In this document: one piece after another, positions 1-64,000 of the stretch
How the letters are laid out: each line of letters opens with the position of its first letter
How positions within the stretch are numbered: position 1 is the stretch's first letter
Assembly: GCA_030647355.1 (NCBI GenBank)
Contig: JAUSIS010000006.1
Location: forward strand, 90,221 to 154,220
Reading direction: 5' to 3'
Source of the DNA: a bacterium
GTDB taxonomy: Bacteria > Patescibacteriota > UBA1384 > VFKW01
Length of the DNA: 64,000 nt
Made by a program: the position numbers and the translations under genes
Notes under the pieces: generated by a model
What the model was told of the DNA's origin: nothing
Databases searched by the model: none
Seen by the model: the letters and a program-made list of their open reading frames with translations, nothing else

Positions 1-196
1 GGGTGGGTTGATTAACCACGATTATTTTGACGCTACCCGAGTTAAACAATTAGCGATGCTTCCGAGTAGAGAGCAATTGAATGGCAAATTGGTGGGTACA
101 CTATCCGGACCGATGTATGGTTTAGTCGGTGTATTAAATGGTAATCTAAGAGGTTTGGTTTCTGTGCTTTCACAGTACCAAGCGATTAAAAAGTAA
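1..196 (+). CDS. rplJ: 50S ribosomal protein L10, C-terminal part (gene starts upstream of the window)
   Basis: The open frame runs off the window start and ends 15 nt before rplL, the canonical L10-L7/L12 order. The C-terminal helix-like sequence ...LVGVLNGNLRGLVSVLSQ is consistent with the L10 tail. Confidence 0.6.
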   Translation, partial: GGLINHDYFDATRVKQLAMLPSREQLNGKLVGTLSGPMYGLVGVLNGNLRGLVSVLSQYQAIKK

Positions 197-211
197 TTAA
201 CTGGAGGACAT

Positions 212-616
212 ATGTCTGAAGAAAAGAAAGAATTAAAGTTCAAGAAACTGGTCGACGAAATAAAAGGTTTATCAGTTATGGAACTTAGCGAACTAGTAAA
301 AAAGCTCGAAGGCGAGCTTGGTGTCAGCGCGGCTATGCCTATGGCTGCGGCCGCTCCGGCTGCAGGTGCTGTAGGAGCCGGGGAAGCTGAAGCGGAAGAG
401 AAATCAGCTTACAATGTTATAATTGCGACTGCCGGCGATCAAAAGATTGCTGTTATTAAGGCAGTCCGCGTGATCCGTCCCGATCTAGGATTGAAAGAAG
501 CCAAAGATCTAGTTGATGGAGCGCCCAAAGAAGTGAAAGCTAATGTTAAGAAAGAAGAAGCTGAAGAAGCTAAGAAAAAATTGGAAGCGGCTGGTGCTAC
601 TGTCGAACTAAAGTAG
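212..616 (+). CDS. rplL: 50S ribosomal protein L7/L12
   Basis: The translation [33 protein letters not shown]..Ala-rich hinge..[38 protein letters not shown] is the unmistakable L7/L12 signature. An SD (GGAGGA) sits 6 nt upstream. Confidence 0.95.
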
Positions 617-622
617 TTTTTT

Positions 623-701
623 GTCATGACCTCGCATTACTCGGGGAGCGTTTTCGCTTCGCTCGCACTAGCAGACTCCCCTCGTAACGCGAGGTCATGA
701 C
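623..701 (+). repeat. Long compound inverted repeat (about 13 bp arms GTCATGACCTCGC / GCGAGGTCATGAC enclosing a second imperfect IR) immediately 3' of rplL
   Basis: Read directly from the sequence: gtcatgacctcgc at 623-635 and gcgaggtcatgac at 689-701. The inner arms are cggggag at 642-648 and ctcccct at 676-682. Confidence 0.7.
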
Positions 702-718
702 TTGAGATAGGTTGGGTA

Positions 719-752
719 CTAAAAGGCCTTCGGTGAACGAAGGCCTTTTGTG
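719..752 (+). terminator. Rho-independent terminator after rplL
   Basis: aaaaggccttcg-gtgaa-cgaaggcctttt forms an 11-bp perfect stem, followed by a T-rich tract. Confidence 0.8.
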
Positions 753-787
753 TAGAATTTTTTGTTATTTTAAGGTATAATTAGGTT

Positions 788-2080
788 ATGAAATTTTCAC
801 TTACTAAAAAAATTAACAATGCGCGGATTGGAAAAATAACAACTCATCACGGCGATATAGACACTCCAGTATTTATGCCAGTGGGAACAATGGGTAGTGT
901 GAGGGCAATGAAAGGCACGGAACTGGTTGGTGTTGGCGCTCAGATTATATTAGGTAATACTTATCATCTTTATTTAAGGCCTGGGGTTGATATTTTAGAA
1001 AGATTTGGTGGTTTGCATAATTTTATGGGTTGGCATGGGCCGATTTTAACAGATAGCGGGGGATACCAAGTTTTTTCGCTTGGAAAGAGAAGTGACAGTT
1101 TCCAATCAGCAGAGGAAGGTGAGGGGTCCATTGATAGTTTTCAGGGTAATCTAGTTAGGATCACTGATGAGGGGGCGGTGTTTAAGTCGCATATTGATGG
1201 AAGCAAGCATTTATTTACCCCTGAGAAAGTAATAGATATACAGCTGGCGATTGGTTCGGATATTATGATGCCGCTGGATCATTGTCCTTCGGCTGACGCT
1301 GATGATAAGGAGATTGAGGCGGCAGTTGATTTGACGTCGAAATGGTTTGAAAGAACATGGAAGTATTTTGATAAAAAAACAAAGGAGATGGAAAAGAAAC
1401 CGGCTTTGTTTGCAATCATTCAAGGCGGAGCCAATGAGAAATTAAGAAAAAGATCGTTTGAATTTCTGTCACAATTCCTAGTGGATGGTTTCTCGATTGG
1501 CGGGGTGGCTAATGCCGGGGAGTCAAAATTAAAGCAGCAGAAAGCGCTGGAATTTACCTTACCTTTAATACCTGAAGATAAACCAAGGTATTTGATGGGG
1601 GTAGGGGAGCCGGCAGATATTATTAATGCTATCAATCAGGGTGTGGATATGTTTGATTGTGTTTTGCCGACAAGGCTGGCGAGGCACGGAGTGGCTTGGG
1701 TGAGTAGTAGTTCGTCAGATCGCTTATTGGAGAGCGTTACGCTTCCTGACGCAGTTGCTCAGGAGCGCTGCACTACGCTTGACTCTCCTCAAAGCAATCT
1801 GACGAACTTGTGGTTAGGGAAAAAGTTTGGGAAGGTTGATTTTAGAAAGAGCAGCCTGAGAGAAGGTAGTGGTCCGATTATGGAAGGTTGCGACTGCTTT
1901 GCTTGCAGGGTGCATTCGCGAGCTTATATACATCACTTAGTAAAATCTAAAGAAATTTTAGGTATTCGTTTGTTAACGGAGCATAATCTAAGGTTTGTTC
2001 TTAGGTTATTTGAGGATATAAGGCGATCTGTCGCTTGGGATAATAAGGAAGTTTTGGCAGTTGATGACAGAAGTATGTAA
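788..2080 (+). CDS. tgt: Queuine tRNA-ribosyltransferase (tRNA-guanine transglycosylase)
   Basis: The N-terminus ...GDIDTPVFMPVGTMGSVRAMKGTELVGVGAQIILGNTYHLYLRPG is typical of Tgt. The C-terminal zinc site CDCFACRVHSRAYIHHL (CxCxxC..H) is present. An unusual Ser-rich insertion precedes the zinc site. Confidence 0.9.
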   Translation: MKFSLTKKINNARIGKITTHHGDIDTPVFMPVGTMGSVRAMKGTELVGVGAQIILGNTYHLYLRPGVDILERFGGLHNFMGWHGPILTDSGGYQVFSLGKRSDSFQSAEEGEGSIDSFQGNLVRITDEGAVFKSHIDGSKHLFTPEKVIDIQLAIGSDIMMPLDHCPSADADDKEIEAAVDLTSKWFERTWKYFDKKTKEMEKKPALFAIIQGGANEKLRKRSFEFLSQFLVDGFSIGGVANAGESKLKQQKALEFTLPLIPEDKPRYLMGVGEPADIINAINQGVDMFDCVLPTRLARHGVAWVSSSSSDRLLESVTLPDAVAQERCTTLDSPQSNLTNLWLGKKFGKVDFRKSSLREGSGPIMEGCDCFACRVHSRAYIHHLVKSKEILGIRLLTEHNLRFVLRLFEDIRRSVAWDNKEVLAVDDRSM

Positions 2081-2115
2081 TTGTTTTATAATATAGGTGG
2101 TTAGGGAGGGGTCTA

Positions 2116-2541
2116 GTGCAGGATGTTTTGGCGCCTCATAATTTAGAAACTGGTGGTGTACCCACCCAGCAAGTTGAAGGTGAGAACCTAATAAAACCAG
2201 AGGGGAATTTTTCTAGTACTTTACAGAAAGAGCAGACAACTGAGCAAGAAGTGAGCCCAGAGGTAAATAAGGTAGAGGAGAGGACAGCCGAGGTCGCCGG
2301 GCAACCGATTGTACCGCCAGAGCTGACTTTGGGTTCCCAAATAGCAAGCCAGGGTGTTGATTCTTCGGAAAATAAGCCGAATCAGCCGTCGTTTTCCTAT
2401 AGTGGAACGAAGGATTTTATTAGTAAACATTATAAGGAACCTGATAAAAAGATGGCGGTTGGACCTCTATCGGTCCTACATACAGAAGTTCAGCGAATAA
2501 GAATTGCATATATACTAGCATCGAAGAAGGAAAAAGTATGA
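2116..2541 (+). CDS. Hypothetical low-complexity (Gln/Glu/Ser-rich) protein, GTG start
   Basis: The ORF lies immediately upstream (10 nt) of the first T4CP-like gene and is probably co-transcribed with it. I recognise no domain. Confidence 0.45.
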   Translation: MQDVLAPHNLETGGVPTQQVEGENLIKPEGNFSSTLQKEQTTEQEVSPEVNKVEERTAEVAGQPIVPPELTLGSQIASQGVDSSENKPNQPSFSYSGTKDFISKHYKEPDKKMAVGPLSVLHTEVQRIRIAYILASKKEKV

Positions 2542-2551
2542 AGGAGATGGA

Positions 2552-5059
2552 ATGTTAGCCACTGGAACACCTTTAATAGTCTATCTTGTTGCGATCGCTT
2601 TACTGCTGGCGGTAGTGTGGTTTGTGGTGTGGCTTGTATTGCATGCCCGTGAGGGGAAAGCTCTTAAAAATGCATTAAGTTTAGTAACGATGCAGGTGAC
2701 TATACCGAAAGAGATGGAAAAATCTTCCGAAGAGGCGGCGGCACCGCCCAAGGATTTCAAGGAACTTTTGTCAGTAGCAGAGCAGATGTTCGCCAGTTTA
2801 CATAGTGTTTTTGAAAATGGATTGAATCCCTGGATTTATGGTCAGGATAGTCTGATTTTTGAAATAATATCTAATGTGGGGCAAATAGTATTTTATGTAT
2901 CTTGTCCAGAAGGCCATCAGAAGTTGGTTGAGAGGCAAATCCATAGTTTTTATCCCGATGCGCAGATTGATATGATTGACGGTCCGAATATTTTCAATAT
3001 GGAGCAGGGGGAAGTGGTAGGGGCTAGTCTGAAGCTTGGTAAGAGGTTCGTTTATCCGATTAAGACTTATAAGATGCTGGAAAGCGATCCCTTGAATGCT
3101 ATCTCGAATGCATTTTCAAAATTAGGGGAGGGCGCTAATGCGGCTTTACAGATTGTAATTCAGCCTGCTAACCAGCGTTGGCAAATTCATACTGCGACTG
3201 CGGCTCAAGCAGTTTCTGAAGGCAAACCGATGCACGCCAGTCTAACTCCGGCGGGTCGGGTGATGTATGGGGCATTTGATGCCGTAGGTTCGGCACTAAG
3301 CAGTGCCGGGAGTGCACAAAACCAAGCGGAGCAAAAGCAGAATGAAAGGGATAACAAAATTCATCGGATCACTCCTCAACAAGAGGAGTTAATGAAGTTA
3401 TTTAATGAGAAAGGAGCAAAGGTTGGCTTCCGGACGATTGTTCGAGTGATTTCCGCAGCTCCGGATAAAAATATGGCTTGGCAGAATTGCGATAATATTT
3501 TGGCGGCATTTTCCCAATATAATCTGCCACAAGGGAATTTTTTCCGAATTATCAAACCGAGGCAGTCGGTACTGCTAACTGATTATGTACTGAAATATTT
3601 TGGTCATTGCCCCAAGATGCTTCTTAATACGGAAGAATTAGCCTCAATGTTTCATTTTCCTAATAGAAATCTGGAGACACCCAATATATTGTGGTCGCAT
3701 TCTAAATTACTCCCACCGCCTGTAACTTTGCCAAAAGAAGGGGTAGTTATTGGAAAGAGCATATATAGAGGGGAGGAAGAATTGGTGAGGATGGGTATTG
3801 AAGATAGAAGAAGGCATTTGTTTATGATTGGAAAGACCGGTGTTGGTAAGACCACTTTCTTTGAGAATATGATTTTACAGGATATTCAAGAAGGAAAGGG
3901 GCTATGCTTCATTGATCCTTTGGGGGATGCAATTGAGAGTATTTTAAAGAAGATTCCCAAGGAAAGGTCAGATGATGTTATTTTGTTTGATCCCGGGGAT
4001 GTAGATTATCCGATGGGGTTGAATCTTTTGGAGTTCAAGAACACTGAAGAACGCGACTTTTTAGTGCAAGAATGCATCGAGATGTTTTATAAATTGTTTG
4101 ATCCCAACCGAACCGGAATGGTGGGACCGCAGTTTGAGCACTGGTTTAGGAATGCTGCTTTGACCGTAATGAGTGACTCGGATGGGGGGACATTGATTGA
4201 AATACCCCGATTGTTTACGGATGACAATTTTCGAAAGCAAAAGATTGCTAAAGTAACAGATCCGATTGTGCGAGCGTTTTGGGATGAGCAATTAGCTAAA
4301 ACTTCCGATTTTCATAAGTCGGAAATGTACAATTATTTTATTTCAAAATTTGGTCGTTTTATGACCAATGATTTAATGCGGAATATTATTGGGCAGAAGA
4401 AAAGCGCTTTTAATATGCGGGAAATTATGGATAGCGGAAAGATTTTACTGATTAATTTAGCTAAAGGCAAGATTGGAGAGATTAACTCTAATTTACTGGG
4501 AATGGTAATGGTTTCAAAGATACAGATTGCGGCGTTTAGCAGGGCTGATATACCTGAAGAGACGAGGAAGGATTTCTTTTTATATGTTGATGAGTTCCAG
4601 AATTTTACAACGGATACTTTTGCCACAATTTTGTCAGAAGCGAGGAAGTATCATCTTAGTTTGAATATTACCAATCAGTATATTGCTCAACTGACTGAAA
4701 AGATACGGGATGCCGTGATCGGTAATGCCGGTACCATTGTAATATATAGAATAGGTGCGGCTGATGCGGAATTTTTGCAAAAAGAGTTGCCAAACGTCAC
4801 AATAAACGATATGGTTAACCTTGACAGATTCCAGGTTTATGTTAAATTATTAATAAATTTGACTCCTTCAAAACCCTTTAGTATGAAAGGGATTAAATCT
4901 GAAGTGGTAGAAAATGAAAGAGTTGGAGAGGTTATTAGACAATTAGTAAGATTCAAGTATGCTAAGGAAAGAACAGAAGTAGAGAGAGTGGTTCTGGGTA
5001 AGAGTTCGCTGGCAGTATCATTTCCCGAGGAACCTGGTATATCTAAGCCGACTCTGTAG
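2552..5059 (+). CDS. Membrane-anchored TrwB/TraD/VirD4-like coupling-protein family ATPase (FtsK/HerA superfamily), paralog 1
   Basis: It has an N-terminal TM helix and the Walker A motif MIGKTGVGKTT, followed about 20 aa later by CFIDPLGDA (compare TrwB VIVDPNGD). The Walker B motif is LYVDEFQNF and an Arg/Gln motif RKYHLSLNITNQ follows. The SD AAGGAGA is 5 nt upstream. Confidence 0.75.
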   Translation: MLATGTPLIVYLVAIALLLAVVWFVVWLVLHAREGKALKNALSLVTMQVTIPKEMEKSSEEAAAPPKDFKELLSVAEQMFASLHSVFENGLNPWIYGQDSLIFEIISNVGQIVFYVSCPEGHQKLVERQIHSFYPDAQIDMIDGPNIFNMEQGEVVGASLKLGKRFVYPIKTYKMLESDPLNAISNAFSKLGEGANAALQIVIQPANQRWQIHTATAAQAVSEGKPMHASLTPAGRVMYGAFDAVGSALSSAGSAQNQAEQKQNERDNKIHRITPQQEELMKLFNEKGAKVGFRTIVRVISAAPDKNMAWQNCDNILAAFSQYNLPQGNFFRIIKPRQSVLLTDYVLKYFGHCPKMLLNTEELASMFHFPNRNLETPNILWSHSKLLPPPVTLPKEGVVIGKSIYRGEEELVRMGIEDRRRHLFMIGKTGVGKTTFFENMILQDIQEGKGLCFIDPLGDAIESILKKIPKERSDDVILFDPGDVDYPMGLNLLEFKNTEERDFLVQECIEMFYKLFDPNRTGMVGPQFEHWFRNAALTVMSDSDGGTLIEIPRLFTDDNFRKQKIAKVTDPIVRAFWDEQLAKTSDFHKSEMYNYFISKFGRFMTNDLMRNIIGQKKSAFNMREIMDSGKILLINLAKGKIGEINSNLLGMVMVSKIQIAAFSRADIPEETRKDFFLYVDEFQNFTTDTFATILSEARKYHLSLNITNQYIAQLTEKIRDAVIGNAGTIVIYRIGAADAEFLQKELPNVTINDMVNLDRFQVYVKLLINLTPSKPFSMKGIKSEVVENERVGEVIRQLVRFKYAKERTEVERVVLGKSSLAVSFPEEPGISKPTL

Positions 5060-5070
5060 GGAAGGAGCAA

Positions 5071-5598
5071 ATGGTAAGTAAAAAAACAACTGGAAACAAG
5101 GCAGTTAAGAAGCCAGAAAGTTTAGTTGACTTAAAGAAGGTCCTGGATAATGCGGAAAAGCAGATACGTATTGCCAAGCAGTTGCTTTTTAAAGAGTTAT
5201 ATTGCGAGAAGGCAAAATCGCTTGAGTCTAGTGATGCTTCGGTTGAGGGTGTATTTGATGGTGTTGATATGGTTGGGTCAGATAGGAAGACCTATAAGGT
5301 GCCATCGAATTATGCCAGTAAATCAAAGTTGGTAGCCGGCGATATAATGAAACTATCAATAGATGATAAGGGAGCATATACGTATAAACAGATTGGTCCA
5401 GTTCAGCGCCAGAGATTAGTTGGTGTCCTTTGTGAGAATGAAACCGGTTATTATGCAGAATGCGAAGGCAGAGTATTTAATGTATTAGCGGCGAGTGTTA
5501 CATATTTGAAGGCAAAGGATGGAGACAGGGTTACATTGTTGGTGGCACGAGATCAAGAATGTAATTGGGCAGCCATAGATAATGTAATTTCCAGTTGA
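5071..5598 (+). CDS. Hypothetical protein sandwiched between the two T4CP-like paralogs
   Basis: The SD GGGAAGGAG precedes the ATG. The stop overlaps the TTG start of the next gene by 4 nt (TTGA), indicating translational coupling. Confidence 0.6.
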   Translation: MVSKKTTGNKAVKKPESLVDLKKVLDNAEKQIRIAKQLLFKELYCEKAKSLESSDASVEGVFDGVDMVGSDRKTYKVPSNYASKSKLVAGDIMKLSIDDKGAYTYKQIGPVQRQRLVGVLCENETGYYAECEGRVFNVLAASVTYLKAKDGDRVTLLVARDQECNWAAIDNVISS

Positions 5599-8540
5599 GT
5601 GCGGAGGTGAATATTAATTTGTTTAATCCAATAATAATATTAATAATTGGTCTTATCTTACTTGTAGTGATTGGCTTTATTATTGCTAAAATTCTACGGG
5701 ATAAGAGAAAAATCGAGGAATTTTTAGAGAAAGAATATGTCATTCTCTCAATTATGGTGCCAAAGAATAATGAAAAAACTCCACTGGCGGCCGAACAGAT
5801 GTTTGCGTCTTTGCATGGGATTTTAAAACCACAGGAGGACAAGCAAGAGCATATTAGTTTTGAGATTGCTTCTCAAGATAAATTCACTCAATTTTATGTC
5901 TGTGTGCGTAAAGAGTTGAAAGATTTTGTAGAAGGACAGATTTATGCTCAATACCCTAGTGTAGAAATAAAAGAAGTTCCGGATTATACGGGTATAGAAT
6001 TAGAAGGGATGTCGTCATATGCGACGGAGCTGACTTTAAGTAAAGAGGGTGTTTATCCGATAAAAACTTTTGAAAGTTTTGAGGTTGATCCACTGGCAGC
6101 TATTACAGGTGTTTTGTCGAAGGTTCAGGGTGATGAGCGTATTTGGATACAGATGTTGACCCGTCCGGTTGACGATAGTTGGCAGGATAAAGGCGTACAG
6201 ATCGTAAAGAATATGCGCGACGGGGTAAAAGCTGGGGGAAGTATCGGTCAGGAAATTGCCAACGCGTTTTTAATGCTTTTTAGGGAGCTTCTGATGGCGG
6301 TAGTTTCACCTCCGAAGCCTGAGGAGAAGAAGAAAGAAGATAAGGAAAAGAAAGAGGATAAAAAGTTGCCGGCACCGGTTGAAACGGCGATGGCGGGAAT
6401 CGAGACAAAGATACAAAAGCTGGGTTTTGAGACTAAAATAAGAATTATGACCGTTGCGCATGATGATGAATCAGCCAAGGCGAAGATGTTAGCTGTGATT
6501 GGAGTTTTTCGGCAATTCAATACAACTAATTTAAATAGTTTTGTTTCAGGTAAAATCGTTGATGGCGAGGAGTTACTACCTGTGTTTCAGATGAGGCCGT
6601 TTGGAGACAGAGGATATATTTTTAATATTGAAGAATTAGCTTCTATTTATCATTTTCCTCATATGTCAGTGGAGACGCCATCTATTGTTTGGGCGGGTGT
6701 AAAGAAGGGAGAACCGCCGGCGCATCTGCCAATACAGGGGATTGTTGATGATGATCATATGACAATTCTAGCCCAGACTAATTTTCGGCATCGCGAGCAG
6801 AAGTTTGGTATTAAGATGATTGACCGTCGGTTGCATATGTATAGTATTGGTAAAACTGGAACAGGGAAGTCAACGTTGATGGAAAATATGATCTATGACG
6901 ATCTTATTCGCGGTAGGGGTCTGGCGGTTGTTGATCCTCATGGTCAGACAATTGATCATATATTGAAATTTATACCAGAAGAAAGAATGAAGGATGTAGT
7001 GTACCTAAATCCGGCTGATCAAAGTTGTCCAATAGGTTTTAATCTATTGGAAAGTGTTGAGGCGGACCAAAAGAACATTATGGCTTCTGGGCTCATGAGT
7101 GTGTTTCTGAAACTATGGGAAGGGACATTCAGTGCCAGAATGGAATATATATTAAGGAATACCATTTTAGCATTAATTGATTATCCTAGAGCGACGATGC
7201 TCGGAATCATGAGGGTTTTGAATGATAAAAATTACCGCAAGATGATTTTATCTTACGTGAAGGATCCTGTAATTCTGGATTTTTTCTATAATGAGTACGA
7301 GAAGTATGATCCTAAATTTCGTACGGAAGCAATTGCGCCTATTCAGAACAAAGTCGGGCAATTCTTGTCATCGAGTACGATCAGAAATATTGTAGGTCAA
7401 GAGAAATCTACGATCAATATCTCTGAAATCATGAATAATGGAAAGATTCTTTTGGTTGATTTATCGGTGGGAAAGATCGGTGAGGATAACTCAACACTAC
7501 TGGGTTCCATGATGATTACTAAAATCCAGCTGGCTGCGATGCAAAGGGCGCATGTGCCGGAAGAAGAGAGGCGTGACTTTTATCTATATGTGGATGAATT
7601 CCAAAATTTTGCCACCGAATCCTTTGCTACTATTCTGTCTGAAGCAAGAAAATATCATTTAAATCTAACTCTGACAAATCAATATACGGCGCAGGTTGAT
7701 GAGAAAGTCATGGATGCAATTATGGGTAATATTGGAACCATGGTGGCATTTAGAGTCGGGGCACCAGATGCCGATCTGCTTGCCAAAGAGTTTGAGCCGG
7801 TATTTGAGACGACAGATTTGATTAACCAGCCCAACAGACATATATATATCAAAATGGCAATTGACGGTGTGACTTGTCCGGCTTTTTCAGCCGATACATT
7901 GCCACCTCGAGTATTGGAAAAGAGTTTTGGGGATGAAGCAATCGAATTTTCCCAGACGACATATGGTAGGCCGCGCGATGAGGTTGAGCAGGAGATTAAT
8001 GATTATATGAGTGAGGATATTGAGGAAGCAGTCAAGGAACTTGATCCAGTTATGGCAGAACTTCGTCAGGAATATAAGGAGATATCTATTAAAGGCGGTT
8101 ATAAGTGGTATCTGGGGGCAGGGGAAGAGGGGACAGATGAGGAGCTTATGGAGGAACCTATTAATGACGACAATAACGCCGGGGCGGATGAAACAGATAG
8201 TTCAAACCTGGTAAGCGATGATACCGAGATGGTTGCTCAAGATAGTGTTGGTCAAGATATGCCACAGGATAGTAGTCACATTATCTCCAGTCAGCTGGCT
8301 AATAAAATTGCCAAGAAGGCTAGGAAGAGAAACAGAAATAAAGAAAAGAAGAAGGCATTATCTGCTCAAGAGCAATTAGCTAATCAGGGTGAACTTTCTC
8401 CAGTTCAGATATCTCCAGATAGTATTAATATGCCCCCAGAGTCTACGCAGTCTACCCATTTACCTCAAACAGGATCTCATCATGGGCACCATACGACTAT
8501 CCTCGAAGAAGGAGAGACCGTAGACCTGAAGAATAACTAA
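5595..8540 (+). CDS. Membrane-anchored TrwB/VirD4-like coupling-protein family ATPase, paralog 2, with a long acidic/basic low-complexity C-terminal tail
   Basis: The motifs are SIGKTGTGKST, AVVDPHGQT, LYVDEFQNF and RKYHLNLTLTNQ. It shares the N-terminal blocks EQMFASLH and YPIKT.E..E.DPL with paralog 1. A KPEEKKKEDKEKKEDKK insert is present. The C-terminal ~190 aa are disordered (DEEL..DDNNAGADETDSS...KKARKRNRNKEKKK). Confidence 0.75.
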   Translation: MSAEVNINLFNPIIILIIGLILLVVIGFIIAKILRDKRKIEEFLEKEYVILSIMVPKNNEKTPLAAEQMFASLHGILKPQEDKQEHISFEIASQDKFTQFYVCVRKELKDFVEGQIYAQYPSVEIKEVPDYTGIELEGMSSYATELTLSKEGVYPIKTFESFEVDPLAAITGVLSKVQGDERIWIQMLTRPVDDSWQDKGVQIVKNMRDGVKAGGSIGQEIANAFLMLFRELLMAVVSPPKPEEKKKEDKEKKEDKKLPAPVETAMAGIETKIQKLGFETKIRIMTVAHDDESAKAKMLAVIGVFRQFNTTNLNSFVSGKIVDGEELLPVFQMRPFGDRGYIFNIEELASIYHFPHMSVETPSIVWAGVKKGEPPAHLPIQGIVDDDHMTILAQTNFRHREQKFGIKMIDRRLHMYSIGKTGTGKSTLMENMIYDDLIRGRGLAVVDPHGQTIDHILKFIPEERMKDVVYLNPADQSCPIGFNLLESVEADQKNIMASGLMSVFLKLWEGTFSARMEYILRNTILALIDYPRATMLGIMRVLNDKNYRKMILSYVKDPVILDFFYNEYEKYDPKFRTEAIAPIQNKVGQFLSSSTIRNIVGQEKSTINISEIMNNGKILLVDLSVGKIGEDNSTLLGSMMITKIQLAAMQRAHVPEEERRDFYLYVDEFQNFATESFATILSEARKYHLNLTLTNQYTAQVDEKVMDAIMGNIGTMVAFRVGAPDADLLAKEFEPVFETTDLINQPNRHIYIKMAIDGVTCPAFSADTLPPRVLEKSFGDEAIEFSQTTYGRPRDEVEQEINDYMSEDIEEAVKELDPVMAELRQEYKEISIKGGYKWYLGAGEEGTDEELMEEPINDDNNAGADETDSSNLVSDDTEMVAQDSVGQDMPQDSSHIISSQLANKIAKKARKRNRNKEKKKALSAQEQLANQGELSPVQISPDSINMPPESTQSTHLPQTGSHHGHHTTILEEGETVDLKNN

Positions 8541-8541
8541 A

Positions 8542-8802
8542 TTATTCTTCGCCGAGGGCTCTTTTTCCAGCCTCAATTAGTTTTTTGACTCTTTGTCCGC
8601 CTAAGCGGCCAACTTTGCCACTACGGATATCTTCGGCGTTAGCACGTATACTGCCGCCTTTTTTACCGATTGCCTCGTAGAATTCTTTGCCATATCTCTT
8701 CTTGACAATGTTGCCGCCTTTTTTACCGGCTTCCTGGACAGTCATCCCGCCTTTGGATGGAGTCTGCCTGGAAGATGTAGTAGGTCTCATATATGCCTCC
8801 AA
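8542..8802 (-). CDS. KGG-repeat general stress protein (YciG/GsiB-like)
   Basis: The protein has repeated KGG-containing units (KKGGNIVKKRYGKEFYEAIGKKGGSI). The DNA carries a matching direct repeat gccgccttttttaccg at 8651-8666 and 8712-8727. Confidence 0.75.
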   Translation of the reverse strand: MEAYMRPTTSSRQTPSKGGMTVQEAGKKGGNIVKKRYGKEFYEAIGKKGGSIRANAEDIRSGKVGRLGGQRVKKLIEAGKRALGEE

Positions 8803-9341
8803 TTACTTATTACAGGGTTAATTATATTAAGCTATTAGTTGAGAAGCATTAGCTAAATTGGCAATTAGGTCAATAGTTATGGGTATATTTATGTAGGAAG
8901 CAATAGGGTTAAAATAATACTCATCAATTTAATATATTATTGTGCGACGTATTAAAAGCCTCTGTGTTAGTTTTTTAGGTAGAGAAGTGTGCTTTTTCAC
9001 CTGTTAATTTTTTTTAAAAAAAAAGTAGGGGAGCGTTAGGCGGGGAGACCCCTATTTGAAAAAATAGGGAATTGTGCGCAACTGGTTTTGGGGTGGGCTT
9101 TGACGGGAAAGTTGGCGGAGAAGTGTGTAAAAGCACATTTTAGTAACTATTTATGTATTGGTTAATTCCTATAATTCAAAAGACCTAACTTACTATAATG
9201 TCGCAAAAGATATATTGTGCGACAATTCAAATCACGAGAATCACTCTATCTTCTGGTTTACTAATGACATCTATAAATTTTGGGACATAGTAAATAGCTT
9301 GGGGGGCTTGCTCTCCCCTGTTCCCTGGTATGATGTGTCAG

Positions 9342-9725
9342 TTATTCGAGTTCTGCTTTGGCTTTTAGTCTCGTTTCAACTTCCTTTTTACCCATAAATC
9401 GGGATAAAAAGAAATACCTAATGATCCCAATATTGTTTAGCATTCTTATAGTAAAGGCAACTATAATGGCAAGATACAGGTCAATTCCTAATCTATCACC
9501 GAGGAATGTAATAATTATAGCTAGGAACATATTAGTAATTAAACCTGAAACAAAGACCGTTGCATTGTAGCGACCTTGTAGATCTCCTCTTATAGCGCCA
9601 AAAACCGAGTCAAGGATTCCCATAATTCCGACAGCGGTATACCTGGCGTATTCAATTGGAATAGTTAAGGGGGTATAAATCCCGAGGATGATACCTATGG
9701 CAAGCCCAATTAACCCATACCACAT
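9342..9725 (-). CDS. Small three-TM basic membrane protein, DUF1290/Sbp-like
   Basis: It is 127 aa with three hydrophobic segments and a central ...IRGDLQGRYNATVFVSGLITN...FLGDRLGIDLYLA..F.IR..NNI.IIR pattern reminiscent of the Sbp family. This family call is from memory only. Confidence 0.5.
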   Translation of the reverse strand: MWYGLIGLAIGIILGIYTPLTIPIEYARYTAVGIMGILDSVFGAIRGDLQGRYNATVFVSGLITNMFLAIIITFLGDRLGIDLYLAIIVAFTIRMLNNIGIIRYFFLSRFMGKKEVETRLKAKAELE

Positions 9726-9903
9726 ATTACTCCTTTCTGCCCGCGGCAGATAATTCCAGACTGCTTTTAATATAACAATTGCTTAGTTATTGTGCAATAA
9801 CAGATAGAAAGCCGTAGAATCGGCTGCAGCGTGTTTTTACTGGTAGTTGCCATATTTTCATCATCCGGACAGCGCGCGTAAGCGGATATTTTTCATTTTT
9901 TAA

Positions 9904-10809
9904 TTAAGTGGCTTTAGCGGCATCGGTTTTTCGATCAATAGCATTTTGCCAAATTACTAGTAGCGGTGTGGCGTTGAATATTGATGAATATGTCCCAATT
10001 ATAATACCAAGTAACAAAGTTAGGACGAATGGTTTAATTGTTTCGCCTCCCAAAAGGAACATGGCAAGCAATACTATTATAACGGTCAAGGACGTGTTGA
10101 GCGATCTGGCCAGAGTCTGGGTGATGCTGTTATTGGCTGTATGTGAAAAGGGATTGGAGGGGGATAGGCGAAGATTCTCTCGAATACGATCAAATACTAC
10201 GATAGTGTCATGTACCGAGAAGCCGATGATTGTCAAGAGAGCGGTTACGAATAGGCTATTTACTTCATATCCAAAGTAGTGACCAAGTATCGCATAGGTG
10301 CCTAGAACAAAAAGTGAATCGTGGATGAGAGCGGCAACTGCACATAGTCCAAAGCGCCAGGAGTTTGCTGGTTTGGGTACTTTTCGAAAAGCGATAGCCA
10401 GGTAGATAATAATACCGAGTGATGCCAATATGATGGATCCGAAAGCTTTTTTAGCTAAGTCTGAACTTATACTTGGTCCGATTGATTCGAAATTTAACAC
10501 TTGATTCTCCCCTACTTTTTTTAGAGAGCTAGAGATTTGTTCATCTAATTTATCATTTGTCGAAGCAGTTCGGATTATGTACTGATTATTCTTTGCGGGT
10601 TGGATATTTATATCTTCTAATTTCAGATTTTTGAGGGAATTTTCGACTTGGGACTTCCCTACTGTTTTATTAAATTTTACTGCCGTGACTGTTCCGCCCT
10701 TGAAATCAATTCCCAAATTTAATCCCCATACGAAAATTGCGATAATACCTGGTATTATCAGTAGAGCTGAAATCGTGAACCATAATTTGTTATATTTTGT
10801 AAATTCCAT
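9904..10809 (-). CDS. secF: Protein-export membrane protein SecF
   Basis: The N-terminus FKGGTV..., a 6-TM profile and a position immediately downstream of secD (26-nt spacer) all fit SecF. Confidence 0.9.
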   Translation of the reverse strand: MEFTKYNKLWFTISALLIIPGIIAIFVWGLNLGIDFKGGTVTAVKFNKTVGKSQVENSLKNLKLEDINIQPAKNNQYIIRTASTNDKLDEQISSSLKKVGENQVLNFESIGPSISSDLAKKAFGSIILASLGIIIYLAIAFRKVPKPANSWRFGLCAVAALIHDSLFVLGTYAILGHYFGYEVNSLFVTALLTIIGFSVHDTIVVFDRIRENLRLSPSNPFSHTANNSITQTLARSLNTSLTVIIVLLAMFLLGGETIKPFVLTLLLGIIIGTYSSIFNATPLLVIWQNAIDRKTDAAKAT

Positions 10810-10835
10810 CTTTCTCCTCTATATGTCGCACAATA

Positions 10836-12128
10836 TTACATTCGGCTAAGTAGTTTTTCATATCTAGTGTTGGTAAATAGGCGTAGGAAAGTTCGTGTGA
10901 CGGTGATTGCGGTAAAGAGCGACACGACTATACCAATAGCTAATGTTAGAGCAAATCCTCGGACAAATCCGGTTGTTAAGATATATAGAATAAAACAAGT
11001 AATTAATGATGAGGCATTGGAATCACGAACGCTGTTCCAGGCGCGATTGAACCCTTCTTCTAGGGATTTATTAATGGGTTTGCCGGAGTGTATTTCTTCT
11101 TTCATTCTTTCAAATATGAGAATGTTCGCATCAACTGCCATACCGATTGAGAGAATAAAGCCGGCTATTCCAGCTAGTGTCAGGGTGACTGGAATATATT
11201 TGAAAATAGCTAAGGCAAATAATGAATAGAAAGTGAGGGCGATGACAGCAAGGAGGCCGGGAAATTTGTAGAAGGAGATCATGAAAATGGCAATAAGAAG
11301 TAAGCCGATAGCGCCGGCTATCAGGCTCTTTTTGACAGATTCGCTGCCTAATGTTGGACCAATAGTATTTTGACCGATTAGCTTGGCGGGAACTGGCAGG
11401 ATACCTTCGTTAAGCCGGTTGGAAAGCTTTTGGGCTTCGTCTTGGCTATCTAACCCTGTTATTTGGGCGTCACCGCTGGTAATTTCGCTTTGAACTGTGG
11501 GAGCGCTGACAATTTTGCCATCCAAGACTATCGCAACTCGCTTGTTGAGATTTTTCTTAGTGATTTCGGAAAATAAGGTAGTGCCCTCGCGGTTGAAGCG
11601 CATGCTTACAATAGGATCTGCACTGAGAGATTGTTGGTCAATATTTACCATGGCACTTTTCAACTGCCTACCAGTTAGCTTGGTGGGTGTCCAAGTACCG
11701 GGATATGGTTGACTTGTATAGTAATCGTTGAGAACGGTTCCATTTGGAGCTTCTTCCATAAATAAGAGTTCATAAGTAGCGCCGATTTTGTTTTTCGCGT
11801 CTTCAATGTTTTTAATTCCCGGCAGTTCGATAATAATTTTATCTTTTCCACTGGTTTGGATGTTTGATTCGGCAACGCCGAGCCCATTAACGCGTTGTTC
11901 AAATACATTTCTAAGGTTTGCCATATCTTTTGAATTGTTCCGGGAGCTTTTAAGATCTGCTTTATAGGTTAGTTGGGTGCCGCCCTTTAAATCGAGACCT
12001 TCATGAATTTTGAATTCTTTATGAAAAGTGCCTAATTTCCAATTGGGAGCTTGCGGTAAGTCTATTAATATGGCAATCGTAGCTAGGGCGATGATTATTG
12101 CAAAAGTAATCCAGATTCTTCTTCGCAT
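10836..12128 (-). CDS. secD: Protein-export membrane protein SecD
   Basis: It has an N-terminal TM, a periplasmic domain and a C-terminal 6-TM block (...AIGIVVSLFTAITVTR). It forms a secD-secF pair. Confidence 0.9.
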   Translation of the reverse strand: MRRRIWITFAIIIALATIAILIDLPQAPNWKLGTFHKEFKIHEGLDLKGGTQLTYKADLKSSRNNSKDMANLRNVFEQRVNGLGVAESNIQTSGKDKIIIELPGIKNIEDAKNKIGATYELLFMEEAPNGTVLNDYYTSQPYPGTWTPTKLTGRQLKSAMVNIDQQSLSADPIVSMRFNREGTTLFSEITKKNLNKRVAIVLDGKIVSAPTVQSEITSGDAQITGLDSQDEAQKLSNRLNEGILPVPAKLIGQNTIGPTLGSESVKKSLIAGAIGLLLIAIFMISFYKFPGLLAVIALTFYSLFALAIFKYIPVTLTLAGIAGFILSIGMAVDANILIFERMKEEIHSGKPINKSLEEGFNRAWNSVRDSNASSLITCFILYILTTGFVRGFALTLAIGIVVSLFTAITVTRTFLRLFTNTRYEKLLSRM

Positions 12129-12152
12129 ATTTCTCCTATATATCCAATTAAT

Positions 12153-13229
12153 TTATAGGTAGAGGTGTTTTCCCTCTTCTTTAAGTTTGTCAATCAGTTT
12201 TTTGATGTCGTGCGCATGCTCTTTTTTACAGATTAATATTACGTCATCGGTGTCCACAACAATAACATCGTCGAGTCCGACAGTGGCGATTAATTTATCT
12301 TTGGCATAGATGAGGCAATTTTTATTATCTATACCGATGTGATTTCCTTTTGTAATTATATTACTTCCTGTATTGGTTGCAAGTATATCGTGTAGCGATG
12401 CCCAACTGCCAATATCGCTCCAACCTAAATCAGCAGGAATAACGAGTACTTTTTTAACTTTTTCCATAATAACTGTATCAAAGGGTTTAGCTGGCATTTT
12501 ATCATATTCTTTGGCGATTATTTGTTTGAGGTTACCTTTTTTGAGAGCCAGTTGGATGTTATTGATTGGATCTCTGAATTCGGGCGCGTATTTATCAAAC
12601 AAATCGAGCAAAGTATCGGCTTGCCAAATAAAATAACTGGCGTTCCATAGATATTCCCAGGAAGAAACATATTTTTTTGCTGTTGGGAGATCGGGTTTTT
12701 CGACAAATTTCTCCACAGAAAAAATTTTAGTACCATCAATTGTTTTTTTGAGATTGTGCATCTTTATATAGCCCAGGCCGGTATCGGGAGATGTCGGGTT
12801 GAGTCCGATAGTGACTATATGATCCGGGTAGTACTCGATTGCTTTTTCGGCGGTTATTATCGCTTTTTTGAATTCTTCGATTTTGGCTATAGAGTGATCC
12901 GAGGCAAAAGTACCGACGATTGATTTAGGATCCTTGGCGGCAAAAAAAGCTGCGATATATGCCAAGGAGGGGCCGGTATTTCTAGCTATTGGCTCGATTA
13001 TGTAATTTTCTTCAGGTAGTTCGGGTAGATGTCTTCGAGTTTCGGTGAGATATTTTTCGGCGGTGGAGATATAAATGTTTTCAACCGGAAGAAAGCTTTT
13101 TAAGCGTTCGAACGTTTCCTGTATAAGCGATTTATCGCTCATTAGTTGATGGAGTTGTTTAGGAAAATTGGTTCGGCTCATTGGCCATAACCGGGTACCG
13201 GATCCTCCTGCCATGATGACTGCATGCAT
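12153..13229 (-). CDS. Mannose-1-phosphate guanylyltransferase (nucleotidyltransferase only, no isomerase domain)
   Basis: The N-terminus is MHAVIMAGGSGTRLWPMSR... The overall 358 aa matches the GDP-mannose pyrophosphorylase family. Confidence 0.8.
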   Translation of the reverse strand: MHAVIMAGGSGTRLWPMSRTNFPKQLHQLMSDKSLIQETFERLKSFLPVENIYISTAEKYLTETRRHLPELPEENYIIEPIARNTGPSLAYIAAFFAAKDPKSIVGTFASDHSIAKIEEFKKAIITAEKAIEYYPDHIVTIGLNPTSPDTGLGYIKMHNLKKTIDGTKIFSVEKFVEKPDLPTAKKYVSSWEYLWNASYFIWQADTLLDLFDKYAPEFRDPINNIQLALKKGNLKQIIAKEYDKMPAKPFDTVIMEKVKKVLVIPADLGWSDIGSWASLHDILATNTGSNIITKGNHIGIDNKNCLIYAKDKLIATVGLDDVIVVDTDDVILICKKEHAHDIKKLIDKLKEEGKHLYL

Positions 13230-13267
13230 TTAAACCTCCAGTTGTAAACTAAATATTATTATACCCG

Positions 13268-13852
13268 TTAAAGTGTTTGTTTAGCAAGGATTTCTTTTAT
13301 TATTTTTTCTATCTCGAGGGCTACGATATGAGGCGATTGACCGTTTATGGTTATAATCTGGTAGTTAAATAAGTGAGCGGATTTCATCTCGGTCCTAGCG
13401 GTTTGGATGCGCCGATTGATTTCTTCTTGGCTCATATCGGGGTGTGTATGCTTGAGTCGAACCAGCATATCTGTCATACTATGGTATTTTAGGAAGAAAG
13501 AAATTATATTGGGAAATTGTTTTTTATACGGGATGAGTCCTTGGACGTCTATTTCAATAATGACATTTTTTCCGTTATGTAAAGCTTTCTTTAGATCTAA
13601 CTTCTTTTTACCATATAATTGACCATGGATTTCAGCCCAATCAGCTAACTCTCGCTTGTTGATAAGTTGATTAAATTTAGCGCGGGAGATGGTTATTCTA
13701 TTTTTGTGCTCATAATCGTCATGTCTTTGCGGGCGTGTGGTGTAGGATAGAACTTCAACTAACCCGGAGTGTTTTGTTACCAGCTCTTTTATAACAGAGT
13801 TTTTTCCTACCCCGCTTGGACCGGCAATTATAAAAATATGACCTTGTTTCAT
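13268..13852 (-). CDS. gmk: Guanylate kinase
   Basis: The P-loop AGPSGVGKNS and the SYTTRPQR motif (guanylate kinase S.TTR..R) are both present. Confidence 0.8.
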   Translation of the reverse strand: MKQGHIFIIAGPSGVGKNSVIKELVTKHSGLVEVLSYTTRPQRHDDYEHKNRITISRAKFNQLINKRELADWAEIHGQLYGKKKLDLKKALHNGKNVIIEIDVQGLIPYKKQFPNIISFFLKYHSMTDMLVRLKHTHPDMSQEEINRRIQTARTEMKSAHLFNYQIITINGQSPHIVALEIEKIIKEILAKQTL

Positions 13853-13892
13853 GGCTTAATTATAACATGGATTACTCTATTTTGACAGAGTG

Positions 13893-14447
13893 TCAGGTGG
13901 TTTTACGGACGATATATTTATTGACGATTTTTATTGCCAATAGGCCGTAAATAATACCGAGAATAATTCCGGCGAGGACATCACTCGGAAAATGCATACC
14001 GTTGTGCATTCTGGCGAAGGCCATTATTAGGGCGATGATGATGGCAAGTGGGATAGCTTTTCGGTAGTAGTATGTAAGTGCGGTTAAGGCGGCTAGAGTG
14101 CTTGACATATGGCTGGATGGAAAGGAAGAGTCAAGATAATGTTTACCAAGTGGAATAATGGAACTTTCAGGTGTTAACCATGGCCTAGTACGGAAGAAAC
14201 TGTCTGATATGGCAGGCAGTAGATGTTTGAATATTCCTTCACTAATTGCAAAATGAATAATTATGGCAAATAGTACAGTTAGAAAAACGTATTCCCCTTT
14301 TTTTTTATCCAAGAGCATGGCGAGGATGCAACAAAACAGCCACAGCGCTATAACAAACCAAGTTTTACTGATAAATACTGTTAGCGAATCAATAAATGTG
14401 CCATGACCTAATTGATTGATATTTTGGACAATTTCTAGTTCAATCAT
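13893..14447 (-). CDS. PAP2-family membrane phosphatase (phosphatidate/undecaprenyl-PP phosphatase-like)
   Basis: The PAP2 motifs FRTRPW, PSSHMS and FARMHNGMHFPSDV are present, with a multi-TM profile. Confidence 0.7.
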   Translation of the reverse strand: MIELEIVQNINQLGHGTFIDSLTVFISKTWFVIALWLFCCILAMLLDKKKGEYVFLTVLFAIIIHFAISEGIFKHLLPAISDSFFRTRPWLTPESSIIPLGKHYLDSSFPSSHMSSTLAALTALTYYYRKAIPLAIIIALIMAFARMHNGMHFPSDVLAGIILGIIYGLLAIKIVNKYIVRKTT

Positions 14448-14469
14448 TCGTGCTCTTATGGTTAGTTTA

Positions 14470-14958
14470 CTATTGGATGCCTGTTGGTGGTTGAGTTATA
14501 CCGGAAACTGGGTTAGCGAGAGGAGGGGCGGGCTTGTGATTTTCGATTTTTATTATATTAGGAAGTTTCAGTTCGGCAAAAGCTATCAATCCGATTAATT
14601 CTATTGAAAAGATAACCAGAAGAATGATGTTAGATGTAGTATTGTCTTGAGTTCCGGAACTCATGGCGATGTAGTTGATGATAGAGATTAAGGTTAGGGT
14701 GAAAATGCCACTGATTATGAGCGGCATACCGATTATGTCATATCTTTTATTGAGATATGCGCCAATTATCACTATGAGAGTGGAAATAATAATTATCGAT
14801 AAAAAGGCGGAGAGAGGACCGGCGAGATTCAGATTATAAATGTAAAAATCGCTGGATCCGTGTCTTTCATCTAGGGATAAAAATACTCGGCTCATGCTTA
14901 ATATGAAAGCAATAACTCCGATACTGATAGCTATTTGGATGAGTCTTTTTGTGAACAT
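14470..14958 (-). CDS. Hypothetical integral membrane protein
   Basis: Four or five hydrophobic helices; no motif recognised. Confidence 0.5.
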   Translation of the reverse strand: MFTKRLIQIAISIGVIAFILSMSRVFLSLDERHGSSDFYIYNLNLAGPLSAFLSIIIISTLIVIIGAYLNKRYDIIGMPLIISGIFTLTLISIINYIAMSSGTQDNTTSNIILLVIFSIELIGLIAFAELKLPNIIKIENHKPAPPLANPVSGITQPPTGIQ

Positions 14959-15324
14959 TTAAACCTCCTTTGGGTGCTGTTCGCTTAGATGACCGAATTT
15001 AATTACGGCTACAATGATAAGCACTAGGACGACGAAGCCGAATATTGCCGGCTTTGCCGTAGCCGATCCGCCATCCCATGATTGGAAGAAGATGAAAAGG
15101 TAGCGGGTAAATCCGGCAGCTAGCAAGGTATAACCGACGACGGTATTTTTAACAACTAAACTGACTATGATTAGCATGGTATCGAGAATTAATTCAGCAA
15201 ACTTCCGTGTCAGACTGTCGTCGGGAAAGAAGGCATTGATTATTTGTTGCAAGACTATGATTGTTAAAATATAGATAGCAATTGATATCAGGGTTCGGGT
15301 GGCGGTGCTATTTGATTTGTCCAT
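14959..15324 (-). CDS. Hypothetical integral membrane protein
   Basis: Three or four TM helices. Its stop abuts the start of the upstream gene. Confidence 0.5.
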   Translation of the reverse strand: MDKSNSTATRTLISIAIYILTIIVLQQIINAFFPDDSLTRKFAELILDTMLIIVSLVVKNTVVGYTLLAAGFTRYLFIFFQSWDGGSATAKPAIFGFVVLVLIIVAVIKFGHLSEQHPKEV

Positions 15325-15343
15325 TTCTACTCCTTTTTAATAT

Positions 15344-16009
15344 CTATTTAACTTCGAAGGTTAGCTCATTACCCCTATAGGTTACTAAATAGGTACCTTC
15401 TTTTTGACCGATTATTTTAAAAGATAAGACTCCTTCGATCGCTTCATTGGCTTGAAGGGTCGAATAGCTGTTGTTAAGTATGCTAGATAGATCCCGTTTT
15501 CCACCGATTTCGGCATAATCAATTTCGGCGATTGATCTTGTTGGCGTGTATAGTTTGAATTTTCCTTGGTCAAAGAGCTCTTCTGAACGGCTTAATTTAT
15601 TGTTGTATTCGTCTTTGTCCTTGTAATATGCTAAGCATACTTCTGGAATTACCGGAGGCGGAGTGGTGGTTTGAGAATTAACGTTGATGTTAATATTATT
15701 GTTATATTGCTGATAATCGTTGTCATAGTTATAGCAAGTTCTGGGTTCTATGGGAGGTGTTGGTGGTTTGGCAAGATAGGCCATGGTATTTCTGGTATTT
15801 TGTACCTCGGCTTTGATTATCATACTCTCGTAGTTTGAGTCACTTGGTCTAAATAACGCTTCATGAAGGGTGATTTTGATTCCTTCAGAGGTTGTCATAG
15901 TCTTATCGATGGTGGTTTTTTGTCCTTTTTGGTAAAAAAATAAGCCAATAAGTATGGCTATGCTGACTATAATAATTCCACTAATAACTAAAAGTTCTTT
16001 ATTTTTCAC
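15344..16009 (-). CDS. Hypothetical membrane-anchored protein (N-terminal TM, Pro/Thr linker)
   Basis: An N-terminal TM helix is followed by a soluble domain containing a TTPPPVIPE linker. Confidence 0.55.
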   Translation of the reverse strand: MKNKELLVISGIIIVSIAILIGLFFYQKGQKTTIDKTMTTSEGIKITLHEALFRPSDSNYESMIIKAEVQNTRNTMAYLAKPPTPPIEPRTCYNYDNDYQQYNNNININVNSQTTTPPPVIPEVCLAYYKDKDEYNNKLSRSEELFDQGKFKLYTPTRSIAEIDYAEIGGKRDLSSILNNSYSTLQANEAIEGVLSFKIIGQKEGTYLVTYRGNELTFEVK

Positions 16010-16033
16010 GGATTCCTCCTTAGCTCAATTGTA

Positions 16034-16795
16034 TTAATATTTAATAAGCTTGTCAATGATATTTTGCAGTTCTGGTGGTAAGGGAGATTCTAGATTTAGT
16101 GTTTTACTGGTGTAGGGATGTTTGAATGTTAATTTTGTGGCGTGAAGAAACTGGCGACTGATACCTAATTCTTTAGATATACGGTGAGAAGGTTTAAAAG
16201 AATATAACTGGTCGCCTATTATTGGGTAACCTAAATGCTTCAGGTGGATACGTATTTGGTGCATACGGCCGGTTTTTGGTTTGGCTAGGACCAAAGTGAG
16301 TAGTTGTTTTTTATAGGAAAAATGTTTGATGGTCTCATAATCGGTTTGGGCAGAACGAATTTTGCCTTTGGCGATTTTTTCGAGAGTGTCTTCATTTATA
16401 TCTTCAGGTACGGCGGTCTGTTTGTCTTTGGATGCATGACGGGCAATTTCGGCGGTGATAGTCCCCTGCTCTGGTTTTATATCTCCATACACTAAAGCAA
16501 TATATTCTTTTCTAACTAAATGGTTCTGAAATTGACTCTGAAGTTCTACTAGAATTTCTGGTGTTTTGGCAATTACTAATAGACCAGATGTGTCCTTATC
16601 TAGGCGATGAACTATTCCCGGGCGAACCATATCCGGCCATTTTAGGGTTGCTATGTTGGGGATGTGGCGAAAGATAAAATCCACGACGCTCAAGTCGTGT
16701 CTTCCGGGCGGATTATGAACGACCAGACCGGCTGGCTTATCAACTACCATCAGGCAATTATCTTCGTAAATTATTTTGATTTCGTCTAATTCCAT
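16034..16795 (-). CDS. RluA-family pseudouridine synthase (no S4 domain)
   Basis: The catalytic motif HRLDKDTSGLLV is present, and the N-terminus ...MVVDKPAGLVVH fits the family. Confidence 0.85.
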   Translation of the reverse strand: MELDEIKIIYEDNCLMVVDKPAGLVVHNPPGRHDLSVVDFIFRHIPNIATLKWPDMVRPGIVHRLDKDTSGLLVIAKTPEILVELQSQFQNHLVRKEYIALVYGDIKPEQGTITAEIARHASKDKQTAVPEDINEDTLEKIAKGKIRSAQTDYETIKHFSYKKQLLTLVLAKPKTGRMHQIRIHLKHLGYPIIGDQLYSFKPSHRISKELGISRQFLHATKLTFKHPYTSKTLNLESPLPPELQNIIDKLIKY

Positions 16796-16896
16796 ACTTC
16801 TTTTAGTTTATCATTAAATAATCTTTCTGTAATTAGCTTCAATGTGTTTGTGATAATGGATATTTTCAAATTATTTTATGAGAGTATGATTTAAGT

Positions 16897-17331
16897 ATGA
16901 AAATCACAAGTCCGGTTTTTGCGAATCAAGAAAATATTCCCTCGAAATATACTTGCGATGGGGAGAATATAAATCCGCCACTAAAGATTGAGGATGTTCC
17001 TAATGTGACGGTGAGTTTGGTGTTGATTATGGATGATCCCGATACACCTAATGGTACATTTGTCCATTGGGTTTTATATAATATTGATCCGCAAGCACGA
17101 GAGATTGTAGAGGATAGTGTTACGGGGGGAGCGATGCTGGGAATAACCAGTACCAAGCAAAAGGGTTATATGGGACCTTGTCCTCCATTTGGTGTACATA
17201 GGTATTTTTTCAAGCTCTATGCGCTAGATTCTTTGCTAAGTGTAGATCATCCAACCGCAGATGATCTTAATTTGGAAATGGACACACATATAATAGATGG
17301 GGCGACGCTGATTGGGTTGTACGCGAGGTAA
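16897..17331 (+). CDS. YbhB/YbcL-family phosphatidylethanolamine-binding protein (PEBP)
   Basis: ...DPDTPNGTFVHWVLYNI...GPCPPFGVHRYFFKLYALD matches the PEBP signature. Confidence 0.85.
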   Translation: MKITSPVFANQENIPSKYTCDGENINPPLKIEDVPNVTVSLVLIMDDPDTPNGTFVHWVLYNIDPQAREIVEDSVTGGAMLGITSTKQKGYMGPCPPFGVHRYFFKLYALDSLLSVDHPTADDLNLEMDTHIIDGATLIGLYAR

Positions 17332-17349
17332 TTTTAGGTTTTATGAATA

Positions 17350-17381
17350 AAAAGAGGCCGGGCGAACCCGGCCTTTTTGAG
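17350..17381. terminator. Bidirectional GC-stem terminator
   Basis: aaaaagaggccgggcgaacccggcctttttga is a perfect stem flanked by A and T runs. Confidence 0.7.
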
Positions 17382-17515
17382 TTACTTCGTTCGGACGAAT
17401 ATCGTCCCGACTTCTGTCGGAACTGGCTGAACGGTCATTTTCTTGGGTCTTGTCTGGATGACGGGAAGGACGAGTGTCAAGAGGAAAACAATGACCGTGA
17501 CGATAGCGCGATTGA

Positions 17516-18397
17516 CTATTTTTTTTGCCATTTGTATTTCCCTTTTGCGTCCGGTCGAATCTTCTGGATAGTTAGCATGACCTCTTCGCTTTTATCCAGG
17601 GAGACTTTGCGGATAGCTTCCCCATTTGTTCCGACTATCAGTTTTTCTGTGATGGTCATCACAAGAACTTTCTGGGAAGCCGGAAACATGATGGATTGGC
17701 CGTCGTCTTTGACCCCGACCTTTAACGAACGTGTTGTTGTTGAGGCCCTGGCTGTTTGAACACTGCCGCCAATCTCGACGACCTCAATTCCGACTTTGGC
17801 ACTGCTTTCCTGGGCGATGGAGACGCTGTCGGCGAGTTGGAATAGGGCTTCTGCGGAGTCGCCCTTGGCAAACATGTTGATCATCCTACTTACCGTGCCG
17901 ACCGGCTTGATCACTTCAGTTTGCTTTTTGGTGACTTTTGGCACGATCTTGAGGTAGTAGTTCCCGGTTCCTGTTGGGTGCCCTTTCTCATACATAGAGA
18001 TATGGATGTGATTGAGACCGATTCGAGAGTTGGTTGTGAACCGATTTTCCACACCAGTCTCACCAGTCAGCGAAGAATACCATTTCAGTGAATAATGGTG
18101 AGACTGGGAAATCACTGTGCCGGTGATTGGCATGAACACCTGAAACGAACGACTTCCAGTCCAGCGGTCCCATGTTCCCTGCCCCGAGACACCATATCCG
18201 GTGCCATTAGAGTTGTAGCGAGAGATGACGCCGATGCATTTGATGAGCAAATGCTGGGAGTTAACCAGTCGTATAGCATCCTCAAAAGTGAGCTTGTATA
18301 CGCTGGGTATTAGATCGACCTTGCGGTCGGCGGCGAATGCCGCGATGTTAAGTTGCGTGGAAACCAGTACTACCAGAATCCAAAATGACTTTCTCAA
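17516..18397 (-). CDS. Hypothetical secreted protein (signal peptide), GC-rich gene, controlled by GEMM-like leader copy 1
   Basis: TTG start with SD AGGAGGA 6 nt upstream. The N-terminus MRKSFWILVVLVSTQLNIAAFA is a signal peptide. GC content is clearly above the local background. Confidence 0.7.
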   Translation of the reverse strand: MRKSFWILVVLVSTQLNIAAFAADRKVDLIPSVYKLTFEDAIRLVNSQHLLIKCIGVISRYNSNGTGYGVSGQGTWDRWTGSRSFQVFMPITGTVISQSHHYSLKWYSSLTGETGVENRFTTNSRIGLNHIHISMYEKGHPTGTGNYYLKIVPKVTKKQTEVIKPVGTVSRMINMFAKGDSAEALFQLADSVSIAQESSAKVGIEVVEIGGSVQTARASTTTRSLKVGVKDDGQSIMFPASQKVLVMTITEKLIVGTNGEAIRKVSLDKSEEVMLTIQKIRPDAKGKYKWQKK

Positions 18398-18453
18398 AAC
18401 GAGATCCTCCTAGAGAGATATTTGTCAACAAATCTAGGAATTATGCCGATATC

Positions 18454-18699
18454 AAAAAAACTTCTTCCGAAGCTTCTTTGTGAGTACGTATTGAAGTTCG
18501 GCAACCCGGCGACCATTCCAGCTCTTTCAATGAAAGGGCTGGATTAGGCCCGTGGTTTTGCCCCGATGTCGGATTTTGTCCGGATCGGAGTCCCTTATCC
18601 TTCCGAAGAAGGGTGATGGGACGTCATCGCCTTTCGACGACTTTGCCTTTATCGACTTGTTAACAGGATTATTTTAGCACTTTTGCGCCTGTTTGTCAA
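18454..18699 (-). promoter_or_regulatory. GEMM (c-di-GMP-I)-like structured 5' leader, copy 1: promoter, conserved domain and intrinsic terminator
   Basis: On the minus strand the -35 TTGACA (18694-18699) is followed by 17 nt and the -10 TAAAAT (18671-18676). A conserved domain (about 18499-18654) is roughly 90% identical to copy 2. The terminator AAGAAGCUUCGGAAGAAG plus U7 lies at 18454-18479. The SD and TTG start of the 17516..18397 gene follow. Confidence 0.5.
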
Positions 18700-18819
18700 G
18701 AGTAAGTGTGGTAATAAAATTGCTGATTTATGGTTGATTTTTTTGTATATATATGTTAACATAGCTGATGGCTTCGAAATATGTGAGGGAGGTACAAGAA
18801 AATTCGAAAAGTAGTTACT

Positions 18820-19269
18820 TTGCTCGTTTGTCTGTTTTTTCTTTGTAGCAACGGTTGGGGCAATCAAGTTTTGGCAGCCAAGATGTCTGCCAGTCAGAAG
18901 GCAAAGGCAGAGGATGCTCAAATACGAGCAAAGCTGGCAAAGGCCGGCTGGCGAGTTGACCGGGTGATTCCGGTCACGATGACTGGTTATTCGTCAGAAA
19001 CTCCAGGTATGTCTGATAAGGGTACTTGCGAGACTAAGCTTGGCAAAGGTTCGGTGTCAGTTGACCCAAAGGTTATCAAGCTCTGGTCTCACCTTTACGT
19101 ATCCGGAGGTTACGGATATGGGCAGGCGTTGGATACTGGTCTTGCGATTCAGGGTGCGAAGATTGATTTGTGGTTCAAAACAGAAGAAGAGGCAATTCAA
19201 TTCGGACGCCGGTCCGGCAATGTCTATCTAATATCACGCGTTAGCCGCAAACGCAGCAACCATCATTAA
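18820..19269 (+). CDS. 3D-domain (MltA/YuiC-like) secreted protein
   Basis: ...VDPKVIKLWSHLYVSGGYGYGQALDTGLAIQGAKIDLWF...A..FG matches the 3D domain with its three conserved Asp. The N-terminus is hydrophobic, and the start is TTG. Confidence 0.7.
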   Translation: MLVCLFFLCSNGWGNQVLAAKMSASQKAKAEDAQIRAKLAKAGWRVDRVIPVTMTGYSSETPGMSDKGTCETKLGKGSVSVDPKVIKLWSHLYVSGGYGYGQALDTGLAIQGAKIDLWFKTEEEAIQFGRRSGNVYLISRVSRKRSNHH

Positions 19270-19270
19270 A

Positions 19271-19296
19271 CCCCCGTACTAGGGGGTCTTTTTTTA
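19271..19296 (+). terminator. Rho-independent terminator
   Basis: acccccgtactagggggtcttttttt. Confidence 0.8.
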
Positions 19297-19336
19297 TAAT
19301 ATTGACAACGTCTAGTGGGAAGACTAGCATTGAATT

Positions 19337-19650
19337 AGCCCCACGTAATTTCTTGAAGCAAAACTAAATAGGTAGTAATGGGAAACGGGGAAACAAAAGG
19401 ATAATTCGATGTTTTGCATGGGAGCGTCTTATTTTGAGTCATAGTCCAGGTGTTTTTTCTTTCGACTCAAAAGTTTCCAGCTCGGGCTAAACCTCCTCTG
19501 GGGTTAAGGAAATAGATTCTGAGAAACAGCAGGGCAATGCTGTCAAGGCACAAAAGTGGTACTCTTGGGCTGAGTACGGAATATAAGATAATCAGAGAAA
19601 AGCAAATCTTATATGGTTGCCACATATAAGATTTCTTTTTTTATTTTTAT
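19337..19650 (+). ncRNA. Candidate small RNA (promoter-to-terminator unit between convergent genes); identity unknown
   Basis: -35 TTGACA at 19302-19307, then 17 nt, then -10 TAGCAT at 19325-19330. The ~310 nt that follow are ORF-free with several hairpins. The unit ends in a strong terminator (AUCUUAUAUG-guugcca-CAUAUAAGAU plus U-run, 19606-19650). An upstream copy AUAUAAGAU (19581-19589) offers an alternative pairing. Confidence 0.3.
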
Positions 19651-20174
19651 TAGTCTCTTTTGTGATGATTGATTTCTTCCCTAAGTAAAGATAATCCTTC
19701 AAGTAAGTCTTGGTAATCCATTACTTTAAGGCGTGTCCGCTCCCATTGGTCGTGCTTTCTTGTGTCAACTTGACCTTCAGTTGCTGCAAATTTCAGTTCA
19801 TCAGCTTCTCGCTGAGTCGCTTCGAGCGATTCTTGGGTTACTTCAATGTCTTTATTGATATCGTCAATGTATTCGGTTGGTGAAAGGTTATTGGAGGTTA
19901 AGTCATCGAAAATTTTTCTGACTGTCTCCTGATATTCAGCGGTGAGTTTGCCATACTCATCTTTAACCCTAGCTAACTCGTCGTCACATAGAGGTTCGGC
20001 TGTGTTGTAGGTTTGATTATGAATTCTAGTAAGCTGCCTTTTAGTCTTTAATAGATTGGAAGCGGGGTTGGGAGGTTTGAGATAGAAATTCTTATCTTTT
20101 TCAGTTGGTGTTGCTTGGTCGGGATTGGGCATTTGATCGAATAAATTCTTTAGTGAGTATTCATCTTCTGGCAT
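19650..20174 (-). CDS. Hypothetical coiled-coil protein
   Basis: Charged and heptad-rich; no domain recognised. Confidence 0.6.
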   Translation of the reverse strand: MPEDEYSLKNLFDQMPNPDQATPTEKDKNFYLKPPNPASNLLKTKRQLTRIHNQTYNTAEPLCDDELARVKDEYGKLTAEYQETVRKIFDDLTSNNLSPTEYIDDINKDIEVTQESLEATQREADELKFAATEGQVDTRKHDQWERTRLKVMDYQDLLEGLSLLREEINHHKRD

Positions 20175-20223
20175 AGTTCTCCTTTTTCTTTACTCTAGTG
20201 TTTGGGATGGAGAAAGGAACGTG

Positions 20224-20691
20224 TTATATGAGAGTTCGAATGTATTGGCCGATGATGAAGCCGACGATGATTACAACTAATCCGATGAGTAAATGCCCGA
20301 GAACCGATTGGGCTCTTTTTTCTTTCGGCGAGACAAAGTAGCTAAGCAGAGCTAATAACAGCATACCCCAAGTAATACTAGCGATCAGTGCCGGTGTTGT
20401 GGATAGAAATATCGCAGGTACTAAAAACGTAAGAGCGATAATTAGCTTAGTAAAGTAAGTACTAAAAGTGGCAGTCCAGATTTCCTTTTTATTGTGGGTG
20501 TCTTCTGATTCTTCAGAGATATGGATGCCGAGTGCATCGGAGAAGGCATCGGCAAAAGCGATGGTTAAGATTCCTCCAATAATCAGAGCTTGCGATGCGT
20601 TACTGGCAGTAAGACCAACAATCAAGCCGAGGGTTGTTATAACTCCAGAAGTTGTGCCAAAGCTGAAGCCGATTTTTGAAGAGTGATTCAT
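20224..20691 (-). CDS. VIT1/CCC1-family-like (DUF125) small membrane protein
   Basis: GTTSGVITTLGLIVG ... AFADAFSDALGIHISEES resembles the VIT-family GANDG/...AGALSMA.GEYVS blocks. It is shorter than typical family members. Confidence 0.45.
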   Translation of the reverse strand: MNHSSKIGFSFGTTSGVITTLGLIVGLTASNASQALIIGGILTIAFADAFSDALGIHISEESEDTHNKKEIWTATFSTYFTKLIIALTFLVPAIFLSTTPALIASITWGMLLLALLSYFVSPKEKRAQSVLGHLLIGLVVIIVGFIIGQYIRTLI

Positions 20692-20728
20692 AGTTTTTCT
20701 CTCCTTTTCTACGCTCTAGTATTTTTTA

Positions 20729-21118
20729 TTACTCTTCTTCTTTTCCTGCTTCGGCGGCTATGGCGTCTTCTTTGGTGGCGTGGATTGTGCCTTCGGGATG
20801 GTGAGCTGGAGAGTAAATAGTATAGAGTTTCATGGGATTTTCTGTATCGGTGTTTATTATGTCGTGCTCGGTGCCGGCAGAAATGACGACTGCCCAGCCA
20901 CTATCTATAACATACTCTTCCCCATCTAAAACGGCTTTGCCGGTGCCTTCTTCGATTCTGATGAATTGATCGTTATCGGGGTGAACTTCCATGCCAATAT
21001 TCTCCGAGGGCTTGAGACTCATTACTACCAATTGGCTATTCGGGGCAGTGAAGATTACTTTTCGAAAGTTATCGTTTGATTCGGAAAGCTCTTCGATATT
21101 TCCTACGAATCCATTCAT
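20729..21118 (-). CDS. Cupin-domain protein
   Basis: ...GMEVHPDNDQFIRIEEGTGKAVLDGEEYVIDSGWAVVISAGTEHDIIN is a two-His/Glu cupin_2-like barrel. Confidence 0.75.
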   Translation of the reverse strand: MNGFVGNIEELSESNDNFRKVIFTAPNSQLVVMSLKPSENIGMEVHPDNDQFIRIEEGTGKAVLDGEEYVIDSGWAVVISAGTEHDIINTDTENPMKLYTIYSPAHHPEGTIHATKEDAIAAEAGKEEE

Positions 21119-21274
21119 GTTTACCTCCGTTTACTTATGTATTTATTTTAAAGTAAATGACGCATTGAATCAATAGAACTAATGTAGACTCGATTTTATA
21201 AAGTCTGATAATTTTTGCATTAAATAGCGGGTGTTGGTGCCAATTTTAGTATCACCGATCTTAATATTATCAAT

Positions 21275-22014
21275 TTAAACCACTGGTACAATACCGCGTG
21301 TTGTTGATGATATAAATGCTTCGGTAGCTTCTTTTAATTCTATAAGATTCACAGGTCGCTCGGCGATTTTGAAATCTTGTGCCAGCTTTAATATTAAATT
21401 TCGCCTCGTGCCCTGAAGAATGTCTTTTTTGGGAGTTATTAATTCGTTACCTCGGAAAATAAAGAAATTGAAAGTTGTGCCTTCGAGAATTTTATCGTGC
21501 CAAGTATAAATAATGTCATAGGCATTTTTCTTTTTTATCAACTTTTGCGGCTTAGCATCGTAAGATAGTTAGTGGATTTTGCTTCTGGCTTTGTGCGTAA
21601 GTACTCGTGGGTGATTAGTTTGACGCCTTTTTGATAGATTTCTGGAGCATGGATGGGCAGTGAAGCGGCGGTGACGAAGAAGGTGGGGGTTTTGCTGTCG
21701 AAGTGTGTGCCGTCCGGGCTTTCGCCCCCGGAAAGAAAGAGTCGAATTCCAGCATCGGGAAGATTATTTTTTTGGATTAATTTTAATATTAAACTTTCGA
21801 TTTGGTGGTTGGTGAGAGGGATTCTCAGGTTTAATTTTTTTGCGGAATTGGCAAAGCGTTTGAGATGTTTGTCCAAGAGCAATGGTTTGCTGTTGTGGCT
21901 TCGCAGGAAATCAAAAACGGCGTAGCCGCGCAGCAAGCCGATATCATTAATTGATATTTGGGCATTATGAACGGGGATGATTTTGCCGTTTGAATAGCAG
22001 TATTGTGGTTTCAT
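21275..22014 (-). pseudogene. Class IV (branched-chain/D-amino-acid) aminotransferase split by a frameshift at an A6/T6 homopolymer
   Basis: The N-terminal fragment (21538..22014) ends ...KSTNYLTMLSRKS*. The C-terminal fragment (21275..21541) continues ...KKKNAYDIIYTWHDKILEGTTFNFFIF...TRGIVPV. Together they cover the full fold-type IV aminotransferase. The two frames overlap 4 nt at the run ttttttatca (21531-21540). Confidence 0.7.
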
Positions 22015-22065
22015 GTATTATATTTTAGCAAAATAATTCCCAGAATTAAATGGTTATAGAGAGAT

Positions 22066-23115
22066 TTAAATATTTGAAGTGCTATCGGCGGACAACTTAT
22101 TTGATGGTACTCTTTTAATGAAATGATCTAAGATGTCATCAAGGATCGGCAAGCTGGTGAGTGTGCCGTTAATAATGATTAGATAGGATAGTTTGTTAAA
22201 TTGGTTGAATATAATTAATAGTAGAATTACTACCATAATAAGAATAGTACCTGTAATTATCTTTATTTTATCTTCATCGACAGGATCTGCTATACACTGG
22301 CCAGTATACACAATGTCTGTTCGGAATTGTTTAATTGCTCGAATAGGATTGAAGTGACGACTAGGTACAAGTTGCCAAAGAAGGTTTAAGAAAGACAGTA
22401 TATTTGTCACCCTCAATGCAATAAATATATTGAATAAAAGATAAGAAGCGGCCATTCCATAAATGAAGAGTTCTTTGTATAAGTTATCTGGTCGGGCTAT
22501 TACATTGAAGTGATTATAAAGGCTGTAGCTTAAATATGAAAGGTATGCGATATTAGCTACCCAGAAAAATATTAGCAGTCTTTTAAGTAAGGCGGGAATC
22601 TGCTTTTGATAGAATCTTGAATAAATCCAAATTGTGCAAATGATGAAAAAAGCTATTATGTCTATTGCTAGTGTCGTCTTCGAGAGAATGGAAATTGTCA
22701 ATGATAATATAGCGAGCTGAAGGATGCTTGTTTTGCTTATATTAGATAGATAATATTGGTAAATAGAGACGGAAAGACCTACGGAAAATGCAAGCAAGAC
22801 GGCGCCAATGAAGTAATATTCTTCGAAGGCAAGGTAGCCTCTTGTATCTATAAAAGTTATTCCCAGGATGGCAGCGAGAAAAATTGCTATTGGATACCAC
22901 CAAGACAATTTTAAATCTTTAACTCCCGGGTTATTCCTCTTTACACTCCAAAAGAGGAGATAACTTGCGAGGAGAGATCCGGCTGCTAAATATATATACT
23001 CAATTCGTTGCTCAAATAATATACTGATTGCCATAGTGGTAGTTAGAAAAATTAGTATCCCTAGTAGCAGTTTGCCTATAAATGTAAAAATATTATTTAC
23101 TTTATTCATTTTCAT
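22066..23115 (-). CDS. Hypothetical polytopic membrane protein (about 10 TM)
   Basis: Continuous hydrophobic helices; no catalytic motif recognised. Confidence 0.65.
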   Translation of the reverse strand: MKMNKVNNIFTFIGKLLLGILIFLTTTMAISILFEQRIEYIYLAAGSLLASYLLFWSVKRNNPGVKDLKLSWWYPIAIFLAAILGITFIDTRGYLAFEEYYFIGAVLLAFSVGLSVSIYQYYLSNISKTSILQLAILSLTISILSKTTLAIDIIAFFIICTIWIYSRFYQKQIPALLKRLLIFFWVANIAYLSYLSYSLYNHFNVIARPDNLYKELFIYGMAASYLLFNIFIALRVTNILSFLNLLWQLVPSRHFNPIRAIKQFRTDIVYTGQCIADPVDEDKIKIITGTILIMVVILLLIIFNQFNKLSYLIIINGTLTSLPILDDILDHFIKRVPSNKLSADSTSNI

Positions 23116-23187
23116 ATTTATATTATACCACCCGAGAGGTGTCCTAGCAAATGCCGAGTTTTACCAGAAAATAATTTAATGAAATAA

Positions 23188-23208
23188 GGGCTGGCAGTGC
23201 CAGCCCTT
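23188..23208 (-). terminator. Terminator hairpin after the 23215..23682 gene
   Basis: gggctggcagtgccagccc is a perfect 8-bp GC stem. Confidence 0.6.
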
Positions 23209-23214
23209 ATGGGG

Positions 23215-23682
23215 TTAATCGATTGCCCAGATATTAACATAGGCTTCGATTATTAGTCGCATAGCGGCGATAGCGGAGTTGCGGGTGTGGAGGCAGAGAT
23301 TGGCAAGCCGAGCTTCAAATTCTTCATAGAACTCGGGCGAGTGCTCCCAGTCAATGTAACGTGCGAGCATGTTTCGCTGAAATTCTGTATCGCAGAGGCG
23401 GTCAAGATATGTATCGTACTGCGCCCACTCGACGGTCGGGATTCTGCCCCCATTTGCTGACCAGAGGGCTAGGGCAAACATGTTGACGACACGCAGGAAG
23501 CTGTCGTGTTCATATTGGCCGCCCGAGCCATCGCTAATCCCGCTTGCACCTATTGCGCATTCTTTTGCTAGGCCCATGAGCCAAGAGTGGAAACGGGGCG
23601 AAGTGCCCTTGATGAGATCGAGGGCATTGAGCCTGCTGTCTTTTGCGGTCTTGGTGTCTTTCTTGTCAATTTTAAGCGACAT
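23215..23682 (-). CDS. Hypothetical protein (GC-rich), controlled by GEMM-like leader copy 2
   Basis: ATG start with SD GGGAGGA upstream; no domain recognised. Confidence 0.6.
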   Translation of the reverse strand: MSLKIDKKDTKTAKDSRLNALDLIKGTSPRFHSWLMGLAKECAIGASGISDGSGGQYEHDSFLRVVNMFALALWSANGGRIPTVEWAQYDTYLDRLCDTEFQRNMLARYIDWEHSPEFYEEFEARLANLCLHTRNSAIAAMRLIIEAYVNIWAID

Positions 23683-23734
23683 GGGAATCCTCCCAATTTG
23701 GATTTGTCAAAAATCCTTAGCCGCAATCGGTTTT

Positions 23735-23963
23735 GAAACAAATACACCAACCGGAGCTGGTGTATTTGCGAGAACCATCCGGCAACCCGGCTGCCATCCA
23801 AGCTTTTTCAACGAAAGAGCTGGATTAGGCCCGTGGCTTTGCCCCGATGTCGGATTTTGTCCGGATCGGAGTCCCCTGAGGAACGTCATCGTCTTTCGAC
23901 GACTTTGCCTTTATCGGGTTTTTAATATAAGCGTATTTTAGCACAAAATATGGGATTTGTCAA
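23735..23963 (-). promoter_or_regulatory. GEMM (c-di-GMP-I)-like structured 5' leader, copy 2: promoter, conserved domain and intrinsic terminator
   Basis: On the minus strand the -35 TTGACA (23958-23963) is followed by 17 nt and TG-n-TAAAAT (23935-23940). The conserved domain is at 23779-23918. The terminator-like hairpin AAAUACACCAGCUCCGGUUGGUGUAUUU plus GUUUC is at 23735-23768. The SD and ATG of 23215..23682 follow. Confidence 0.5.
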
Positions 23964-24067
23964 TCCTCTATGTGATTTTATTTATGCGGGATGGTGGCAT
24001 GAAAAAAGCCCCCGAAGGGGCATGGTGAAATGTCGGATTACTACTTTACCTTAGGGATGCCTGAGGT

Positions 24068-24454
24068 CTAGGGATCCACTAGGACATCGGCCAGCGGTAT
24101 TAGTATGAAGCTGGCAACTAGCGTCACTGGGATCTGTGCCCAGAGACTGTGGGTGAGGGAGAGGGTTATCGCGATAGCGAAGAATGCCGAACAAGCAATA
24201 GTGGCGCAGATGGTTGGCGCCGGCTCGCCATCACGGAACCAACTCACTATCTTCAAGTTCTTGCAGTATTCGGGGTAGCAGGAGAGGCAGATAAGGATGA
24301 TCCAGACGATGCCCACGATGATACCCATAACCACTTCCGCCCAGAACCTGTGAAGGTTGAGGGCTTGGATTGTGCCAATGCATACGAGTGTGCCAATGGC
24401 GACGGTGGTCCAGAATGTCAAATCAGCAGCGAATTTCTGATCTCGGCTTTGCAC
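24068..24454 (-). CDS. Hypothetical small membrane protein (4 TM, GC-rich)
   Basis: Hydrophobic helices and a Cys-rich loop; no motif recognised. Confidence 0.55.
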   Translation of the reverse strand: MQSRDQKFAADLTFWTTVAIGTLVCIGTIQALNLHRFWAEVVMGIIVGIVWIILICLSCYPEYCKNLKIVSWFRDGEPAPTICATIACSAFFAIAITLSLTHSLWAQIPVTLVASFILIPLADVLVDP

Positions 24455-24554
24455 GTGAGTCCCCCTGTGAATTGAGATGGAAGTTGCAAATCTTTGCTTA
24501 GGGCAATAGTAATGTTATTTATTCTTTAGGTCAAGGTACGAGTTGGGTATTACA

Positions 24555-24586
24555 AAAGCGGCGCCTAGGTAGGCGCCGCTTTTGCT
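24555..24586 (-). terminator. Terminator after the Cys-rich protein gene
   Basis: aaagcggcgcctaggtaggcgccgcttt is a perfect stem. Confidence 0.6.
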
Positions 24587-24598
24587 TATTGGTTAGAT

Positions 24599-24808
24599 TT
24601 ATTCTTCCGGTTCTTCGGTTTCCTTTTCCTCTTCACTGTCATCGTTGGCTTCATCATCTGCTTCAGCTTTCGATTTACAGTCACATTCGCATTCTGCTGG
24701 ACATTCGCAGCAATGAATGCATTTAGTCGAGTCGCAGGTGCAGCGGGTTTTATCGTTTAAGGGCATTCCGCAATCACACCTGTCTTGGGTTTGATCTTCG
24801 TTTGGCAT
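24599..24808 (-). CDS. Small Cys-rich (14 Cys in 69 aa) metallothionein-like protein with an acidic C-terminal tail
   Basis: The sequence reads DRCDCGMPLNDKTRCTCDSTKCIHCCECPAECECDCKSK, with CxC/CC/CxC spacing, followed by DDEANDDSEEEKETEEPEE. The SD GGAGG precedes the start. Confidence 0.55.
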   Translation of the reverse strand: MPNEDQTQDRCDCGMPLNDKTRCTCDSTKCIHCCECPAECECDCKSKAEADDEANDDSEEEKETEEPEE

Positions 24809-24848
24809 ATTGCCTCCTATGTTATTATTATAACATTATTGTAAATAG

Positions 24849-26033
24849 TTAGTTTGTTTTTTCATCCTCAACGGCTGGTTTGTTAATTTGGTATTTAGCG
24901 AATACTTCCACGCCTCTTTTATCCTGAGCTCCACCGCATAGCTTTAGAGTGATAAACCCATTTTCGTCAACTTTTCCTCTGTCTACTAATTCTACGCTGC
25001 CAGGAAATAATACACTATGCAGAGTTTTTTTCTTAGGTGTGATTTTGCCTATTAAATCTTCTGCTGTGCCGATGATTTGTATGTTCTCAAGACTTCGTGT
25101 CTCACGGTTAAAAGTGGCGGCGAAAGCGTGATAGTCCATCTGGCCGTTCTCGATATCTTGTGCCACATGACCAACGATCACTACGCGACCGTCGGGTTCA
25201 GGTAAAATCTGAACATCATTAACTCCGAGCCATTCATGCTGAGGGTCGAAGTCTTCTTGTCCTCCGACCAGAGGGGCGCTGCTTAAAATTTCCGGACTGA
25301 ATTCGTCCATGGAATCAATTTCGATATAACCGATTCGTCCTTTGCCGAATTCGGTGGCGTATGGGCGGGTGAAGATGCCAATTTTGCCGTCTAGATATTG
25401 AATGAAACGGATATCTTTCATTTTTTCAGGACCTTTGGTAAAGGGTTCGGTGGCGGTTTCGTCTTTATTGTTTGATAGTTCTGTGAGATTTTTGTCGTAT
25501 TTATAAAAGACAGTCCAGTATTTATCGACCTTGGTGGGGTCTTCCTCGCTTGGCTCAACATGAACGCCTCCGATGTAATGGACATCTTGGCCGTTTTCAA
25601 CAATTTTGAAATGAAAAGGATCCTGAGTTTTGGGAATGAGGGGTGCGTCGGGGTCTATTTCCCATCTTCCAGTTTCTTTATTGTGGCGAAAAAACATGAT
25701 AGTGGAGTTTGTTTCGCTGTCTGTTGTCTCGATACGTCCCATTAATATTTCCCCTTCGGCGGTATCTATTAGTTCGAAGTTATATCCAATCACCTCAGCC
25801 ATCATTAGTTCACCGACTTTAATTTGCGCTAAACGACGGATATGGTCGCTGATTTCCCCTTCAACATTGGCGTCAAATTCGATTAATTGGAGGACAGGGT
25901 AGCCGTGTTTGGCACAAAAATTATCGTAGGCCTCTTTGAGATTTGTAACATTTGCAAGTTTAGCTTCCGTATCTTTTTCGGATGGCGGGTTGATCTCGCT
26001 TGTTGCTAATTCTTTTTCTAATTCGTCAGGCAT
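24849..26033 (-). CDS. Hypothetical protein; start overlaps the stop of the upstream helicase-nuclease gene by 8 nt
   Basis: 394 aa and beta-rich. My guess of a beta-propeller/glycosidase-like fold is unverified. Confidence 0.7.
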   Translation of the reverse strand: MPDELEKELATSEINPPSEKDTEAKLANVTNLKEAYDNFCAKHGYPVLQLIEFDANVEGEISDHIRRLAQIKVGELMMAEVIGYNFELIDTAEGEILMGRIETTDSETNSTIMFFRHNKETGRWEIDPDAPLIPKTQDPFHFKIVENGQDVHYIGGVHVEPSEEDPTKVDKYWTVFYKYDKNLTELSNNKDETATEPFTKGPEKMKDIRFIQYLDGKIGIFTRPYATEFGKGRIGYIEIDSMDEFSPEILSSAPLVGGQEDFDPQHEWLGVNDVQILPEPDGRVVIVGHVAQDIENGQMDYHAFAATFNRETRSLENIQIIGTAEDLIGKITPKKKTLHSVLFPGSVELVDRGKVDENGFITLKLCGGAQDKRGVEVFAKYQINKPAVEDEKTN

Positions 26034-29000
26034 TTTTTCCTCTTAGTTGTTCGTTTTGGTTGGTGTGGCAAATGGGATAGTAAGGACAATCCCCCTCTCG
26101 CTTTTTGCAAGTTTGGGAATTATGGGGAAAGTTTAGTTTTGTAATATTATTGTACACTTCTTTTACTATCTTTTTGAATTCGTCGTAGTCTTTTTGTTCA
26201 ACTGGTATGGTTACTTGTTTGAATTTTCCCTTTTCGGGTGCGACAAAATCGAATGCAATCTCCCCTATTTTCCATTGAAAAGAAGGATCAGACTCTGCAA
26301 GAAGCTTGTAAAAGTAGGCCTGATATAGGTATTTGGTGTCTTGCTCTTTTGTTTTGCCCATCAGAAAATTTAGTGATTTTGGAGCGGCGGTTTTGTAATC
26401 AACGATGCGGACTAGACCAGCATTTTTATCCATTAGTTCTATCTTGTCTATAATACCAGTAATCGGAATCTCGCCAAAATGAATGTTGCGGGATGAAAAA
26501 TTCATTTCGCAGGTAAGTGGTCTCCCCTGTTTTTTCCATATCGGGGTATAGAAATCGTAATAGCTGGATAAAATTTCAGCACCATTTTGTAGGGCTCGAG
26601 CTTGGTCTTTGTCGTCCCAAATTTCATATTGCAAGCTATCTTTTAACCATTTCAGAAGGTTTTCTTTGGGTGGCAACTCTAGTGTTTTGATGTAGTCACG
26701 GAAGAAATGTTCTAAAGCACGGTGTATAGCAGTGCCGTAACATTGGGAGAAGTCTTTGGCTTTAGGAACGCGTAGAATATTGTCGTACAAGAATTGTTGA
26801 GGACAGTCCAAGTAGGAGTTGAGTGCAGTTGGATTTAATTTGAAATCTTCAACTAGTTTTTTAAGAAAGTCATGCATGGCTTGGGTATACTCCCATTTCT
26901 TTGAGCCAAAGGTTAGCTTGAGGCGCTCGTCGAAACTTTTTTCGAATGGTTTAGTGTTAATTTTCTTGAGATATCTTTCCGGCAGTTCTCCAATGAATTT
27001 TGATGGGATAGTAAACATTTGGTTTTCCGCTTCGCCATAGGAAAGAGCATAAGTGATATAGATAGAACGCTTGGTGCGGGTGAGTGCGACATAAAAAAGG
27101 CGGCGCTCTTCTTCATCTCCTTCTTCGCTGGAGGTTCGGGTGATTTTTATTAAAGTTGACGGCAGCTTGATCAGCTCTTTTTTTGTTTTGTTGCCCCAGT
27201 GCTTATCGGTTGCTTTCATAATAAAAACATAGGAGAATTCAAGACCTTTGGCTTTGTGGGCTGTCATAAGGTTCACTCCTTCGTATTCGGCGGTTAGCTC
27301 GCGTTCTTTGATTGGTAGGTTGTTTTCTCGTAGGAGAGCAATATGTTCGAGGAAAGTTTTTAAATTTAAATTCTTTTGTTTGACGTTGAGCTGTTTGATG
27401 TATTCGAATAATGACTGCAGGCGGTTGAAGTGGCGAACATTGTCTTTGAGTGAAATAAGGTATTGCAGGTAGCCGGTTTTGTTGATGATAAATTCGAAGG
27501 AGGTGGCAAAATTATTGCTGTAAGCGAATTTCCGGCATTCAAGAAAATTGGAAACAAATTCTTTAATAGCTTCGGGTATTTCCAGTTCAAGATTGTATTT
27601 TTCTGGATGGGTTATGATGTTAAAAATTCCTGTTTTTTCTTTGCGGGATTTGATGATGACTTTCCAGATGTCTAATGGAGAAATGCCAAGAAATGGATAA
27701 TGCATAATTTCGACAAGCATCTCACTTTCCTGTCCGTTCAATTCGAGGGCTTGAATATATTTCAGGATTTTGCCAATTTCTGGGTCCTCGATGACGTTGT
27801 CGCCGATTTCTAGTTTATATGGGATATCCAATTTGGAGAGAAAATCGATTAATTCTTCGGCGTCACGGTGCTCTTTGTATAACACGGCAATTTCAGAAGG
27901 TGCCATCCCCTGCTTTATGAGTTTTTGAATCTCTTTGGCAATAAAAAAATTTTCAATTGAGCCATTGGAGAATCCGCCAAGATGAATGTCGCTCGTGATA
28001 TTTTTCAGCTGGCTTTTAAGGTTTTTAGAGATATTAAAATGATTGTAGATTTGATTTTGATTGTTTTTTATTAAGGCGCGGGAAGCATCGAGAATTTTCT
28101 GACCGGAGCGATAATTGTGTTCTAAAATCACAATCTTTGTATCGGGATATTTTTTGGTGAAAAAGAGAATGTTTTCCATCGAAGCGCCCTGAAAGCGGTA
28201 GATTGATTGTTCGTCATCTCCGACGGCGAAGATATTGGGAATTTCGTAAAAATTGCCAAGCAGTTCGATGATTTCATTTTGAGCAGAGTTAGTATCTTGG
28301 TATTCGTCTACTAATATATATTGGAATTTTTCTTGAAAATGCGCCAGCAGTTCGCTATCCTCGCGAAAAGCGTTGACGATAAATAGTATCATATCGGCGT
28401 AGTCGTACAGGCCCTTTTCGGTTATATATGCTTGGTATTTTTGGTATATTTTCCCAAGCTCGGCGTTTTTTTCTAGCTGGTCTTTTAGATCTCGATATTT
28501 TGATTTCATCCGCTCCCCTTCCTCCGGAAGAGGAGGGACGGCGCTAGCGCTTGTCTGTCTTGGCTTAGTTCTATGGTATAGATCCTCAATTTTATAAAAG
28601 GCATCCAGTTCGTTTTTAATGTGGTTTTCAAAATCTTTTGGCGAGATATCTTCCTGTTTTAAGGTATTGATGGCATGTCTGATGGAATTTTGATAATGAT
28701 ATGGTGATTTGAAGGGTTTAATTTTTGAGAAATTATTGTTAATAAGTATTTTTTGTATCAGTTGGATCTGTTCTAGGTCGGAGAGTTGGTTGAGTTGATT
28801 GGCGATCAGGAACTTTTCAGGAAATAATTCAATGATTTCATTGCAAAATTGATGGAAGGTATGGACGTGAACTTGGTAGGACGCAGGACCGATAATTTCC
28901 AGTAGACGCTGTTTCATGGCGTGGACACCGGAATTTGTGAAGGTGAGGCAGAGAATGTTCGAGGGATTGATTTGAGTTTGTCTTAAAATATTGGCGATTC

Positions 29001-29127
29001 GCATGGCGAGAATCTGCGTTTTGCCGGTGCCGGGTCCGGCAATTACCATAACTGGGCCTTCGATATTGTCTACCGCTTCTTTTTGTTGGGGGTTTAATTT
29101 GTCGTATTCTTGTTGAAATTTATTCAT
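26026..29127 (-). CDS. UvrD/PcrA-family helicase fused to a C-terminal RecB/Cas4-like PD-(D/E)XK nuclease with an Fe-S Cys cluster (AddA-like helicase-nuclease)
   Basis: Walker A is AGPGTGKTQ; helicase motifs LVDEYQDTN and ...TAHKAKGLEF follow. The C-terminus carries the nuclease motifs GIIDKIE...RIVDYKT and QAYFYKLL, then the Cys cluster CKKREGDCPYYPIC. Confidence 0.85.
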   Translation of the reverse strand: MNKFQQEYDKLNPQQKEAVDNIEGPVMVIAGPGTGKTQILAMRIANILRQTQINPSNILCLTFTNSGVHAMKQRLLEIIGPASYQVHVHTFHQFCNEIIELFPEKFLIANQLNQLSDLEQIQLIQKILINNNFSKIKPFKSPYHYQNSIRHAINTLKQEDISPKDFENHIKNELDAFYKIEDLYHRTKPRQTSASAVPPLPEEGERMKSKYRDLKDQLEKNAELGKIYQKYQAYITEKGLYDYADMILFIVNAFREDSELLAHFQEKFQYILVDEYQDTNSAQNEIIELLGNFYEIPNIFAVGDDEQSIYRFQGASMENILFFTKKYPDTKIVILEHNYRSGQKILDASRALIKNNQNQIYNHFNISKNLKSQLKNITSDIHLGGFSNGSIENFFIAKEIQKLIKQGMAPSEIAVLYKEHRDAEELIDFLSKLDIPYKLEIGDNVIEDPEIGKILKYIQALELNGQESEMLVEIMHYPFLGISPLDIWKVIIKSRKEKTGIFNIITHPEKYNLELEIPEAIKEFVSNFLECRKFAYSNNFATSFEFIINKTGYLQYLISLKDNVRHFNRLQSLFEYIKQLNVKQKNLNLKTFLEHIALLRENNLPIKERELTAEYEGVNLMTAHKAKGLEFSYVFIMKATDKHWGNKTKKELIKLPSTLIKITRTSSEEGDEEERRLFYVALTRTKRSIYITYALSYGEAENQMFTIPSKFIGELPERYLKKINTKPFEKSFDERLKLTFGSKKWEYTQAMHDFLKKLVEDFKLNPTALNSYLDCPQQFLYDNILRVPKAKDFSQCYGTAIHRALEHFFRDYIKTLELPPKENLLKWLKDSLQYEIWDDKDQARALQNGAEILSSYYDFYTPIWKKQGRPLTCEMNFSSRNIHFGEIPITGIIDKIELMDKNAGLVRIVDYKTAAPKSLNFLMGKTKEQDTKYLYQAYFYKLLAESDPSFQWKIGEIAFDFVAPEKGKFKQVTIPVEQKDYDEFKKIVKEVYNNITKLNFPHNSQTCKKREGDCPYYPICHTNQNEQLRGKNA

Positions 29128-29257
29128 ATATTTTTTTGGAAATTATTTAATTGGGGTGATTTCTGGATTTATTGTAGCTTTTTAATTGAAAAATCTCAAA
29201 TCAGACCTTTCGATCTTACAAAGCTTTTATATATAGGACGGATAATCTTTAGGGAGA

Positions 29258-30373
29258 TTAGATAGGAACTTCGGTACTTTCTTCTTTAGCGGATTCTAGT
29301 TCTAGTAAATTAATGGTTGGCAAGGCGGCACCGGCAATACCTTGAATCTGGCCATACATTTTAGCGGTGTTTTCTGCTAATCGCATGATTTGTGTTTCCC
29401 GCTGTGCCCAGTTCTTTACCATTGCGCGTTTCTCACTATCCAGGCATTGTTTCATGTTGTCAAAAGTTTCAACCAGTGCTTGTATTTTTTGGGCAAAACT
29501 GTTGGAGGTCAGATAATTGTAGACTTCTTCCATTTTCTGATCTTTGCCAGTTTCGGCGGTGGTGGCTGACGATACAGCAATTAATTGGCTGCGCATAATG
29601 GAAGCAACTCCCAGGAGGAGCGAATAGTTGCATACCCAAATTCCTTTATAATTTCCGAAGTTCGATATCTCTTTAGGGAGGGTGTCAGACAGGAGAATTG
29701 AGAGGTCGGCGTGGATAGAGCGGGAGTCGTCCTTTAGTTTTTGTACCCATTCTTCAGTCCAGTTTTTTGTGCGTTTGGTTTCCCAAGCAATTTTTCCGGC
29801 TGGTTGATTGGATGGTCCATAGACTATCTGAATAATATCAGCTCCGCTGATTCCTTTGGGTACAGGTTCGATTTTGTCTAAGGGGAAGTTTTGTTTAAGA
29901 GTATCTTCTATGTTGAGTTCCAATACTTCGCCTTGAGTTTGCATTGAGCCCTGATGAGCTTTGCGCTCAGCTTCTCGAACAGCTTTTTGAGTATCTTCCA
30001 GCTTTTTTTGCATTTCTTGGATTTGAATTTCATATTTGAATTGGATGTCTTTTTCCATTTTTTCCAAAATAAGTTTGCGTTCCTCTTGGATTTTACGAGC
30101 AGTTTCCAGTTCTTGAATTTTTAACTTATCTTCGAGCTCAGTTTGTTTTTTAATGGAGTCGAGTTCTTTTTTGCGGGAATCTTCTAATTTCTCTTGGATG
30201 GTTTTGAGGGTTTGCGATTGCTCTTTTTCCATTTCGGATTTGAGTTCAGTATGTAAGCGTGGTCGTTCCTCTTCTAGTGATTTTTGGACTTTAAGATTAA
30301 CCATTTTTTGAACAATGGCTTCATCCACAGTAACTTCGCTGCCGCATTTTGGGCATTTGATTTCGTTTGCCAT
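29258..30373 (-). CDS. DUF2130-like protein: N-terminal zinc ribbon (CPKCG) plus long coiled coil plus C-terminal domain
   Basis: The best start is the ATG giving MANEIKCPKCGSEVTVDEA, with SD GGAAGGAAA 4 nt upstream. The upstream in-frame Met at 30412 lacks an SD. Confidence 0.6.
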   Translation of the reverse strand: MANEIKCPKCGSEVTVDEAIVQKMVNLKVQKSLEEERPRLHTELKSEMEKEQSQTLKTIQEKLEDSRKKELDSIKKQTELEDKLKIQELETARKIQEERKLILEKMEKDIQFKYEIQIQEMQKKLEDTQKAVREAERKAHQGSMQTQGEVLELNIEDTLKQNFPLDKIEPVPKGISGADIIQIVYGPSNQPAGKIAWETKRTKNWTEEWVQKLKDDSRSIHADLSILLSDTLPKEISNFGNYKGIWVCNYSLLLGVASIMRSQLIAVSSATTAETGKDQKMEEVYNYLTSNSFAQKIQALVETFDNMKQCLDSEKRAMVKNWAQRETQIMRLAENTAKMYGQIQGIAGAALPTINLLELESAKEESTEVPI

Positions 30374-30570
30374 AATTTCCTTCCGTGAAGTCATTATAGC
30401 AAGCTTTCGCATATGAGAAAAGAGGGACTATACAAAATTCTAAGAAAAATTTGAATATGTCCATCCTTCTATTCAATCTCTTACAGTATTCTGATTGCAG
30501 AAATCTGTAAATAGATTTCATAGTGGAGGATTATGCAAAATGTATAGTTAAAATTTGTGCATAGCAAAAC

Positions 30571-30649
30571 CGGGAGACAATATCCTGCTCAGGTATAGGC
30601 AAGGAGGGGAAAACCTATATCTGAGGCAGGGTACTGCCTCCCGGTATGC
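30571..30649 (-). other. Compound GC-rich stem-loop (outer ccgggag/ctcccgg enclosing two hairpins), followed on the minus strand by UUUUG
   Basis: ccgggag...ctcaggtatagg-loop-cctatatctgag..gaggcag-ggta-ctgcctc-ccgg. It lies between a minus-strand consensus promoter (-35 at 30707-30712, -10 at 30684-30689) and the DUF2130 gene. Confidence 0.4.
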
Positions 30650-30803
30650 ATAATTAAAAGGTACAAGATATTATCGTAATAAAATTATATCATATAAGTC
30701 ATAATTTGTCAATACCTGTTGCAACCAAGTAAGAATTTAAGAAAGTGCTCCCGCACCAGGGGCTTTGATACCAACCTGGTGCAGGAAAATGGGAATGTGG
30801 ATG

Positions 30804-31154
30804 TTATGCGGCGACCTTGGAGGTTGCGAGTGAGCCGAGAGGAGGTAGTGTCTCCGCACGTTTCGTTCTCGCCTCGTGCTCCTCTAGGAGGGGTCGCACG
30901 ATATCCTCAAGCTCAGACCACAGTCGTCCTCCGTCTTCACATGCCTTCCGATATGCCAGGACTCTACTACTTACTCCAAGCTTGGTGTAGGCAATACCGA
31001 TGTAACCATCAATAGTGCGTTTTGAGTAGCAGGAAACCTGAGCGGCTTCCTTGGCGCTTAGTCCCGACAGGACCAAGCCCAGGGCGATCTTCTCGCCTTC
31101 ATTCAAAGGATCACCGAACTCTGGTTTGGGCCTCTTGCCTTCTTCTTTGATCAT
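30804..31154 (-). CDS. LuxR/GerE-family HTH transcriptional regulator (small, GC-rich)
   Basis: LSAKEAAQVSCYSKRTIDGYIGIAYTKLGVSSRVLA is a LuxR-type HTH. A consensus promoter (TTGACA at 31227-31232, 17 nt, TAAAAT at 31204-31209) lies upstream. Confidence 0.7.
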   Translation of the reverse strand: MIKEEGKRPKPEFGDPLNEGEKIALGLVLSGLSAKEAAQVSCYSKRTIDGYIGIAYTKLGVSSRVLAYRKACEDGGRLWSELEDIVRPLLEEHEARTKRAETLPPLGSLATSKVAA

Positions 31155-31253
31155 CCTTACCCCCTGTTTAGACTAGCGTCTAGAAAACGGACGCAATATT
31201 AAAATTTTACTCTAGTTGAGCGTGTTTGTCAATACTATTAATCAGTTGAGAGA

Positions 31254-32687
31254 TTAATCTCCTACTTGGGTATCGGTTTGTTTGAGTTCTTTGCCCTTAG
31301 CTTCTTCGCTTAGGCGGATGTGAACATCTTTGAGTTGTTGTTGGGAAACTTGAGAAGGGGCGCCCATCATCAAATCTCTGGCGTCGCCATTTTTGGGGAA
31401 AGCGATAACTTCACGAATTACATCCTCGCCGGATAAAATTGCGCAGATGCGATCAATGCCGGGGGCAATACCTCCATGAGGTGGTGCACCATATTCAAAG
31501 GCTTCTAGCATGTGGCCGAAGCGGCGCTTCTTTTCTTCGTCAGAAACCCCTAGTAGTTTGAAAATTTTGTCTTGTAATTCGTGCTGGTGAATTCTGATGG
31601 AGCCGCTGGCAATTTCGTAGCCATTCAATACTAAGTCATAACAATAAGCGTTCACTTTAGTCGGATCGCTTTCAAGTTTATCCATATCTTCCGCTTTTGG
31701 CATGGTGAATGGATGATGAGAGCTGACAAGCTTTTTTTCCGTTTGGGAATATTTGAAAAGTGGAAAATCAATTATCCATGAGAATGCTAGTTCGTCTTTA
31801 TTTTCTTTATCTTTTCGCAAGTCGGGTTTATCATTTTTGTATTTTTCCATTGATTCGGCGTATGAAATGCGAGGGAAAGGAATTTTTGCGATTTTCTTTT
31901 CAGGGCATAACTTCTTGACCATCTCAATCATCATCGGTTCAATCAGGTCGAATATGCCTTCTTGTTTTATAAAACTCATTTCCAAGTCTAGCTGGGTGAA
32001 TTCGGATTGTCTGTCCCCTCTCTGGTCTTCGTCTCGGAAACAACGGGCAATTTGAAAGTAACGTTCTATGCCGCCGACCATTAGCAGTTGCTTGAATTGT
32101 TGAGGGCTTTGTGGTAAGACATAAAATTCACCAGGATAAAGGCGGGCAGGAACAATATATTCTCTGGCTCCTTCTGGTGTAGATTTTGTTAGATAGGGTG
32201 TTTCGATTTCCCGAAAATCTTCTTTGTATAAATATTCACGGATGAATTTGACGACGTTGTGGCGTAGTGTAATATTGTTTGACATGCGTTCTGTGCGCAG
32301 GTCCAGATAGCGATATTTTAATCTTAATTCTTCGTCAATTCCTTTGGTGTCTTTGTCGATTTCAAACGGAGGAGTTTTAGAGGTATTGAGGATCTCCAAT
32401 TCGGCGGCTTCCATCTCGACTTTGCCAGTGGGTAGATTGGGATTTACTAGCTTTTCTGGCCGAGCTTTAACGGTGCCGGTAATTTCAACTACCCACTCAG
32501 GCCGAAGATCTTTTATTTTTTCGTATGCTTTGGAGCCGGGAACAATAACAATTTGAAGGACGCCACTTCTATCTCTTAGATCGATAAAAACAATTTTGCC
32601 GTGATCGCGTCTGTTATTTACCCAGCCGCTGACTGTTACTTCTTTGCCAATATTTTTGGTGGTCTCGGCGATCATTGTTCTTTTCAT
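31254..32687 (-). CDS. Class IIb aminoacyl-tRNA synthetase: aspartyl- (archaeal/non-discriminating type) or asparaginyl-tRNA ligase
   Basis: An N-terminal OB fold is followed by motif 2 FRDEDQRGDRQSEFTQLDLEMSF and motif 3 GGIAPGIDRICAIL. The 477-aa length cannot separate AspRS type 2 from AsnRS without an alignment. Confidence 0.85.
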   Translation of the reverse strand: MKRTMIAETTKNIGKEVTVSGWVNNRRDHGKIVFIDLRDRSGVLQIVIVPGSKAYEKIKDLRPEWVVEITGTVKARPEKLVNPNLPTGKVEMEAAELEILNTSKTPPFEIDKDTKGIDEELRLKYRYLDLRTERMSNNITLRHNVVKFIREYLYKEDFREIETPYLTKSTPEGAREYIVPARLYPGEFYVLPQSPQQFKQLLMVGGIERYFQIARCFRDEDQRGDRQSEFTQLDLEMSFIKQEGIFDLIEPMMIEMVKKLCPEKKIAKIPFPRISYAESMEKYKNDKPDLRKDKENKDELAFSWIIDFPLFKYSQTEKKLVSSHHPFTMPKAEDMDKLESDPTKVNAYCYDLVLNGYEIASGSIRIHQHELQDKIFKLLGVSDEEKKRRFGHMLEAFEYGAPPHGGIAPGIDRICAILSGEDVIREVIAFPKNGDARDLMMGAPSQVSQQQLKDVHIRLSEEAKGKELKQTDTQVGD

Positions 32688-32738
32688 GAGAACCTCACTT
32701 AATAATTATTTTAATAATACTTCAGATTGAAGCTTTTT

Positions 32739-33899
32739 TCAATTGCCTGAAGACTTTTTAATCAGCTCGGCGTAGATTTGGGCGCTGGGACGGGGTTTGC
32801 GGTCGATTGTGTGGAGGCCGAATTTCATTGTGTAGCCGGAGGCCCACTCGAAATTGTCCAATAGTGACCAGTGAAAGTAACCTTTAATTGGGAGATTATC
32901 AGCGATGGCTTTTTGCAGCCAGTCGAAAGTGTCTTTAAGAAATTGCGGCCGAAGTCTGTCTTTGGCATCGGCAAGACCATTCTCGGTGATGTAGATGGGT
33001 TTGCCCCATTTTGTGCATTCTTCGATGGTTTCATAGATTCCTTCAGGATGAACGTGCCAGCCATAATCGTTTTGGACAGAATTATCCTTAACAACTATAG
33101 GATTCTTGGCTTGGAGGGTGGTTTTTAGATAGTAATTGAGTCCAATAAAGTCGCTTTTTTTAGCCATTCTTTTCAGCATGGCATTGTAGAAGAATAATCG
33201 AGCGAGATAACATAATGATCTGTCTAATATATTATTTTTGTACGGTTTGAAAACCATTGTGGAGACAACGGGTCCAATGGGCGTTTGGGGCGAGACTGAT
33301 TTGATAGCGTTGTAAACGAGGTTGTGGGCCTTGATGAAATTGGACCAGGATTTCAAAGCTTTGATTTTATTTTTTTCACCAGGGCACCAACTGCCTTCGA
33401 TATATCCTTTTTGTACATAGACGTTTGGCTCGTTTAGAGTTGCCCAGAAATCTATTGATCCTTTATATTCTTCAGCCATTTTTTGGCAGAAGCGGACGAA
33501 GTATTTGATATTGTCTTTGCTAGCAAAGCCGTCTTTTTTTGCAACCCATTGAGGCAGAGTAAAATGAAAAAGAGTCACCATAATTTTAATATTATTTTTT
33601 TTGAGTAGTTCAAATTGTTTACGACAGTGATTTATTGCTTTTTTGTTAAACATGCCTTCTTCCGGTTCAATTTTTGCCCATTCGATAGACATGCGGTAAG
33701 CGTTTTGGTTGGTATTTAATAGTAATTTAATGTCTTCATTGTATTTATTCCAGCTGTCGCAGGCAATAAGCGAAGTTGAGCCACCTCGAATATGGCCCGG
33801 GATTTGTTCCCAAGCATACCAGTCGCTATTTATATTGCCACCTTCGATTTGGTGGGCGGAAGTGGCGGAGCCGAAAAGAAAATTTTCTGGAAAAGCCAT
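32739..33899 (-). CDS. Glycoside hydrolase family 1 (beta-glucosidase/beta-galactosidase-like)
   Basis: The N-terminus carries the GH1 signature FLFGSATSAHQIEG. The acid/base motif TLNEP and the nucleophile motif YITENG are both present. Confidence 0.85.
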   Translation of the reverse strand: MAFPENFLFGSATSAHQIEGGNINSDWYAWEQIPGHIRGGSTSLIACDSWNKYNEDIKLLLNTNQNAYRMSIEWAKIEPEEGMFNKKAINHCRKQFELLKKNNIKIMVTLFHFTLPQWVAKKDGFASKDNIKYFVRFCQKMAEEYKGSIDFWATLNEPNVYVQKGYIEGSWCPGEKNKIKALKSWSNFIKAHNLVYNAIKSVSPQTPIGPVVSTMVFKPYKNNILDRSLCYLARLFFYNAMLKRMAKKSDFIGLNYYLKTTLQAKNPIVVKDNSVQNDYGWHVHPEGIYETIEECTKWGKPIYITENGLADAKDRLRPQFLKDTFDWLQKAIADNLPIKGYFHWSLLDNFEWASGYTMKFGLHTIDRKPRPSAQIYAELIKKSSGN

Positions 33900-33985
33900 C
33901 TAAACCTCAAAATTAAATTTATTATTGACCTTTTTCGTTAATGCCCAGTCTTGACAATTATATAGTATAAATGTATATTAATACC

Positions 33986-34745
33986 ATAATGATTACTATG
34001 TAAGCCCTTGGATGGTTTTTCCAGATGGTTTGCGTAGCAATCACCTTCACAATTACTATCCCCAGTTCCACATTCTGACGTCCCTAGAGGACGCGGACAG
34101 CAAAGGAGGGCTGGAATCGGTGAATGCTTCCGACGTTACGCCGAAGAATCGGTGAGGGGATGTTGACGCTGGGCAGTTAGGCCAGCCAGTCCCTTAGTCA
34201 TGTCGTGGTCTGAACGTGCAGCATGGGCTGTGAGACCAGTTCCTGAACGGGAGTGCGACTTGGGATCAGGGACTCACTGGAACCATGGAGGGTACGGGTC
34301 GGATGCTTTACAACCATTCCCTGAGTTTCAGTAAGAGTTGACGCTACTACTCGAGCCACTGTAGCAGGTAGCGGGATCGCGCAAGCGATTTTTGGGCACC
34401 AAACAGGGCGAAAAGAATAACGCGTTTTTCACTTGGATTCGGAGAACAAGCTTTAGGCTCCTTTAGCCGGTGGCGATGCTTTACTGCTGTAATGGCAGTA
34501 TCGACACTCGCTGTGAGCCACATTGTGCGGATGCACTTATACTTGACTCGGGATCGAGTGAACCTGGTGATGGCGCGGCCCGTCGTTATGAAACGGGCCG
34601 CGCCCTAGGGATCCATTTTCGTGGGTGATCGCAGAGGTGGTGAGAATCCTCTGCACAGGATTACCCTGCCGGGCAAGCTCTCGCGTTTTACAACGAGAGC
34701 CCCCGGCTACCCTATTTATTAGATGAGTTCGAGAGTAGCTCTTTT
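33986..34745 (+). ncRNA. Candidate large structured non-coding RNA(s): a ~760-nt ORF-free, strongly GC-enriched block (strand tentative)
   Basis: A plus-strand promoter lies upstream: TTGACA at 33951-33956, 17 nt, then TATATT at 33974-33979. The block has no ORF of 60 aa or more except a random-looking 76-aa minus-strand frame. It carries very stable stems, for example GGCGCGGCCCG-ucguuaugaaa-CGGGCCGCGCC at 34573-34606 and GCUCUCG-cguuuuacaa-CGAGAGC nearby. GCAGAGG/CCUCUGC versus AAUCCU/AGGAUU are mutually exclusive pairings. An internal GNRA hairpin plus U-run sits at 34366-34395. Confidence 0.3.
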
Positions 34746-34756
34746 TTTGTATCCAA

Positions 34757-34778
34757 AAATCCTGCAAGTGCAGGGTTC
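34757..34778 (-). terminator. Terminator of trxA (minus strand)
   Basis: On the minus strand the sequence reads ccctgcacttgcagg followed by auuuuugg. Confidence 0.6.
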
Positions 34779-34800
34779 TCGGATACTTATTTTTGGTTTA

Positions 34801-35073
34801 TTACAATGCGGCGTTGATTGCTTCGACGATATTGGCTTTTGGCTGGGCGCCAACGAGTTGATTAATCACTTTATCATCTTTCAAGATCAAAATGGTTGGG
34901 ATGCTCATGACATTGTGTTTACTGGCTTCTTCTTGATTTTCATCAATGTCATATTTGTGTAGGGCAATTTTTCCTTTATATTCTTCTTCAATTTCCTCAA
35001 TGATGGGTTTCATCATGCGGCATGGTCCGCACCAACTGGCAAAGAAATCTAGTAGTTTGACATTAGGCGTCAT
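34801..35073 (-). CDS. trxA: Thioredoxin
   Basis: The active site WCGPC is present; 90 aa. Confidence 0.9.
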   Translation of the reverse strand: MTPNVKLLDFFASWCGPCRMMKPIIEEIEEEYKGKIALHKYDIDENQEEASKHNVMSIPTILILKDDKVINQLVGAQPKANIVEAINAAL

Positions 35074-35654
35074 AAGTCCCTCCTATGATTAATGGTGGTT
35101 ACGTTATTGATATGTAAAATGTTGGGTTTCCTGGCGAAAAATACATTTTCAACAAAGGCATAAATGCCGAAGAAGGCAGTGGTGTAAACAAGATCGCCGA
35201 GAAGGGTGTTACGATAAAAAGGAATAGCTAGGGTGAAGCACGATGCGAGTCCGGTGAGGGTGTGGGGATACATGCCTGATTGTAGCCAAACGCCGAAATT
35301 AGTGATGATGAAGAAGATTAATGAACCAGAAAGAGAGAGAGCGAAAATGTTTCGGAATTTAATATTATTTTTTAGATAAACACCCAATAGGGCAACTATT
35401 AAAAAGCTAGTATAAACATAGGGCATAATAATATGGAAGCCGAGGAAAATGTCACTTATTAGCATGGCGGCAAGAGGGATGATGATGGCATTTCGTCTGG
35501 AAAGATAGGCGCCGGAAAATAATGCCAAAGCGCTGATTGGCGCGAAATTAGCGGGATGTGGTAGTAAGCGCGCGACTACGCCGATTGCGATAAGACCGTA
35601 AATTATATAGTAATTTGGGGTTTTTTCGTTAAGTCGGGATGGTAGTTTGGGCAT
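35070..35654 (-). CDS. Hypothetical 5-6 TM membrane protein (possible small-substrate transporter component)
   Basis: Hydrophobic profile; its stop overlaps the trxA start by 4 nt. Confidence 0.6.
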   Translation of the reverse strand: MPKLPSRLNEKTPNYYIIYGLIAIGVVARLLPHPANFAPISALALFSGAYLSRRNAIIIPLAAMLISDIFLGFHIIMPYVYTSFLIVALLGVYLKNNIKFRNIFALSLSGSLIFFIITNFGVWLQSGMYPHTLTGLASCFTLAIPFYRNTLLGDLVYTTAFFGIYAFVENVFFARKPNILHINNVTTINHRRDL

Positions 35655-35740
35655 TTATTCTCCAATTCTTTGCGACTTTGTTATTAAATCAAAATAAGTA
35701 ATTTTTAGCAATTGTGGATAAACTTTTTAATTTTTTTACT

Positions 35741-36292
35741 TCAGTAATCTATGCCTTTGCGGGCTTGTATACCCTTTTGGTAAGGGTGTTTGGTTTCCTT
35801 CATTTCGGTGACTAGATCCGCAAGCTTGATAAGCTCTCTGGGTGCTTGGCGTCCTGTGACGACTATCTCCATTTTGGGTGGTTTGTTTTTTAAAGTTTTG
35901 ACAATTTCTTTAATATCTAATAGTTCAAAATATAGAGCTGGATTCAATTCGTCTAAAATTAAAACATCGGGTTTTTCTTCTTCAATAATCCTTTGAGTGT
36001 ATTGCCAGCCCTTTTTAGAGCATTCTTTGAATTTGTCTAAGTAGGGATTTTTTGTTTTGCCGTTTACGTCTTTTTCCAACCAGCCGTATTTTTTGTGATC
36101 GAGTCCAAAGCGTTTGTATTGGATTTTTGGATTTTGGTGAATAGTTTTTTGGTCGTAGTTTCCTTTGAGGAATTGGATAATTACTACATTTAGGTTGCTA
36201 GCAATTGCTCGGTTGGCTAAACCAATAGCGGCGGTGGTTTTGCCTTTACCGTTACCGGTGTAGATTTGAATTAGTCCTTGTTTTAGTTTCAT
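35741..36292 (-). CDS. ATP:cob(I)alamin adenosyltransferase (CobA/CobO/BtuR family)
   Basis: The P-loop IYTGNGKGKTTAAIGLA is followed by ...DELN.A......I...L...P...EIVVTGR.AP.ELI..ADLVTEM...KHPY..GI.ARKGIDY. The ATG at 36290-36292 overlaps the nrdJ stop; a GTG at 36301 is an alternative start. Confidence 0.8.
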   Translation of the reverse strand: MKLKQGLIQIYTGNGKGKTTAAIGLANRAIASNLNVVIIQFLKGNYDQKTIHQNPKIQYKRFGLDHKKYGWLEKDVNGKTKNPYLDKFKECSKKGWQYTQRIIEEEKPDVLILDELNPALYFELLDIKEIVKTLKNKPPKMEIVVTGRQAPRELIKLADLVTEMKETKHPYQKGIQARKGIDY

Positions 36293-38757
36293 TATCCACA
36301 CTTACTAAAGCCGCAGGAGGGGCATTTTAAGCATCCTTCACCCATTTCTAAAGTAGTGCCACATTCTGGACAGACTGGTGCATGACCATAATCAGCCATG
36401 CTTTTATGGTTGATGGCGGGAGCTTGCTTGGCCTCGACTATAGTTTCTGGTTTTGCTTCTGTAGCGGGGGCTTGAATATCTAGAGTAAGCTGGGCGTTTT
36501 TGCTTTTAAGGTGTTTTTCTAATAACTGACCGATAGCATCGGGCATGGAAAGTACCATTGAGCCGCCGCTTGCCCAAATCGGTGAGGGGCCACGGATGCC
36601 TTTAAGTTGTTCGATAATTTCTTGGGGATCGATATCCGACCTTAGGGCGAGCGAAGTTAAGCGTCCAATTGCTTCAGCTTTAGCGGCGAAGTAGCCGCCG
36701 GTTTTACCAATCGAAGCGAAAATTTCGAAAGGATTGCCGTTTTCGTCGTCGTTGATGGTGACATAGAGACTACCATACCCTGTTTTGATTTTATAGGTGA
36801 AGCCCTGAACAACTTCCGGTCTTTTGCGCGGTTGTATATATCCCTCGACGATTTGAGCGGATGGTGACGGATTGGATTTATCGCCTGCTTTTTTATCTCC
36901 GACTGTAAGGACTTGAACAGCCCGACTGCCGTCTCGGTAAATGGTAATTCCTTTGCAGTTAAGGTCGTAAGCCATCAGATAGGACTTAGCCACGTCTTCA
37001 CGTGTGGCGGAGTTGGGAAAGTTAATAGTTTTGGAAATGGCGGCATCGGTATGGCGCTGGAAAGCGGCTTGCATTTTAACATGCCACTCGGGAGCAATAT
37101 CTTGAGAAACGACAAAGACTCTTTTGATATCTTCCGGTACCTCTTCGATGTCTTTGAGTGTACCTTTATTCAACACTTTTTTGATCAACTCCTCGGAATA
37201 AAAGCCGCGCTCTTTAGCGATTTTTAGAAAATGCGGATTAACCTCGGGAAGCGGGGTGCCGTCCATGACTGTTTTGACATAGGCGAGGGCAAAAAATGGT
37301 TCAATACCGGAGGAGCAAGAAGCAATTATACTTAAGGTGCCGGTAGGATTGCAGGAGGTGGTGGCGGCATTGTGCATTTTTATGTTGAGTTTGTCCCATT
37401 TACTTCCTTTGTATGCAGGGAATGTTCCGCGAGTTTTGGCTAATTCTTGGGAGACTTTGTGCGATTCCTCTTCGACGATACCCATCGTATGTTCTGCCAT
37501 ATTTATACCCTCGTTGGAATCGTAGGCAATACCAAGCGCGTAGAGTAGATCGGCAAATCCCATAATGGTGATTCCTATCTTTCTGGTTTTGAGGGTTAGG
37601 TCTTCGATTTCTTTAATGGGATATTTATTAGCATCAATAATATTATCTAAAAAGTGGACGACCTTATAGATAGTGCGGCGTAATTTTTCTTCGTCTAGTA
37701 TTGGTTTTCCGTTTTCATCCTCCCCTACCATTTTGGCTAGATTAATAGCACCGAGATTGCAGGATTCGTAGGGCAGGAGGGGTTGCTCACCGCAAGGGTT
37801 AGTGGATTCGATTTCGCCAAGGTGAGGTACGGTATTAGCTTCATTAATATGGTCGAGAAAAATTAAACCGGGTTCACCGTTTTTCCAGGCGTAATCGGTA
37901 ATGAGATCGAAGACTTCTTTGGCTTTCAATTTGCCGGCAGTTTTTTGATTACGGGGATTAATAAGTTCATACTCTTCATTGTTTTTGAGGGCGTTCATGA
38001 ATTCTTTTGTCACACCGACTGAAATATTAAAGTTGGCAAGTGTCCCCTCTTGGGATTTGTATTTTATGAATTCAATTATATCCGGATGGTCAACGCGTAA
38101 GATTCCCATATTGGCACCGCGTCGGGAACCGCCTTGTTTTATTTGCTCAGTGGTGTCGTTGAACATTTGCATAAAACCGATTGGTCCGCAAGAAATGCCG
38201 CCAGTTGAGCCGACGATGTCGTTTTTGGGGCGAAGCCGGGAAAAACTAAAACCTGTGCCCCCGCCTGATTTATGGATAATCCCCATGTTCATTTGGGTGC
38301 GAAGGATTTCTTCCATGTCGTCTTCAACGGGTAGAACGAAGCAAGCAGAAAGCTGGCCAAGTTTTGTACCGGCGCCAGTGAAAGTGGGGCTATTTGGTAA
38401 GAATTCGAGTTTAGCCATTAATTCGAAAAATTCTCTTTCCAATTTTTTGACTCCCCGAGCGTCGGTGCCATATTTTGCATCTACTTTAGCAGTAACACTG
38501 GCGACTCGCTCAAGCATATTTTTGGGAGATTCGAGCGGATTGAGGTTCTCGTCTTTGATTACGTATCGTTTGTTGATTACCTTCAAGGCATTATCGGAAA
38601 ATATAACATTGTTGCTATAATCGGTCCGCCATCCGCCAGCCGGCGGATTGGATTTATCTTTTTGTTTTCCATTTACTTTTTTATTATTAAAAAGATTGAA
38701 GTTGTTATTTTCCGGTTGTATTTTTTCTTTAGTATCAGTTGTGCTCTTTGTGGGCAT
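36292..38757 (-). CDS. nrdJ: Adenosylcobalamin-dependent (class II) ribonucleotide reductase
   Basis: Class II RNR core blocks are present (...LSACFVLPVEDDMEEI..., ...NPCGEQPLLPYESCNLG...). A C-terminal zinc ribbon reads CPECG...CLKCPSCG. Confidence 0.9.
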   Translation of the reverse strand: MPTKSTTDTKEKIQPENNNFNLFNNKKVNGKQKDKSNPPAGGWRTDYSNNVIFSDNALKVINKRYVIKDENLNPLESPKNMLERVASVTAKVDAKYGTDARGVKKLEREFFELMAKLEFLPNSPTFTGAGTKLGQLSACFVLPVEDDMEEILRTQMNMGIIHKSGGGTGFSFSRLRPKNDIVGSTGGISCGPIGFMQMFNDTTEQIKQGGSRRGANMGILRVDHPDIIEFIKYKSQEGTLANFNISVGVTKEFMNALKNNEEYELINPRNQKTAGKLKAKEVFDLITDYAWKNGEPGLIFLDHINEANTVPHLGEIESTNPCGEQPLLPYESCNLGAINLAKMVGEDENGKPILDEEKLRRTIYKVVHFLDNIIDANKYPIKEIEDLTLKTRKIGITIMGFADLLYALGIAYDSNEGINMAEHTMGIVEEESHKVSQELAKTRGTFPAYKGSKWDKLNIKMHNAATTSCNPTGTLSIIASCSSGIEPFFALAYVKTVMDGTPLPEVNPHFLKIAKERGFYSEELIKKVLNKGTLKDIEEVPEDIKRVFVVSQDIAPEWHVKMQAAFQRHTDAAISKTINFPNSATREDVAKSYLMAYDLNCKGITIYRDGSRAVQVLTVGDKKAGDKSNPSPSAQIVEGYIQPRKRPEVVQGFTYKIKTGYGSLYVTINDDENGNPFEIFASIGKTGGYFAAKAEAIGRLTSLALRSDIDPQEIIEQLKGIRGPSPIWASGGSMVLSMPDAIGQLLEKHLKSKNAQLTLDIQAPATEAKPETIVEAKQAPAINHKSMADYGHAPVCPECGTTLEMGEGCLKCPSCGFSKCG

Positions 38758-38783
38758 TTATCCTCCTTGTAAGTTTTTTTAAA

Positions 38784-39236
38784 TTATTTTCTCGGTTTTT
38801 TAAGTTGCTTTAGGGCTTGTTCGTACGCGCCCAGGTTATCAAACGATTGATAGACTGATGCAAAGCGAATGTATGCTACCGGATCAAGTTTTTTGAGTTG
38901 TTTCATTACTAATTCGCCTATATGAACTGACGGTATTTCGCTTTGAAGCTGTTCGGATAATTCTTTTTCTATTATGTGAGTAATATTTTCGGTGGTTTCT
39001 TTTGAGATTGGTCTTTTCTCGCAGGCTTTATTGATGCCGTTTAGTATTTTGTTACGGTCAAATGTTTCACGGCGACCATCCTTTTTGATGACCGAAAAGC
39101 GTCGAATCTCGATGCGCTCAAAGGTCGTGAACCGAAAGCCGCAAGAAAGGCATTCGCGGCGGCGGCGAATTGCTCGTCCGGCGTCGCGGGTATCAGTGAC
39201 TTGTGTTTCGTCCTTCTCACAGCTGGGGCAGTACAT
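38784..39236 (-). CDS. nrdR: Transcriptional repressor NrdR
   Basis: The likely start is at MYCPSC (SD GGAGG 7 nt upstream). A zinc ribbon C..C...C..C and an ATP-cone follow. Confidence 0.85.
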   Translation of the reverse strand: MYCPSCEKDETQVTDTRDAGRAIRRRRECLSCGFRFTTFERIEIRRFSVIKKDGRRETFDRNKILNGINKACEKRPISKETTENITHIIEKELSEQLQSEIPSVHIGELVMKQLKKLDPVAYIRFASVYQSFDNLGAYEQALKQLKKPRK

Positions 39237-39324
39237 GGGCGACCTCCGGTCGCAATTTTCAATCTCCAAGCACTAACATCGCTATATCTTTATATATGGT
39301 CGGACTTGGTTTTTGAGAGCTGCG

Positions 39325-39373
39325 TACTACATTTAGTGTGCCTTACTCACAATAGAGTCTATATATAGTGTGT
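39325..39373 (-). promoter_or_regulatory. Tandem NrdR boxes upstream of nrdR-nrdJ
   Basis: Two near-palindromic 16-mers, gtactacatttagtgt (39325-39340) and agtctatatatagtgt (39358-39373), are centred 33 bp apart. They resemble the published NrdR-box palindrome acaCwAtATaTwGtgt and overlap a TTGACA at 39372-39377 on the minus strand. Confidence 0.55.
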
Positions 39374-39555
39374 GTCAAGCTGGGGACAACTTTTGCTAAG
39401 AAGGTGTTAATTCTTACAGTGTCATTAATATACAGAACAAAAACCGAATCCGCCAGCTGGCGGATCAAGTATGGATAACTTTATGAGTTTGTGGAAAACC
39501 AAACAAATACCGAATATTGAGTTGGTTGTGCTGAATGGTTAATTTATCGTATGAA

Positions 39556-39590
39556 AAAAGCCCCGCTCTTTCTCGGAAAGGTCGGGGCGT
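39556..39590 (-). terminator. Intrinsic terminator (minus strand) after the interrupted ORF
   Basis: In minus sense the sequence is gccccgacc-uuuccgagaaagag-cggggc followed by uuuuuu. Confidence 0.6.
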
Positions 39591-39598
39591 TGGAATGG

Positions 39599-40026
39599 CT
39601 AGTCTAGTCTGTTGGGAAGCGGAGCGCCCGAGAGGAAATGCTCGTAAACCATCATGGTATCGAGCTCCTTGTTGGTAAACTGATCGTCGGCTCCGTCCCT
39701 AGTTATACTGGCTATGGTGAGTGCTGCTTCTTCAAAGTTTGTCTCGTGGCCGATGACCCAGCGGAGGTATCGAGCAGTTCGAGTGATTGCCCTCAGATCG
39801 AGAGGGGTGTAGTAGAAATCCTCCCGGAAGGCAAGATGCCACTTATGCCAGTAGCAACGATTGTGGATAGCCAGTGCTACTGCTCCGGTTATTAGGGTGG
39901 TAATTCCTGCCCGTATGGCAGCTTCTTTTATAGCTGCGGGCGATGCGTGGTGGTTGAGGATGATAGTCAGCGTGACTATGCCGAGTATCGTGGTGCAGTA
40001 GAGTCAGAAGATTGGCAGAATGCCCA
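39599..40026 (-). pseudogene. GC-rich membrane-protein gene interrupted by an in-frame TGA (nonsense codon at 40003-40005)
   Basis: On the minus strand an ATG follows an SD-like GAGAAGA, giving MGILPIF-TGA-LYCTTILGIVTLTIILNHH...(135 more codons)...PNRLD*. The downstream ~135 codons contain no ATG/GTG/TTG, so they are not a stand-alone ORF. The gene has its own terminator. TGA is an ordinary stop in neighbouring genes. Confidence 0.45.
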
Positions 40027-40217
40027 TATTCTTCTCGGGGTAGATATGCTTTTTGGGACTGATGGTATATGCAAAATCATTCAAAGTCGGATTGCCTCCC
40101 GGAAGTAGTAGTCCATCAAGACGATAGACATTGTATAGTTGATATAGTAGCACTTTAGGGGTTTTCAGTCAACCAAAAATCAGCTCTCTGTCTAGTGGAG
40201 CGGGTTTTTGGTATGGA

Positions 40218-40802
40218 TTAATTTTTTCTACAATGAGGGGTCCAATGACTCCACCACCATTTATGGGGGTCTTGAGTTTTTATTTCCTCGGCAATTTTTT
40301 TAGCAGAAACGGTAATTAGTCCTTTTTCCTGGTGGATTAGCCATCGGCAGGCTTCTTTATTGCCCTGTAATTCATATTCTCTGAGTAGAAGTAATTCGTC
40401 GAGTATATCTGCGTCTTTGGCGATTTTTGATTCCAGAGTAATTCTCTGGCTGTATTCAAAAATATTATTAATAATTTCTGTAAATACTGGTGGACATTTA
40501 AATTGGTCGTTAATAATATCTTCATCAAATTTTTTAATATAGCGTTTATTTAGCCAGTTTTGATCACCCGAGCGTGATTCTTCAAAATCATGAAAGAGAC
40601 AAATTTTAATAACTTTATTTACATCAGCTTTTTCTAGTTGAGCCAAAAAATAGCCAATTATAGTTGTTCGGTAGGAATGACTGGCGGTATTGTCAGAGAG
40701 ATCATTGGTCAATAGAAACTGTCGGTGGGCGCGAGAGATTTTACGTAAACTTCCTGCCTCATATAGCAGGGAAACGATTTTCTCAAGATGTTTTTTAGTC
40801 AT
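40218..40802 (-). CDS. HD-domain phosphohydrolase (YfbR/HD_3-like)
   Basis: The metal-binding residues H..., HD (CLFHDFEESRSGD) and D (AKDADILDELL) are all present. Confidence 0.8.
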   Translation of the reverse strand: MTKKHLEKIVSLLYEAGSLRKISRAHRQFLLTNDLSDNTASHSYRTTIIGYFLAQLEKADVNKVIKICLFHDFEESRSGDQNWLNKRYIKKFDEDIINDQFKCPPVFTEIINNIFEYSQRITLESKIAKDADILDELLLLREYELQGNKEACRWLIHQEKGLITVSAKKIAEEIKTQDPHKWWWSHWTPHCRKN

Positions 40803-40810
40803 AGATTATT

Positions 40811-41980
40811 TTATCTTAGTTTTCGGCGGATGAAAGCGGGAACGTCTAGTTGGTCATCATTGTCATCGTCTTTTTTGCTCTCGGATTCGTCCTCTTCCGG
40901 TTTGAGATCTATCATGGGCTCGGTAGGTTGATTGAATCCGGTTGTAAACGGAGAACGCGGAATACCCATGCTGCTGACTGACGGTTCTTCGCTGTGGACT
41001 GGAGGAGGTGTGACCGGTTTCTTCTTTCCCTCGCCTTCAAAGCCGGTAGCGATGACGGTGATTTTTATTTCGCCGGACATTGCATCGTCAATTAAGGCGC
41101 CGAATATGATATTAGCATCAGGATCAGCGGCTTCGGTTATGGCTTTGGCTGCTTCATCAACTTCATACATTCCCATGTCAGGACCACCAGTAACGTTGAA
41201 CAAAACGCCTTTGGCGCCATCAATGGAAAGTTCCAGAAGTGGGCTATCTATTGCGGCGCGAGCGGCTTCAACGGCTCGATTATCTCCAGAGGCGCGGCCA
41301 ATGCCCATAAGGGCAGAGCCGGCTTCGGACATGATTGTTCTGACATCGGCAAAGTCTACATTAATTACACCATGCAGGGTGATCAGATCTGAAATTCCTT
41401 GGACGCCTTGCCTTAGAATTTCATCTACAATGCTAAAGGCATCGGAAAGTGATGTCTTTTTATCTATGACCTGGAGCAAACGATCGTTGGGGATAACTAT
41501 TAGGGTGTCAACTTTTTCTTTTAGTTCATCTATGCCAAGTTCGGCGACTTTTTTGCGGCGTAAACCTTCGAAGCTGAAAGGTTTTGTCACAACGCCGACT
41601 GTCAGAGAGCCGAGTTCTCTGGCGATTTGAGCGACAACCGGTGCGGCGCCGGTACCAGTGCCACCTCCCATGCCGCATGTAACAAAAACCATGTCCGCAC
41701 CCTTGAGGACTTCATAAACTTCGTCCTTATCTTCTTCAATGGCTTTTCGTCCTTTATCAATATCGGCTCCAGCGCCAAGTCCGCGTGTGGTTTCTTTGCC
41801 GATCTGGACTTTTATTGGAGCTTCGTTATGCAAAAGAGCTTGAGCATCGCTATTTATGGCGATAAATTCTACACCTTTGACTTTGGCGGCGATCATTCGG
41901 TTCAGGGCATTATTTCCAGAGCCACCAACCCCACAAACTTTGATTGTTGCGAATGTTTCAAGTTGCGCGCTTTTTTCCAT
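40811..41980 (-). CDS. ftsZ: Cell division GTPase FtsZ
   Basis: The motifs GVGGSGNNA and [13 protein letters not shown] are present. The C-terminal tail is acidic with ...DVPAFIRRK. Confidence 0.95.
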
Positions 41981-41992
41981 TAACCCTCATTT

Positions 41993-43228
41993 CTACGCCG
42001 AAAATTGGCGGAATATTCCCTTCACTTTATCGAATACCCCTCCCATTTTTCCAATGTCGAATTTGGATTGACTTAGGTCGTTGTAGTGGTTCATTCCCCA
42101 TAACATCAGACCCACACTGGTAGAATACATGGGATTATCTAGCTTGTCAATCATTCCGGAAATTTCCATGTGAGGATAGCCAATTTGTGCCGGCAATCTT
42201 AATTCTTCCTTGGCGGCTTCAAGGAGCCCTTGGATTTTACTGCCCCCACCGGTAAAGACAATGCCGGCAGGCAGCATGCCGTCTTTGCCGACTTTTTTTA
42301 ACTCGGAACGTACCATAGCAAAGATTTCACTCAAGCGTGCCTCAACAATCTCGGCAATATATTTTTTTGATATTTTTTCTTCTTCTGAAGAGTCAAAGTC
42401 TTTAAGATCAACCATTTCGGTTTCTTTAAATTTAGTTGGTGTAGCACTGCCGTATTTGATTTTTATCTTCTCGGCGACATCCAAGCTGGTACGTAAGCCG
42501 ATAGCAATATCATTAGTGATGTGAAGACTGCCAATACTAAGTATTCCCGCATAGAGAAGATCGCCGTCTTCGAAGATAGCTACGCTGGTAGTGGAGGCTC
42601 CGATGTCAACCAGGGCGACTCCGGCTTCTTTTTGTTTTTTAGTTAAAATGGCGTAAGAGCTTGCTAGGGGCGAAAAAGTCAGATCGGAAATGCCAAGACT
42701 GGATTGCTCAATACATTTGGATAATGTTTTAATAGCGGGGATAGATGCTCCTATGACATGGGCTTCTACTTCAAGGCGTATGCCAGTCATGCCGATCGGG
42801 TCATTGATGTCTGTTTGCCCATCTATGATAAACGAACGAGGGATAACATCAATTATTTGATAATTTGGGGGTAGAGCGATAGCTCGGGCTGCTTCAATAA
42901 CACGCTGAACGTCCGTTTCGGTTATTTCGCCATCGGCACGGGAAATTGCTATGACACCTTTGGATATAGTGCAGGTGATTTGCGGGTTTGAGATACCGAC
43001 GAAAGCGTCGGTAATAGGAGAGCCGCTCATTCTTTCGGCTTCTTCTAGGGCGGCGGTGACCGCACTAACTGTCTCTTCGATGTCAATAATGATGCCTTTA
43101 CGTACTCCACTGGCGGGCGAGCTGCCAAAGCCGATAATATTGATTATTCCTTCTTGAATTGTGCCAGCGCAAACTGCAACTTTGGTTGTGCCGATGTCGA
43201 GCCCTACGGTTACTTGTAATTTTTGCAT
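41993..43228 (-). CDS. ftsA: Cell division protein FtsA
   Basis: Actin-like ATPase fold (VGLDIGTTKV..., ...VDIGASTTSVAIF...). It sits immediately upstream of ftsZ. Confidence 0.9.
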   Translation of the reverse strand: MQKLQVTVGLDIGTTKVAVCAGTIQEGIINIIGFGSSPASGVRKGIIIDIEETVSAVTAALEEAERMSGSPITDAFVGISNPQITCTISKGVIAISRADGEITETDVQRVIEAARAIALPPNYQIIDVIPRSFIIDGQTDINDPIGMTGIRLEVEAHVIGASIPAIKTLSKCIEQSSLGISDLTFSPLASSYAILTKKQKEAGVALVDIGASTTSVAIFEDGDLLYAGILSIGSLHITNDIAIGLRTSLDVAEKIKIKYGSATPTKFKETEMVDLKDFDSSEEEKISKKYIAEIVEARLSEIFAMVRSELKKVGKDGMLPAGIVFTGGGSKIQGLLEAAKEELRLPAQIGYPHMEISGMIDKLDNPMYSTSVGLMLWGMNHYNDLSQSKFDIGKMGGVFDKVKGIFRQFSA

Positions 43229-43315
43229 AAATATCCCTCCAGAGAAATTCTAAATCCGAAATCCTAAACTCAAAACGAATTTTAGGGTTTAGAAATTTGT
43301 ATTTAGAATTTTAAA

Positions 43316-43729
43316 TTACTTATGATGGAAACCTACCAAGTGTCTTAGTCCGTGCTGAAATAAATTGTTAATTTCTTTGTTGATGGTAATGTTGTTTTCT
43401 TTCGCTTGTCGTATTGCGGCAGGATAGCAGATAGCTATATCTCCCAGAAGTAGAGGTATATCGGTAGGCGAAGGAAAGGTTTTGCGAGTCTTACGACCTT
43501 TTTCTATCTGACTAAGGGGAAAACTTAGAACATCAGTTACACTATCAATACTGCGATATTTATTATTTAATCTACGCATAAATATACTACCGCAAAAAAT
43601 TAGGTCTAGCTCCACTATACCGCTTAACTTTGTATCTTGCAAGATAGATTGGGCGGTTTTTGTAAAAACAGCCTTGACGATCTTGTATTTCGTCAAATTA
43701 CTAATATTAATAATTACTTTGAGGTTCAT
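43316..43729 (-). CDS. ybeY: rRNA maturation RNase YbeY
   Basis: SVTDVLSFPL is conserved, and the zinc-binding motif HGLRHLVGFHHK (H..HL.G..H) is present. The likely start is MNLKV; the listed longer ORF overlaps the upstream gene. Confidence 0.8.
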   Translation of the reverse strand: MNLKVIINISNLTKYKIVKAVFTKTAQSILQDTKLSGIVELDLIFCGSIFMRRLNNKYRSIDSVTDVLSFPLSQIEKGRKTRKTFPSPTDIPLLLGDIAICYPAAIRQAKENNITINKEINNLFQHGLRHLVGFHHK

Positions 43730-43733
43730 AGAA

Positions 43734-44654
43734 TTATTTAGTATTTTCTTTGGGGTACTGGATTCGCTGATGAAATATAGCATTTAAACTCTCAATGAAT
43801 GAGCGGCGAAGTTTAGAGATTTGTTTCGCAGATAGGGCGGCGTTATCTAGTTGGCCTTCATTAGTTTTTTGCTCAATAGCTTGGTTGACGATTTCTCGTA
43901 TATCGGTGAGGGTCGGATCAGATTCCGAGCGGACTGCTGCTTCTAAAGTGTCTGCTAACATGACGATAGCTATTTCTGCAGACTGAGGTTTGGGTCCTGG
44001 ATATTTGAAATCGGCTTTTTTGGTCTTTTGACTGTCTTGCTTACTCTTTTCGTAAAAATAAGATACCGTTGAGGTCCCATGGTGTTGTTGGATGAAGTTA
44101 ATGACTTCTTGGGGTAGATGGTTTTCTTTGGCGATCTCGACGCCATTTGTAACATGATTGATAATTATTTGGGCGCTTTCCTCGGGGTTTTCAATCTGAT
44201 CATGGATATTTTGGGAAGAAGATTGGTTTTCGACAAAAAAATCAGGCTGGACAATTTTTCCTATGTCGTGGTAATATGCTCCAACTCGCGTAAGAAGGGA
44301 ATCGGCATTAATTGTCTTGGCGGCGCGAGAAGAAATATTGGCGACCGTTAAAGTGTGATGATAAGTGCCGGGTGCTTCGTGAGAAAAGCGAACCATAAGT
44401 GGATGGCTTAAGCTTTCCAATCGAAGAAGGCGGCGGAATGTTGTGAGATACTCGCGGAAGATCGGTGATGAGGAGACGATAAAGTAAGCAATTAGTCCTC
44501 CGGATAAAATGGCGGGGAAAACAATTAAAATAATTCTTGTTGTTATGTTTTCAACTAGAAATAGATTTATTGCAAAAGCAATAGAGTAAAAGACGAGATT
44601 AATACCTGTGATTATAGCTGTTAAGATTAGCCCATAACGCAGAGTTTTATTCAT
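43734..44654 (-). CDS. Membrane-anchored HD/HDIG-domain protein (PgpH/YqfF-like)
   Basis: N-terminal TM helices are followed by the HD motifs HTLTVANIS..., YYHDIGK and QQHHGTS. The gene order PgpH-like then YbeY is as in Firmicutes. Confidence 0.7.
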   Translation of the reverse strand: MNKTLRYGLILTAIITGINLVFYSIAFAINLFLVENITTRIILIVFPAILSGGLIAYFIVSSSPIFREYLTTFRRLLRLESLSHPLMVRFSHEAPGTYHHTLTVANISSRAAKTINADSLLTRVGAYYHDIGKIVQPDFFVENQSSSQNIHDQIENPEESAQIIINHVTNGVEIAKENHLPQEVINFIQQHHGTSTVSYFYEKSKQDSQKTKKADFKYPGPKPQSAEIAIVMLADTLEAAVRSESDPTLTDIREIVNQAIEQKTNEGQLDNAALSAKQISKLRRSFIESLNAIFHQRIQYPKENTK

Positions 44655-45093
44655 GACTCAAAAGCTCCTTAGTTAGCTTAGAGACTCGGGATCCGTCCGC
44701 TTTACCTTGAACTTGGGGCATAACTTGGCTCATTATCTTACCCATATCTTTCATCTCTGTGGCGCCGGTATTTTTAATAGCTTGGTCTATAATTTCTTTT
44801 AACTGGTCGTCTGTAAGTTGTGCGGGCAGATAGACTTCGATAATAGATATCTCTTGTTCTTCTTTAGCGGCTAGTTCGGGGCGAGTTGAGCGGTATTGTA
44901 GGACGGCATCTTTTCTTTGCCTAATTTCTTTTTGTATTACCGAAACAATTTCTTGTTCGGTTAGTTCAGCTTGTTTTTGTATAGAGGCGTTTTTGAATGC
45001 GGATTTTAAATACCTAAGAGTATCTCGGACTTGCTCATTTTTTTCTTTTTGAGCTTGAATGAGATCGCTATCAATTTTATTTTGCAGGTCCAT
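44647..45093 (-). CDS. GatB/YqeY-domain protein
   Basis: 148 aa with a YqeY-like helical pattern (...LKSAFKNASIQKQAELTEQEIVSVIQKEIRQRKDA...). Confidence 0.75.
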   Translation of the reverse strand: MDLQNKIDSDLIQAQKEKNEQVRDTLRYLKSAFKNASIQKQAELTEQEIVSVIQKEIRQRKDAVLQYRSTRPELAAKEEQEISIIEVYLPAQLTDDQLKEIIDQAIKNTGATEMKDMGKIMSQVMPQVQGKADGSRVSKLTKELLSHE

Positions 45094-45169
45094 GTAACTC
45101 CTTAGGAATTATTTTCGATCCTCAATTTTTTAACTGCGAAAATTTCCTCCGAGAATATAGAAGGGTAAA

Positions 45170-45370
45170 TTAATAACCTTGTTTGATTTTCTTTCTAATT
45201 GCCTTGCGGCGAGCAGTTTCTCGTTTTTTTACACGAGAGGCATCTTTTGTGAAATATCTTCTTTTTTTAATTTCAGTTAAAACTCCGCTTTGCTGAACAT
45301 CGCGGAAGAAACGGCGAAGAAGGACTTCGAATCCTTCTTTATCTTTTCTTTTGACCTCCACTACAATCAC
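45170..45370 (-). CDS. rpsU: 30S ribosomal protein S21
   Basis: MIVVEVKRKDKEGFEVLLRRFFRDVQQSGVLTEIKKRRYFTKDASRVKKRETARRK is the classic S21 sequence. Confidence 0.9.
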   Translation of the reverse strand: MIVVEVKRKDKEGFEVLLRRFFRDVQQSGVLTEIKKRRYFTKDASRVKKRETARRKAIRKKIKQGY

Positions 45371-45442
45371 CTGCCTTTCAGATACCTACAATTGTAGGTT
45401 TGTTTACTATAGTTTAGCAGATTTCCAGATGTTTGTCCAGTT

Positions 45443-45892
45443 TTAACAGTGGAGGTTTTTCCAGTTAGTTTTCAACCATTTTTTGTGGACATTAAGCTGA
45501 TCCTTGAGCCCCCTTTTGATGAGTTCTTTTGTGACTATGCTGCCGGAATGGGGATATCTATAGAGTTGCGGATGGGGCGAAGAGAACCCATGGGCATAAT
45601 GCACAAGTTCGTGGGCGATAGTGATATCAATTACTTCGTTGGGTATTTGGGGATTTTTGAATAGACTGTTCATGGTGATGATAGAGAATGATTCCGGTAG
45701 CCACCAAGAAGGTTTGGGGAATCTGCCGGGTTTTCTAAAAAGTCGCTTTGGTCCTTTGGCGACTATTGAACCAAGTTGATTTCGGTTGGCTCTACCAAAA
45801 CGGATATAGACCCGGTTGATTTTTTCGATGTCTTGGAAGTGTTTCTTCCAGATTTCATAAAGGCGATCTTCGAGCCATTTGTTGTCTCTCAT
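45443..45892 (-). CDS. DUF45/YgjP-like (SprT/M48-related) HExxH metal-dependent hydrolase
   Basis: ...GRANRNQLGSI..., ...IDITIAHELVHYAHGFSS... and ...HKKWLK follow the YgjP-family order. Confidence 0.5.
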   Translation of the reverse strand: MRDNKWLEDRLYEIWKKHFQDIEKINRVYIRFGRANRNQLGSIVAKGPKRLFRKPGRFPKPSWWLPESFSIITMNSLFKNPQIPNEVIDITIAHELVHYAHGFSSPHPQLYRYPHSGSIVTKELIKRGLKDQLNVHKKWLKTNWKNLHC

Positions 45893-45913
45893 AGGTTTGT
45901 TATAGAGGATTTG

Positions 45914-46846
45914 TTATGGTTTGTCGAGTTTATCGCTGAGAATCGCCATAATTTCTTTACGCAAAATTAATTTAGGGTAAACGGCAGTGTTTCCTTGGAA
46001 TTGCACATTGAATATTTTTGTTAGTATTTGTTTAGTTAATGGGTCGCTGGTGAAAAAATAAGTTTTCTCTTCTTCTAGGTCAATATTATTAGAAAAAATA
46101 TATTTCAAATTAAGACCAGTTTGTATGTGCTCGAGAATCTTAATAATTTCATTGCCACGTTCGGATAATAATTTATTAACGCCGATTATTTCTAATTGAA
46201 TAATGCTGATCCTATTTTCATTGACTATAAAATGTGCTGTTTCACCTTTTATTCTTTGTTTTAATTTTTCACCGGAAAGGTCCGATTTTGCGAGGAAAAG
46301 TGTTTTTATGAAATCTTTTGGTAATTGTGCGATTTGATTAAGATATTTGGCAGCTTTTATGTCACGCTTTGCTGTTACGTTTCCTTTGAAATTCAGAGTA
46401 TTTGAAACTATAGCTCCGTATAATAAAATCGCTGAGCTTTTGGATATCTCTATATTAGCATTGATAAATTTCTCTATGATTAGCGTTGCTGCGGCGCCAA
46501 CGTATTCGATTTGAACTTTTGCTTTTGGGAATTTATCTGCTTCGTTGAATTTTCTGTGATCGATGATTTCAATAACTCTTTCCGGGGGTATATTTCCTTT
46601 GAGACCACCTAGATCGCTGGCGTCTACCAAGATAATTTCATTGAATGCTTTTGTTTCTTGTATTATAGGTGGGCGTTAGGGTTTAATAAGATTAAATATA
46701 TATTTTGATTCTTCGTTGATATTGCCAATGATCCCTGCTTTAATATGAATGTTATTTTTTTGTAAAAATTCCGAGTAAGCAATAACTGAGGCGGTTCCAT
46801 CTAGATCGGGATCGACATAGCAGGTGACTAATATTGGAGGATTCAT
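45914..46846 (-). pseudogene. DHH-family phosphoesterase (NrnA-like) interrupted by an in-frame TAA
   Basis: The N-terminal 56 codons (MNPPILVTCYVDPDLDGTASVIAYSEFL..NLIKP) carry DHH motifs I and II, then an in-frame TAA (plus 46676-46678). The same frame continues RPPIIQETKAFNEIILVDASDLGG...IIDHRKF (motif III, a DHR variant) through the DHHA1-like C-terminus. Confidence 0.6.
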
Positions 46847-47538
46847 TATTTTGCTTCTCTCACAATAACAATCGGAGTTAATTCGTTGCTTTGTCCGAGC
46901 GGGTTATCAAGAAGTATTTTTCTAGCTATTTCTTTGGTGATCGGGAATCCTTTACTGAAACCTAAAACTTCGCAGTCTATATTGTTGGCGTCTACTATTA
47001 TAGATGGAAGGCCGTATTTTTCCTCGATTTGTTGGCAAAAGCCATCGGGGTCTTCGGGTGCGAGTTTGGCAAATTCATTATATGGCGCCATAGTTGGCGG
47101 ATTGAAGCCGTCTATTTGGGCGATATTATTGCCGGCAATGCGGTAGAAATCCCCTCTTCTACCAAAGAGACGAGTGATAGCGCCAACTATAGAAGCAAAT
47201 ATTATTCTGGCGGTTCCTGCTTGCATAATGGCTACCTGCATTTTACGCGGGTGGGAAAAACCCAGATCATCTGGGAATTTTGTGACTCCTTTGACGATTA
47301 TTTTTGCTAACCAGCTTGGTTTAACGACTGATTCATGCACAACTCTGCCTTGTGAATAGGCGATAACTCTTTCAGAAAGAGCCAGCCAGTCCCCTTTTTT
47401 AGTTTTTGGCAGAACATACTTTTCAAGCAAAGGAAAATAAGGTTCTTTTATATGAATCATGTGGGTGGCAACTGGGATGCGTTCATATTTTTTGCCATCA
47501 ACCTCAATTATTGGTTCTAGTTTTTTCTTTTCGGCCAT
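46846..47538 (-). CDS. F420-0:gamma-glutamyl ligase (CofE)-like protein
   Basis: ...GDWLALSERVIAYSQGR... and ...NNIDCEV....PIVIVRE resemble the CofE family. Assignment by memory only. Confidence 0.45.
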   Translation of the reverse strand: MAEKKKLEPIIEVDGKKYERIPVATHMIHIKEPYFPLLEKYVLPKTKKGDWLALSERVIAYSQGRVVHESVVKPSWLAKIIVKGVTKFPDDLGFSHPRKMQVAIMQAGTARIIFASIVGAITRLFGRRGDFYRIAGNNIAQIDGFNPPTMAPYNEFAKLAPEDPDGFCQQIEEKYGLPSIIVDANNIDCEVLGFSKGFPITKEIARKILLDNPLGQSNELTPIVIVREAK

Positions 47539-47614
47539 GAGAGCTCCTTTAAGGTTATTTGGTTTTATTATAGAGTATTCTTAGACTTTATTCTATATGA
47601 AAAAGATACTAAAA

Positions 47615-47640
47615 AAAGCCGCGCGGAGCGCGGCGTGGGA
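47615..47640 (-). terminator. Terminator after the 47649..48305 gene
   Basis: In minus sense: gccgcgcuccgcgcggc followed by uuuuuuu. Confidence 0.6.
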
Positions 47641-47648
47641 GTCGAGAG

Positions 47649-48305
47649 TTATTCCTTGGGTGTATTTCGGATAGTTCGGGTGCGATCCTCGATGCGCTTC
47701 ATCATTGAACCTGAGTAGATAATGCACCTACAATCGCTCACATGCCAACCACCGGGTAAGTAAGAGAAATATGGCAGCTTGTCTAGGTTCTCATTCATAT
47801 TCGCCTTCACGCGGGCGACCCACTCGGTGAATTCGCAGTTGATTAACCTGATGTGGTGTGCCACCCCACCGAAACTATATTGATAGGCTCGCCAGTCGCC
47901 GATGGAACTCCACTTTACGGGTATGTCGTTGGTATCTATGATAACGGGAGTTCGGGGACCAGGGAGAAGTCCTATGCCTCGATCGGTGAAGGGCGTGGCA
48001 ATACCTTCCCAGGGATCGCTGCTTGTGCAGGCTGCCTGATAGACGAGAGCCTCAAGCCCACTCTGCACTTCTTTGATCATTGGCTGATCGGGATAGATGA
48101 GAGAAGCCCCAATGAAGGCTACATTGTGCTTCGTCTTGTAGCGAGCGATAGTGACGGTGATGCCCGTGTATAGGTCCTCACCACCAACATGGTATTCGCA
48201 GAACTTGACTTGGAAGGATACCTCAATGGCGTCCGGCAGCACGCGAGCTTTGTCTATGGCTCGTTCTTTCAATGTTCCACCTCCTGCCATATATTGCCCG
48301 ACCAA
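47649..48305 (-). CDS. Hypothetical protein (GC-rich)
   Basis: 218 aa; no motif recognised; GC above background. Confidence 0.6.
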   Translation of the reverse strand: MVGQYMAGGGTLKERAIDKARVLPDAIEVSFQVKFCEYHVGGEDLYTGITVTIARYKTKHNVAFIGASLIYPDQPMIKEVQSGLEALVYQAACTSSDPWEGIATPFTDRGIGLLPGPRTPVIIDTNDIPVKWSSIGDWRAYQYSFGGVAHHIRLINCEFTEWVARVKANMNENLDKLPYFSYLPGGWHVSDCRCIIYSGSMMKRIEDRTRTIRNTPKE

Positions 48306-48408
48306 TGGTCTTTAGGCGGTTAGTCTAGTACTAACACTTTTGGATGGCAGATTGGATTGTGGTTATTGTGTCATTTAATTGTTGATTGGTCAAGTAATAA
48401 AGAGATTG

Positions 48409-49638
48409 TTATTTGAACTCTTCTGGCCTAAAGTAGCGGCGGTCTTGGAGTTCTTCGGGGAGGTACATTTGGTCTTTATGCTTTTCAGGGTCAATCCATT
48501 GGTATCGAATATGGCCTTTGCCGGCGCCGATTTCTTTCATGACCTTATTGGAAGCATTTCTTAAATGTAGAGGAACGGGAGGGATGTGTTCGATTTCGAT
48601 ATCGCGGGATGCTTCCATGTAGGCGGCATAGGTAGCGATAGTCTTGGGACATTTGGCCAGATAGACGGCAACATGGGCGAGGATTATTTGAGCTTCCGGC
48701 ATGCCGATCATTTTGACGGCAGTCATAGCTTCAGTAGCCAAAACCAAAGCGGTGTTATTGGCTAAGTTAATGTCTTCCGAGGCGAAAATAACCATGCGCC
48801 GGGCGATAAAAACCGGATCTTCTCCGCTTTTAAGCATGCGAGCTAACCAATATAAAGTAGCGTCGGGGTCGCCGCCGCGCATGGATTTGATGAAAGCGGA
48901 AATTGTGTCGTAGTGCCAATCCCCTTTTTTGTCATAATAGATGGCTTTTCGCTGAACGGCTTTCTCGGCAGTTTCAAGATCAATATTTTTTGACAATTGA
49001 GCGGCTAGTTCGGCGGCATTGATAGCGCTTCGGGCATCGCCATTGGCGGATTTGGCAATGAACTGAAGAGATTTTTGGTCAAATTTAGTTTTTGGAAAAG
49101 ATAAAATGGCTTTTTTTAGGATTGATAAAATATTTTCTTGGGTAAGTTCGTGTAAATTGAAAACTCTCGAACGGGAGATTAAGGGAGCATTAATAGAAAA
49201 TCCCGGGTTTTCGGTTGTGGCGCCGATTAGAATAATCGTGCCTTTTTCGACATGCGGAAGAAAAGCGTCTTGCTGGGCTTTGTTGAAGCGATGAATTTCG
49301 TCTATGAAAAGAATAGTTTTTTGGTTTTTATCTTCAAGACGTTCTTTGGCTTCGGCGATGACTTTTCTAACCTCCGCTACACCAGAGGTGACAGCGGAGA
49401 ATTCTATATAGTAGCTTTTTGTATAATTTGCGATCAGGCGAGCAATAGTTGTCTTGCCGCACCCAGGAGGTCCCCAAAGGATTAAGGAAGATATTTCTCC
49501 CGATTCGATAAGATGTCGCAGAGGTTTACCCTCGCCTAGTAAATGTTCTTGGCCGGCAACTTCATCCAGTGTAGTGGGGCGAAGCCTTTCAGCTAAGGGG
49601 GTATTAGTATTATTTGAATTTTCTTGAAATTTGTTCAT
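48409..49638 (-). CDS. rarA: Replication-associated recombination protein A (AAA+ ATPase RarA/MgsA)
   Basis: The Walker [13 protein letters not shown] is present. ...[15 protein letters not shown]... follows, and the C-terminal MgsA helical domain is present. Confidence 0.9.
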
Positions 49639-49736
49639 ATGGTTGGATTATAGCACAATTGGGTTAATTTTGATGTATTTTGTTGAGAATTTAATAGGAG
49701 TTACAAAATTATACCTGATGGATTTACCCTCGAGGT

Positions 49737-49765
49737 ATTGACAGGTTATCTTGGCTATGGTATAA
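49737..49765 (+). promoter_or_regulatory. Consensus sigma70-type promoter
   Basis: TTGACA-ggttatcttggctatgg(17)-TATAAT is a perfect consensus promoter. Confidence 0.6.
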
Positions 49766-49843
49766 TTCTCATTGTTCTTGTGTATAGCAGGAGCTTTTTA
49801 TTTAGCTCATGCTGCGTGAGGACTGAAAGGACTTTTAACTATT

Positions 49844-50548
49844 ATGTTAACTCAACTCTTAAGGAGGGTTGAGGGGACGATAATTAAACAATACAGAGGT
49901 ATTGTTAAAGTAACGAAAAATTTCTACAAAACATCAAATAAGAGAATTAAAAAGGTTAATAGAAAATATGTTCAAAAAATTGTTTCTAGTTCATTAGCCA
50001 TAAAAATGGTTGGTTATGTCACTCTATTTATAGCTATGTCTTCCAGTATGCAGGTTGCCGGGGGTGAAAGTCAGATATGGGCTTCTAACTTGCGTTTCGA
50101 TAAAACACAAGTTATTCCTATCTCTTTGCCGGCAAAACAGATTGATATTAAAATCGAACCTATACCGGTTCCTCAGCCTGTAAAGAAAGTTAGTATATCT
50201 AGGGTTGAAGTAGCTCGTGAGCGTGCCGTTGTACCTGCGTTATCGGCTCCAGCTTCTAATATTGATGTTAAGGCATATGCTAGAGCGAGAAGTGATGAGA
50301 TGTTTGGTGTGGGGCATTGGTCTTCTCTTGAGGCATTGTGGGCAAGAGAGTCGGGCTGGAATTATAGGGCTTATAACCGTTATTCCGGTGCATGTGGTAT
50401 TCCTCAGGCTATGCCTTGTAGCAAGGGTGGTGCTAACTTTAGAAATGATCCTAAGCAACAGATTGAATGGGGCTTAAGGTATATCTCTGGTAGGTATGGT
50501 AATCCTTCTAGGGCATGGGGTTTCTGGTTAAGCCGTCATTGGTACTAA
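49844..50548 (+). CDS. Secreted protein with an Apf-like C-terminal domain (aggregation-promoting factor / cell-wall-associated)
   Basis: An N-terminal TM/signal segment is followed by a C-terminus ending ...WARESGWNYRAYNRYSGACGIPQA...RYGNPSRAWGFWLSRHWY. That C-terminus resembles the Lactobacillus Apf C-terminal domain. Confidence 0.6.
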   Translation: MLTQLLRRVEGTIIKQYRGIVKVTKNFYKTSNKRIKKVNRKYVQKIVSSSLAIKMVGYVTLFIAMSSSMQVAGGESQIWASNLRFDKTQVIPISLPAKQIDIKIEPIPVPQPVKKVSISRVEVARERAVVPALSAPASNIDVKAYARARSDEMFGVGHWSSLEALWARESGWNYRAYNRYSGACGIPQAMPCSKGGANFRNDPKQQIEWGLRYISGRYGNPSRAWGFWLSRHWY

Positions 50549-50555
50549 TAGGAAA

Positions 50556-50582
50556 ACAAAAAACCGCCGAGAGGCGGTTTTT
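50556..50582. terminator. Bidirectional terminator between convergent genes
   Basis: aaaaccgccgagaggcggttttttg. Confidence 0.75.
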
Positions 50583-50599
50583 TGTAACAGCTCTAATTA

Positions 50600-51676
50600 C
50601 TATGGAGTGAATGTAACTGGCGCTGTTGGTCGAACGACGGCTATCCAGGTTTGCCCGCGGTTGAAAGTGATTAGGTTGCCTGCGCTGTCTTTAAATTCGG
50701 TGCGAGATTTTGATGAAGATTTTGACCAAGTTGTGAGCGTCATTTTTCCGTCTATAAAGGATTTGGCATTACCGGAGCCGATAGTTTGGGCATCGTGATC
50801 TTTTTTGCCGGATTTGTATATCTCGCTGACATATTGGACTACGATGTTTTTAGGGGCTATCTGAACGCCTGATACACGGTCTTTGTGCGGAGAACCGGCT
50901 TGGAACCGCAAGAATGAGTTTGTTGAAGGATTGTAGGTGAATTTTACGGCATATGTTGAATTGCCGGAGAAATCTATTGAAAGAGTTCCGCTAGCTGGTC
51001 TTTCGGCAACAGGCGCATCATCTTTAAACTTGTAGGCAGTGAAACTGCCGGTTTGCGGCCAACCCCTTTTGACACTATATTCATATAGTTTAGCGGTTGT
51101 TGTATAGCCGTTATGTGGTGCTGAACGGCTAGAATCCCTCCAAAAATAGGGCTGGCCGATTTTCATGGCATCAATATCTTTTACGGAGTTATTGGCGATT
51201 TTATGGAGTGCATCGTTTGCCCCGCCCCAGTGAGCGTAGAATGCATCATATTCCTCTGCCCAGTCTACATAATATGTGCGGGCAGATCTGACTGGCCCGA
51301 CTTTAGCAGGAATTACCGGTCCGTATATTGCCATAAATCTAGTTATACCACCCTCTACTAATGTTTCATAAACGATAGAAGCATCGGTTAATCCGGTTTG
51401 GGGGCGGGCTTGTGGGTGATTTTCTATTATTATAGCAAGAGGATGCCGGTTCGCTATTGAGGGATCTACCATAGTTCCATCGAGCGGAGCTTCGGCAAGA
51501 ATCGGCTTAGGCGGTTCCGCTGGTTTTGCGGCAGCCGGTGATTCTTTTTTGGGAGTTTCTTTTTTGGTGGTTTGTTTTTGAGACGGGTAATATCTTAGAT
51601 AGGCAAGAATACTGATGGCGATAAGCATTGCAGCAATGCCTACGATCAGTAGGATTTTTTTCTGCTTGGGGCTCAT
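50600..51676 (-). CDS. DUF3048-like membrane-anchored/lipoprotein-like protein
   Basis: An N-terminal TM helix and Pro/Lys-rich linker precede a soluble domain (...GITRFMAIYGP...RSARTYYVDWA...). Family call from memory only. Confidence 0.55.
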   Translation of the reverse strand: MSPKQKKILLIVGIAAMLIAISILAYLRYYPSQKQTTKKETPKKESPAAAKPAEPPKPILAEAPLDGTMVDPSIANRHPLAIIIENHPQARPQTGLTDASIVYETLVEGGITRFMAIYGPVIPAKVGPVRSARTYYVDWAEEYDAFYAHWGGANDALHKIANNSVKDIDAMKIGQPYFWRDSSRSAPHNGYTTTAKLYEYSVKRGWPQTGSFTAYKFKDDAPVAERPASGTLSIDFSGNSTYAVKFTYNPSTNSFLRFQAGSPHKDRVSGVQIAPKNIVVQYVSEIYKSGKKDHDAQTIGSGNAKSFIDGKMTLTTWSKSSSKSRTEFKDSAGNLITFNRGQTWIAVVRPTAPVTFTP

Positions 51677-51692
51677 ATAGCTCCTTAATTAT

Positions 51693-54422
51693 TTATATTT
51701 TATATTTTTCTTTGCGATTACGAAAGTACTTCTCGATTTCGACTACAAGTATTACTGTTAAGGAAACCAAAATAATACTTATCCATTGAGTCAGGCTTAG
51801 AGCAGTCGTGTAGAAAATTTTCTGGAAAAATGGCGAATAAACGGCGAAAATTGTCAGGATAAATGCTGCGAAGAAAGATATGGCAACATAAGCATTGTGA
51901 AAAATTTTAGTATCAATGACTGATCGGGTGAGAGAGCGGCAGTTAAACATATTGATGAGCTGGAATAAAATCATAGTAACGAAAGCGACAGTTCTGGCTT
52001 GTTCGTACCCTGAGTTATGGAGTTCGCGATTAAATAGATATGTAGTGCCGAGCGCCATAGTTAGAGATACTAGTAAGATTCGCCAGCGGATAACGTTATC
52101 TAGTATTGGTGTGTTTGGTTTTCGCGGAGGAGATTTCATTATATTGTCATGCTTGGGTTCTAAGGCGAGCGGAATAACGGCAAAACCGTCGGTGATTAAA
52201 TTTATCCAGAGAATTTGCAAAGGTAAGACTGGTAAGACGTATTCGCCTGGCTTACCGGGTAGACTTATGCCGATTATTAAAGGGAGCATGATGACAAAAA
52301 TTTCTCCTATATTAGTAGAGAGAAGGTATAGCAAAACTCTTTTTATATTATTATAAATTGCCCTTCCTTCGCTGATAGCTGCTATGATGGTTGCGAAATT
52401 ATCATTGGCAAGTACCATACTAGCGGCTTCACGGGAAACATCCGTGCCTGTTTTTCCCATTGCGATACCTATATCAGCTTGTTTGAGGGCGGCTGAGTCA
52501 TTAATGCCATCTCCGGTGACGGCTACAATATGACCTTGTTTTTGAAATTGTTTGACTAATTGTAATTTTTGCAGTGGAGAGATTCTGGAATAGACATTGC
52601 AATACTTCGTCACCTTATTTAGTTCAGCTACTGACATTTTTTCTAAGATATCACCTGTGATAACCGAATTACTACTATCTACAATCGGTTCGTTTGAAAT
52701 ATCGATATTGGATGCGACGCTTTGGGCGGTTAGGGCGTGGTCGCCAGTTACCATTGCAACTCGAATTCCGGCACGATGGGCTTGTTGAATTGCCAAGGGC
52801 ACTTCTCTTCGAGGTGAATCTTTCATTGCGCATATTCCGAGCAGTGTTGCTCCGATGAGGTCCTTTTCAGATACTTTCTCTGAAGTCTCGATATTTTTTT
52901 CGGCGAGCATAAGAACACGGTATCCTTGCGAGGACAATTCGCGGGCTTTTCCCATGATTGTTTTTTTATTTTTAGCCGGCAGACTGATTTTCCTATTATT
53001 GCAGTAATACGAACTACACAAGGTAATAATTTTTTCAGCTGCCCCCTTTATTGCAACAATATCGCCGTCACCAGGATATTTATGTAGGGTAGCCATAAAG
53101 CGTTTAGTGGTGTGAAATGGTATTTCGTCAATTCTTGGGTATATTTCTTCGATTTCCGATTTGATTATATTCATTTTGGCAGCGGCGACGGTAATTGATC
53201 CTTCAGTGGGATCACCAATTATTTTCCATTCGTCTTTCTCTTTAATTAAATTAGAATCATTGCATAAAACGCCCGCAGTTAGCAATTTTGCCAGAGCTTT
53301 ATGTTCGTCTTGTTTAATTTTTTCGCCATTGAGTTCAATGTTGCCGATTGGGGTATAGCCATCTCCTTCTATATTGTACTGGCTATCGGGAATGAATATT
53401 TTTTCGATAGACATCTCACCTCTAGTTAATGTGCCGGTTTTGTCAGTGGCTACCAGTGTCACGGCGCCTAAGGTTTCGACAGCTGGTAGATAGCGAATAA
53501 TAGCTTTTTTTTGCGCCATAGCTCGAACGCCTAAGGCAAGAGTGATTGTCATGACGGCCGGTAGGCCTTCGGGGATTGCTGAAACGGCTAAATTTATCGC
53601 AGTGAGGAACATATCCACGGCATCTAATTTTCTCCAAAAACCGATGATTAAGAGGACGACCATTGTGGCGAGAATAACGTAGATTAGTTGTTTTGAGAGG
53701 TCTTTCAGCTCTTTTTCCAGTGGAGATTCTGGTGGATCGGCTAGTTGAATTGATTTAGCTATTTTACCAAATTCGGTATTTTCTCCAATTGCCACAACTA
53801 CTCCCCTGCCGCGGCCAGAAACGACAAATGTTCCTGAATAGGCGATGTTGCGGCGATCGGATATTACGGTATCTTTTGGTAGAGTTTTTGTGTTTTTTGT
53901 CGGGGGGATTGACTCACCTGTTAGAATAGATTCGTCAATTCTAAGATCAACGCTTTCTATGATACGCAGATCTGCAGGGATCTTGGCGCCCGGTTCTATT
54001 ATTACAATATCACCCAACGCTAAGTTAGTGGCAGGGATTTCGGTGAGCTCTTTGTCGCGCAGGACTTTGCAGTTTGTTATAAGGAATGTATCCAGTTTAG
54101 TAAGGGATTTTGAGGCTTTAATCTCTTGGAAATATCCAATGAGACCGTTGGAGATGACAATGAAAAGAATAACAAGAGTATCAACATAATGACCGATGAC
54201 CAGAGTAATAAGGGCGACAATAATTAATATATATATAAGGGGGTTGGCAAACTGCTCCAGTAATATCTGGGTGTTTGTTTTGGGTTGGGCTTTCGATATT
54301 TCATTGGCCCCGTGTTTTTTTAGATTCTCTGACGCCGACTTAGAAGTAAGCCCATTTTGCGATGTTTCAAGAACATTAAAAATTTGGTCTATTTCTAGAT
54401 CGTGCCACTCATAATCCAACAT
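51693..54422 (-). CDS. P-type cation-transporting ATPase (P2-type, Ca2+/Mg2+-like)
   Basis: The phosphorylation motif DKTGTLT and the hinge motif VTGDGINDSAALKQADIGIAMG are present. It has 10 TM helices and 909 aa. Confidence 0.9.
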   Translation of the reverse strand: MLDYEWHDLEIDQIFNVLETSQNGLTSKSASENLKKHGANEISKAQPKTNTQILLEQFANPLIYILIIVALITLVIGHYVDTLVILFIVISNGLIGYFQEIKASKSLTKLDTFLITNCKVLRDKELTEIPATNLALGDIVIIEPGAKIPADLRIIESVDLRIDESILTGESIPPTKNTKTLPKDTVISDRRNIAYSGTFVVSGRGRGVVVAIGENTEFGKIAKSIQLADPPESPLEKELKDLSKQLIYVILATMVVLLIIGFWRKLDAVDMFLTAINLAVSAIPEGLPAVMTITLALGVRAMAQKKAIIRYLPAVETLGAVTLVATDKTGTLTRGEMSIEKIFIPDSQYNIEGDGYTPIGNIELNGEKIKQDEHKALAKLLTAGVLCNDSNLIKEKDEWKIIGDPTEGSITVAAAKMNIIKSEIEEIYPRIDEIPFHTTKRFMATLHKYPGDGDIVAIKGAAEKIITLCSSYYCNNRKISLPAKNKKTIMGKARELSSQGYRVLMLAEKNIETSEKVSEKDLIGATLLGICAMKDSPRREVPLAIQQAHRAGIRVAMVTGDHALTAQSVASNIDISNEPIVDSSNSVITGDILEKMSVAELNKVTKYCNVYSRISPLQKLQLVKQFQKQGHIVAVTGDGINDSAALKQADIGIAMGKTGTDVSREAASMVLANDNFATIIAAISEGRAIYNNIKRVLLYLLSTNIGEIFVIMLPLIIGISLPGKPGEYVLPVLPLQILWINLITDGFAVIPLALEPKHDNIMKSPPRKPNTPILDNVIRWRILLVSLTMALGTTYLFNRELHNSGYEQARTVAFVTMILFQLINMFNCRSLTRSVIDTKIFHNAYVAISFFAAFILTIFAVYSPFFQKIFYTTALSLTQWISIILVSLTVILVVEIEKYFRNRKEKYKI

Positions 54423-54626
54423 ACTCCCCTCTCGTACGTCTATGGTTAAACTATCTAATAATATTTTAACATAAGATATATATAATGAGAACTCTTTTTT
54501 TATATTGTTATTACTTTGTGGGAAGCTATCAAGCTTGACTTATATGGTTGAATGTGGTATAAATTCAGTACAATACCCAAATCCCACGAAGGGTAAATCA
54601 GTTTCGGGCAAGGAGGATCCAGTAGG

Positions 54627-55583
54627 ATGGGTGTGCAGAATGGCAAGGGTGTAGGAAGTGTAAATGAGGGGATTGTGGAGATTACGCTTCCGGTTGCTAC
54701 GGCTACTTTGTTTGAGGGGATGCTGGGCTATGCCGTGGAGTTTGATAACGGCGTAGGAACGGAACAGCGCTATCCTCTCAGTAATGGAGCCGAATCGGGC
54801 GATGAAGACTATGTTCCGACGGTCCATGAACTAGCTCGAGTTCTCGGAATCGATCGGCCAGAGTGGAAGATGTTCGCTCTTATCCGCTCGGGTATAGTTG
54901 CTCCGCTGCATGATAGTCGAGTAGCGAGTGATGAATCTATTCTGAGTGCCTTCCCCGGTAATCGGGTATTTATCAAGGGGATGGTCGAGCCAACGATCTT
55001 TAGGTTGGCAAGGGCCAAGGTGGTCAAGATAGAGAGAGGCGGCGGCAAATCGTTTGGAGACTGTTTCGCGACCAGTAGTTGGGGTGGATACGATGAGATC
55101 AGTCCAAGGCTGGCGACGATCTTCTCCTATCTCGAACGGGACATACCTAAGGATGCTAATGGATGGTTTGATCCGCAAGGTAAGCTCTATCGGGCGATAG
55201 CTGCAAATCGCAATGTAAGTGAGAACTTCGCTGCGGCAACTTTGCGGTATTTCGCCGACGTAGGAGTTCTGGAAGCAAAGGGGAATTCGCATTGCTTCTA
55301 CCGAATCTACCCTGCTTTGACTGAACAGGAGGCTGGATATAAGTTGCCGTACGATATCCCACTGGGGTATTTCTGCGATCTGACTATGACAGAGATACAC
55401 AGCGATCCACTACTCCTGAAGTGCTGGGAGGACACAGTTGCGGCTACTCGCCGACTGAATAGGTTGGTTATCGAGAAGCAGGCTTTGGAGCAACTGATTG
55501 TTGATCGTACTGGTCGGGCGCAGCGAGTCCATCGGGCAAACGAGGCGCGGCAGAAAGCCGCCGAGGGGCTGGATATCGCGTAA
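54627..55583 (+). CDS. Hypothetical protein (GC-rich), immediately adjacent to the IS element
   Basis: 318 aa with GC clearly above background; no motif recognised. Confidence 0.55.
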   Translation: MGVQNGKGVGSVNEGIVEITLPVATATLFEGMLGYAVEFDNGVGTEQRYPLSNGAESGDEDYVPTVHELARVLGIDRPEWKMFALIRSGIVAPLHDSRVASDESILSAFPGNRVFIKGMVEPTIFRLARAKVVKIERGGGKSFGDCFATSSWGGYDEISPRLATIFSYLERDIPKDANGWFDPQGKLYRAIAANRNVSENFAAATLRYFADVGVLEAKGNSHCFYRIYPALTEQEAGYKLPYDIPLGYFCDLTMTEIHSDPLLLKCWEDTVAATRRLNRLVIEKQALEQLIVDRTGRAQRVHRANEARQKAAEGLDIA

Positions 55584-55638
55584 GTCTTAGAAAGTCCGAA
55601 GCTGGAAGGCGGAGGACTTATTTTTTTACCTCAGTGAC

Positions 55639-57044
55639 TGTTAGCGCAATATAGTAATGTCCGCTTTTAGCAATTTAGAAATGTCCCTTTTTTGGTGCAC
55701 AATGACAAACTTTTTCCATGGATGATTTGCTTTCGGCGTCCAGGGAATTTGCGGATTTTCTTTCTCCTTTCTTTTTACAATTATTAGTTTTTGCGGTCTT
55801 TGGGCTATTTCTTTAAAGTTCAGAGTGCTCTTGCCTTGGTGGATGGTTATTGTTCCGTCTAGGTGTTGCCAGACTTCAACTGTTTCTTTGGGATAGAGGA
55901 TGGTCGGTTGTTTTGGAAGTAGTTGTAACCATCTGGTTTTGTAGGCAGTGGTGTAGTCGTGATTAATCTTCCGCTCCTCTTTGATGCAGAAAATACTATT
56001 AAGATCGTATCCTTCAATACTTTGATGCAGATTAGTTTTACTTTGGGGCTCTTCGGCGAATCTGGCATTATGCAAGGCAATATATTGTTCATTTAAGTAC
56101 TTGTTAGCCTCCTCAATTGACGAGATACCCTTAAGTCTTAATTCTTTCACCAGACGATCCTGGAGAGTGCCAAAGAGACGTTCTACCCGTCCTTTGGCCT
56201 GAGGGCTTCTGGCATAGATCGGAGCAATATCCAGCTCTTCTAGTGCTCGGCCATACTGGGTTAATTTGTCATCGTTAGGGTTATTGAGATTTACTTTGTA
56301 AACTCCGCCACGATCCATATAGAAGGCCGCCGGCTTACCATGAGTTTCTAGATAAGTCCTAGTTGTTCTCATTAGATTTTCCGTCGTCTCCCCGGTCGTG
56401 AATTCCAGATAAACTATCCGGCTGGTGGCATCATCGATGAAGGCAATTAGGGTGCATTTAGACGCCTTGTTTTCAAACCAGGCATGAACAGAGCCATCTA
56501 GCTGGACTAGCTCGCCATAGCATTCCTTGCGCTCGCGCATTTGCCGTGCTTGGGCTTTTCTTTTTTTAAATGTCCATAGTGATTCGTTGATCATTTTTAA
56601 TCTCAAAGATTCGTGATTGACCAGTATATGGTGGTTTTCTTGCAATTTCTCCGAGGCAAAGGTTGGCCCGAAGTCGGCGTATTTATCTTTGACCAAGGTA
56701 ATTATTTCTGTCCAGAACTCATCGGCAAAACGATGGTTGCTTGGTTTCCCCCGGCTTTTATTAACCAGGCTTATTTCTCCGGATAGGCGATAGCTCTTTA
56801 ATTTTCGTCTTATCTGACGGGTACTTAGATTTAATATCTTAGCGGCTTCATGTTGTTTCATTTGTTTTTCCTTTAATTTCTCAAATACATTAATCTGTCC
56901 TATTTCCCTACGGCTCATATTGAATGTCTCCACTTTACCTTTCATCCCACCATTTAAGTTAACTAAACATCATAACCTAAAAGCCGGAGAAAGAGGACAT
57001 TCCTATGTTGCTCATTAATAGGACATTACTATATTGCGCTAACA
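55639..57044 (-). mobile_element. Complete insertion sequence (~1.4 kb) with perfect 24-bp terminal inverted repeats
   Basis: IRL is tgttagcgcaatatagtaatgtcc (55639-55662) and IRR is ggacattactatattgcgctaaca (57021-57044), an exact reverse complement. Subterminal (t/a)aatgtcc repeats are present. A single DDE transposase ORF fills the element. Confidence 0.8.
55641..56945 (-). CDS. DDE transposase (N-terminal HTH plus rve/integrase core; IS481- or ISNCY-like)
   Basis: The catalytic residues lie in ...VQLDGSVHAWF..., ...FIDDATSR... and ...QAKGRVERLFGTLQDRL (D, D, E). The N-terminal HTH reads ...AAKILNLSTRQIRRKL. Confidence 0.85.
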   Translation of the reverse strand: MKGKVETFNMSRREIGQINVFEKLKEKQMKQHEAAKILNLSTRQIRRKLKSYRLSGEISLVNKSRGKPSNHRFADEFWTEIITLVKDKYADFGPTFASEKLQENHHILVNHESLRLKMINESLWTFKKRKAQARQMRERKECYGELVQLDGSVHAWFENKASKCTLIAFIDDATSRIVYLEFTTGETTENLMRTTRTYLETHGKPAAFYMDRGGVYKVNLNNPNDDKLTQYGRALEELDIAPIYARSPQAKGRVERLFGTLQDRLVKELRLKGISSIEEANKYLNEQYIALHNARFAEEPQSKTNLHQSIEGYDLNSIFCIKEERKINHDYTTAYKTRWLQLLPKQPTILYPKETVEVWQHLDGTITIHQGKSTLNFKEIAQRPQKLIIVKRKEKENPQIPWTPKANHPWKKFVIVHQKRDISKLLKADITILR

Positions 57045-57060
57045 AACCAAGCAGGCGGTA

Positions 57061-57277
57061 TTGACAAATCGGATTTTTTATGCTATTATACACAAGCTGG
57101 CATCGAGGTGATACGGGCGGAAGCCAAAGGTAAGGTAACCGTCAGGTCACCTATTACGATGCTTACAAGGCCTAAGTGAATTTCCAGCGATTCGCTTGGG
57201 ACTGGACGGCTAACGAGCCGTACAGAAATCAATCCCCGCAAGGGGTTAATGAGTCCGCCGTCAGGCGGACTTTTCGC
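57061..57277 (+). promoter_or_regulatory. Promoter plus ~180-nt structured leader ending in an intrinsic terminator, upstream of the 57340 gene (riboswitch/attenuator-like)
   Basis: -35 TTGACA (57061-57066), 17 nt, then -10 TATTAT (57084-57089). The GC-rich leader has hairpins ACGGCU-AACG-AGCCGU and CCCC-GCAA-GGGG, and a CCUAAG motif. The terminator GUCCGCC-GUCA-GGCGGAC plus UUUU is at 57242-57266. The SD AAGGAGGG and ATG follow at 57340. Confidence 0.4.
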
Positions 57278-57339
57278 GTTATAATTGAATGGCTCGATCA
57301 AACATGTTAGAGTATAGATGTAATGAATAAGGAGGGAAA

Positions 57340-58419
57340 ATGGATCAGAATCCATCACCTATTTTAAACCAAAATGAGTCTGGACAGCAACAGCAAGCGG
57401 TCAATCAAGACCAGTCCCAAAACAGTAATAAGGCACTTCATACAGCAATTGCGATAATATTGCTGATATTTGTCTTTCCTATCGGTCTAATTTTTATGTG
57501 GATGGCAACCTCCTGGAGTAAAGGGTTTAAGTGGTTCTTAACTTTATTTTTCCCTATAGCTATCGCTTTGCCGATAGTATTAATAATAGTCAGATCTGCT
57601 GTAAATAAAAATGCAATTTCAGCACCAGTAGTAGTTACGAGTTATACGACCTATAACTCGAGGGCTAATAAAATACAATTTAGCTATCCAAAAGGATGGG
57701 TTGTAGAGGAAAGGTTGCCAGGAATTACTGACATTTATATTTGTAAAACGGGGACTAAATCATGCAAAAGCAATACTAACTACAACATTGGTATCGCTAA
57801 TCAAGGAACTAAGACCACAGGGGTAAGCCTACTTGCATATGCCCAAAGCAAGAATATTGCTGGTAGCCAGTATAATATAAGTAATGATACTAATGAATCC
57901 AAAACCAGCAATGGGTATGAGGTTGTTAGCTCAGCGAAAGCCCATTACTACTACATATCCGATGGTGTAAATATATTTACGGTACAGGGAGACAAGGTAA
58001 TCCCTACTTCTAAAATAGAAATTGACCCAGCGATTATAAACCGGATTGTAGATTCGCTTAAAATAAATATACAAGCAAGTGCAGCTAACGCGAATTCTAG
58101 TGATGCTCCCCCATCGATCAATAATTCCACTCAGGCCTCAACTACAAACACCTACAACATTCAGAATTCTACTGATTATCAAAAACAAACTGGCTATGCG
58201 CCAGCTAAAGCATCTGGAACCGTTCAATCATTGTCGTCCTCATCATCTGAGGTTGTAATATTGGAAACATCGTCTCAACAAGCTCTTACCTTTAAAATAA
58301 CTACTAATACTATTATAACTGATGGAACCAAGTCAACTTTCTTAGCCGCCGACAAAAACGTACAAATTGAATATGAAGGTTTTAGCCCCTCAAATGCATT
58401 GAGGATTTGGGTTAAGTAA
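57340..58419 (+). CDS. Hypothetical membrane-anchored/secreted Ser/Thr/Asn/Gln-rich protein
   Basis: A Gln-rich N-terminus, two TM helices and a low-complexity extracellular region. Confidence 0.6.
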   Translation: MDQNPSPILNQNESGQQQQAVNQDQSQNSNKALHTAIAIILLIFVFPIGLIFMWMATSWSKGFKWFLTLFFPIAIALPIVLIIVRSAVNKNAISAPVVVTSYTTYNSRANKIQFSYPKGWVVEERLPGITDIYICKTGTKSCKSNTNYNIGIANQGTKTTGVSLLAYAQSKNIAGSQYNISNDTNESKTSNGYEVVSSAKAHYYYISDGVNIFTVQGDKVIPTSKIEIDPAIINRIVDSLKINIQASAANANSSDAPPSINNSTQASTTNTYNIQNSTDYQKQTGYAPAKASGTVQSLSSSSSEVVILETSSQQALTFKITTNTIITDGTKSTFLAADKNVQIEYEGFSPSNALRIWVK

Positions 58420-58429
58420 CAGTCGAGCC

Positions 58430-59188
58430 CTAATCCACCCCATTCACATTGAATGTACCAAACCAGTTTTTATAAAATTCTGCAGCAGCCGCACTATCTA
58501 CATCCGTCATGGTAATCGAGAATAATTTATTATCCCAAATGTAATATATTTGCCTTGACGAATATGCTTGGGGAGATTTTGGAACCGTTAAATCGATTAT
58601 CCCAACCAGATGACCGTCATCGCGCGTCATATAAGTCCATTCCTTTGGCATGTAAGCCGTGTAAGAAGGAAAGTACTGCGGAATCCATTTCATTAGATCT
58701 GTCCCGACTGGAGGATTGTAAAATTCAGTGTCATAATGAGCGATCTCAATATTTGGCCATCCTTTTGCCGATAAGTCTCCCATCAGAGCTACTGAATCAC
58801 CGCCTTGCTGTTCGGATAAGCATGAAGTTGATTTACAATTATTCGTTAATACATAATCAGCCGGATATTTGAAACCATAACTGTATTTTGTATTATTATA
58901 GGTCTTCCAACTCGCCGTTGGGGAAGTTGTGGTTGGAGTGGCGGCAGCCGGTGTCGTTGTCGCTGGTGTAGTAGCGGTCGTGTTTGATGACTGCGTTGCT
59001 GTACCTGCATTGTCAGATACTTTTTTTATACTCTTCGTTTGCATTGTTAAAGAAATTTCTAATCCGGCCAAGTTGAGCATATTACTTAACCCAAGATAAT
59101 ATCCCACGCTTCCGGCCATCAGCAAAACCGCTATGCCAATAATTATTAAACTTACTTTACTAAAAAGTTTTTTATGTTCTTTTTCCAT
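58430..59188 (-). CDS. Hypothetical membrane-anchored protein with a Thr/Pro-rich linker
   Basis: N-terminal TM; TTATTPATTTPAAATPTTTSP linker; no domain recognised. Confidence 0.6.
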   Translation of the reverse strand: MEKEHKKLFSKVSLIIIGIAVLLMAGSVGYYLGLSNMLNLAGLEISLTMQTKSIKKVSDNAGTATQSSNTTATTPATTTPAAATPTTTSPTASWKTYNNTKYSYGFKYPADYVLTNNCKSTSCLSEQQGGDSVALMGDLSAKGWPNIEIAHYDTEFYNPPVGTDLMKWIPQYFPSYTAYMPKEWTYMTRDDGHLVGIIDLTVPKSPQAYSSRQIYYIWDNKLFSITMTDVDSAAAAEFYKNWFGTFNVNGVD

Positions 59189-59300
59189 TATTCCCTCCCG
59201 AAAATTATTTATATTATATTAATTGTACCACTTGGACATTATCTTTCAACCGTTTATCTTTTACTAAAAATAACGTATAATAAATAACCGAGAGTACCAA

Positions 59301-61058
59301 ATGAACAAAAACAAAAAGAAAAGTCAATCGCTTGTCAATTTCTGGCAATATTTCCGGCCATACAAGGCGCCGATTGTTGTTGCCCTCATTTTTCTTATAA
59401 TCAGTCAAATTGCAATTCTTGCCCAGCCGATTTTCTTGCGAAACATTATAAACGCTCTCGTCAGTCACAAAGCGCTTGGCAGCGTGGCTATTCTGCTGGT
59501 CTTTTATTTTGCCAGCCGCTTGGTTGATATATTATTTGAGTTATTGCGTGACTATGTTATTTCACCTGTCGTCATGGGAGTGCCGCGCGATTTTGAAAAA
59601 GATGTTTTCAAGCGCCTCCTAGCTTTGCCGGTTGCCTATCATGCCAACAATAAAACCGGTGCATCAGCTCGCGCTATAACCCGTGGATCGCAAGCCACCA
59701 GTTTTATGCTCGATTTCTCGGTTTCTTCTTTAATCCCTCCAATACTTCAGCTGATTTTTGTTACAGTACTGCTTCTGAATCTATATACTTGGCAATATGG
59801 AGTGATCACTTTTGTTACTGTCGTAGTATATGCCATATTCACAATCTGGGGCACAGAAAAAAGGAATATCTACCGCGAAAGAGGCAACAAACAAGATGAT
59901 CAAGCTGGCGGAATACTTGTTGATTCTGTAACCAATATTGAAACAGTTAAGTATTTTAATAACCAAAACATTCTCTTTGGACGTTTTAGTAAAATTAAAT
60001 TTGAATGGTTCCGCTTAATGGTTCGCAACAACCGCCTCTTTGCTTTGATTTACGCTCTGCAGGGCATAATTTTACTAACTGGATTAGGATCGATCTTAAT
60101 TATTGCGGTCAGGCAAGCCACTGCCGGCATAATCACTGTCGGTGATCTTGTATTACTCTCCACGTATATTGTCCAATTATCAATTCCCATAACCACTTTG
60201 GGGTTTGTGTATGGGCGTTTCAAAAACAGCATTATCGATTTACAGGCCATGGATAAAATCCTAGATGAACCAGTAACTATCATCGAGCCAAAACATCCGG
60301 TTGCACTTAAAAAACGGCACGGATCGCTTGAGTTTGATCATGTTTCCTTCAGTTACGAACCCGCCCGCCCGATAATCAAAGACTTGGATTTTAATGTAAA
60401 ACCCGGCCTAAAAGCCGCATTTGTTGGTCCTTCCGGAGCTGGAAAATCGACAATTGCCAAACTCATTTTTCGTCTCTATGATGTCAGCTCGGGGAGCATA
60501 AAAATCGACGGCATAGATGTCAGGCAATTATCACTAGACAATTTGAGTAATCTTGTATCTGTCGTACCTCAAGACCCTGCTCTCTTCAATGACACCATTG
60601 CGGCAAATATTCGTTTTGGCAAAATGGATGCTACTGATGACCAAGTAATCGAAGCGGCAAAAATCGCTCAAATCCACGATTTCATTACCGGCTTGCCCAA
60701 TGGCTACGAAACACCGGTTGGCGAGCGTGGAATAAAAATTAGCGGCGGTGAACGCCAAAGAGTTGCCATTGCCAGGGCAATTATTAGAAACCCGAAAATA
60801 CTAGTCTTCGACGAAGCAACTAGTAGTTTGGACTCGGTAAATGAGCAGGCGGTTTTGGCGACCATTGATCGAGTTGCAATTGGCAGAACTTCAATATCTA
60901 TCGCCCACCGGCTCTCGACAATTGTTAAGAGCGACATTATTTTCGTTATTCAAAAAGGCAAAATAGTTGAGCAGGGGACTCATCAAGAATTACTCAAACA
61001 AAATAAGGTTTATGCTCGTCTTTGGTATTTGCAAACTGAAGCGCATAAATCAGAGTAA
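59301..61058 (+). CDS. ABC transporter, fused permease/ATP-binding protein (MsbA-like exporter)
   Basis: A 6-TM domain is followed by Walker A GPSGAGKST, the signature LSGGERQRVAIARA and Walker B ILVFDEATSSLD. Confidence 0.9.
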   Translation: MNKNKKKSQSLVNFWQYFRPYKAPIVVALIFLIISQIAILAQPIFLRNIINALVSHKALGSVAILLVFYFASRLVDILFELLRDYVISPVVMGVPRDFEKDVFKRLLALPVAYHANNKTGASARAITRGSQATSFMLDFSVSSLIPPILQLIFVTVLLLNLYTWQYGVITFVTVVVYAIFTIWGTEKRNIYRERGNKQDDQAGGILVDSVTNIETVKYFNNQNILFGRFSKIKFEWFRLMVRNNRLFALIYALQGIILLTGLGSILIIAVRQATAGIITVGDLVLLSTYIVQLSIPITTLGFVYGRFKNSIIDLQAMDKILDEPVTIIEPKHPVALKKRHGSLEFDHVSFSYEPARPIIKDLDFNVKPGLKAAFVGPSGAGKSTIAKLIFRLYDVSSGSIKIDGIDVRQLSLDNLSNLVSVVPQDPALFNDTIAANIRFGKMDATDDQVIEAAKIAQIHDFITGLPNGYETPVGERGIKISGGERQRVAIARAIIRNPKILVFDEATSSLDSVNEQAVLATIDRVAIGRTSISIAHRLSTIVKSDIIFVIQKGKIVEQGTHQELLKQNKVYARLWYLQTEAHKSE

Positions 61059-62156
61059 AACTTTAACCGTGCCCTCTGTCGCATTGACTTCGACTAGATC
61101 GCCATTTTTTAATATTCTTGTAGCATTCTTAGTTCCGACAATGCATGGTTTTTTTAGCTCGCGGGCAATAATTGCGGCATGGCTCAATAGTCCACCTTTA
61201 TCAGTAATAATTGCGCCGGCAATCTTCATGAGCGGCAAATACCGCGTATCTGTATTTTCGCAAACTAAAATTTCGCCGTTATTAAATTTAATATTAAAAA
61301 TATCGTCCGGCTTGACGACAACCACACTACCTTTGTAAGTGCCCGAAGTAGTTGCAATTCCTCTAATTATGCTTCGATCATTTGCCTCGGGAAGTCTGGA
61401 AATCCGTGGATTATTGTTCAAGTATTTTGGCAAAAAACGATTGTAATCAATATAATAAACTCTGTCATCAGGCCAAACTACTGTCTCAAAATAACCCTCC
61501 AAATAATTATTTACAAATCTGCCATCAAGCTGCTCTCTGATCTGTTTTTGTGCCACCTTATTATTAACTTGGATCATATTAATCATTTTATTAACAACAT
61601 CTTTTGCTTCGGGATAGTCAAAAGACCATTCCCAGTCCATAAAATCAAAACTAAAAAAAAGCGAAGTATTGTAAGTTCGACCATGTGTTAATTGATAATG
61701 TTGCCCTTTTATTATCTCTCCGAAAATTCCTTTTTTATTTATTACAAAAATTGCCGACCAAAGCAATTTATCCGTATGTGGACAGATATAAGCCCAGTAA
61801 TCTTCTGCATTAATTTTTTGTTTGAGATACCAACCCTTATAGCATTCCTTAATTGTCATTCCTCGATCGCGCAATTTTGGCAGACCATCCTTCTTAGGAA
61901 CCAACCGAATAGCGCATAACTCATCGCCCCTCGTTTTGAGAATCTTTCCAAAAACTGGCGTCATGTTTGTCAGATCGGTTGCAGATAACTTTTCCGGCCG
62001 TTCGTAGGGCAGGTTTATAATTTGATATAACTGTTCAAGTCTTTGAGCTTTAGTATTATCTTCTTTACGCAACTCGTCTGAGTCTTGTTTCTTTCCGATC
62101 GTTGCCAACCACTCGGTTATGGAAGGTTGATGCTCATTTATTACTGATTTCGCCAT
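61050..62156 (-). CDS. Protein with a C-terminal PEP-utilizing-enzyme mobile (phosphohistidine swivel) domain
   Basis: The C-terminus ...TDKGGLLSHAAIIARELKKPCIVGTKNAT...GDLVEVNATEGTV is the PEP-utilizers motif. The N-terminal ~270 aa are unassigned. Confidence 0.7.
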   Translation of the reverse strand: MAKSVINEHQPSITEWLATIGKKQDSDELRKEDNTKAQRLEQLYQIINLPYERPEKLSATDLTNMTPVFGKILKTRGDELCAIRLVPKKDGLPKLRDRGMTIKECYKGWYLKQKINAEDYWAYICPHTDKLLWSAIFVINKKGIFGEIIKGQHYQLTHGRTYNTSLFFSFDFMDWEWSFDYPEAKDVVNKMINMIQVNNKVAQKQIREQLDGRFVNNYLEGYFETVVWPDDRVYYIDYNRFLPKYLNNNPRISRLPEANDRSIIRGIATTSGTYKGSVVVVKPDDIFNIKFNNGEILVCENTDTRYLPLMKIAGAIITDKGGLLSHAAIIARELKKPCIVGTKNATRILKNGDLVEVNATEGTVKVLL

Positions 62157-62231
62157 ATTGCCTCTTTACTACTATCCTATCCTAAATTTTTCTAAGCTAC
62201 ATGTCTAGTGAAGGCTTCTTCGGCAAATTAG

Positions 62232-62954
62232 CTAGTAAATATTTTGAGTATATTGTTCTTCTATATAAAATAATGAGATTAGTTTTTCATCAACTTCGTG
62301 AAGTTGCTTCAGTATCTCACCGAATTTTTTGCTTCCATAAGGAGCGGTCATTTCAATTCTTATAGCATTATCGAGCGGCATCCAATAATTCTCGCCAAAT
62401 TCATTTTCCCCAATTAAAATCCCTCGATATTCGGTACTCAAACAAACGTGATACAAAATATCGCTATATAAACGATGGTCATCCGAAAAACGCATCTTTC
62501 TCAGCAATCCAAAAATTCTAAAATCTGCCTCTAATCCTGCCTCTTCTTTTAGTCTCCTCTTGGCGGCTGTAACTACGCTTTCGCCTCGCCTAATTCCACC
62601 ACCGATAATCTCCTGACGTCCCATAAATGGCTGGCGTGTGCGGGTTTGATATAAAATTTCCGCGTTTCCGGCAGTTTTACTGAGTATCATGGTAATCACT
62701 GCTAGTTTAAATTTATGGCTGCTTGCAGTCTTACTATCGATTGGATGGAGTTCTAATAGCAATTCCTTCCCTGATTCACACAAAAAATATTTACCTTGTA
62801 TTTTGGTTATACAACCTTTCTTTACGAGCTGTTGAAGATGGTAGTTATACAGGTCGTTTTCCAAATCAGGCGGTTTGATATCGCTATAGTGAAAGCCTGT
62901 TGATGAAGCGCGCAGGTAATTTAGGATCTCTAATTGGGTGGAATGTATTGACAT
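62232..62954 (-). CDS. NUDIX hydrolase with an N-terminal winged-helix domain
   Basis: The Nudix box reads GGGIRRGESVVTAAKRRLKEEAGLEA. An N-terminal wHTH-like segment ...LEILNYLRASSTGFHYSDI...QQLVKKGCITK precedes it. Confidence 0.75.
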   Translation of the reverse strand: MSIHSTQLEILNYLRASSTGFHYSDIKPPDLENDLYNYHLQQLVKKGCITKIQGKYFLCESGKELLLELHPIDSKTASSHKFKLAVITMILSKTAGNAEILYQTRTRQPFMGRQEIIGGGIRRGESVVTAAKRRLKEEAGLEADFRIFGLLRKMRFSDDHRLYSDILYHVCLSTEYRGILIGENEFGENYWMPLDNAIRIEMTAPYGSKKFGEILKQLHEVDEKLISLFYIEEQYTQNIY

Positions 62955-63039
62955 GCTTGGATTGTAACAAAATAAATTCTAATCACAAAAAATAAGCGTC
63001 TCATCCAGTCCATTCAATCCAGTCCATTCGATACAGTCT

Positions 63040-63068
63040 TGACAAACGCCCGAATTGATGGTATAGTA
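63040..63068 (+). promoter_or_regulatory. Sigma70-type promoter upstream of a ~250-nt ORF-free stretch
   Basis: TTGACA-aacgcccgaattgatgg(17)-TATAGT. Confidence 0.45.
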
Positions 63069-63323
63069 TCTATACTCGTTTAGAAAGTTCTCTACTGATA
63101 CTAAAAATCTTTATTGGACTCCACTGCGCCTAGAGCCATCTGCTCTAACTACGCTTTGGCAATTTCTTTTCGAACATAGCTGGTTTTGGTAATTTAGGTT
63201 TATAATCTCGCATACAATTCGGTATATAAGATTGCCGATTGCGGGCACTTCAAGGCCAACCACAAACTAGCTTGCTTGAATGGAAACTTAACTCAATTCT
63301 TCCCGCACTCTCCCTCGATAAGA

Positions 63324-63352
63324 TTGACAAATGCCCAGAAAACGTGTAAAAT
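63324..63352 (+). promoter_or_regulatory. Consensus promoter of typA/bipA
   Basis: TTGACA-aatgcccagaaaacgtg(17)-TAAAAT, 22 nt before the ATG region. Confidence 0.6.
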
Positions 63353-63374
63353 ATACAGGTTAGGCGGATGACCC

Positions 63375-64000
63375 ATGAATATAAGAAACGTCGCCATCAT
63401 CGCCCATGTTGATCATGGGAAAACTACTTTAGTTGATGGTTTGCTAAAACAATCGCATACTTTTCGAGACAACGAAGCGGCCATGTCGCAGACTTTGATT
63501 ATGGACTCAAACGACCAAGAGCGTGAGCGAGGCATCACAATTTTGGCAAAAAATACTGCAGTTATAAATAATAATACAAAGATTAATATTATTGATACTC
63601 CCGGCCATGCCGACTTTGCCGGTGAGGTTGAACGCACTTTAAATATGGCAGACGGAGCAATTCTCGTCGTAGATGCTCAAGAAGGTCCCATGCCCCAGAC
63701 CAAATTTGTTCTCAAAAAAGCGCTGGATATCGGTCTTCGCTTAATTGTTGTTATCAATAAAATAGACAAACGAGACGCCCGAATTGAAGAAGTCATCAGC
63801 CGTACCAATGATCTTTTCCTTGATTTAGCCACACATGATTCTCACTTGGATTTCCCTATTTATTATGCTATTAGTCGTGAAGGCAAGGCCTGGAGCGAAC
63901 CACCTGCTGATTTTAACACTCCGGCCGATCTCTCACCGATCTTTGATGCAATAATTGAATATGTCCCTGCTCCCGAAGCTGACAACACCAAACCTTTCCA
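63375..64000 (+). CDS. typA: Translational GTPase TypA/BipA, N-terminal part (continues beyond the window)
   Basis: The translation reads [24 protein letters not shown]...[14 protein letters not shown]...VVINKIDK, through the G1-G4 motifs. The frame is open to the window end. Confidence 0.9.

What the first reader, a model, noticed from the sequence alone, without database searches (positions are those of the whole stretch)
2116..8540. Tandem paralogous membrane-anchored TrwB/VirD4-like (T4CP) ATPases with an intervening coupled small gene
The two large proteins (835 and 981 aa) share N-terminal blocks: a TM helix, EQMFASLH, and YPIKT.E..E.DPL. They have the same ATPase core: Walker A GKTG(V/T)GK(T/S)T, then (C/A)(F/V)(I/V)DP(L/H)G(D/Q), then Walker B LYVDEFQNF, then RKYHL.L..TNQ. 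That is the type IV coupling-protein pattern (compare TrwB VIVDPNGD). No other type IV secretion component (VirB4/VirB11/relaxase/pilins) is visible in the window. Paralog 2 carries a ~190-aa disordered acidic-then-basic tail and a KE-repeat insert. The middle 175-aa gene overlaps the TTG start of paralog 2 (TTGA), which argues the cluster is one operon. It could be a DNA-uptake, DNA-export or protein-translocation ATPase pair peculiar to reduced-genome lineages.
Basis: partly seen in the sequence, partly recalled or inferred. Interest (0 to 1): 0.6.

Follow-up and report, generated by a model that had tools for sequence, protein, structure and literature searches.

The report
Paired orphan T4SS coupling-type ATPases in CPR
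This is a conserved four-gene cluster from an ultra-small (Patescibacteria/CPR) bacterium: two anciently diverged, membrane-anchored motor ATPases of the conjugation "coupling protein" type, a predicted nucleic-acid-binding partner and a small disordered protein, all far from any secretion machinery; its more conserved ATPase appears, by synteny, to match a gene scored as essential in the only Patescibacteria transposon-sequencing essentiality data I consulted.

Summary
ORFs 2116-2541 (141 aa), 2552-5059 (835 aa, par1), 5071-5598 (175 aa) and 5595-8540 (981 aa, par2) exist, and every quoted motif is present. par1 and par2 are 36% identical over 762 aa, which rules out an assembly duplication. 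Profile comparison places both ATPases with TrwB/VirD4/DotL coupling proteins (hhalign to TrwB: 96.5% probability, 273 columns). They do not group with VirB4, FtsK or HerA. Each has one N-terminal membrane helix and a ~330-aa DUF8128 domain (PF26449). par1 orthologues occur across all sampled CPR classes. par2 forms a separate, deep clade. The 175-aa protein models confidently as a helix plus two OB-fold barrels. It sits directly after par1 in 5 of 5 independent look-ups. By synteny, the par1 orthologue in Southlakia epibionticum (SEML1_0142) and its small upstream ORF are called essential in published Tn-seq data, while the par2-type gene (SEML1_0293) is not. A canonical FtsK is present there too. 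Full-length homologues exist in Bacillus jumbo phages. In phage G the homologue lies next to VirB4-like, VirB6/TrbL-like and Replic_Relax genes. Most likely these are genuine, unlinked coupling-type translocases. Their substrate and any docking to the T4SS are not shown.

The parts
2064..2092 (+). Promoter-like site (ATGACA-17-TATAAT, 11 of 12). It is followed by GGGAGGGG at 2104-2111, just before the GTG start of the first gene.
   Evidence: This is a consensus match only. It is the best-scoring site in 600-9400.
2116..2541 (+). p141: a small, acidic/Pro/Gln-rich, probably disordered protein. It is conserved in position but diverges very fast in sequence.
   Evidence: ORF, with no Pfam, NCBIfam or PHROG hit. 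A same-strand small ORF (median 148 aa) ends a median of 9 nt before par1 in 57 of 76 loci. p141 is only 15-34% identical to its positional counterparts in genomes whose par1 is 77% identical. The positional counterpart in S. epibionticum (SEML1_0141) has no insertions after selection. A polar effect on the downstream gene is possible.
2552..5059 (+). par1: a DUF8128 plus T4CP-type ATPase of 835 aa. Features: membrane helix about residues 8-30 (nt 2573-2641); alpha/beta N-terminal domain about residues 44-366 (nt 2681-3649); Walker A at nt 3830-3856; all-alpha insertion about residues 500-628; Walker B at nt 4580-4606; RKYHL motif at nt 4643-4678.
   Evidence: Orthologues were found at 599 sites in the species-representative genome set, covering Berkelbacteria, Saccharibacteria, Microgenomatia groups, Doudnabacteria, Gracilibacteria and Peregrinibacteria. 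All ATPase motifs are intact in all 89 aligned family members.
5071..5598 (+). p175: an N-terminal helix (residues 15-49) followed by two tandem OB-fold (S1/cold-shock-like) barrels. It has an invariant NYASKSKLVxGD loop (nt 5308-5334). It is a predicted single-stranded nucleic-acid binder.
   Evidence: The AF2 model has pLDDT 90 and pTM 0.79. Foldseek matches RNase R/II cold-shock domains, ribosomal S1, eIF1A, the RsgA OB domain and RPA. At least 7963 homologues were found, with no Pfam family. It lies immediately downstream of par1 in 5 of 5 look-ups that started from p175 homologues, and in L003, L005-L009 and L047.
5595..8540 (+). par2: a divergent paralogue of 981 aa (973 aa if it starts at the TTG at 5619). 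Features: membrane helix about residues 11-33; Walker A at nt 6849-6875; Walker B at nt 7584-7610; KE-rich insert at nt 6309-6365 in the loop that is disordered in par1; a 192-aa acidic-then-basic tail (nt 7962-8537) with three conserved islands at nt 8058-8129, 8277-8327 and 8499-8531.
   Evidence: par2-type proteins form a clade outside all par1 orthologues in a midpoint-rooted NJ tree. The tail islands are conserved in L090, L091 and L083 while the rest of the tail varies.
8556..8573 (+). Weak terminator-like hairpin 16 nt after the par2 stop codon.
   Evidence: The number of such sites in the region is not above the shuffle expectation, so this is only suggestive.

Best explanation
The cluster encodes two anciently diverged members of a distinct subclass of type IV coupling proteins (the VirD4/TrwB/TraD family).

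**Architecture (shown).** Each protein has a single N-terminal membrane helix, a ~330-residue alpha/beta DUF8128 domain, and a RecA-like motor with the all-alpha insertion typical of coupling proteins.

**Mechanism (inferred).**
- By analogy with TrwB, each protein assembles into a membrane-tethered hexameric ring that uses ATP to thread a substrate towards a membrane channel.
- par1 is the pan-CPR core motor. Together with its small upstream partner it is probably essential.
- par2 is an accessory motor. Its long tail carries conserved short motifs that probably recruit partners, as the TraD and DotL tails do.
- The 175-aa tandem OB-fold protein most likely binds a single-stranded nucleic acid, or an extended polymer, and presents it to the motor.
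- The most likely channel partner is the chromosomal, monoderm-type Patescibacteria T4SS (VirB4, VirB6, VirB3, VirB8, TrsD, pilins), encoded elsewhere in the genome. That cluster in S. epibionticum lacks a coupling protein of its own.

**What is shown and what is not.**
- Shown: domain architecture, motif conservation, the paralogue split and gene order.
- Taken from published Tn-seq data through a synteny inference: essentiality.
- Inferred: hexamer formation, the substrate, and docking to the T4SS.
For: **Family assignment**
- Pfam T4CP families score at or above their gathering scores.
- hhalign to TrwB gives 96.5% probability and E 1e-9 over 273 columns.
- In Foldseek, TrwB aligns with TM 0.64 and rmsd about 5 A, and Cag-beta also matches.
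- DotL and TrwB are the only significant PDB sequence hits.
- The AF2 model (pLDDT 81) shows a membrane helix, an alpha/beta N-terminal domain, a RecA core and a helical insertion at residues 500-628.

**Selection and age**
- All motifs are intact in all 89 aligned members.
- par1 orthologues occur at 599 sites in the species-representative genome set.
- par2 forms a separate deep clade.

**Conserved module**
- The order small ORF, par1, p175, (Sigma70_r4/HARE-HTH gene), par2 recurs in L081-L084 and L087-L091.

**Link to T4SS genes**
- In Bacillus phage G the full-length homologue gp156 matches the N-terminal-domain profile at 99.3% probability, E 2e-20.
- gp156 lies directly after a VirB4-like ATPase (P-loop_TraG, AAA_10), two genes after a TrbL_4/VirB6-like protein, and near a Replic_Relax protein.

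**Essentiality**
- In S. epibionticum Tn-seq, SEML1_0142 is called ES/ES/ES, with 114 input insertions falling to 11, 11 and 9.
- SEML1_0141, just upstream, drops to zero insertions.
- The T4SS cluster is also essential and has no recognisable coupling protein (PMC10633639).
- SEML1_0142 matches the par1-type loci L061 and L065 in gene order: YifB-type ATPase upstream on the opposite strand, two small ORFs, the ATPase gene, and, in L061 only, gyrB downstream (the L065 fragment ends at par1).

**Prevalence**
- T4CP homologues occur in 2,918 of 3,035 Patescibacteria genomes (PMC12102498).
Against: - No T4SS gene lies in this 64-kb window.
- Only 148 of 5,713 Patescibacteria T4CP homologues lie near virB4, and relaxases are rare, 109 in 103 genomes.
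- T4CP homologues are detected in more genomes (96%) than VirB4 (80%). Draft incompleteness and the two-copy state could explain that gap.
- The proteins have one membrane helix instead of the usual two.
- NCBIfam TraD and VirD4 equivalog models score far below their cut-offs, for example 54 bits against 366.
- The DUF8128 domain has no counterpart in characterised T4CPs.
- The phage association with VirB4 and TrbL rests on one phage. Nachito shows no VirB4 annotated within 7 kb.
- Orthology of SEML1_0142 with par1 is inferred from synteny and annotation, not from a sequence comparison.
- The OB-fold assignment of p175 rests on a predicted structure and modest Foldseek E-values (best 4e-4).
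Confidence: 0.5

Rival explanations
1. The cluster is a T4SS-independent nucleic-acid translocation machine. The DUF8128 ATPases, the OB-fold protein and the small upstream protein would form a self-contained membrane motor. It would move DNA or RNA across or along the membrane on its own or with a non-T4SS channel, for example for import of host nucleic acid, export, or another housekeeping DNA transaction.
For: - The genes are unlinked to virB4 in nearly all genomes, and the authors of PMC12102498 themselves raise exaptation.
- T4CP homologues are more prevalent than VirB4, 96% against 80%.
- The cluster sits in stable housekeeping synteny, between rplJ/rplL/tgt and secDF here and in L083, L089, L090 and L091.
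- The partner p175 is a tandem OB-fold protein.
- A Sigma70_r4/HARE-HTH DNA-binding gene is often inserted before par2.
- In Microgenomatia loci the neighbours include nrdR, RNR, a XerC/D-type recombinase and DivIC/FtsB.
Against: - A single membrane helix per subunit is unlikely to form a channel alone.
- The phage G homologue sits inside a VirB6, VirB4 and relaxase-like module.
- comEC deletion abolishes transformation but is viable in S. epibionticum, whereas SEML1_0142 is essential. An uptake-for-competence role therefore would not explain essentiality (PMC12857230 summarising PMC10633639).
- No other neighbouring gene recurs across classes: the most frequent neighbour families occur in at most about 23 of 81 loci, apart from the positionally conserved small upstream ORF.
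Confidence: 0.28
2. The ATPases are FtsK-like chromosome segregation or dimer-resolution translocases that replace or back up FtsK at division.
For: - They belong to the same FtsK-HerA superfamily and are membrane anchored.
- XerC/D-type recombinase and DivIC genes lie within a few genes of par1 in about 22 Microgenomatia loci.
- ftsZ and ftsA lie in the same window at 40.8-43.2 kb (by eye).
Against: - S. epibionticum has a canonical, essential FtsK: SEML1_0096, with PF01580, gamma, alpha and 4TM domains.
- The family profile matches the FtsK motor only around the P-loop, and there is no PF01580 hit.
- There is no gamma/KOPS-reading domain.
- The Xer/DivIC linkage is confined to related lineages and is absent in this window.
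Confidence: 0.05
3. The proteins are membrane-anchored protein or polymer translocases or unfoldases. They would deliver proteins rather than nucleic acid, as the coupling proteins DotL and VirD4 do for effectors.
For: - Coupling proteins also translocate proteins (established knowledge of VirD4 and DotL).
- Relaxases are nearly absent from Patescibacteria.
- The par2 tail carries conserved short motifs, like the adaptor-binding tails of DotL and TraD.
- Wang et al. suggest that the S. epibionticum T4SS may export proteins.
Against: - The conserved partner is an OB-fold protein of the nucleic-acid-binding type.
- The phage relatives sit next to Replic_Relax nickase-like genes.
Confidence: 0.12
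4. The cluster is a relic of a mobile element (ICE or prophage) or a component of an anti-phage defence system (MADS-like).
For: - The PADLOC model mad8 matches both ATPase domains, with E 2e-16 and 2e-17.
- PHROG phrog_5156 matches the full length.
- Homologues exist in phages.
Against: - There is no integrase, relaxase or other MADS gene nearby.
- GC content matches the flanks.
- The position between ribosomal-protein/tgt genes and secDF is conserved across genomes whose par1 proteins share roughly 45-79% identity with this one.
- The family is nearly universal in the phylum.
- The par1 orthologue is essential.
Confidence: 0.03

Closest known systems
TrwB (R388), VirD4, TraD and DotL type IV coupling proteins
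   Same: - They share a RecA-like motor with Walker A and B, the all-alpha insertion between them and the RKxxL/Q block.
- They share an N-terminal membrane anchor.
- par2 has an acidic C-terminal extension.
- They are the best sequence and profile matches. The motor alone superposes with TM 0.64.
   Different: - These proteins have one membrane helix instead of two.
- A ~330-aa DUF8128 domain lies between anchor and motor and has no counterpart in TrwB.
- There is no linked relaxase or mating-pair genes.
- The genes are inherited vertically as chromosomal housekeeping-like genes.
- They come as two deep paralogues.
- Scores against the curated TraD and VirD4 equivalog models are far below their cut-offs.
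Bacillus phage G gp156, 0305phi8-36 ORF201 and Nachito homologue (PHROG phrog_5156, function unknown)
   Same: - They share the same full-length architecture, DUF8128 domain included.
- In phage G the gene is adjacent to VirB4-like and TrbL/VirB6-like genes and near a Replic_Relax gene.
   Different: - Identity is only 20-24%.
- The genes are phage-borne and single-copy.
- No p175-type partner was looked for systematically.
- No function has been demonstrated for any of them.
VirB4/TrwK
   Same: - VirB4 has the same overall plan: an N-terminal domain of about 400 aa plus a C-terminal FtsK/HerA-type ATPase, about 800 aa in total.
- It is the top full-length Foldseek hit (E 1e-16).
   Different: - The global TM-score is only 0.28-0.31, with rmsd 16-18 A.
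- Profile comparison finds nothing beyond the P-loop.
- No VirB4 Pfam family is hit.
SEML1_0142 and SEML1_0293 of Southlakia epibionticum ML1 (Wang et al. 2023, Table S1/S2)
   Same: - There are two T4CP-like genes.
- One has a small essential ORF just upstream, in the same gene order as the par1-type loci L061 and L065.
- The other is preceded by a Sigma70_r4/HARE-HTH gene, as par2 is in L003, L087 and L088.
   Different: - The two genes are unlinked in that genome.
- No p175-type gene is adjacent.
- Orthology is inferred, not aligned.

Membership tests
Type IV coupling protein (VirD4/TrwB/TraD) | RecA-like nucleotide-binding domain with Walker A and Walker B | tested here: met
   GKTGxGK[ST]T and LYVDEFQNF are present in both proteins. 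They are conserved in all 89 aligned family members.
Type IV coupling protein (VirD4/TrwB/TraD) | All-alpha domain inserted between Walker A and Walker B | tested here: met
   The model shows eight helices at residues 500-628. The hhalign alignment to TrwB runs through TrwB 117-393, which includes its all-alpha domain. PF10412 scores 24.6 and 35.7 bits against a gathering score of 20.5. This rests on prediction, not a solved structure.
Type IV coupling protein (VirD4/TrwB/TraD) | N-terminal transmembrane anchor (typically two helices) | tested here: inconclusive
   There is one hydrophobic helix per protein (par1 residues 8-30, par2 11-33), followed by basic residues. An anchor is present, but with one helix rather than two.
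Type IV coupling protein (VirD4/TrwB/TraD) | Genetic linkage to VirB4/mating-pair genes and a relaxase | tested here: not met
   None is found in the 64-kb window. In the literature only 148 of 5,713 lie near virB4. The feature is met for the phage G homologue.
Type IV coupling protein (VirD4/TrwB/TraD) | Hexameric ring with DNA-dependent ATPase activity that couples substrate to the channel | not testable with these tools
   This needs biochemistry or multimer modelling.
Type IV coupling protein (curated NCBIfam equivalogs TraD and VirD4-like CD1115) | Score above the curated cut-off | tested here: not met
   The best score is 54.3 bits against a cut-off of 366 (TIGR03743). The others are lower.
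DUF8128 (PF26449) | Match to the Pfam model at the N-terminus | tested here: met
   Precomputed PF26449 hits are recorded on this very protein (P0001, P0241) and on all listed homologues. The local Pfam copy lacks the model. With the N-terminal domain alone as query, 1,973 cluster representatives matched at E<=0.001; in the 150 listed the match begins near the N-terminus.
VirB4 | VirB4-type N-terminal domain and ATPase (CagE_TrbE_VirB, P-loop_TraG, AAA_10) | tested here: not met
   No such Pfam hit was found. hhalign to TrwK gives 1.3% for the full length and 0.3% for the N-terminal domain. Foldseek full-length similarity exists, but with TM about 0.3.
FtsK/SpoIIIE | FtsK_SpoIIIE motor (PF01580), four membrane helices at the N-terminus, gamma domain | tested here: not met
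   There is no PF01580 hit. hhalign to the E. coli FtsK motor covers only 57 columns around the P-loop at 36% probability. A separate canonical FtsK exists in a cultivated relative.
HerA | HAS-barrel plus DUF87 ATPase, with a NurA partner | tested here: not met
   DUF87 scores 18.3 bits in par2, below the gathering score of 23.2, and gives no hit in par1. There is no NurA-like neighbour.
MADS defence system (mad8) | The mad8-type ATPase together with the other mad genes in one operon | tested here: not met
   The mad8 model matches the ATPase domains, with E 2e-16 and 2e-17. The other cluster proteins hit no PADLOC model.

The most novel reading that the evidence does not exclude
par1, its small upstream partner and the tandem OB-fold protein form a Patescibacteria-wide, essential membrane machine that moves nucleic acid independently of the T4SS. 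One possibility is feeding host-derived or self nucleic acid through a non-T4SS route. That would make it a new functional class within the FtsK-HerA/T4CP superfamily, with phage relatives, rather than a displaced conjugation part.
Probability: 0.25. Interest if true: 0.85.

Novelty: new variant of a known kind. Interest (0 to 1): 0.55.

Why it matters
Patescibacteria make up a large share of bacterial diversity and depend on host cells. How material passes between epibiont and host is an open question.

**The coupling-protein gap.** The essential T4SS cluster of S. epibionticum was reported to lack a coupling protein. A later survey treated "the" T4CP homologue as dispensable and possibly exapted. 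The analysis here changes that reading:
- There are two deep paralogues.
- The more conserved one, with its small upstream gene, appears essential.
- The dispensable one is the tail-bearing accessory copy.
- A conserved OB-fold partner points to a nucleic-acid or extended-polymer substrate.
- Phage relatives place this subclass next to VirB4 and VirB6 genes.

**What this makes testable.** The genetically tractable Saccharibacteria can now be used to test specific candidates: SEML1_0141, SEML1_0142 and SEML1_0293.

**What it would mean.** If the link to the T4SS holds, the missing energising component is found. If it does not, an essential, phylum-wide translocase of unknown role remains to be explained.

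Tried and rejected
**Explanations rejected**
1. *FtsK replacement.* A canonical essential FtsK exists in S. epibionticum, and the profile match to the FtsK motor is limited to the P-loop.
3. *HerA.* DUF87 is below threshold.
4. *Defence system.* mad8 hits the ATPase domains, but there is no other MADS component, and the MADS preprint gave no domain information for mad8.
5. *Mobile-element relic or assembly duplication.* Rejected and on the conserved gene order.

**Searches that led nowhere**
- The N-terminal-domain profile found nothing among PDB sequences.
- The p175 profile found no significant PDB sequence match.
- p141 has no detectable homologues by phmmer or an iterated HMM in the fetched loci, and alignment of the positional counterparts shows almost no conservation.
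- P0001 could not be looked up by exact sequence.
- The first R388 accession tried was not held.
- The full-text search for DUF8128 found no paper.
- No FtsK homologue was present in the fetched loci, but that sample is too small to mean anything.

**A caution on labels.** Record titles such as "Gammaproteobacteria", "Bathyarchaeia" or "Nitrospirota" on some loci are probably mislabelled CPR contigs, to judge from the gene neighbourhoods of those I could check (for example L057 and L062); this was not tested systematically. They were not counted as evidence for a wider distribution.

Full report
**1. What is in the sequence**

Four same-strand ORFs fill 2116-8540:
- p141, 2116-2541, with a GTG start.
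- par1, 2552-5059, 835 aa.
- p175, 5071-5598.
- par2, 5595-8540, 981 aa if the first TTG is used.

The gaps between genes are 10 and 11 nt, followed by either a 4-nt overlap or a 20-nt gap. The best promoter-like site in 600-9400 is ATGACA-17-TATAAT at 2064-2092 (11 of 12). It sits just before a GGGAGGGG and the p141 start.

par1 and par2 are 36% identical over 762 aa. They share only one 72-nt DNA stretch at 75% identity, so the duplication is old.

The par2 start is ambiguous. NCBI's protein is 973 aa, which means the TTG at 5619, downstream of a GGAGG. Relatives start 8-12 nt after the stop of the p175 gene and have slightly longer N-termini.

The surrounding genes are ordinary chromosomal genes: rplL, tgt, secDF, manC, gmk, nrdR with a class II RNR, ftsZ/ftsA and rarA. 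GC content is uniform. Pfam scans of 20 unassigned ORFs found no T4SS component.

**2. Which family the ATPases belong to**

- *Pfam.* TrwB_AAD_bind, TraG-D_C and, for par1, T4SS-DNA_transf score at or just above their gathering scores. There is no FtsK_SpoIIIE hit, and DUF87 is below threshold.
- *NCBIfam.* The TraD and VirD4 models are the top hits but score far below their cut-offs.
- *PDB sequences.* The single proteins hit TrwB and DotL. The family profile hits DotL and TrwB.
- *Profile comparison with a 12-sequence family alignment.*
  - TrwB: 96.5% probability, E 1e-9, 273 columns running from Walker A through the all-alpha domain to the RKY block.
  - E. coli FtsK motor: 36%, 57 columns around the P-loop.
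  - R388 VirB4/TrwK: 1.3%, 34 columns.
- *AF2 model of par1* (pLDDT 81, pTM 0.69). It has a long N-terminal helix at 8-42, an alpha/beta domain at 44-366 with a disordered loop at 230-270 (the site of the KE insert in par2), a RecA-type core, and an eight-helix insertion at 500-628.
- *Foldseek against the PDB*.
  - TrwB aligns with TM 0.64 and rmsd about 5 A over the motor. Cag-beta and HerA follow.
  - The lowest E-values go to full-length VirB4/TrwK, but with TM about 0.3 and rmsd 16-18 A.
  - The N-terminal-domain profile finds nothing in VirB4 or elsewhere in the PDB.
  - I therefore treat the VirB4 resemblance as unresolved and do not count it as membership.
- *The N-terminal domain.* The precomputed Pfam annotation names it DUF8128, PF26449. 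With that domain alone as query, 1,973 cluster representatives matched at E<=0.001. In the 150 listed the match begins near the N-terminus, and the full-length ones are about 750-1,700 aa.

**3. Distribution, age and the module**

par1 orthologues were found at 599 sites in the species-representative genome set. They include Saccharibacteria, Doudnabacteria, Levy-, Woese-, Roizman-, Gottesman-, Curtiss-, Davies- and Shapirobacteria, Gracilibacteria and Peregrinibacteria, and Berkelbacteria. All 89 aligned members keep Walker A, IDPHG, Walker B and EARKY...NQ intact.

A midpoint-rooted NJ tree places all par2-type proteins in one clade outside every par1 orthologue. That clade holds the window's par2, the L001-L003 copies, L081B, L083B and the second copy of L060. 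The method is simple, and long-branch effects are possible.

par2-type proteins are numerous, 850-1,200 aa long and have variable tails. Within the tail three islands are conserved...ELRQEYKEISIKGGYKWYLGAGEE, HIISSxxANKxAKKARK and the terminal ILEEGExVxLK.

p175 belongs to a family of at least 7,963 proteins with no Pfam model. Its AF2 model (pLDDT 90) is a helix plus two OB barrels. Foldseek matches RNase R/II cold-shock domains, S1, eIF1A, the RsgA OB domain and RPA.

Five of five look-ups that started from diverse p175 homologues found par1 immediately upstream. Four of the five loci also had par2 downstream, directly or after small genes; in the fifth (L088) and in the second P0152 place (L081) par2 followed a Sigma70_r4/HARE-HTH gene or an HTH gene. 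secDF usually converges on the cluster. The closest relatives repeat the window's order exactly.

In Microgenomatia and several other classes only par1 lies at the fetched locus. A small same-strand ORF (median 148 aa, ending a median of 9 nt before par1) precedes par1 in 57 of 76 loci. Its sequence changes so fast that homology cannot be shown.

**4. Evidence from the literature**

- Quinonero-Coronel et al. 2025 (PMC12102498) counted 5,713 VirD4-type T4CP homologues in 2,918 of 3,035 Patescibacteria genomes. Only 148 lie near virB4, and there are only 109 relaxases. VirB4 is present in 2,417 genomes. They noted that the homologue in S. epibionticum is not essential and might be exapted.
- Their Table S3 shows hits to the t4cp2 profile in pairs 1-6 genes apart. 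That is the arrangement seen here.
- Wang et al. 2023 (PMC10633639) state that the essential S. epibionticum T4SS cluster lacks recognisable coupling and relaxase proteins.
- Their Tables S1 and S2 list:

| Locus | Annotation | Tn-seq result |
|---|---|---|
| SEML1_0096 | canonical FtsK | essential |
| SEML1_0141 | 420-bp ORF just upstream of 0142 | 9 input insertions, then none |
| SEML1_0293 | "T4SS DNA-binding domain-containing"; PF10412, PF12696, PF01935 | NE/NE/NE |
| SEML1_0294 | Sigma70_r4/HARE-HTH gene, just upstream of 0293 | essential |

- Neither ATPase gene is discussed in the main text of that paper.

**5. The orthology inference**

- The gene order around SEML1_0142 is: a YifB-type ATPase on the opposite strand, a small membrane ORF, a ~140-aa ORF, the ATPase, two opposite-strand genes, then gyrB.
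- L061 shows the same order. L065 shows the upstream part only, because the fragment ends at par1. Their ATPases score as par1-type and fall in the par1 clade.
- The pairing of SEML1_0294 with SEML1_0293 mirrors the HARE-HTH-then-par2 order in L003, L087 and L088.
- The Pfam pattern with DUF87 is typical of par2-type proteins and is not seen in par1-type proteins.
- I conclude, by inference, that the essential gene is the par1 orthologue and the dispensable one is par2-type.

**6. Relatives outside CPR**

- PHROG phrog_5156 (function unknown) matches both proteins end to end, with E 2e-87 and 3e-89.
- tblastn finds full-length homologues in Bacillus phages G, Nachito and 0305phi8-36.
- The N-terminal-domain profile matches phage G gp156 at 99.3% probability, E 2e-20, over 315 columns.
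- In phage G, gp156 directly follows gp155 (P-loop_TraG, AAA_10, DUF87, so VirB4-like). It lies two genes after gp153 (TrbL_4, VirB6-like) and near gp146 (Replic_Relax).
- In 0305phi8-36 the homologue abuts a weak Replic_Relax protein that scores below the gathering threshold.
- Nachito shows no such neighbours in its annotation.

**7. Interpretation**

The proteins are members of the coupling-protein branch of the FtsK-HerA superfamily. They form a distinct subclass, defined by one membrane helix plus DUF8128.

- *Best supported mechanism.* A membrane-tethered ring ATPase feeds a substrate to a channel. The substrate is probably a single-stranded nucleic acid, to judge from the OB-fold partner.
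- *Evidence that favours the chromosomal Patescibacteria T4SS as that channel.* The phage G context, the missing coupling protein in the S. epibionticum T4SS cluster, and the essentiality of both that T4SS and the par1 orthologue.
- *Evidence that keeps a T4SS-independent role alive.* The lack of linkage to virB4, the scarcity of relaxases, and the housekeeping synteny.
- *On prevalence.* The gap between T4CP and VirB4 prevalence may be an artefact of draft completeness and copy number.
- *Rivals judged unlikely.* FtsK-replacement, HerA, defence-system and mobile-relic readings.

**8. Verdict**

- The family is already annotated and has been counted, so it is not categorically new.
- New here:
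  - the split into a core, probably essential, paralogue and an accessory tail-bearing one;
  - the conserved OB-fold partner;
  - the positionally conserved small upstream gene;
  - the phage relatives that sit beside VirB4 and VirB6 genes.

Noticed in passing
window 23778-23919 (-) and 18497-18657 (-): Two c-di-GMP-I riboswitch matches score above the gathering threshold (48.4 and 47.3 bits against 35). Each lies upstream of an ORF with no Pfam hit: 23215-23682 (155 aa) and 17516-18397 (293 aa).
   Followed up: no
window 8542-8802 (-): An 86-aa Gly/Lys-rich ORF converges on par2. It matches Pfam SASP (alpha/beta-type small acid-soluble spore protein) at 26.2 bits against a gathering score of 22. 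A similar small ORF with a faint SASP hit holds the same position in L090 and L091.
   Followed up: partly
window 21275-22014 (-): Two adjacent ORFs (158 and 88 aa) read by eye like the two halves of one class-IV aminotransferase. This could be a frameshift or a pseudogene.
   Followed up: no
window 55641-56945 (-) and about 57-58 kb: An ORF with an HTH N-terminus looks by eye like an IS-type transposase. It sits next to the point where GC skew changes sign, positive up to about 56 kb and negative after 58 kb.
   Followed up: no
P0205 (homologue of window 5071-5598): A member of the p175 family is named '50S ribosomal protein L7/L12' in an NCBI record. The family has no similarity to L7/L12, so this is a mis-annotation.
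   Followed up: partly
L003 12817-13857; L087 2830-3861; L088 8564-9592: A ~345-aa Sigma70_r4 plus HARE-HTH protein is often inserted between the p175 gene and par2. Its counterpart in S. epibionticum (SEML1_0294, annotated RpoS) lies directly upstream of the par2-type gene and is essential. It is absent from the cluster in this window.
   Followed up: partly
L013-L057 (Microgenomatia-type loci): The small ORF upstream of par1 in about 22 loci forms one detectable family. It has a disordered N-terminus and a C-terminal amphipathic motif, S.RWLAEWC.R.LK. nrdR, a class II RNR and a cobalamin adenosyltransferase lie upstream. A XerC/D-type recombinase and DivIC lie downstream.
   Followed up: partly
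L092 (Bacillus phage G 84946-99066): This jumbo phage carries a compact set of conjugation-like genes: TrbL_4/VirB6-like gp153, VirB4-like gp155, the DUF8128-T4CP gp156 and Replic_Relax gp146. gp156 is annotated there as 'MsbA-like permease'.
   Followed up: partly
window 1-64000: ARAGORN finds no tRNA gene anywhere in the 64 kb.
   Followed up: no

Follow-up and report, generated by a model that had tools for sequence, protein, structure and literature searches.

Predicted paralogous c-di-GMP-I riboswitches with a two-hairpin insertion upstream of orphan genes in a Berkelbacteria-like bacterium

The 64-kb stretch of bacterial DNA analysed here (the window) carries on its minus strand two related leader regions, each placed upstream of a gene whose product has no match in Pfam (Table 1). 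Copy 1 runs from position 18699 to 18454 and copy 2 from 23963 to 23735, and in both of them promoter, aptamer, putative terminator, Shine-Dalgarno sequence and gene share this strand. The gene downstream of copy 1 encodes a secreted, beta-rich protein of 293 aa that belongs to a tiny orphan family (five relatives among 1.84 billion representatives), and its signal peptide is conserved in the orthologs. An AlphaFold2 model of this protein, built from 6 sequences, had a pLDDT of 59.5, with a confident beta-rich N-terminal domain and residues 166-241 unmodelled. When the PDB was searched with Foldseek, nothing was returned with E below 1e-3, only generic beta-sandwiches at a TM of about 0.2; an aerolysin-like pore former, which had been guessed from the sequence, thus found no support in the fold search. 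The 155-aa protein encoded downstream of copy 2 has itself as its only match in 5.8 billion proteins, and its gene is followed by one for a 349-aa membrane protein at 22066-23115. Proteins named Candidatus Berkelbacteria or Patescibacteria group share 74-77% identity with the AspRS of the host, which is accordingly a CPR bacterium close to Berkelbacteria.

Table 1. Features of the two leaders and the genes downstream of them, in window coordinates
Feature	Position	Strand	Description	Basis
Copy 1 promoter	18671..18699	-	-35 box TTGACA at 18694-18699, 17-nt spacer, extended -10 box TGcTAAAAT at 18671-18679	sequence
Copy 1 P1, 5' strand	18653..18658	-	AAGUCG; pairs with CGA[A]CUU at 18494-18500	by eye
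Copy 1 GGCAAA	18642..18647	-	G18647 is the G20 equivalent; 2-bp stem, 5' strand: G18646 and C18645; internal loop, 5' side: AAA	
Copy 1 P2 hairpin	18626..18641	-	GUCGUC-GAAA-GGCGAU; 6-bp stem, GNRA (GAAA) tetraloop	sequence
Copy 1 GAC	18623..18625	-	internal loop, 3' side; C18623 is the equivalent of Vc2 C44 and partner of the G83 equivalent	
Copy 1 H2	18590..18622	-	base GUCCC...GGGAC; distal extension CCUUC-UUCG-GAAGG with no counterpart in copy 2	MFE folds
Copy 1 H3	18563..18588	-	CCGAU-CCGGACAAAAUCCGAC-AUCGG; same sequence in copy 2; occurs twice in the window	MFE folds
Copy 1 G45-C46 equivalents and AAA linker	18557..18561	-	G45 and C46 equivalents (18561, 18560) close the 2-bp stem	cmscan alignment
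Copy 1 P3 hairpin	18503..18557	-	11-nt-type receptor	cmscan alignment and MFE
Copy 1 predicted antiterminator, 5' half	18493..18501	-	CCGAACUUC; C92 equivalent (18501) and P1 3' strand	
Copy 1 predicted antiterminator, 3' half	18467..18476	-	GAAGCUUCGG; terminator 5' arm and half of its loop	
Copy 1 putative intrinsic terminator	18453..18480	-	core GCUUC-GGAA-GAAGU, upstream A-tract, U7 (18454-18460)	
Copy 1 Shine-Dalgarno and start	18395..18412	-	UAGGAGGA at 18405-18412; TTG at 18395-18397	sequence
Copy 1 target gene	17516..18397	-	293-aa secreted beta-rich protein, TTG start, signal peptide; tiny orphan family	
Copy 2 promoter	23935..23963	-	TTGACA, 17 nt, TGcTAAAAT	
Copy 2 P2	23888-23903	-		
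Copy 2 H2	23871-23884	-		
Copy 2 H3	23844-23869	-		
Copy 2 P3	23784-23838	-		
Copy 2 expression platform	23735..23782	-	CCGGAUGGU (P1 3' strand, predicted antiterminator 5' half) 23774-23782; ACCAGCUCCGG (3' half) 23751-23761; putative terminator 23735-23768	
Copy 2 target gene	23215..23682	-	155-aa orphan protein	

The promoter architecture that an earlier note on this DNA had described as common to the two leaders is indeed present in both, and the two sites, tied at 11/12 matches with the TG extension, are the best promoter-like sequences in the interval 17400-24200. A candidate second promoter downstream of the copy 1 terminator, TTGACAAAT, has no usable -10 box and more probably contributes a strand to a long-range RNA helix.

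Similarity between the leaders is concentrated in the aptamer domain. The two aptamers are identical at 129 of 142 aligned bases (90.8%), or at 80% if a 19-nt indel located in a variable hairpin (H2, see below) is counted, which agrees with the roughly 90% identity noted earlier between copy 1 and positions 23779-23918. At 60% identity between the -35 box and the aptamer (the promoter spacer) and 50% over the 80 nt downstream, the flanks are unrelated, the downstream part as the note had stated. A 26-nt hairpin within the domain, CCGAUCCGGACAAAAUCCGACAUCGG, occurs exactly twice in the 64 kb, where 0 occurrences are expected by chance. Both leaders have folding energies far below those of shuffled sequences (z = -6.6 for copy 1 and -5.8 for copy 2). 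The proposal that the differences between the copies are compensatory holds only in part. Most differences preserve pairing but are one-sided (U.G to U-A, C-G to U.G, A-U to G.U), and double changes, two of them, are confined to P1. The exchange pointed out earlier in the P2 hairpin is of the one-sided kind, a G-to-A change in copy 2 that turns U.G into U-A.

The c-di-GMP-I (GEMM-I) riboswitch class has been known since 2007-2008. Its Rfam model, RF01051, matched copy 1 at 18497-18657 (minus strand; 47.3 bits, E = 3.9e-6) and copy 2 at 23778-23919 (minus strand; 48.4 bits) in cmscan searches, both above the gathering score of 35 bits. Either match covers the full model, positions 1-87, with 62 nt skipped in copy 1 and 43 nt in copy 2, and related families of the same clan gave lower scores for these leaders. 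A permissive scan of the 64-kb window found no c-di-GMP-I copies beyond these two. In the first hairpin of GEMM, a 3-nt internal loop (AAA/GAC) separates a 2-bp stem from a 6-bp stem that is capped by a GNRA loop, and an AAA linker leads on to hairpin 2 (PMC1950547). The ligand is contacted by G20, A47 and C92 in Vc2 numbering, and an interhelical Watson-Crick pair, C44-G83, is universal in GEMM (PMC4744006). All elements of the canonical first hairpin are present in both copies, the departure being two extra hairpins that intervene before the 2-bp stem closes. In the cmscan alignments the ligand contacts correspond to G18647, A18559 and C18501 in copy 1, and to G23909 and C23782 in copy 2, whose identical linker also holds the A47 equivalent; in both aptamers the C92 equivalent is carried by a 3' GCC. 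The C44-G83 pair is represented by the C of GAC and a bulged G in the 3' strand of P3, in the context GGU-CG-CCG in copy 1 and GGC-AG-CCG in copy 2. An 11-nt-type tetraloop receptor could be read from the sequence as CCUAAU with AAUGG in copy 1 or GAUGG in copy 2. In copy 2, P1 was assigned by eye as AACCCG / CGG[AUG]GUU, the distal 4 bp of which belong to the MFE. Given that these canonical features are present and that position 20 is G in both copies, the earlier description of the leaders as GEMM-like was right, although the class is one already known. The view that they are riboswitch paralogs is likewise borne out by the Rfam scores, the contact nucleotides in their places and the 5'-UTR context on the same strand. 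We consider it very probable that both leaders are genuine c-di-GMP-I riboswitches, a class assignment predicted from sequence.

What sets these aptamers apart is an insertion of two hairpins, H2 and H3, which together occupy 61 nt in copy 1 and 42 nt in copy 2 between GAC and the closing strand of the 2-bp stem, a layout derived from reading the sequence together with MFE folds. As the RF01051 core is intact up to GAC and resumes, after H2 and H3, with the closing GC, the insertion falls between the equivalents of C44 and G45. This site adjoins the ligand pocket, and the insertion would turn the AAA/GAC internal loop into a four-way junction. The base of H2 has the consensus GUYCC...GGGAC over both copies, the UUCG-capped extension being particular to copy 1. 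The earlier note had recorded a variable hairpin expanded in copy 1; the extension is there, but the hairpin, together with its neighbour, lies outside the canonical GEMM-I fold. We found no described GEMM-I insertion or four-way junction in the literature, where our coverage was incomplete and the result is thus weak evidence of novelty; the insertion is apparently an undescribed structural variant of a known riboswitch class.

The variant is not confined to the window. A pattern scan over one genome per species yielded 19 loci and a scan of JGI metagenomes another 10. The variant layout, that is, a 6-bp GNRA hairpin, GAC/GGC/CAC, two hairpins and GCAAARCC, was recognized in 15 sequences besides those of the window: five Candidatus Omnitrophota MAGs, three Planctomycetia MAGs, six distinct metagenome sequences and L034, the leader of an ortholog of the 293-aa protein gene. 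Eight other candidates (L003, L008, L009, L012, L013, L015, L017 and L026) were rejected as canonical GEMM-I with an extra upstream AAAGGCAAA, and the pattern matches L006, L007, L014 and L016 were left out of the insertion set. Exactly two end-to-end hairpins were formed by 15 of 16 insertions, compared with 121 of 3200 dinucleotide shuffles (3.8%). A direct MAFFT alignment (A2) misaligned the variable hairpins; covariation was instead evaluated on a trimmed alignment (A4) of 17 sequences of equal length, in which the conserved core was retained together with the outermost five pairs of H2 and of H3. The covariation score of this alignment was 0.737, against 0.213 for shuffles (reached by 0 of 500) and at most 0.125 for slid controls. 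Paired combinations made up 98.4% of its cells; as the MFE fold of each individual sequence was used to set the boundaries of H2 and H3, this percentage is biased upward, but the bias does not extend to the diversity of pair types. Across the 17 sequences, double changes were seen in four of the five basal pairs of H2 and in all five of H3. All 6 pairs of P2 covary, with 100% of cells paired, and 97.6% of cells are paired in the P3 helix. The bases of GGCAAA, the segment formed by G45-C46 and the linker (including A18559, the equivalent of the A47 that intercalates in the ligand) and the equivalents of G20, A47 and C92 are invariant in 17/17 sequences, in all of which the C44-G83 equivalent is C:G.

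The association of this riboswitch class with the gene of the secreted protein extends to its relatives, since a GEMM-I leader precedes the gene in all three of those whose DNA was recovered. In L031 (protein 54% identical) the aptamer is canonical, has no insert and scores 85.8 bits. The leader of L034 (43% identical), in which GEMM-I was recognized by eye, carries much larger versions of H2 and H3 at the same insertion site, 102 nt in total. That of L032 (50% identical; 37 bits) has a canonical first hairpin, but the 5' strand of its second hairpin is interrupted by two inserted ones. These three leaders have in common with copy 1 the promoter layout, GTTAACAA..CGATAAAGGCAA at the leader start, the Shine-Dalgarno sequence with a TTG start, and a putative terminator (A)AGCUUCGGAAGAAG followed by a U-tract, kept in the form (A)AGCUUCGGAAGAAG(C/U)U(n). 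Riboswitch and gene have thus stayed together in these relatives, whereas the peripheral helices vary from one leader to the next.

Downstream of the aptamer, the platforms of the two copies follow the same antiterminator design in unrelated sequence. An intrinsic terminator in copy 1, with a GGAA loop and seven U residues, had been proposed from the first inspection of the sequence. Loop and U-tract are both there, but the stretch then given as the stem, AAGAAGCUUCGGAAGAAG, contains no inverted repeat by itself. The hairpin has instead a 5-bp core with one G.U pair, complemented by A:U pairing and U7; CUUC-GGAA-GAAG alone has a folding energy of -2.1 kcal/mol, and of -8.5 to -9.6 kcal/mol if the U-tract pairing is included. 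The putative terminator of copy 2 has a 13-bp stem (-18.6 kcal/mol) followed by the U-rich AUUUGUUUC. Neither was listed by a simple terminator scan, for which the copy 1 element is too GC-poor.

In both leaders the 3' strand of P1 is complementary to the 5' arm of the terminator, on which grounds both copies are predicted to be OFF switches. The duplex between CCGAACUUC and GAAGCUUCGG in copy 1 amounts to -10.4 to -11.5 kcal/mol, a value matched by 0.3% of random 12-mers from the window, and that between CCGGAUGGU and ACCAGCUCCGG in copy 2 to -11.4 kcal/mol, matched by 1.1-1.2% of random 12-mers. The antiterminator is the MFE structure of either platform when truncated before the 3' arm of the terminator (-7.3 to -7.5 kcal/mol in copy 1), and of the entire platform in the orthologs L031 (-11.9 kcal/mol), L032 (-16.6 kcal/mol) and L034 (-13.9 kcal/mol). 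At low c-di-GMP, the 3' strand of P1 would pair with the 5' arm and loop of the terminator, and the resulting antiterminator would let RNA polymerase read through, so that copy 1 would permit synthesis of the secreted protein and copy 2 that of the 155-aa protein. At high c-di-GMP, the ligand would lock P1 and block the antiterminator; the terminator hairpin would then form and transcription would stop. Computed equilibrium energies without ligand favour the terminator state in both copies (-76.4 vs -73.4 kcal/mol in copy 1, -76.8 vs -65.4 kcal/mol in copy 2), and read-through must consequently rely on co-transcriptional kinetics. The balance of these predictions tips modestly towards an OFF switch acting through termination. 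To the reading as a whole, in which the leaders are putative paralogous GEMM-I riboswitches with their own strong sigma-70-type promoters, serving different orphan genes and predicted to switch OFF, we assign a probability of about 0.75. Counting against it are the weakness computed for the terminator core of copy 1 on its own and the position of the insertion, which, beside the binding pocket, could alter or abolish binding.

Genuine GEMM-I riboswitches might alternatively be ON switches or act mainly on translation, either through a UCCUAGA...UCUAGGA hairpin over the Shine-Dalgarno sequence of copy 1 or through a long-range helix in which the 5' leader pairs with sequence downstream of the terminator. 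A different layout is seen among the insertion-bearing relatives, several of which (L002, L011, L018 and L025) have a terminator with its 5' arm running into the 3' half of the aptamer. This arrangement is common in GEMM (Weinberg 2007, PMC1950547) and can be read as an ON design; its occurrence in these relatives indicates that the insertion is not tied to one switch direction. The terminators of the window, in contrast, lie 13-20 nt beyond P1 without overlapping the aptamer, and the only significant alternative partner of their 5' arm is the P1 3' strand, as expected from OFF logic. With regard to translation, the MFE structure of copy 1 does sequester the Shine-Dalgarno sequence, and a helix of 11-16 bp between the 5' leader and the post-terminator segment is conserved in copy 1, L032 and L034. 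The Shine-Dalgarno hairpin is, however, arranged differently in the orthologs, and in copy 2 the long-range helix does not reach significance. We regard these alternatives as unlikely, though they are the strongest competitors of the predicted OFF switch.

It is more improbable still that the insertion has remodelled the pocket to the point that another dinucleotide is sensed, or that the leaders work as ligand-independent attenuators. The insertion does break up the internal loop that is best conserved in the motif, the Rfam model can only skip it, and four of the 15 other insertion-bearing sequences (L002, L021, L028 and L034) score below the RF01051 gathering threshold. No genes for c-di-GMP enzymes are visible in the window either: a regular-expression search for GGDEF, EAL and HD-GYP motifs over the 64 kb detected none in a real ORF, a result that is uninformative at this scale because the window is a small part of the genome. 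GEMM-Ib of Geobacter, which responds to 3',3'-cGAMP, is built on the same scaffold and belongs to the same Rfam clan (CL00126), but has A at position 20, where both copies and all 17 variants have G, and does not possess the two-hairpin insertion. In addition, A47, C92, C44-G83 and the tetraloop with its receptor are invariant or covary in the 17 sequences, and the preservation of this core in at least three phyla argues for an unchanged pocket under selection. The canonical, insert-free aptamer that controls the homologous gene in L031 further suggests that the same signal is sensed. That the leaders are not regulatory RNAs but copies of a mobile element or dispersed DNA repeat, as might be thought from their approximately 91% identity at a distance of 5.3 kb and from the ISNCY transposase and TraD-like genes in the window, has next to no likelihood, as only two copies exist in the window, both in 5' UTRs and each flanked precisely by a promoter on one side and by a putative terminator, Shine-Dalgarno sequence and gene on the other (the earlier note had named many dispersed copies outside such a context as the mark of a mobile repeat), terminal repeats are missing, both copies match Rfam and the covariation points to RNA structure.

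Read as c-di-GMP-I riboswitches, the window aptamers can be set beside characterized members of the class. With Vc2 of Vibrio cholerae, the type example of RF01051, they share the P1-closed two-hairpin aptamer, G20, A47 and C92, the C44-G83 pair, the GAAA loop with an 11-nt-type receptor and the AAA linker; they differ from it by the insertion of 42 or 61 nt (102 nt in L034) and by the four-way junction predicted in place of the 3x3 internal loop. The accompanying drop in Rfam score is from about 86 bits in the canonical ortholog L031 to about 47 bits in the window. Their location in 5' UTRs, before genes whose products are extracellular or membrane proteins, is shared with the class. A further difference is the host, a Berkelbacteria-like CPR bacterium. 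The c-di-GMP-I aptamers of Bacillus have the canonical two-hairpin fold. Bc1 of Bacillus is described as having a long platform with two rho-independent terminators (PMC11218506), and Bc2 as lying upstream of a collagen adhesion protein gene (PMC4933901); the Bacillus systems resemble the window in the 5'-UTR location of the riboswitch and in the presence of several paralogs per genome before genes for surface or secreted proteins. The platforms of the window differ in being short and in the predicted use of the P1 3' strand as antiterminator, giving an OFF switch.

Our data add to this class a recurrent, covarying insertion at C44/G45, predicted OFF platforms of one design in unrelated sequence, and a CPR host. 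They imply that a four-way junction can be accommodated in the backbone between C44 and G45, and that the insertion lowers Rfam scores enough for some members to be missed at the gathering threshold. The insert-free leader L031 and the insert-bearing leaders of the window and L034, lying before orthologous genes, offer a natural comparison for the effects of peripheral helices on binding and switching. Whether the insertion defines a four-way-junction GEMM-I subclass, whose extra helices change ligand affinity, specificity or folding kinetics and are not neutral decoration, is a speculative proposition that we rate as doubtful. No paper linking riboswitches and c-di-GMP in CPR or Patescibacteria was found in our literature search, the coverage of which was incomplete, and the two leaders hint that c-di-GMP signalling operates in Berkelbacteria-like CPR bacteria. 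For annotation, the c-di-GMP regulon of this uncultured CPR organism gains two predicted c-di-GMP-I riboswitches and two orphan genes. Should the subclass exist, sensing of a second messenger at the RNA level would control lineage-specific secreted proteins in a CPR organism with a reduced genome, and, if that genome proves to be without cyclases of its own, the c-di-GMP that is sensed might come from a host or neighbouring cell.

The 5' end of the copy 1 leader, GUUAACAAGUC, which overlaps the 5' strand of the aptamer closing stem P1, is complementary to a segment immediately 3' of the terminator, GAUUUGUUGAC, and the resulting long-range helix would enclose the entire riboswitch. In the window this pairing amounts to -15.5 kcal/mol, a value matched by 2.8% of random 23-mers. 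Corresponding helices were found in the leaders of two orthologs of the secreted-protein gene downstream of copy 1, at -16.9 kcal/mol in L032 and -17.3 kcal/mol in L034, and the same pairing was recognized by eye in the leader of a third ortholog, L031. Double changes occur at two positions of the helix. At copy 2, the second riboswitch of the window, the long-range helix was not significant. The pairing would be possible only in transcripts that read through the terminator, and it explains the 'TTGACAAAT' motif 3' of the terminator.

The 3' strand of this helix is itself enclosed by a candidate hairpin in which UCCUAGA can pair with UCUAGGA, the latter overlapping the Shine-Dalgarno sequence UAGGAGGA. 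Such a hairpin could add a further, translational layer of control at copy 1; in the orthologous leaders the arrangement of the Shine-Dalgarno hairpin differs from that of copy 1. In addition, the extension of the inserted hairpin H2 that is found only in copy 1, CCUUC-UUCG-GAAGG, has CUUCGGAAG in common with the copy 1 terminator, and its CUUCUUC is also complementary to GAAGAAG of that terminator, which may be a coincidence or an additional alternative pairing.

Positions of leader features in the window and in related contigs
Feature	Sequence	Position	Strand	Remark
Long-range helix, 5' strand	window, copy 1	18654-18664	-	GUUAACAAGUC
Long-range helix, 3' strand	window, copy 1	18424-18434	-	GAUUUGUUGAC
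Long-range helix	L032	2290-2305 with 2466-2480		
Long-range helix	L034	1446-1460 with 1684-1698		
Candidate Shine-Dalgarno hairpin	window, copy 1	18405-18439	-	UCCUAGA/UCUAGGA complementarity
UCCUAGA	window, copy 1	18433-18439	-	
Shine-Dalgarno sequence	window, copy 1	18405-18412	-	UAGGAGGA
H2 extension	window, copy 1	18595-18612	-	
Terminator segment matching H2 extension	window, copy 1	18461-18476	-	
Terminator before copy 2 promoter	window	24008-24021	-	GCCCC-UUCG-GGGGC then U6
Aptamer	L031	1073-1158		canonical layout
Aptamer	L034	1455-1650		102-nt insertion, C44/G45 site as in window
Aptamer	L032	2297-2440		two hairpins inserted in 5' strand of second hairpin
GEMM-I pair	L023	11090-11210, 11320-11429		tandem
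GEMM-I pair	L004	188-280, 5149-5241		one per contig end

The aptamers of the three orthologous leaders are of three different layouts, and that of L032 is accompanied by a second sequence similar to the 3' end of P3, which may allow alternative folds. For the copy 1 gene itself, the 293-aa version (17516-18397, minus strand) is better supported than the NCBI call of 244 aa (Q7S37_01795): its TTG start at 18397 lies 7 nt 3' of AGGAGGA, a signal peptide is present, and the TTG start is kept in the three orthologs, whose proteins align from residue 2.

Copy 2 constitutes an independent transcription unit, since a clean terminator, which closes the upstream gene for a 128-aa membrane protein, directly precedes its promoter. 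Paired GEMM-I elements were also seen elsewhere. In the metagenome contig L023 an insertion-bearing GEMM-I is followed in tandem, after about 110 nt, by another GEMM-I. The Omnitrophota contig L004 has a near-identical pair of insertion-bearing elements separated by 5 kb, resembling the copy 1/copy 2 pair of the window, whose members are 5.3 kb apart.

Several other genes of the window deserve mention. Two adjacent minus-strand ORFs of 158 and 88 aa (21275-22014), overlapping by 4 nt, both match aminotransferase class IV (PF01063; matches obtained in the identical Logan contig L030) and look like a split or frameshifted gene. The products of two neighbouring genes (2552-8540, plus strand), both large at 835 and 981 aa, show weak matches to TraD/VirD4-type coupling proteins; together with an ISNCY-family transposase gene (55641-56945, minus strand), they point to mobile-element content in this small CPR genome. 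The AspRS (31254-32687, minus strand) has only 477 aa, and the bacterial NCBIfam model of about 590 aa was matched in two separate stretches; nearly all AspRS of relatives named Berkelbacteria or Patescibacteria are likewise of 477 aa, so that this looks like a shortened form common to the lineage.

Follow-up and report, generated by a model that had tools for sequence, protein, structure and literature searches.

A putative four-way-junction variant of the c-di-GMP-I (GEMM-I) riboswitch in a Patescibacteria genome

Two leader regions on the minus strand of the window (the whole 64-kb stretch of bacterial DNA analysed here) contain elements that are probably functional c-di-GMP-I (GEMM-I) riboswitches of an apparently undescribed structural subtype. 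Both are matched by the Rfam model for the class, both possess its ligand pocket, tetraloop and tetraloop receptor, and both add two hairpins whose counterparts covary in relatives, which upholds the core of the original prediction, i.e. that the element upstream of the gene for a 155-aa protein (copy 2) belongs to the GEMM / c-di-GMP-I aptamers and is a new structural variant of them by virtue of a two-hairpin insertion. Our literature searches, the coverage of which was incomplete, turned up no account of a GEMM-I with a four-way junction or an insertion, nothing combining Patescibacteria, c-di-GMP and riboswitches and nothing linking CPR bacteria to a c-di-GMP-I riboswitch; within the same incomplete coverage, the subtype was not described in work on Omnitrophota riboswitches or on the c-di-GMP-I-GGC motif.

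Layout of the two leaders

The leader of copy 2 begins with a promoter at 23935..23963 (-), reading TTGACA, 17 nt, TG-n-TAAAAT, which agrees with 11/12 consensus positions, includes an extended -10 element and ties with the promoter of the second element in the window (copy 1) as the best promoter-like match within 18300-24100. The gene before it ends in a terminator of its own at 24021-24008, so that copy 2 forms a separate transcription unit. The aptamer follows at 23778..23919 (-), where cmscan returned an RF01051 match of 48.4 bits (E = 2.1e-6, gathering score 35), and where a variant-specific covariance model, R1, scores 60.7 bits across 23825-23918. In the minimum-free-energy fold of the leader, the aptamer is succeeded by an intrinsic terminator at 23735..23769 (-) with a 14-bp stem, a UCCG loop and UUUC (-20.6 kcal/mol for the hairpin alone). 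The SD GGGAGGA (23694-23688), the ATG (23682) and the regulated gene of 155 aa come next, SD and gene together occupying 23215..23694 (-), and the gene is followed by a terminator-like hairpin of its own. The promoter, GC-rich domain, conserved blocks, terminator, SD and ATG that had been read from the letters in the original prediction are all present on the minus strand. A second promoter, considered at the box TTGACAAAT that immediately precedes each SD, was ruled out, there being no -10 element after the box.

The aptamer of copy 2 can be divided into parts that correspond closely to those of the V. cholerae Vc2 c-di-GMP-I aptamer, the type example. Positions 23904..23920 (-) comprise the outer-helix 5' strand (AACC followed by CG), the junction AUAAA, the equivalent of G20 (23909), the closing G21-C22 (23908-23907) and AAA. 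The upper P1b hairpin, GUCGUC-GAAA-GACGAU (23888..23903, -), is capped by a GNRA tetraloop and has pairs that covary in relatives; after it comes GAC (23885..23887, -), the C of which is equivalent to C44 and pairs across to G83 in P2. Two inserted hairpins, each identified by folding and by covariation, then occupy the sequence up to the second half of the core, namely Ins1 (GUUCC-UCAG-GGGAC, 23871..23884, -) and Ins2 (CCGAU-C-CGGA-CAAAA-UCCG-AC-AUCGG, 23844..23869, -), and folding leaves a single U between them and a single G between Ins2 and GC-AAA-GCC. Alignment to the family consensus assigns to 23784..23842 (-) the closing G45-C46 (23842-23841), the A47-A49 linker (23840-23838) and P2, with its tetraloop receptor (CCUAA ... 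GAUGG) and an AG bulge that contains the G83 equivalent. The 3' tail, GCCGGAUGGUU (23773..23783, -), provides the C92 equivalent (23782) and, for the outer helix, CG and GGUU, and would also serve as the 5' arm of a proposed antiterminator.

Copy 1 is a paralogous four-way-junction GEMM-I aptamer at 18497..18657 (-), with an RF01051 score of 47.3 bits. Its promoter (18671..18699, -) has the same hexamers as that of copy 2, its terminator (18453..18480, -) consists of a stem, a GGAA loop and U7 (-11.9 kcal/mol), and its SD, AGGAGGA, lies with the regulated 293-aa gene in 17516..18411 (-). From promoter through terminator the two copies are ~81% identical and share the order promoter, aptamer, terminator, SD, gene; their upper P1b hairpins both read GUCGUC-GAAA-GRCGAU. 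The 26-nt Ins2 (18588-18563, -, in copy 1) is identical in both, and Ins1 of copy 1 (18622-18590, -) is longer, being extended by a UUCG-capped arm, the total insert amounting to 42 nt in copy 2 and 61 nt in copy 1. Comparison with the Rfam c-di-GMP-I model, which had been put forward as a check, placed both copies (48.4 and 47.3 bits) above the threshold of 35, and these were the only Rfam matches found by cmscan in the 64-kb window. The base composition of the window is even, at ~41% GC. The aspartyl-tRNA synthetase encoded in the window has its nearest named relatives, with 74-77% identity, in Candidatus Berkelbacteria and the Patescibacteria group, and a CPR source is on this basis the most likely one, as opposed to Omnitrophota.

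Position of the insert and a canonical orthologue

In Vc2, C44 and G83 form a long-range Watson-Crick pair, G45-C22 and C46-G21 lie directly above the ligand, and G20 and C92 contact it (PMC11705072); the original description of the class gives a simple first hairpin with 2-bp and 6-bp stems and a 3-nt internal loop (PMC1950547). GEMM-I is among the most thoroughly studied riboswitch folds, and high conservation has been described for its first hairpin. With position equivalents taken from the numbering of PMC11705072 and from our own count, the insert maps between C44 and G45, i.e. between the GAC and the GC of the first hairpin. The spacing in the window, CG + 5 nt + G + GC, equals that of C13-G14...G20-G21-C22 in Vc2. 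On folding, the 2-bp stem that closes the hairpin, formed by the GC following G20 and the GC preceding AAA, encloses three helices, and the internal loop therefore becomes a four-way junction. Relative to the simple first hairpin of the RF01051 class, two hairpins (42 or 61 nt) have been added and no conserved element has been removed.

This position refines what was first proposed, which had the two hairpins in the J2/3 junction strand: they do follow GAC, but they lie in the internal loop of the first hairpin, between GAC and GC, and not in J2/3. Ins1 starts at the G that follows GAC; this G pairs with the last base of GGGAC and is not G45, the closing G45-C46 being the GC right before AAAGCC. 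We propose that Ins1 and Ins2 would stack coaxially as a side arm (one rod), and that the canonical stack, the docking of the GAAA tetraloop in its receptor and the pocket would be unaltered. Such a stacked-X junction is suggested because linkers of zero length between Ins1 and Ins2 and between Ins2 and G45 fit it, and because the retained tetraloop, receptor and C44/G83 demand the canonical stack.

A short Logan-assembled contig (L035, run SRR29243440) carries P0003, a protein 54% identical to the 293-aa protein of copy 1. The leader in front of it has in common with the window its promoter (TTGACA/TATAAT), its flank (GUUAACAA...CGAAAAAGGCAAA), both P2 strands, its tail (GCCGAA) and its terminator (CUUCGGAAGAAGUUUUUUU), and its aptamer is canonical, without insert, scoring 85.8 bits with RF01051. 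In a three-way alignment of the leaders there is one clean gap, located exactly between GAC and GCAAA. Since the gap sits there and both leader and gene are orthologous, the two-hairpin module is, judged by sequence comparison, a clean indel on an ordinary GEMM-I riboswitch, arising either by gain on the side of the window or by loss in L035. The core sequence of the window variant is 85% identical both to the canonical L035 and to the variant L004, and so stands no nearer to one form than to the other.

Relatives and covariation of the inserted hairpins

Relatives of the window copies were sought with the pattern GGCAAA, N6, GNRA, N6, GAC, 35-65 nt, GCAAANCNNNGGNNCTAA. Among species-representative genomes the scan returned 16 loci, 13 of them in Candidatus Omnitrophota and 3 in Planctomycetia or Planctomycetales; a slightly freer pattern returned 17 loci from metagenomes, and viral contigs gave 0 matches to the variant pattern. 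By our own arithmetic, chance alone would give fewer than ~1 match in each scan. One locus, L029, was left out as a canonical aptamer with a fortuitous upstream pattern match, and the deduplicated set comprises 30 unique sequences, i.e. both window copies and 28 others, mostly from Omnitrophota. Counting the CPR genome of the window together with the phyla of these relatives, the subtype occurs in at least two or three phyla. The pattern fixes GCAAA, GNRA, GAC, GCAAA and CTAA, such that conservation there is built in and most variants with different pocket residues would be missed; the features that count as evidence are those left unfixed, namely the stems, the G83 equivalent, the 3' strand of P2 and the tail.

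When the stretch from GAC to GCAAA is folded alone, exactly two hairpins flush with its ends are obtained in 30/30 sequences, with no linker nucleotides at all in 20/30. The same architecture of two flush hairpins arises in 6.8% of dinucleotide shuffles, and the natural inserts have a mean z-score of -4.25. We regard this as a more independent control than counts of paired positions in the inserts, which derive either from per-sequence minimum-free-energy folds (alignment A2) or from a model-fitted alignment (A3, the real sequences aligned to R1, itself built from the trimmed seed A2), both of which lean towards structure. Read with that leaning in mind, 96.5% of cells are paired in A3 for the basal 5 bp of Ins1 and 96.4% for those of Ins2, with 5/5 pairs changed on both sides in each. 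For the upper P1b stem the figure across the 30 sequences is 98.9% (99.4% by the other count), with 6/6 pairs changed on both sides. Not one of 500 shuffles matched the observed covariation score, and shifting the 3' partners by 1-3 columns cuts pairing to 35-47%. The P2 strands are complementary at 10/10 positions, and the P2-bulge G (the G83 equivalent) is found in every relative. Both extra hairpins covary in homologous loci, as the original prediction had anticipated for a genuine structural element.

Constraint on the arms is confined to the bases of their two stems. Ins1 and Ins2 span 14-40 nt and 19-41 nt, respectively (39-66 nt together), and their loops have no conserved motif; Ins1 often begins GUCCC or YCCC and its base sequence is mostly GUCCC/GGGAC-like. 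As only the stem bases are constrained, and lengths and loops vary freely, our best guess is that the extra arm has an architectural or folding-kinetic role. RF01051 exceeds its gathering score in both window copies and in 19 related loci, and the subtype scores 37-50 bits, as against 81-86 bits in the canonical neighbours L029 and L035; 8 of the ~27 variants not truncated by a contig end score below the gathering threshold. A same-strand ORF lies 20-576 nt downstream in 22 of the 25 loci with enough sequence.

The cmscan alignment itself disposes of the insert differently, putting 43 or 62 nt into the P1b loop and pairing GUCGUC with GACAUC, with two mismatched pairs; read in this way, the insert would be an enlarged first-hairpin loop, the GAAA tetraloop would be lost and no four-way junction would exist. 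We see next to no chance that this is correct. The pairing that it requires has 2/6 mismatches in the window and is 37% paired among the 30 relatives, i.e. at the random level, whereas pairing in the local GNRA hairpin reaches 99.4%, with 6/6 pairs covarying, and the gap in the alignment with the L035 orthologue falls after GAC; on the two pairing values and this gap, the cmscan placement was rejected. It is likewise very improbable that the window elements are decayed or neutral, each a GEMM-I that a repeat or mobile sequence has disrupted and whose sensor has been lost. The identical 26-nt Ins2 and the near-identical cores do make the two copies look like recent duplicates, and both regulated genes are orphans. 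However, the architecture is kept, with unrelated Ins sequences and compensatory changes, in 28 other sequences from other phyla, and both copies have an intact promoter, terminator and antiterminator, which covary from one copy to the other. Moreover, R1 recovers only copies 1 and 2 within the 64 kb, and 0/30 sequences lie inside a long ORF; a MITE or dispersed repeat was rejected on these two results, and the random placement, coding sequences included, that the original prediction had associated with such a repeat is not seen.

Ligand, control of the downstream genes and implications

In the four-way-junction aptamers of the window, G20 (23909 in copy 2), the A47-A49 linker, C92 (23782) and the outer-helix CG/CG pairs, spaced as in Vc2, are canonical, and the C44 equivalent, the GAAA tetraloop and the CCUAA/GAUGG receptor are kept. 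The ligand is most likely still c-di-GMP, because the contact and tertiary nucleotides are kept and the genes regulated in relatives are typical. With canonical RF01051 / Vc2 the subtype shares the outer helix, G20/A47/C92, the 2-bp plus 6-bp GNRA hairpin, the AAA linker, P2 with its receptor, C44-G83, the 5'-UTR site and an association with pili/secretion/signalling genes; it differs in the two covarying hairpins added between C44 and G45. GEMM-Ib, the 3'3'-cGAMP variant of the Geobacter type, is built on the same GEMM-I scaffold and is a precedent for a subtype within the class. It was reportedly defined, by Kellenberger and by Nelson in 2015, through pocket substitutions, notably A at position 20, whereas position 20 is G in both window copies (AAAG-GC), which differ from it by their added helices. 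Once position 20 of the pattern was freed, a metagenomic locus (L030) was found in which A at this position is combined with the insert. The c-di-GMP-I-GGC and c-di-GMP-I-UAU motifs (Rfam clan CL00126) are sequence variants on the same scaffold that are defined by altered conserved nucleotides and are not known for extra helices; unlike them, the window copies have RF01051 as cmscan's best clan member. The c-di-GMP-II class (RF01786) is alike in ligand and regulated functions and has an unrelated fold, and its model gave no match at gathering score in the window.

The 155-aa protein downstream of copy 2 is an orphan, its only database match being itself (locus tag Q7S37_01835); it has no Pfam match, and its AlphaFold2 model from single sequence was unusable (mean pLDDT 39.9). 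The regulated products had been described beforehand as secreted/hypothetical, and of these terms the second suits this protein, an orphan outside Pfam, but no signal peptide is visible in it. The 293-aa protein of copy 1 has, by eye, a signal-peptide-like N-terminus, no Pfam match, and database matches to itself and to one 54%-identical relative, P0003; the searches pointed to a function for neither protein. In the relatives, the downstream genes include ones for prepilin-type (N_methyl), T2SSE ATPase with MshEN, PAS-GAF-HD-GYP, OmpA-family and mechanosensitive-channel-like proteins, as well as very large proteins with signal-peptide-like N-termini, a set that corresponds to the classic one of GEMM (PMC1950547) and agrees with reports connecting giant Omnitrophota proteins with PilZ and GGDEF domains and with loci of the type II/IV secretion-like kind (bioRxiv 10.1101/2023.11.21.568195). 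In the 64-kb window, a crude search of every ORF for GGDEF/EAL/HD-GYP/PilZ motifs revealed no GGDEF or EAL gene and brought up a single HD-domain protein, at 43734-44654 (Pfam HD only). Ultra-small groundwater bacteria have been reported to carry diguanylate cyclase genes (PMC9938205).

The original prediction had left room for an altered ligand specificity or for a related but distinct class, and neither is borne out by the unchanged pocket. A change of function brought about by the insert, through another ligand (e.g. 3'3'-cGAMP, pGpG or another dinucleotide) or through a second factor (protein, ion) on the arm, strikes us as improbable. It would be in keeping with the proximity of the insert to the C44-G83 tertiary pair (one nucleotide away) and to the pocket (two base pairs away), with the conservation of the subtype across many genomes, which argues for selection, and with the bias in the base sequence of Ins1. 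Yet all known specificity determinants (G20, A47, C92) are unchanged, L035 has an orthologous gene under a canonical aptamer, the loops and lengths of the arms are unconstrained, unlike a ligand or protein site, and the genes regulated in relatives are typical c-di-GMP targets.

Taking the window elements as c-di-GMP riboswitches, we can consider how binding might be coupled to expression. Both terminators of the window lie wholly downstream of the aptamer and coexist with it in the minimum-free-energy fold; lying outside the aptamer, they cannot be blocked directly by a ligand-stabilised aptamer. An alternative pairing is available between the aptamer tail, to which C92 and the outer-helix 3' strand belong (the helix being AACC/GGUU in copy 2 and AAGU/ACUU in copy 1), and the terminator, with CCGGA-UGGU opposite ACCA-GC-UCCGG in copy 2 (-10.6 kcal/mol), CCGAA-CUUC opposite GAAG-C-UUCGG in copy 1 (-8.6 kcal/mol) and CCGAA-A-GU opposite AC-UUCGG in L035 (-11.9 kcal/mol), the differences among the three compensating one another. 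Without ligand, the 3' tail of the aptamer (GCCGRA and the outer-helix 3' strand) would pair with the top of the terminator 5' strand and with its loop, giving read-through, and with c-di-GMP the tail would be locked into the outer helix and the pocket, allowing the terminator to form and switching the downstream gene off. From this predicted pairing the window copies appear, on balance, to be transcriptional OFF switches. As the copy 2 terminator (-20.6 kcal/mol) is far more stable than the antiterminator (-10.6 kcal/mol), control would have to be kinetic. That the same aptamer instead operates ON switches or translational control in the window seems unlikely to us. Many GEMM-I representatives are ON switches in which the terminator overlaps P2 (PMC1950547), the relatives L010 and L028 resemble switches of this kind, and the SD sits in a small hairpin in both window leaders; the window terminator, however, overlaps neither the outer helix nor P2 and is present together with the folded aptamer, and the only conserved alternative pairing is that of the aptamer tail with the terminator 5' arm.

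A more far-reaching possibility, which we rate as a small one, is that the two-helix arm is a functional module that retunes affinity, folding kinetics or selectivity, or docks a second partner, and that it marks a dedicated c-di-GMP (or near-cognate) regulon. If so, this would be a regulon for attachment, pilus and large secreted proteins in ultra-small, possibly episymbiotic or predatory, Omnitrophota and CPR bacteria, and the CPR riboswitch could even report a dinucleotide made outside its own cell. A four-way junction beside the pocket, whether tolerated or exploited by the GEMM-I scaffold, would be relevant to RNA structural biology and to biosensor design. The Rfam model misaligns the insert at a cost of 30-40 bits, and, with 8 of ~27 examples falling below threshold, annotation understates the c-di-GMP regulons of Omnitrophota and comparable uncultured bacteria. 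For the organism itself, the two leaders are evidence, directly at the sequence level, that a Berkelbacteria-like CPR genome uses riboswitch control of the c-di-GMP type.

Strand asymmetry, lineage and other genes of the window

Across the window (1-64000), the GC skew of the plus strand is positive (0.03-0.3) from position 1 to approximately 57 kb and negative beyond 58 kb, with the sign switching near 57-58 kb. Genes lie mostly on the minus strand between 10 and 56 kb and on the plus strand after 57 kb. On either side of the sign change, gene orientation is therefore opposite to its usual relation with GC skew.

The aspartyl-tRNA synthetase (AspRS) encoded at 31254-32687 (minus strand) has the same sequence as an NCBI protein whose genome bears locus tags Q7S37_*, and its closest named relatives, at 74-77% identity, belong to Candidatus Berkelbacteria and the Patescibacteria group. 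A CPR genome is therefore the probable source of the window, even though relatives of the riboswitch subtype, i.e. c-di-GMP-I (GEMM-I) aptamers with a four-way junction, are mostly from Omnitrophota.

The window also encodes a 981-residue protein with a TrwB-type coupling-protein domain, as in type IV secretion systems (5595-8540, plus strand), and a 306-residue HD-domain protein with an HDxGK motif, for which the Pfam match is to HD only (43734-44654, minus strand). A class IV aminotransferase (21275-22014, minus strand) is broken into two neighbouring, slightly overlapping reading frames of 158 and 88 residues, both of which match PF01063; the gene could be frameshifted or a pseudogene, or the split could be an error of the assembly.

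A repeated box upstream of the SD sequences

The copy-2 promoter has TTGACAAAT at its -35 region, and this box recurs on the minus strand just upstream of the SD in the leaders of both aptamers, at 23702-23710 (copy 2) and 18420-18428 (copy 1). This 9-mer occurs 6 times in the whole window, where 1.08 occurrences are expected, and half of these (3/6) fall within the two riboswitch leaders. No -10 element was found downstream of the SD-proximal boxes in either leader. The SD-proximal box could be an operator, or a piece of an SD-proximal hairpin.

Alternative P2 strands and a position-20 variant among the relatives

Approximately half of the related four-way-junction aptamers (loci L004, L005, L006, L007, L011-L014, L017-L019, L021, L026 and L034) offer the P2 helix a choice of two 3' strands beyond the 5' domain of the aptamer, one proximal (A) and one distal (B). 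A GCCGAA-like tail follows each of the two strands. The strand selected by cmscan varies by locus, being A in some and B in others, and in several loci strand B doubles as the 5' half of a terminator. This arrangement in the relatives looks like a three-state expression platform; the double P2 3' strand is absent from both window copies.

In one metagenomic four-way-junction aptamer (L030 6816-6976, plus strand; AAUAGCAAAC), A replaces G at the equivalent of ligand-contacting position 20. This change is typical of the cGAMP-sensing GEMM-Ib riboswitches, and, because of this substitution, L030 may represent a cGAMP-type version of the four-way-junction subtype.
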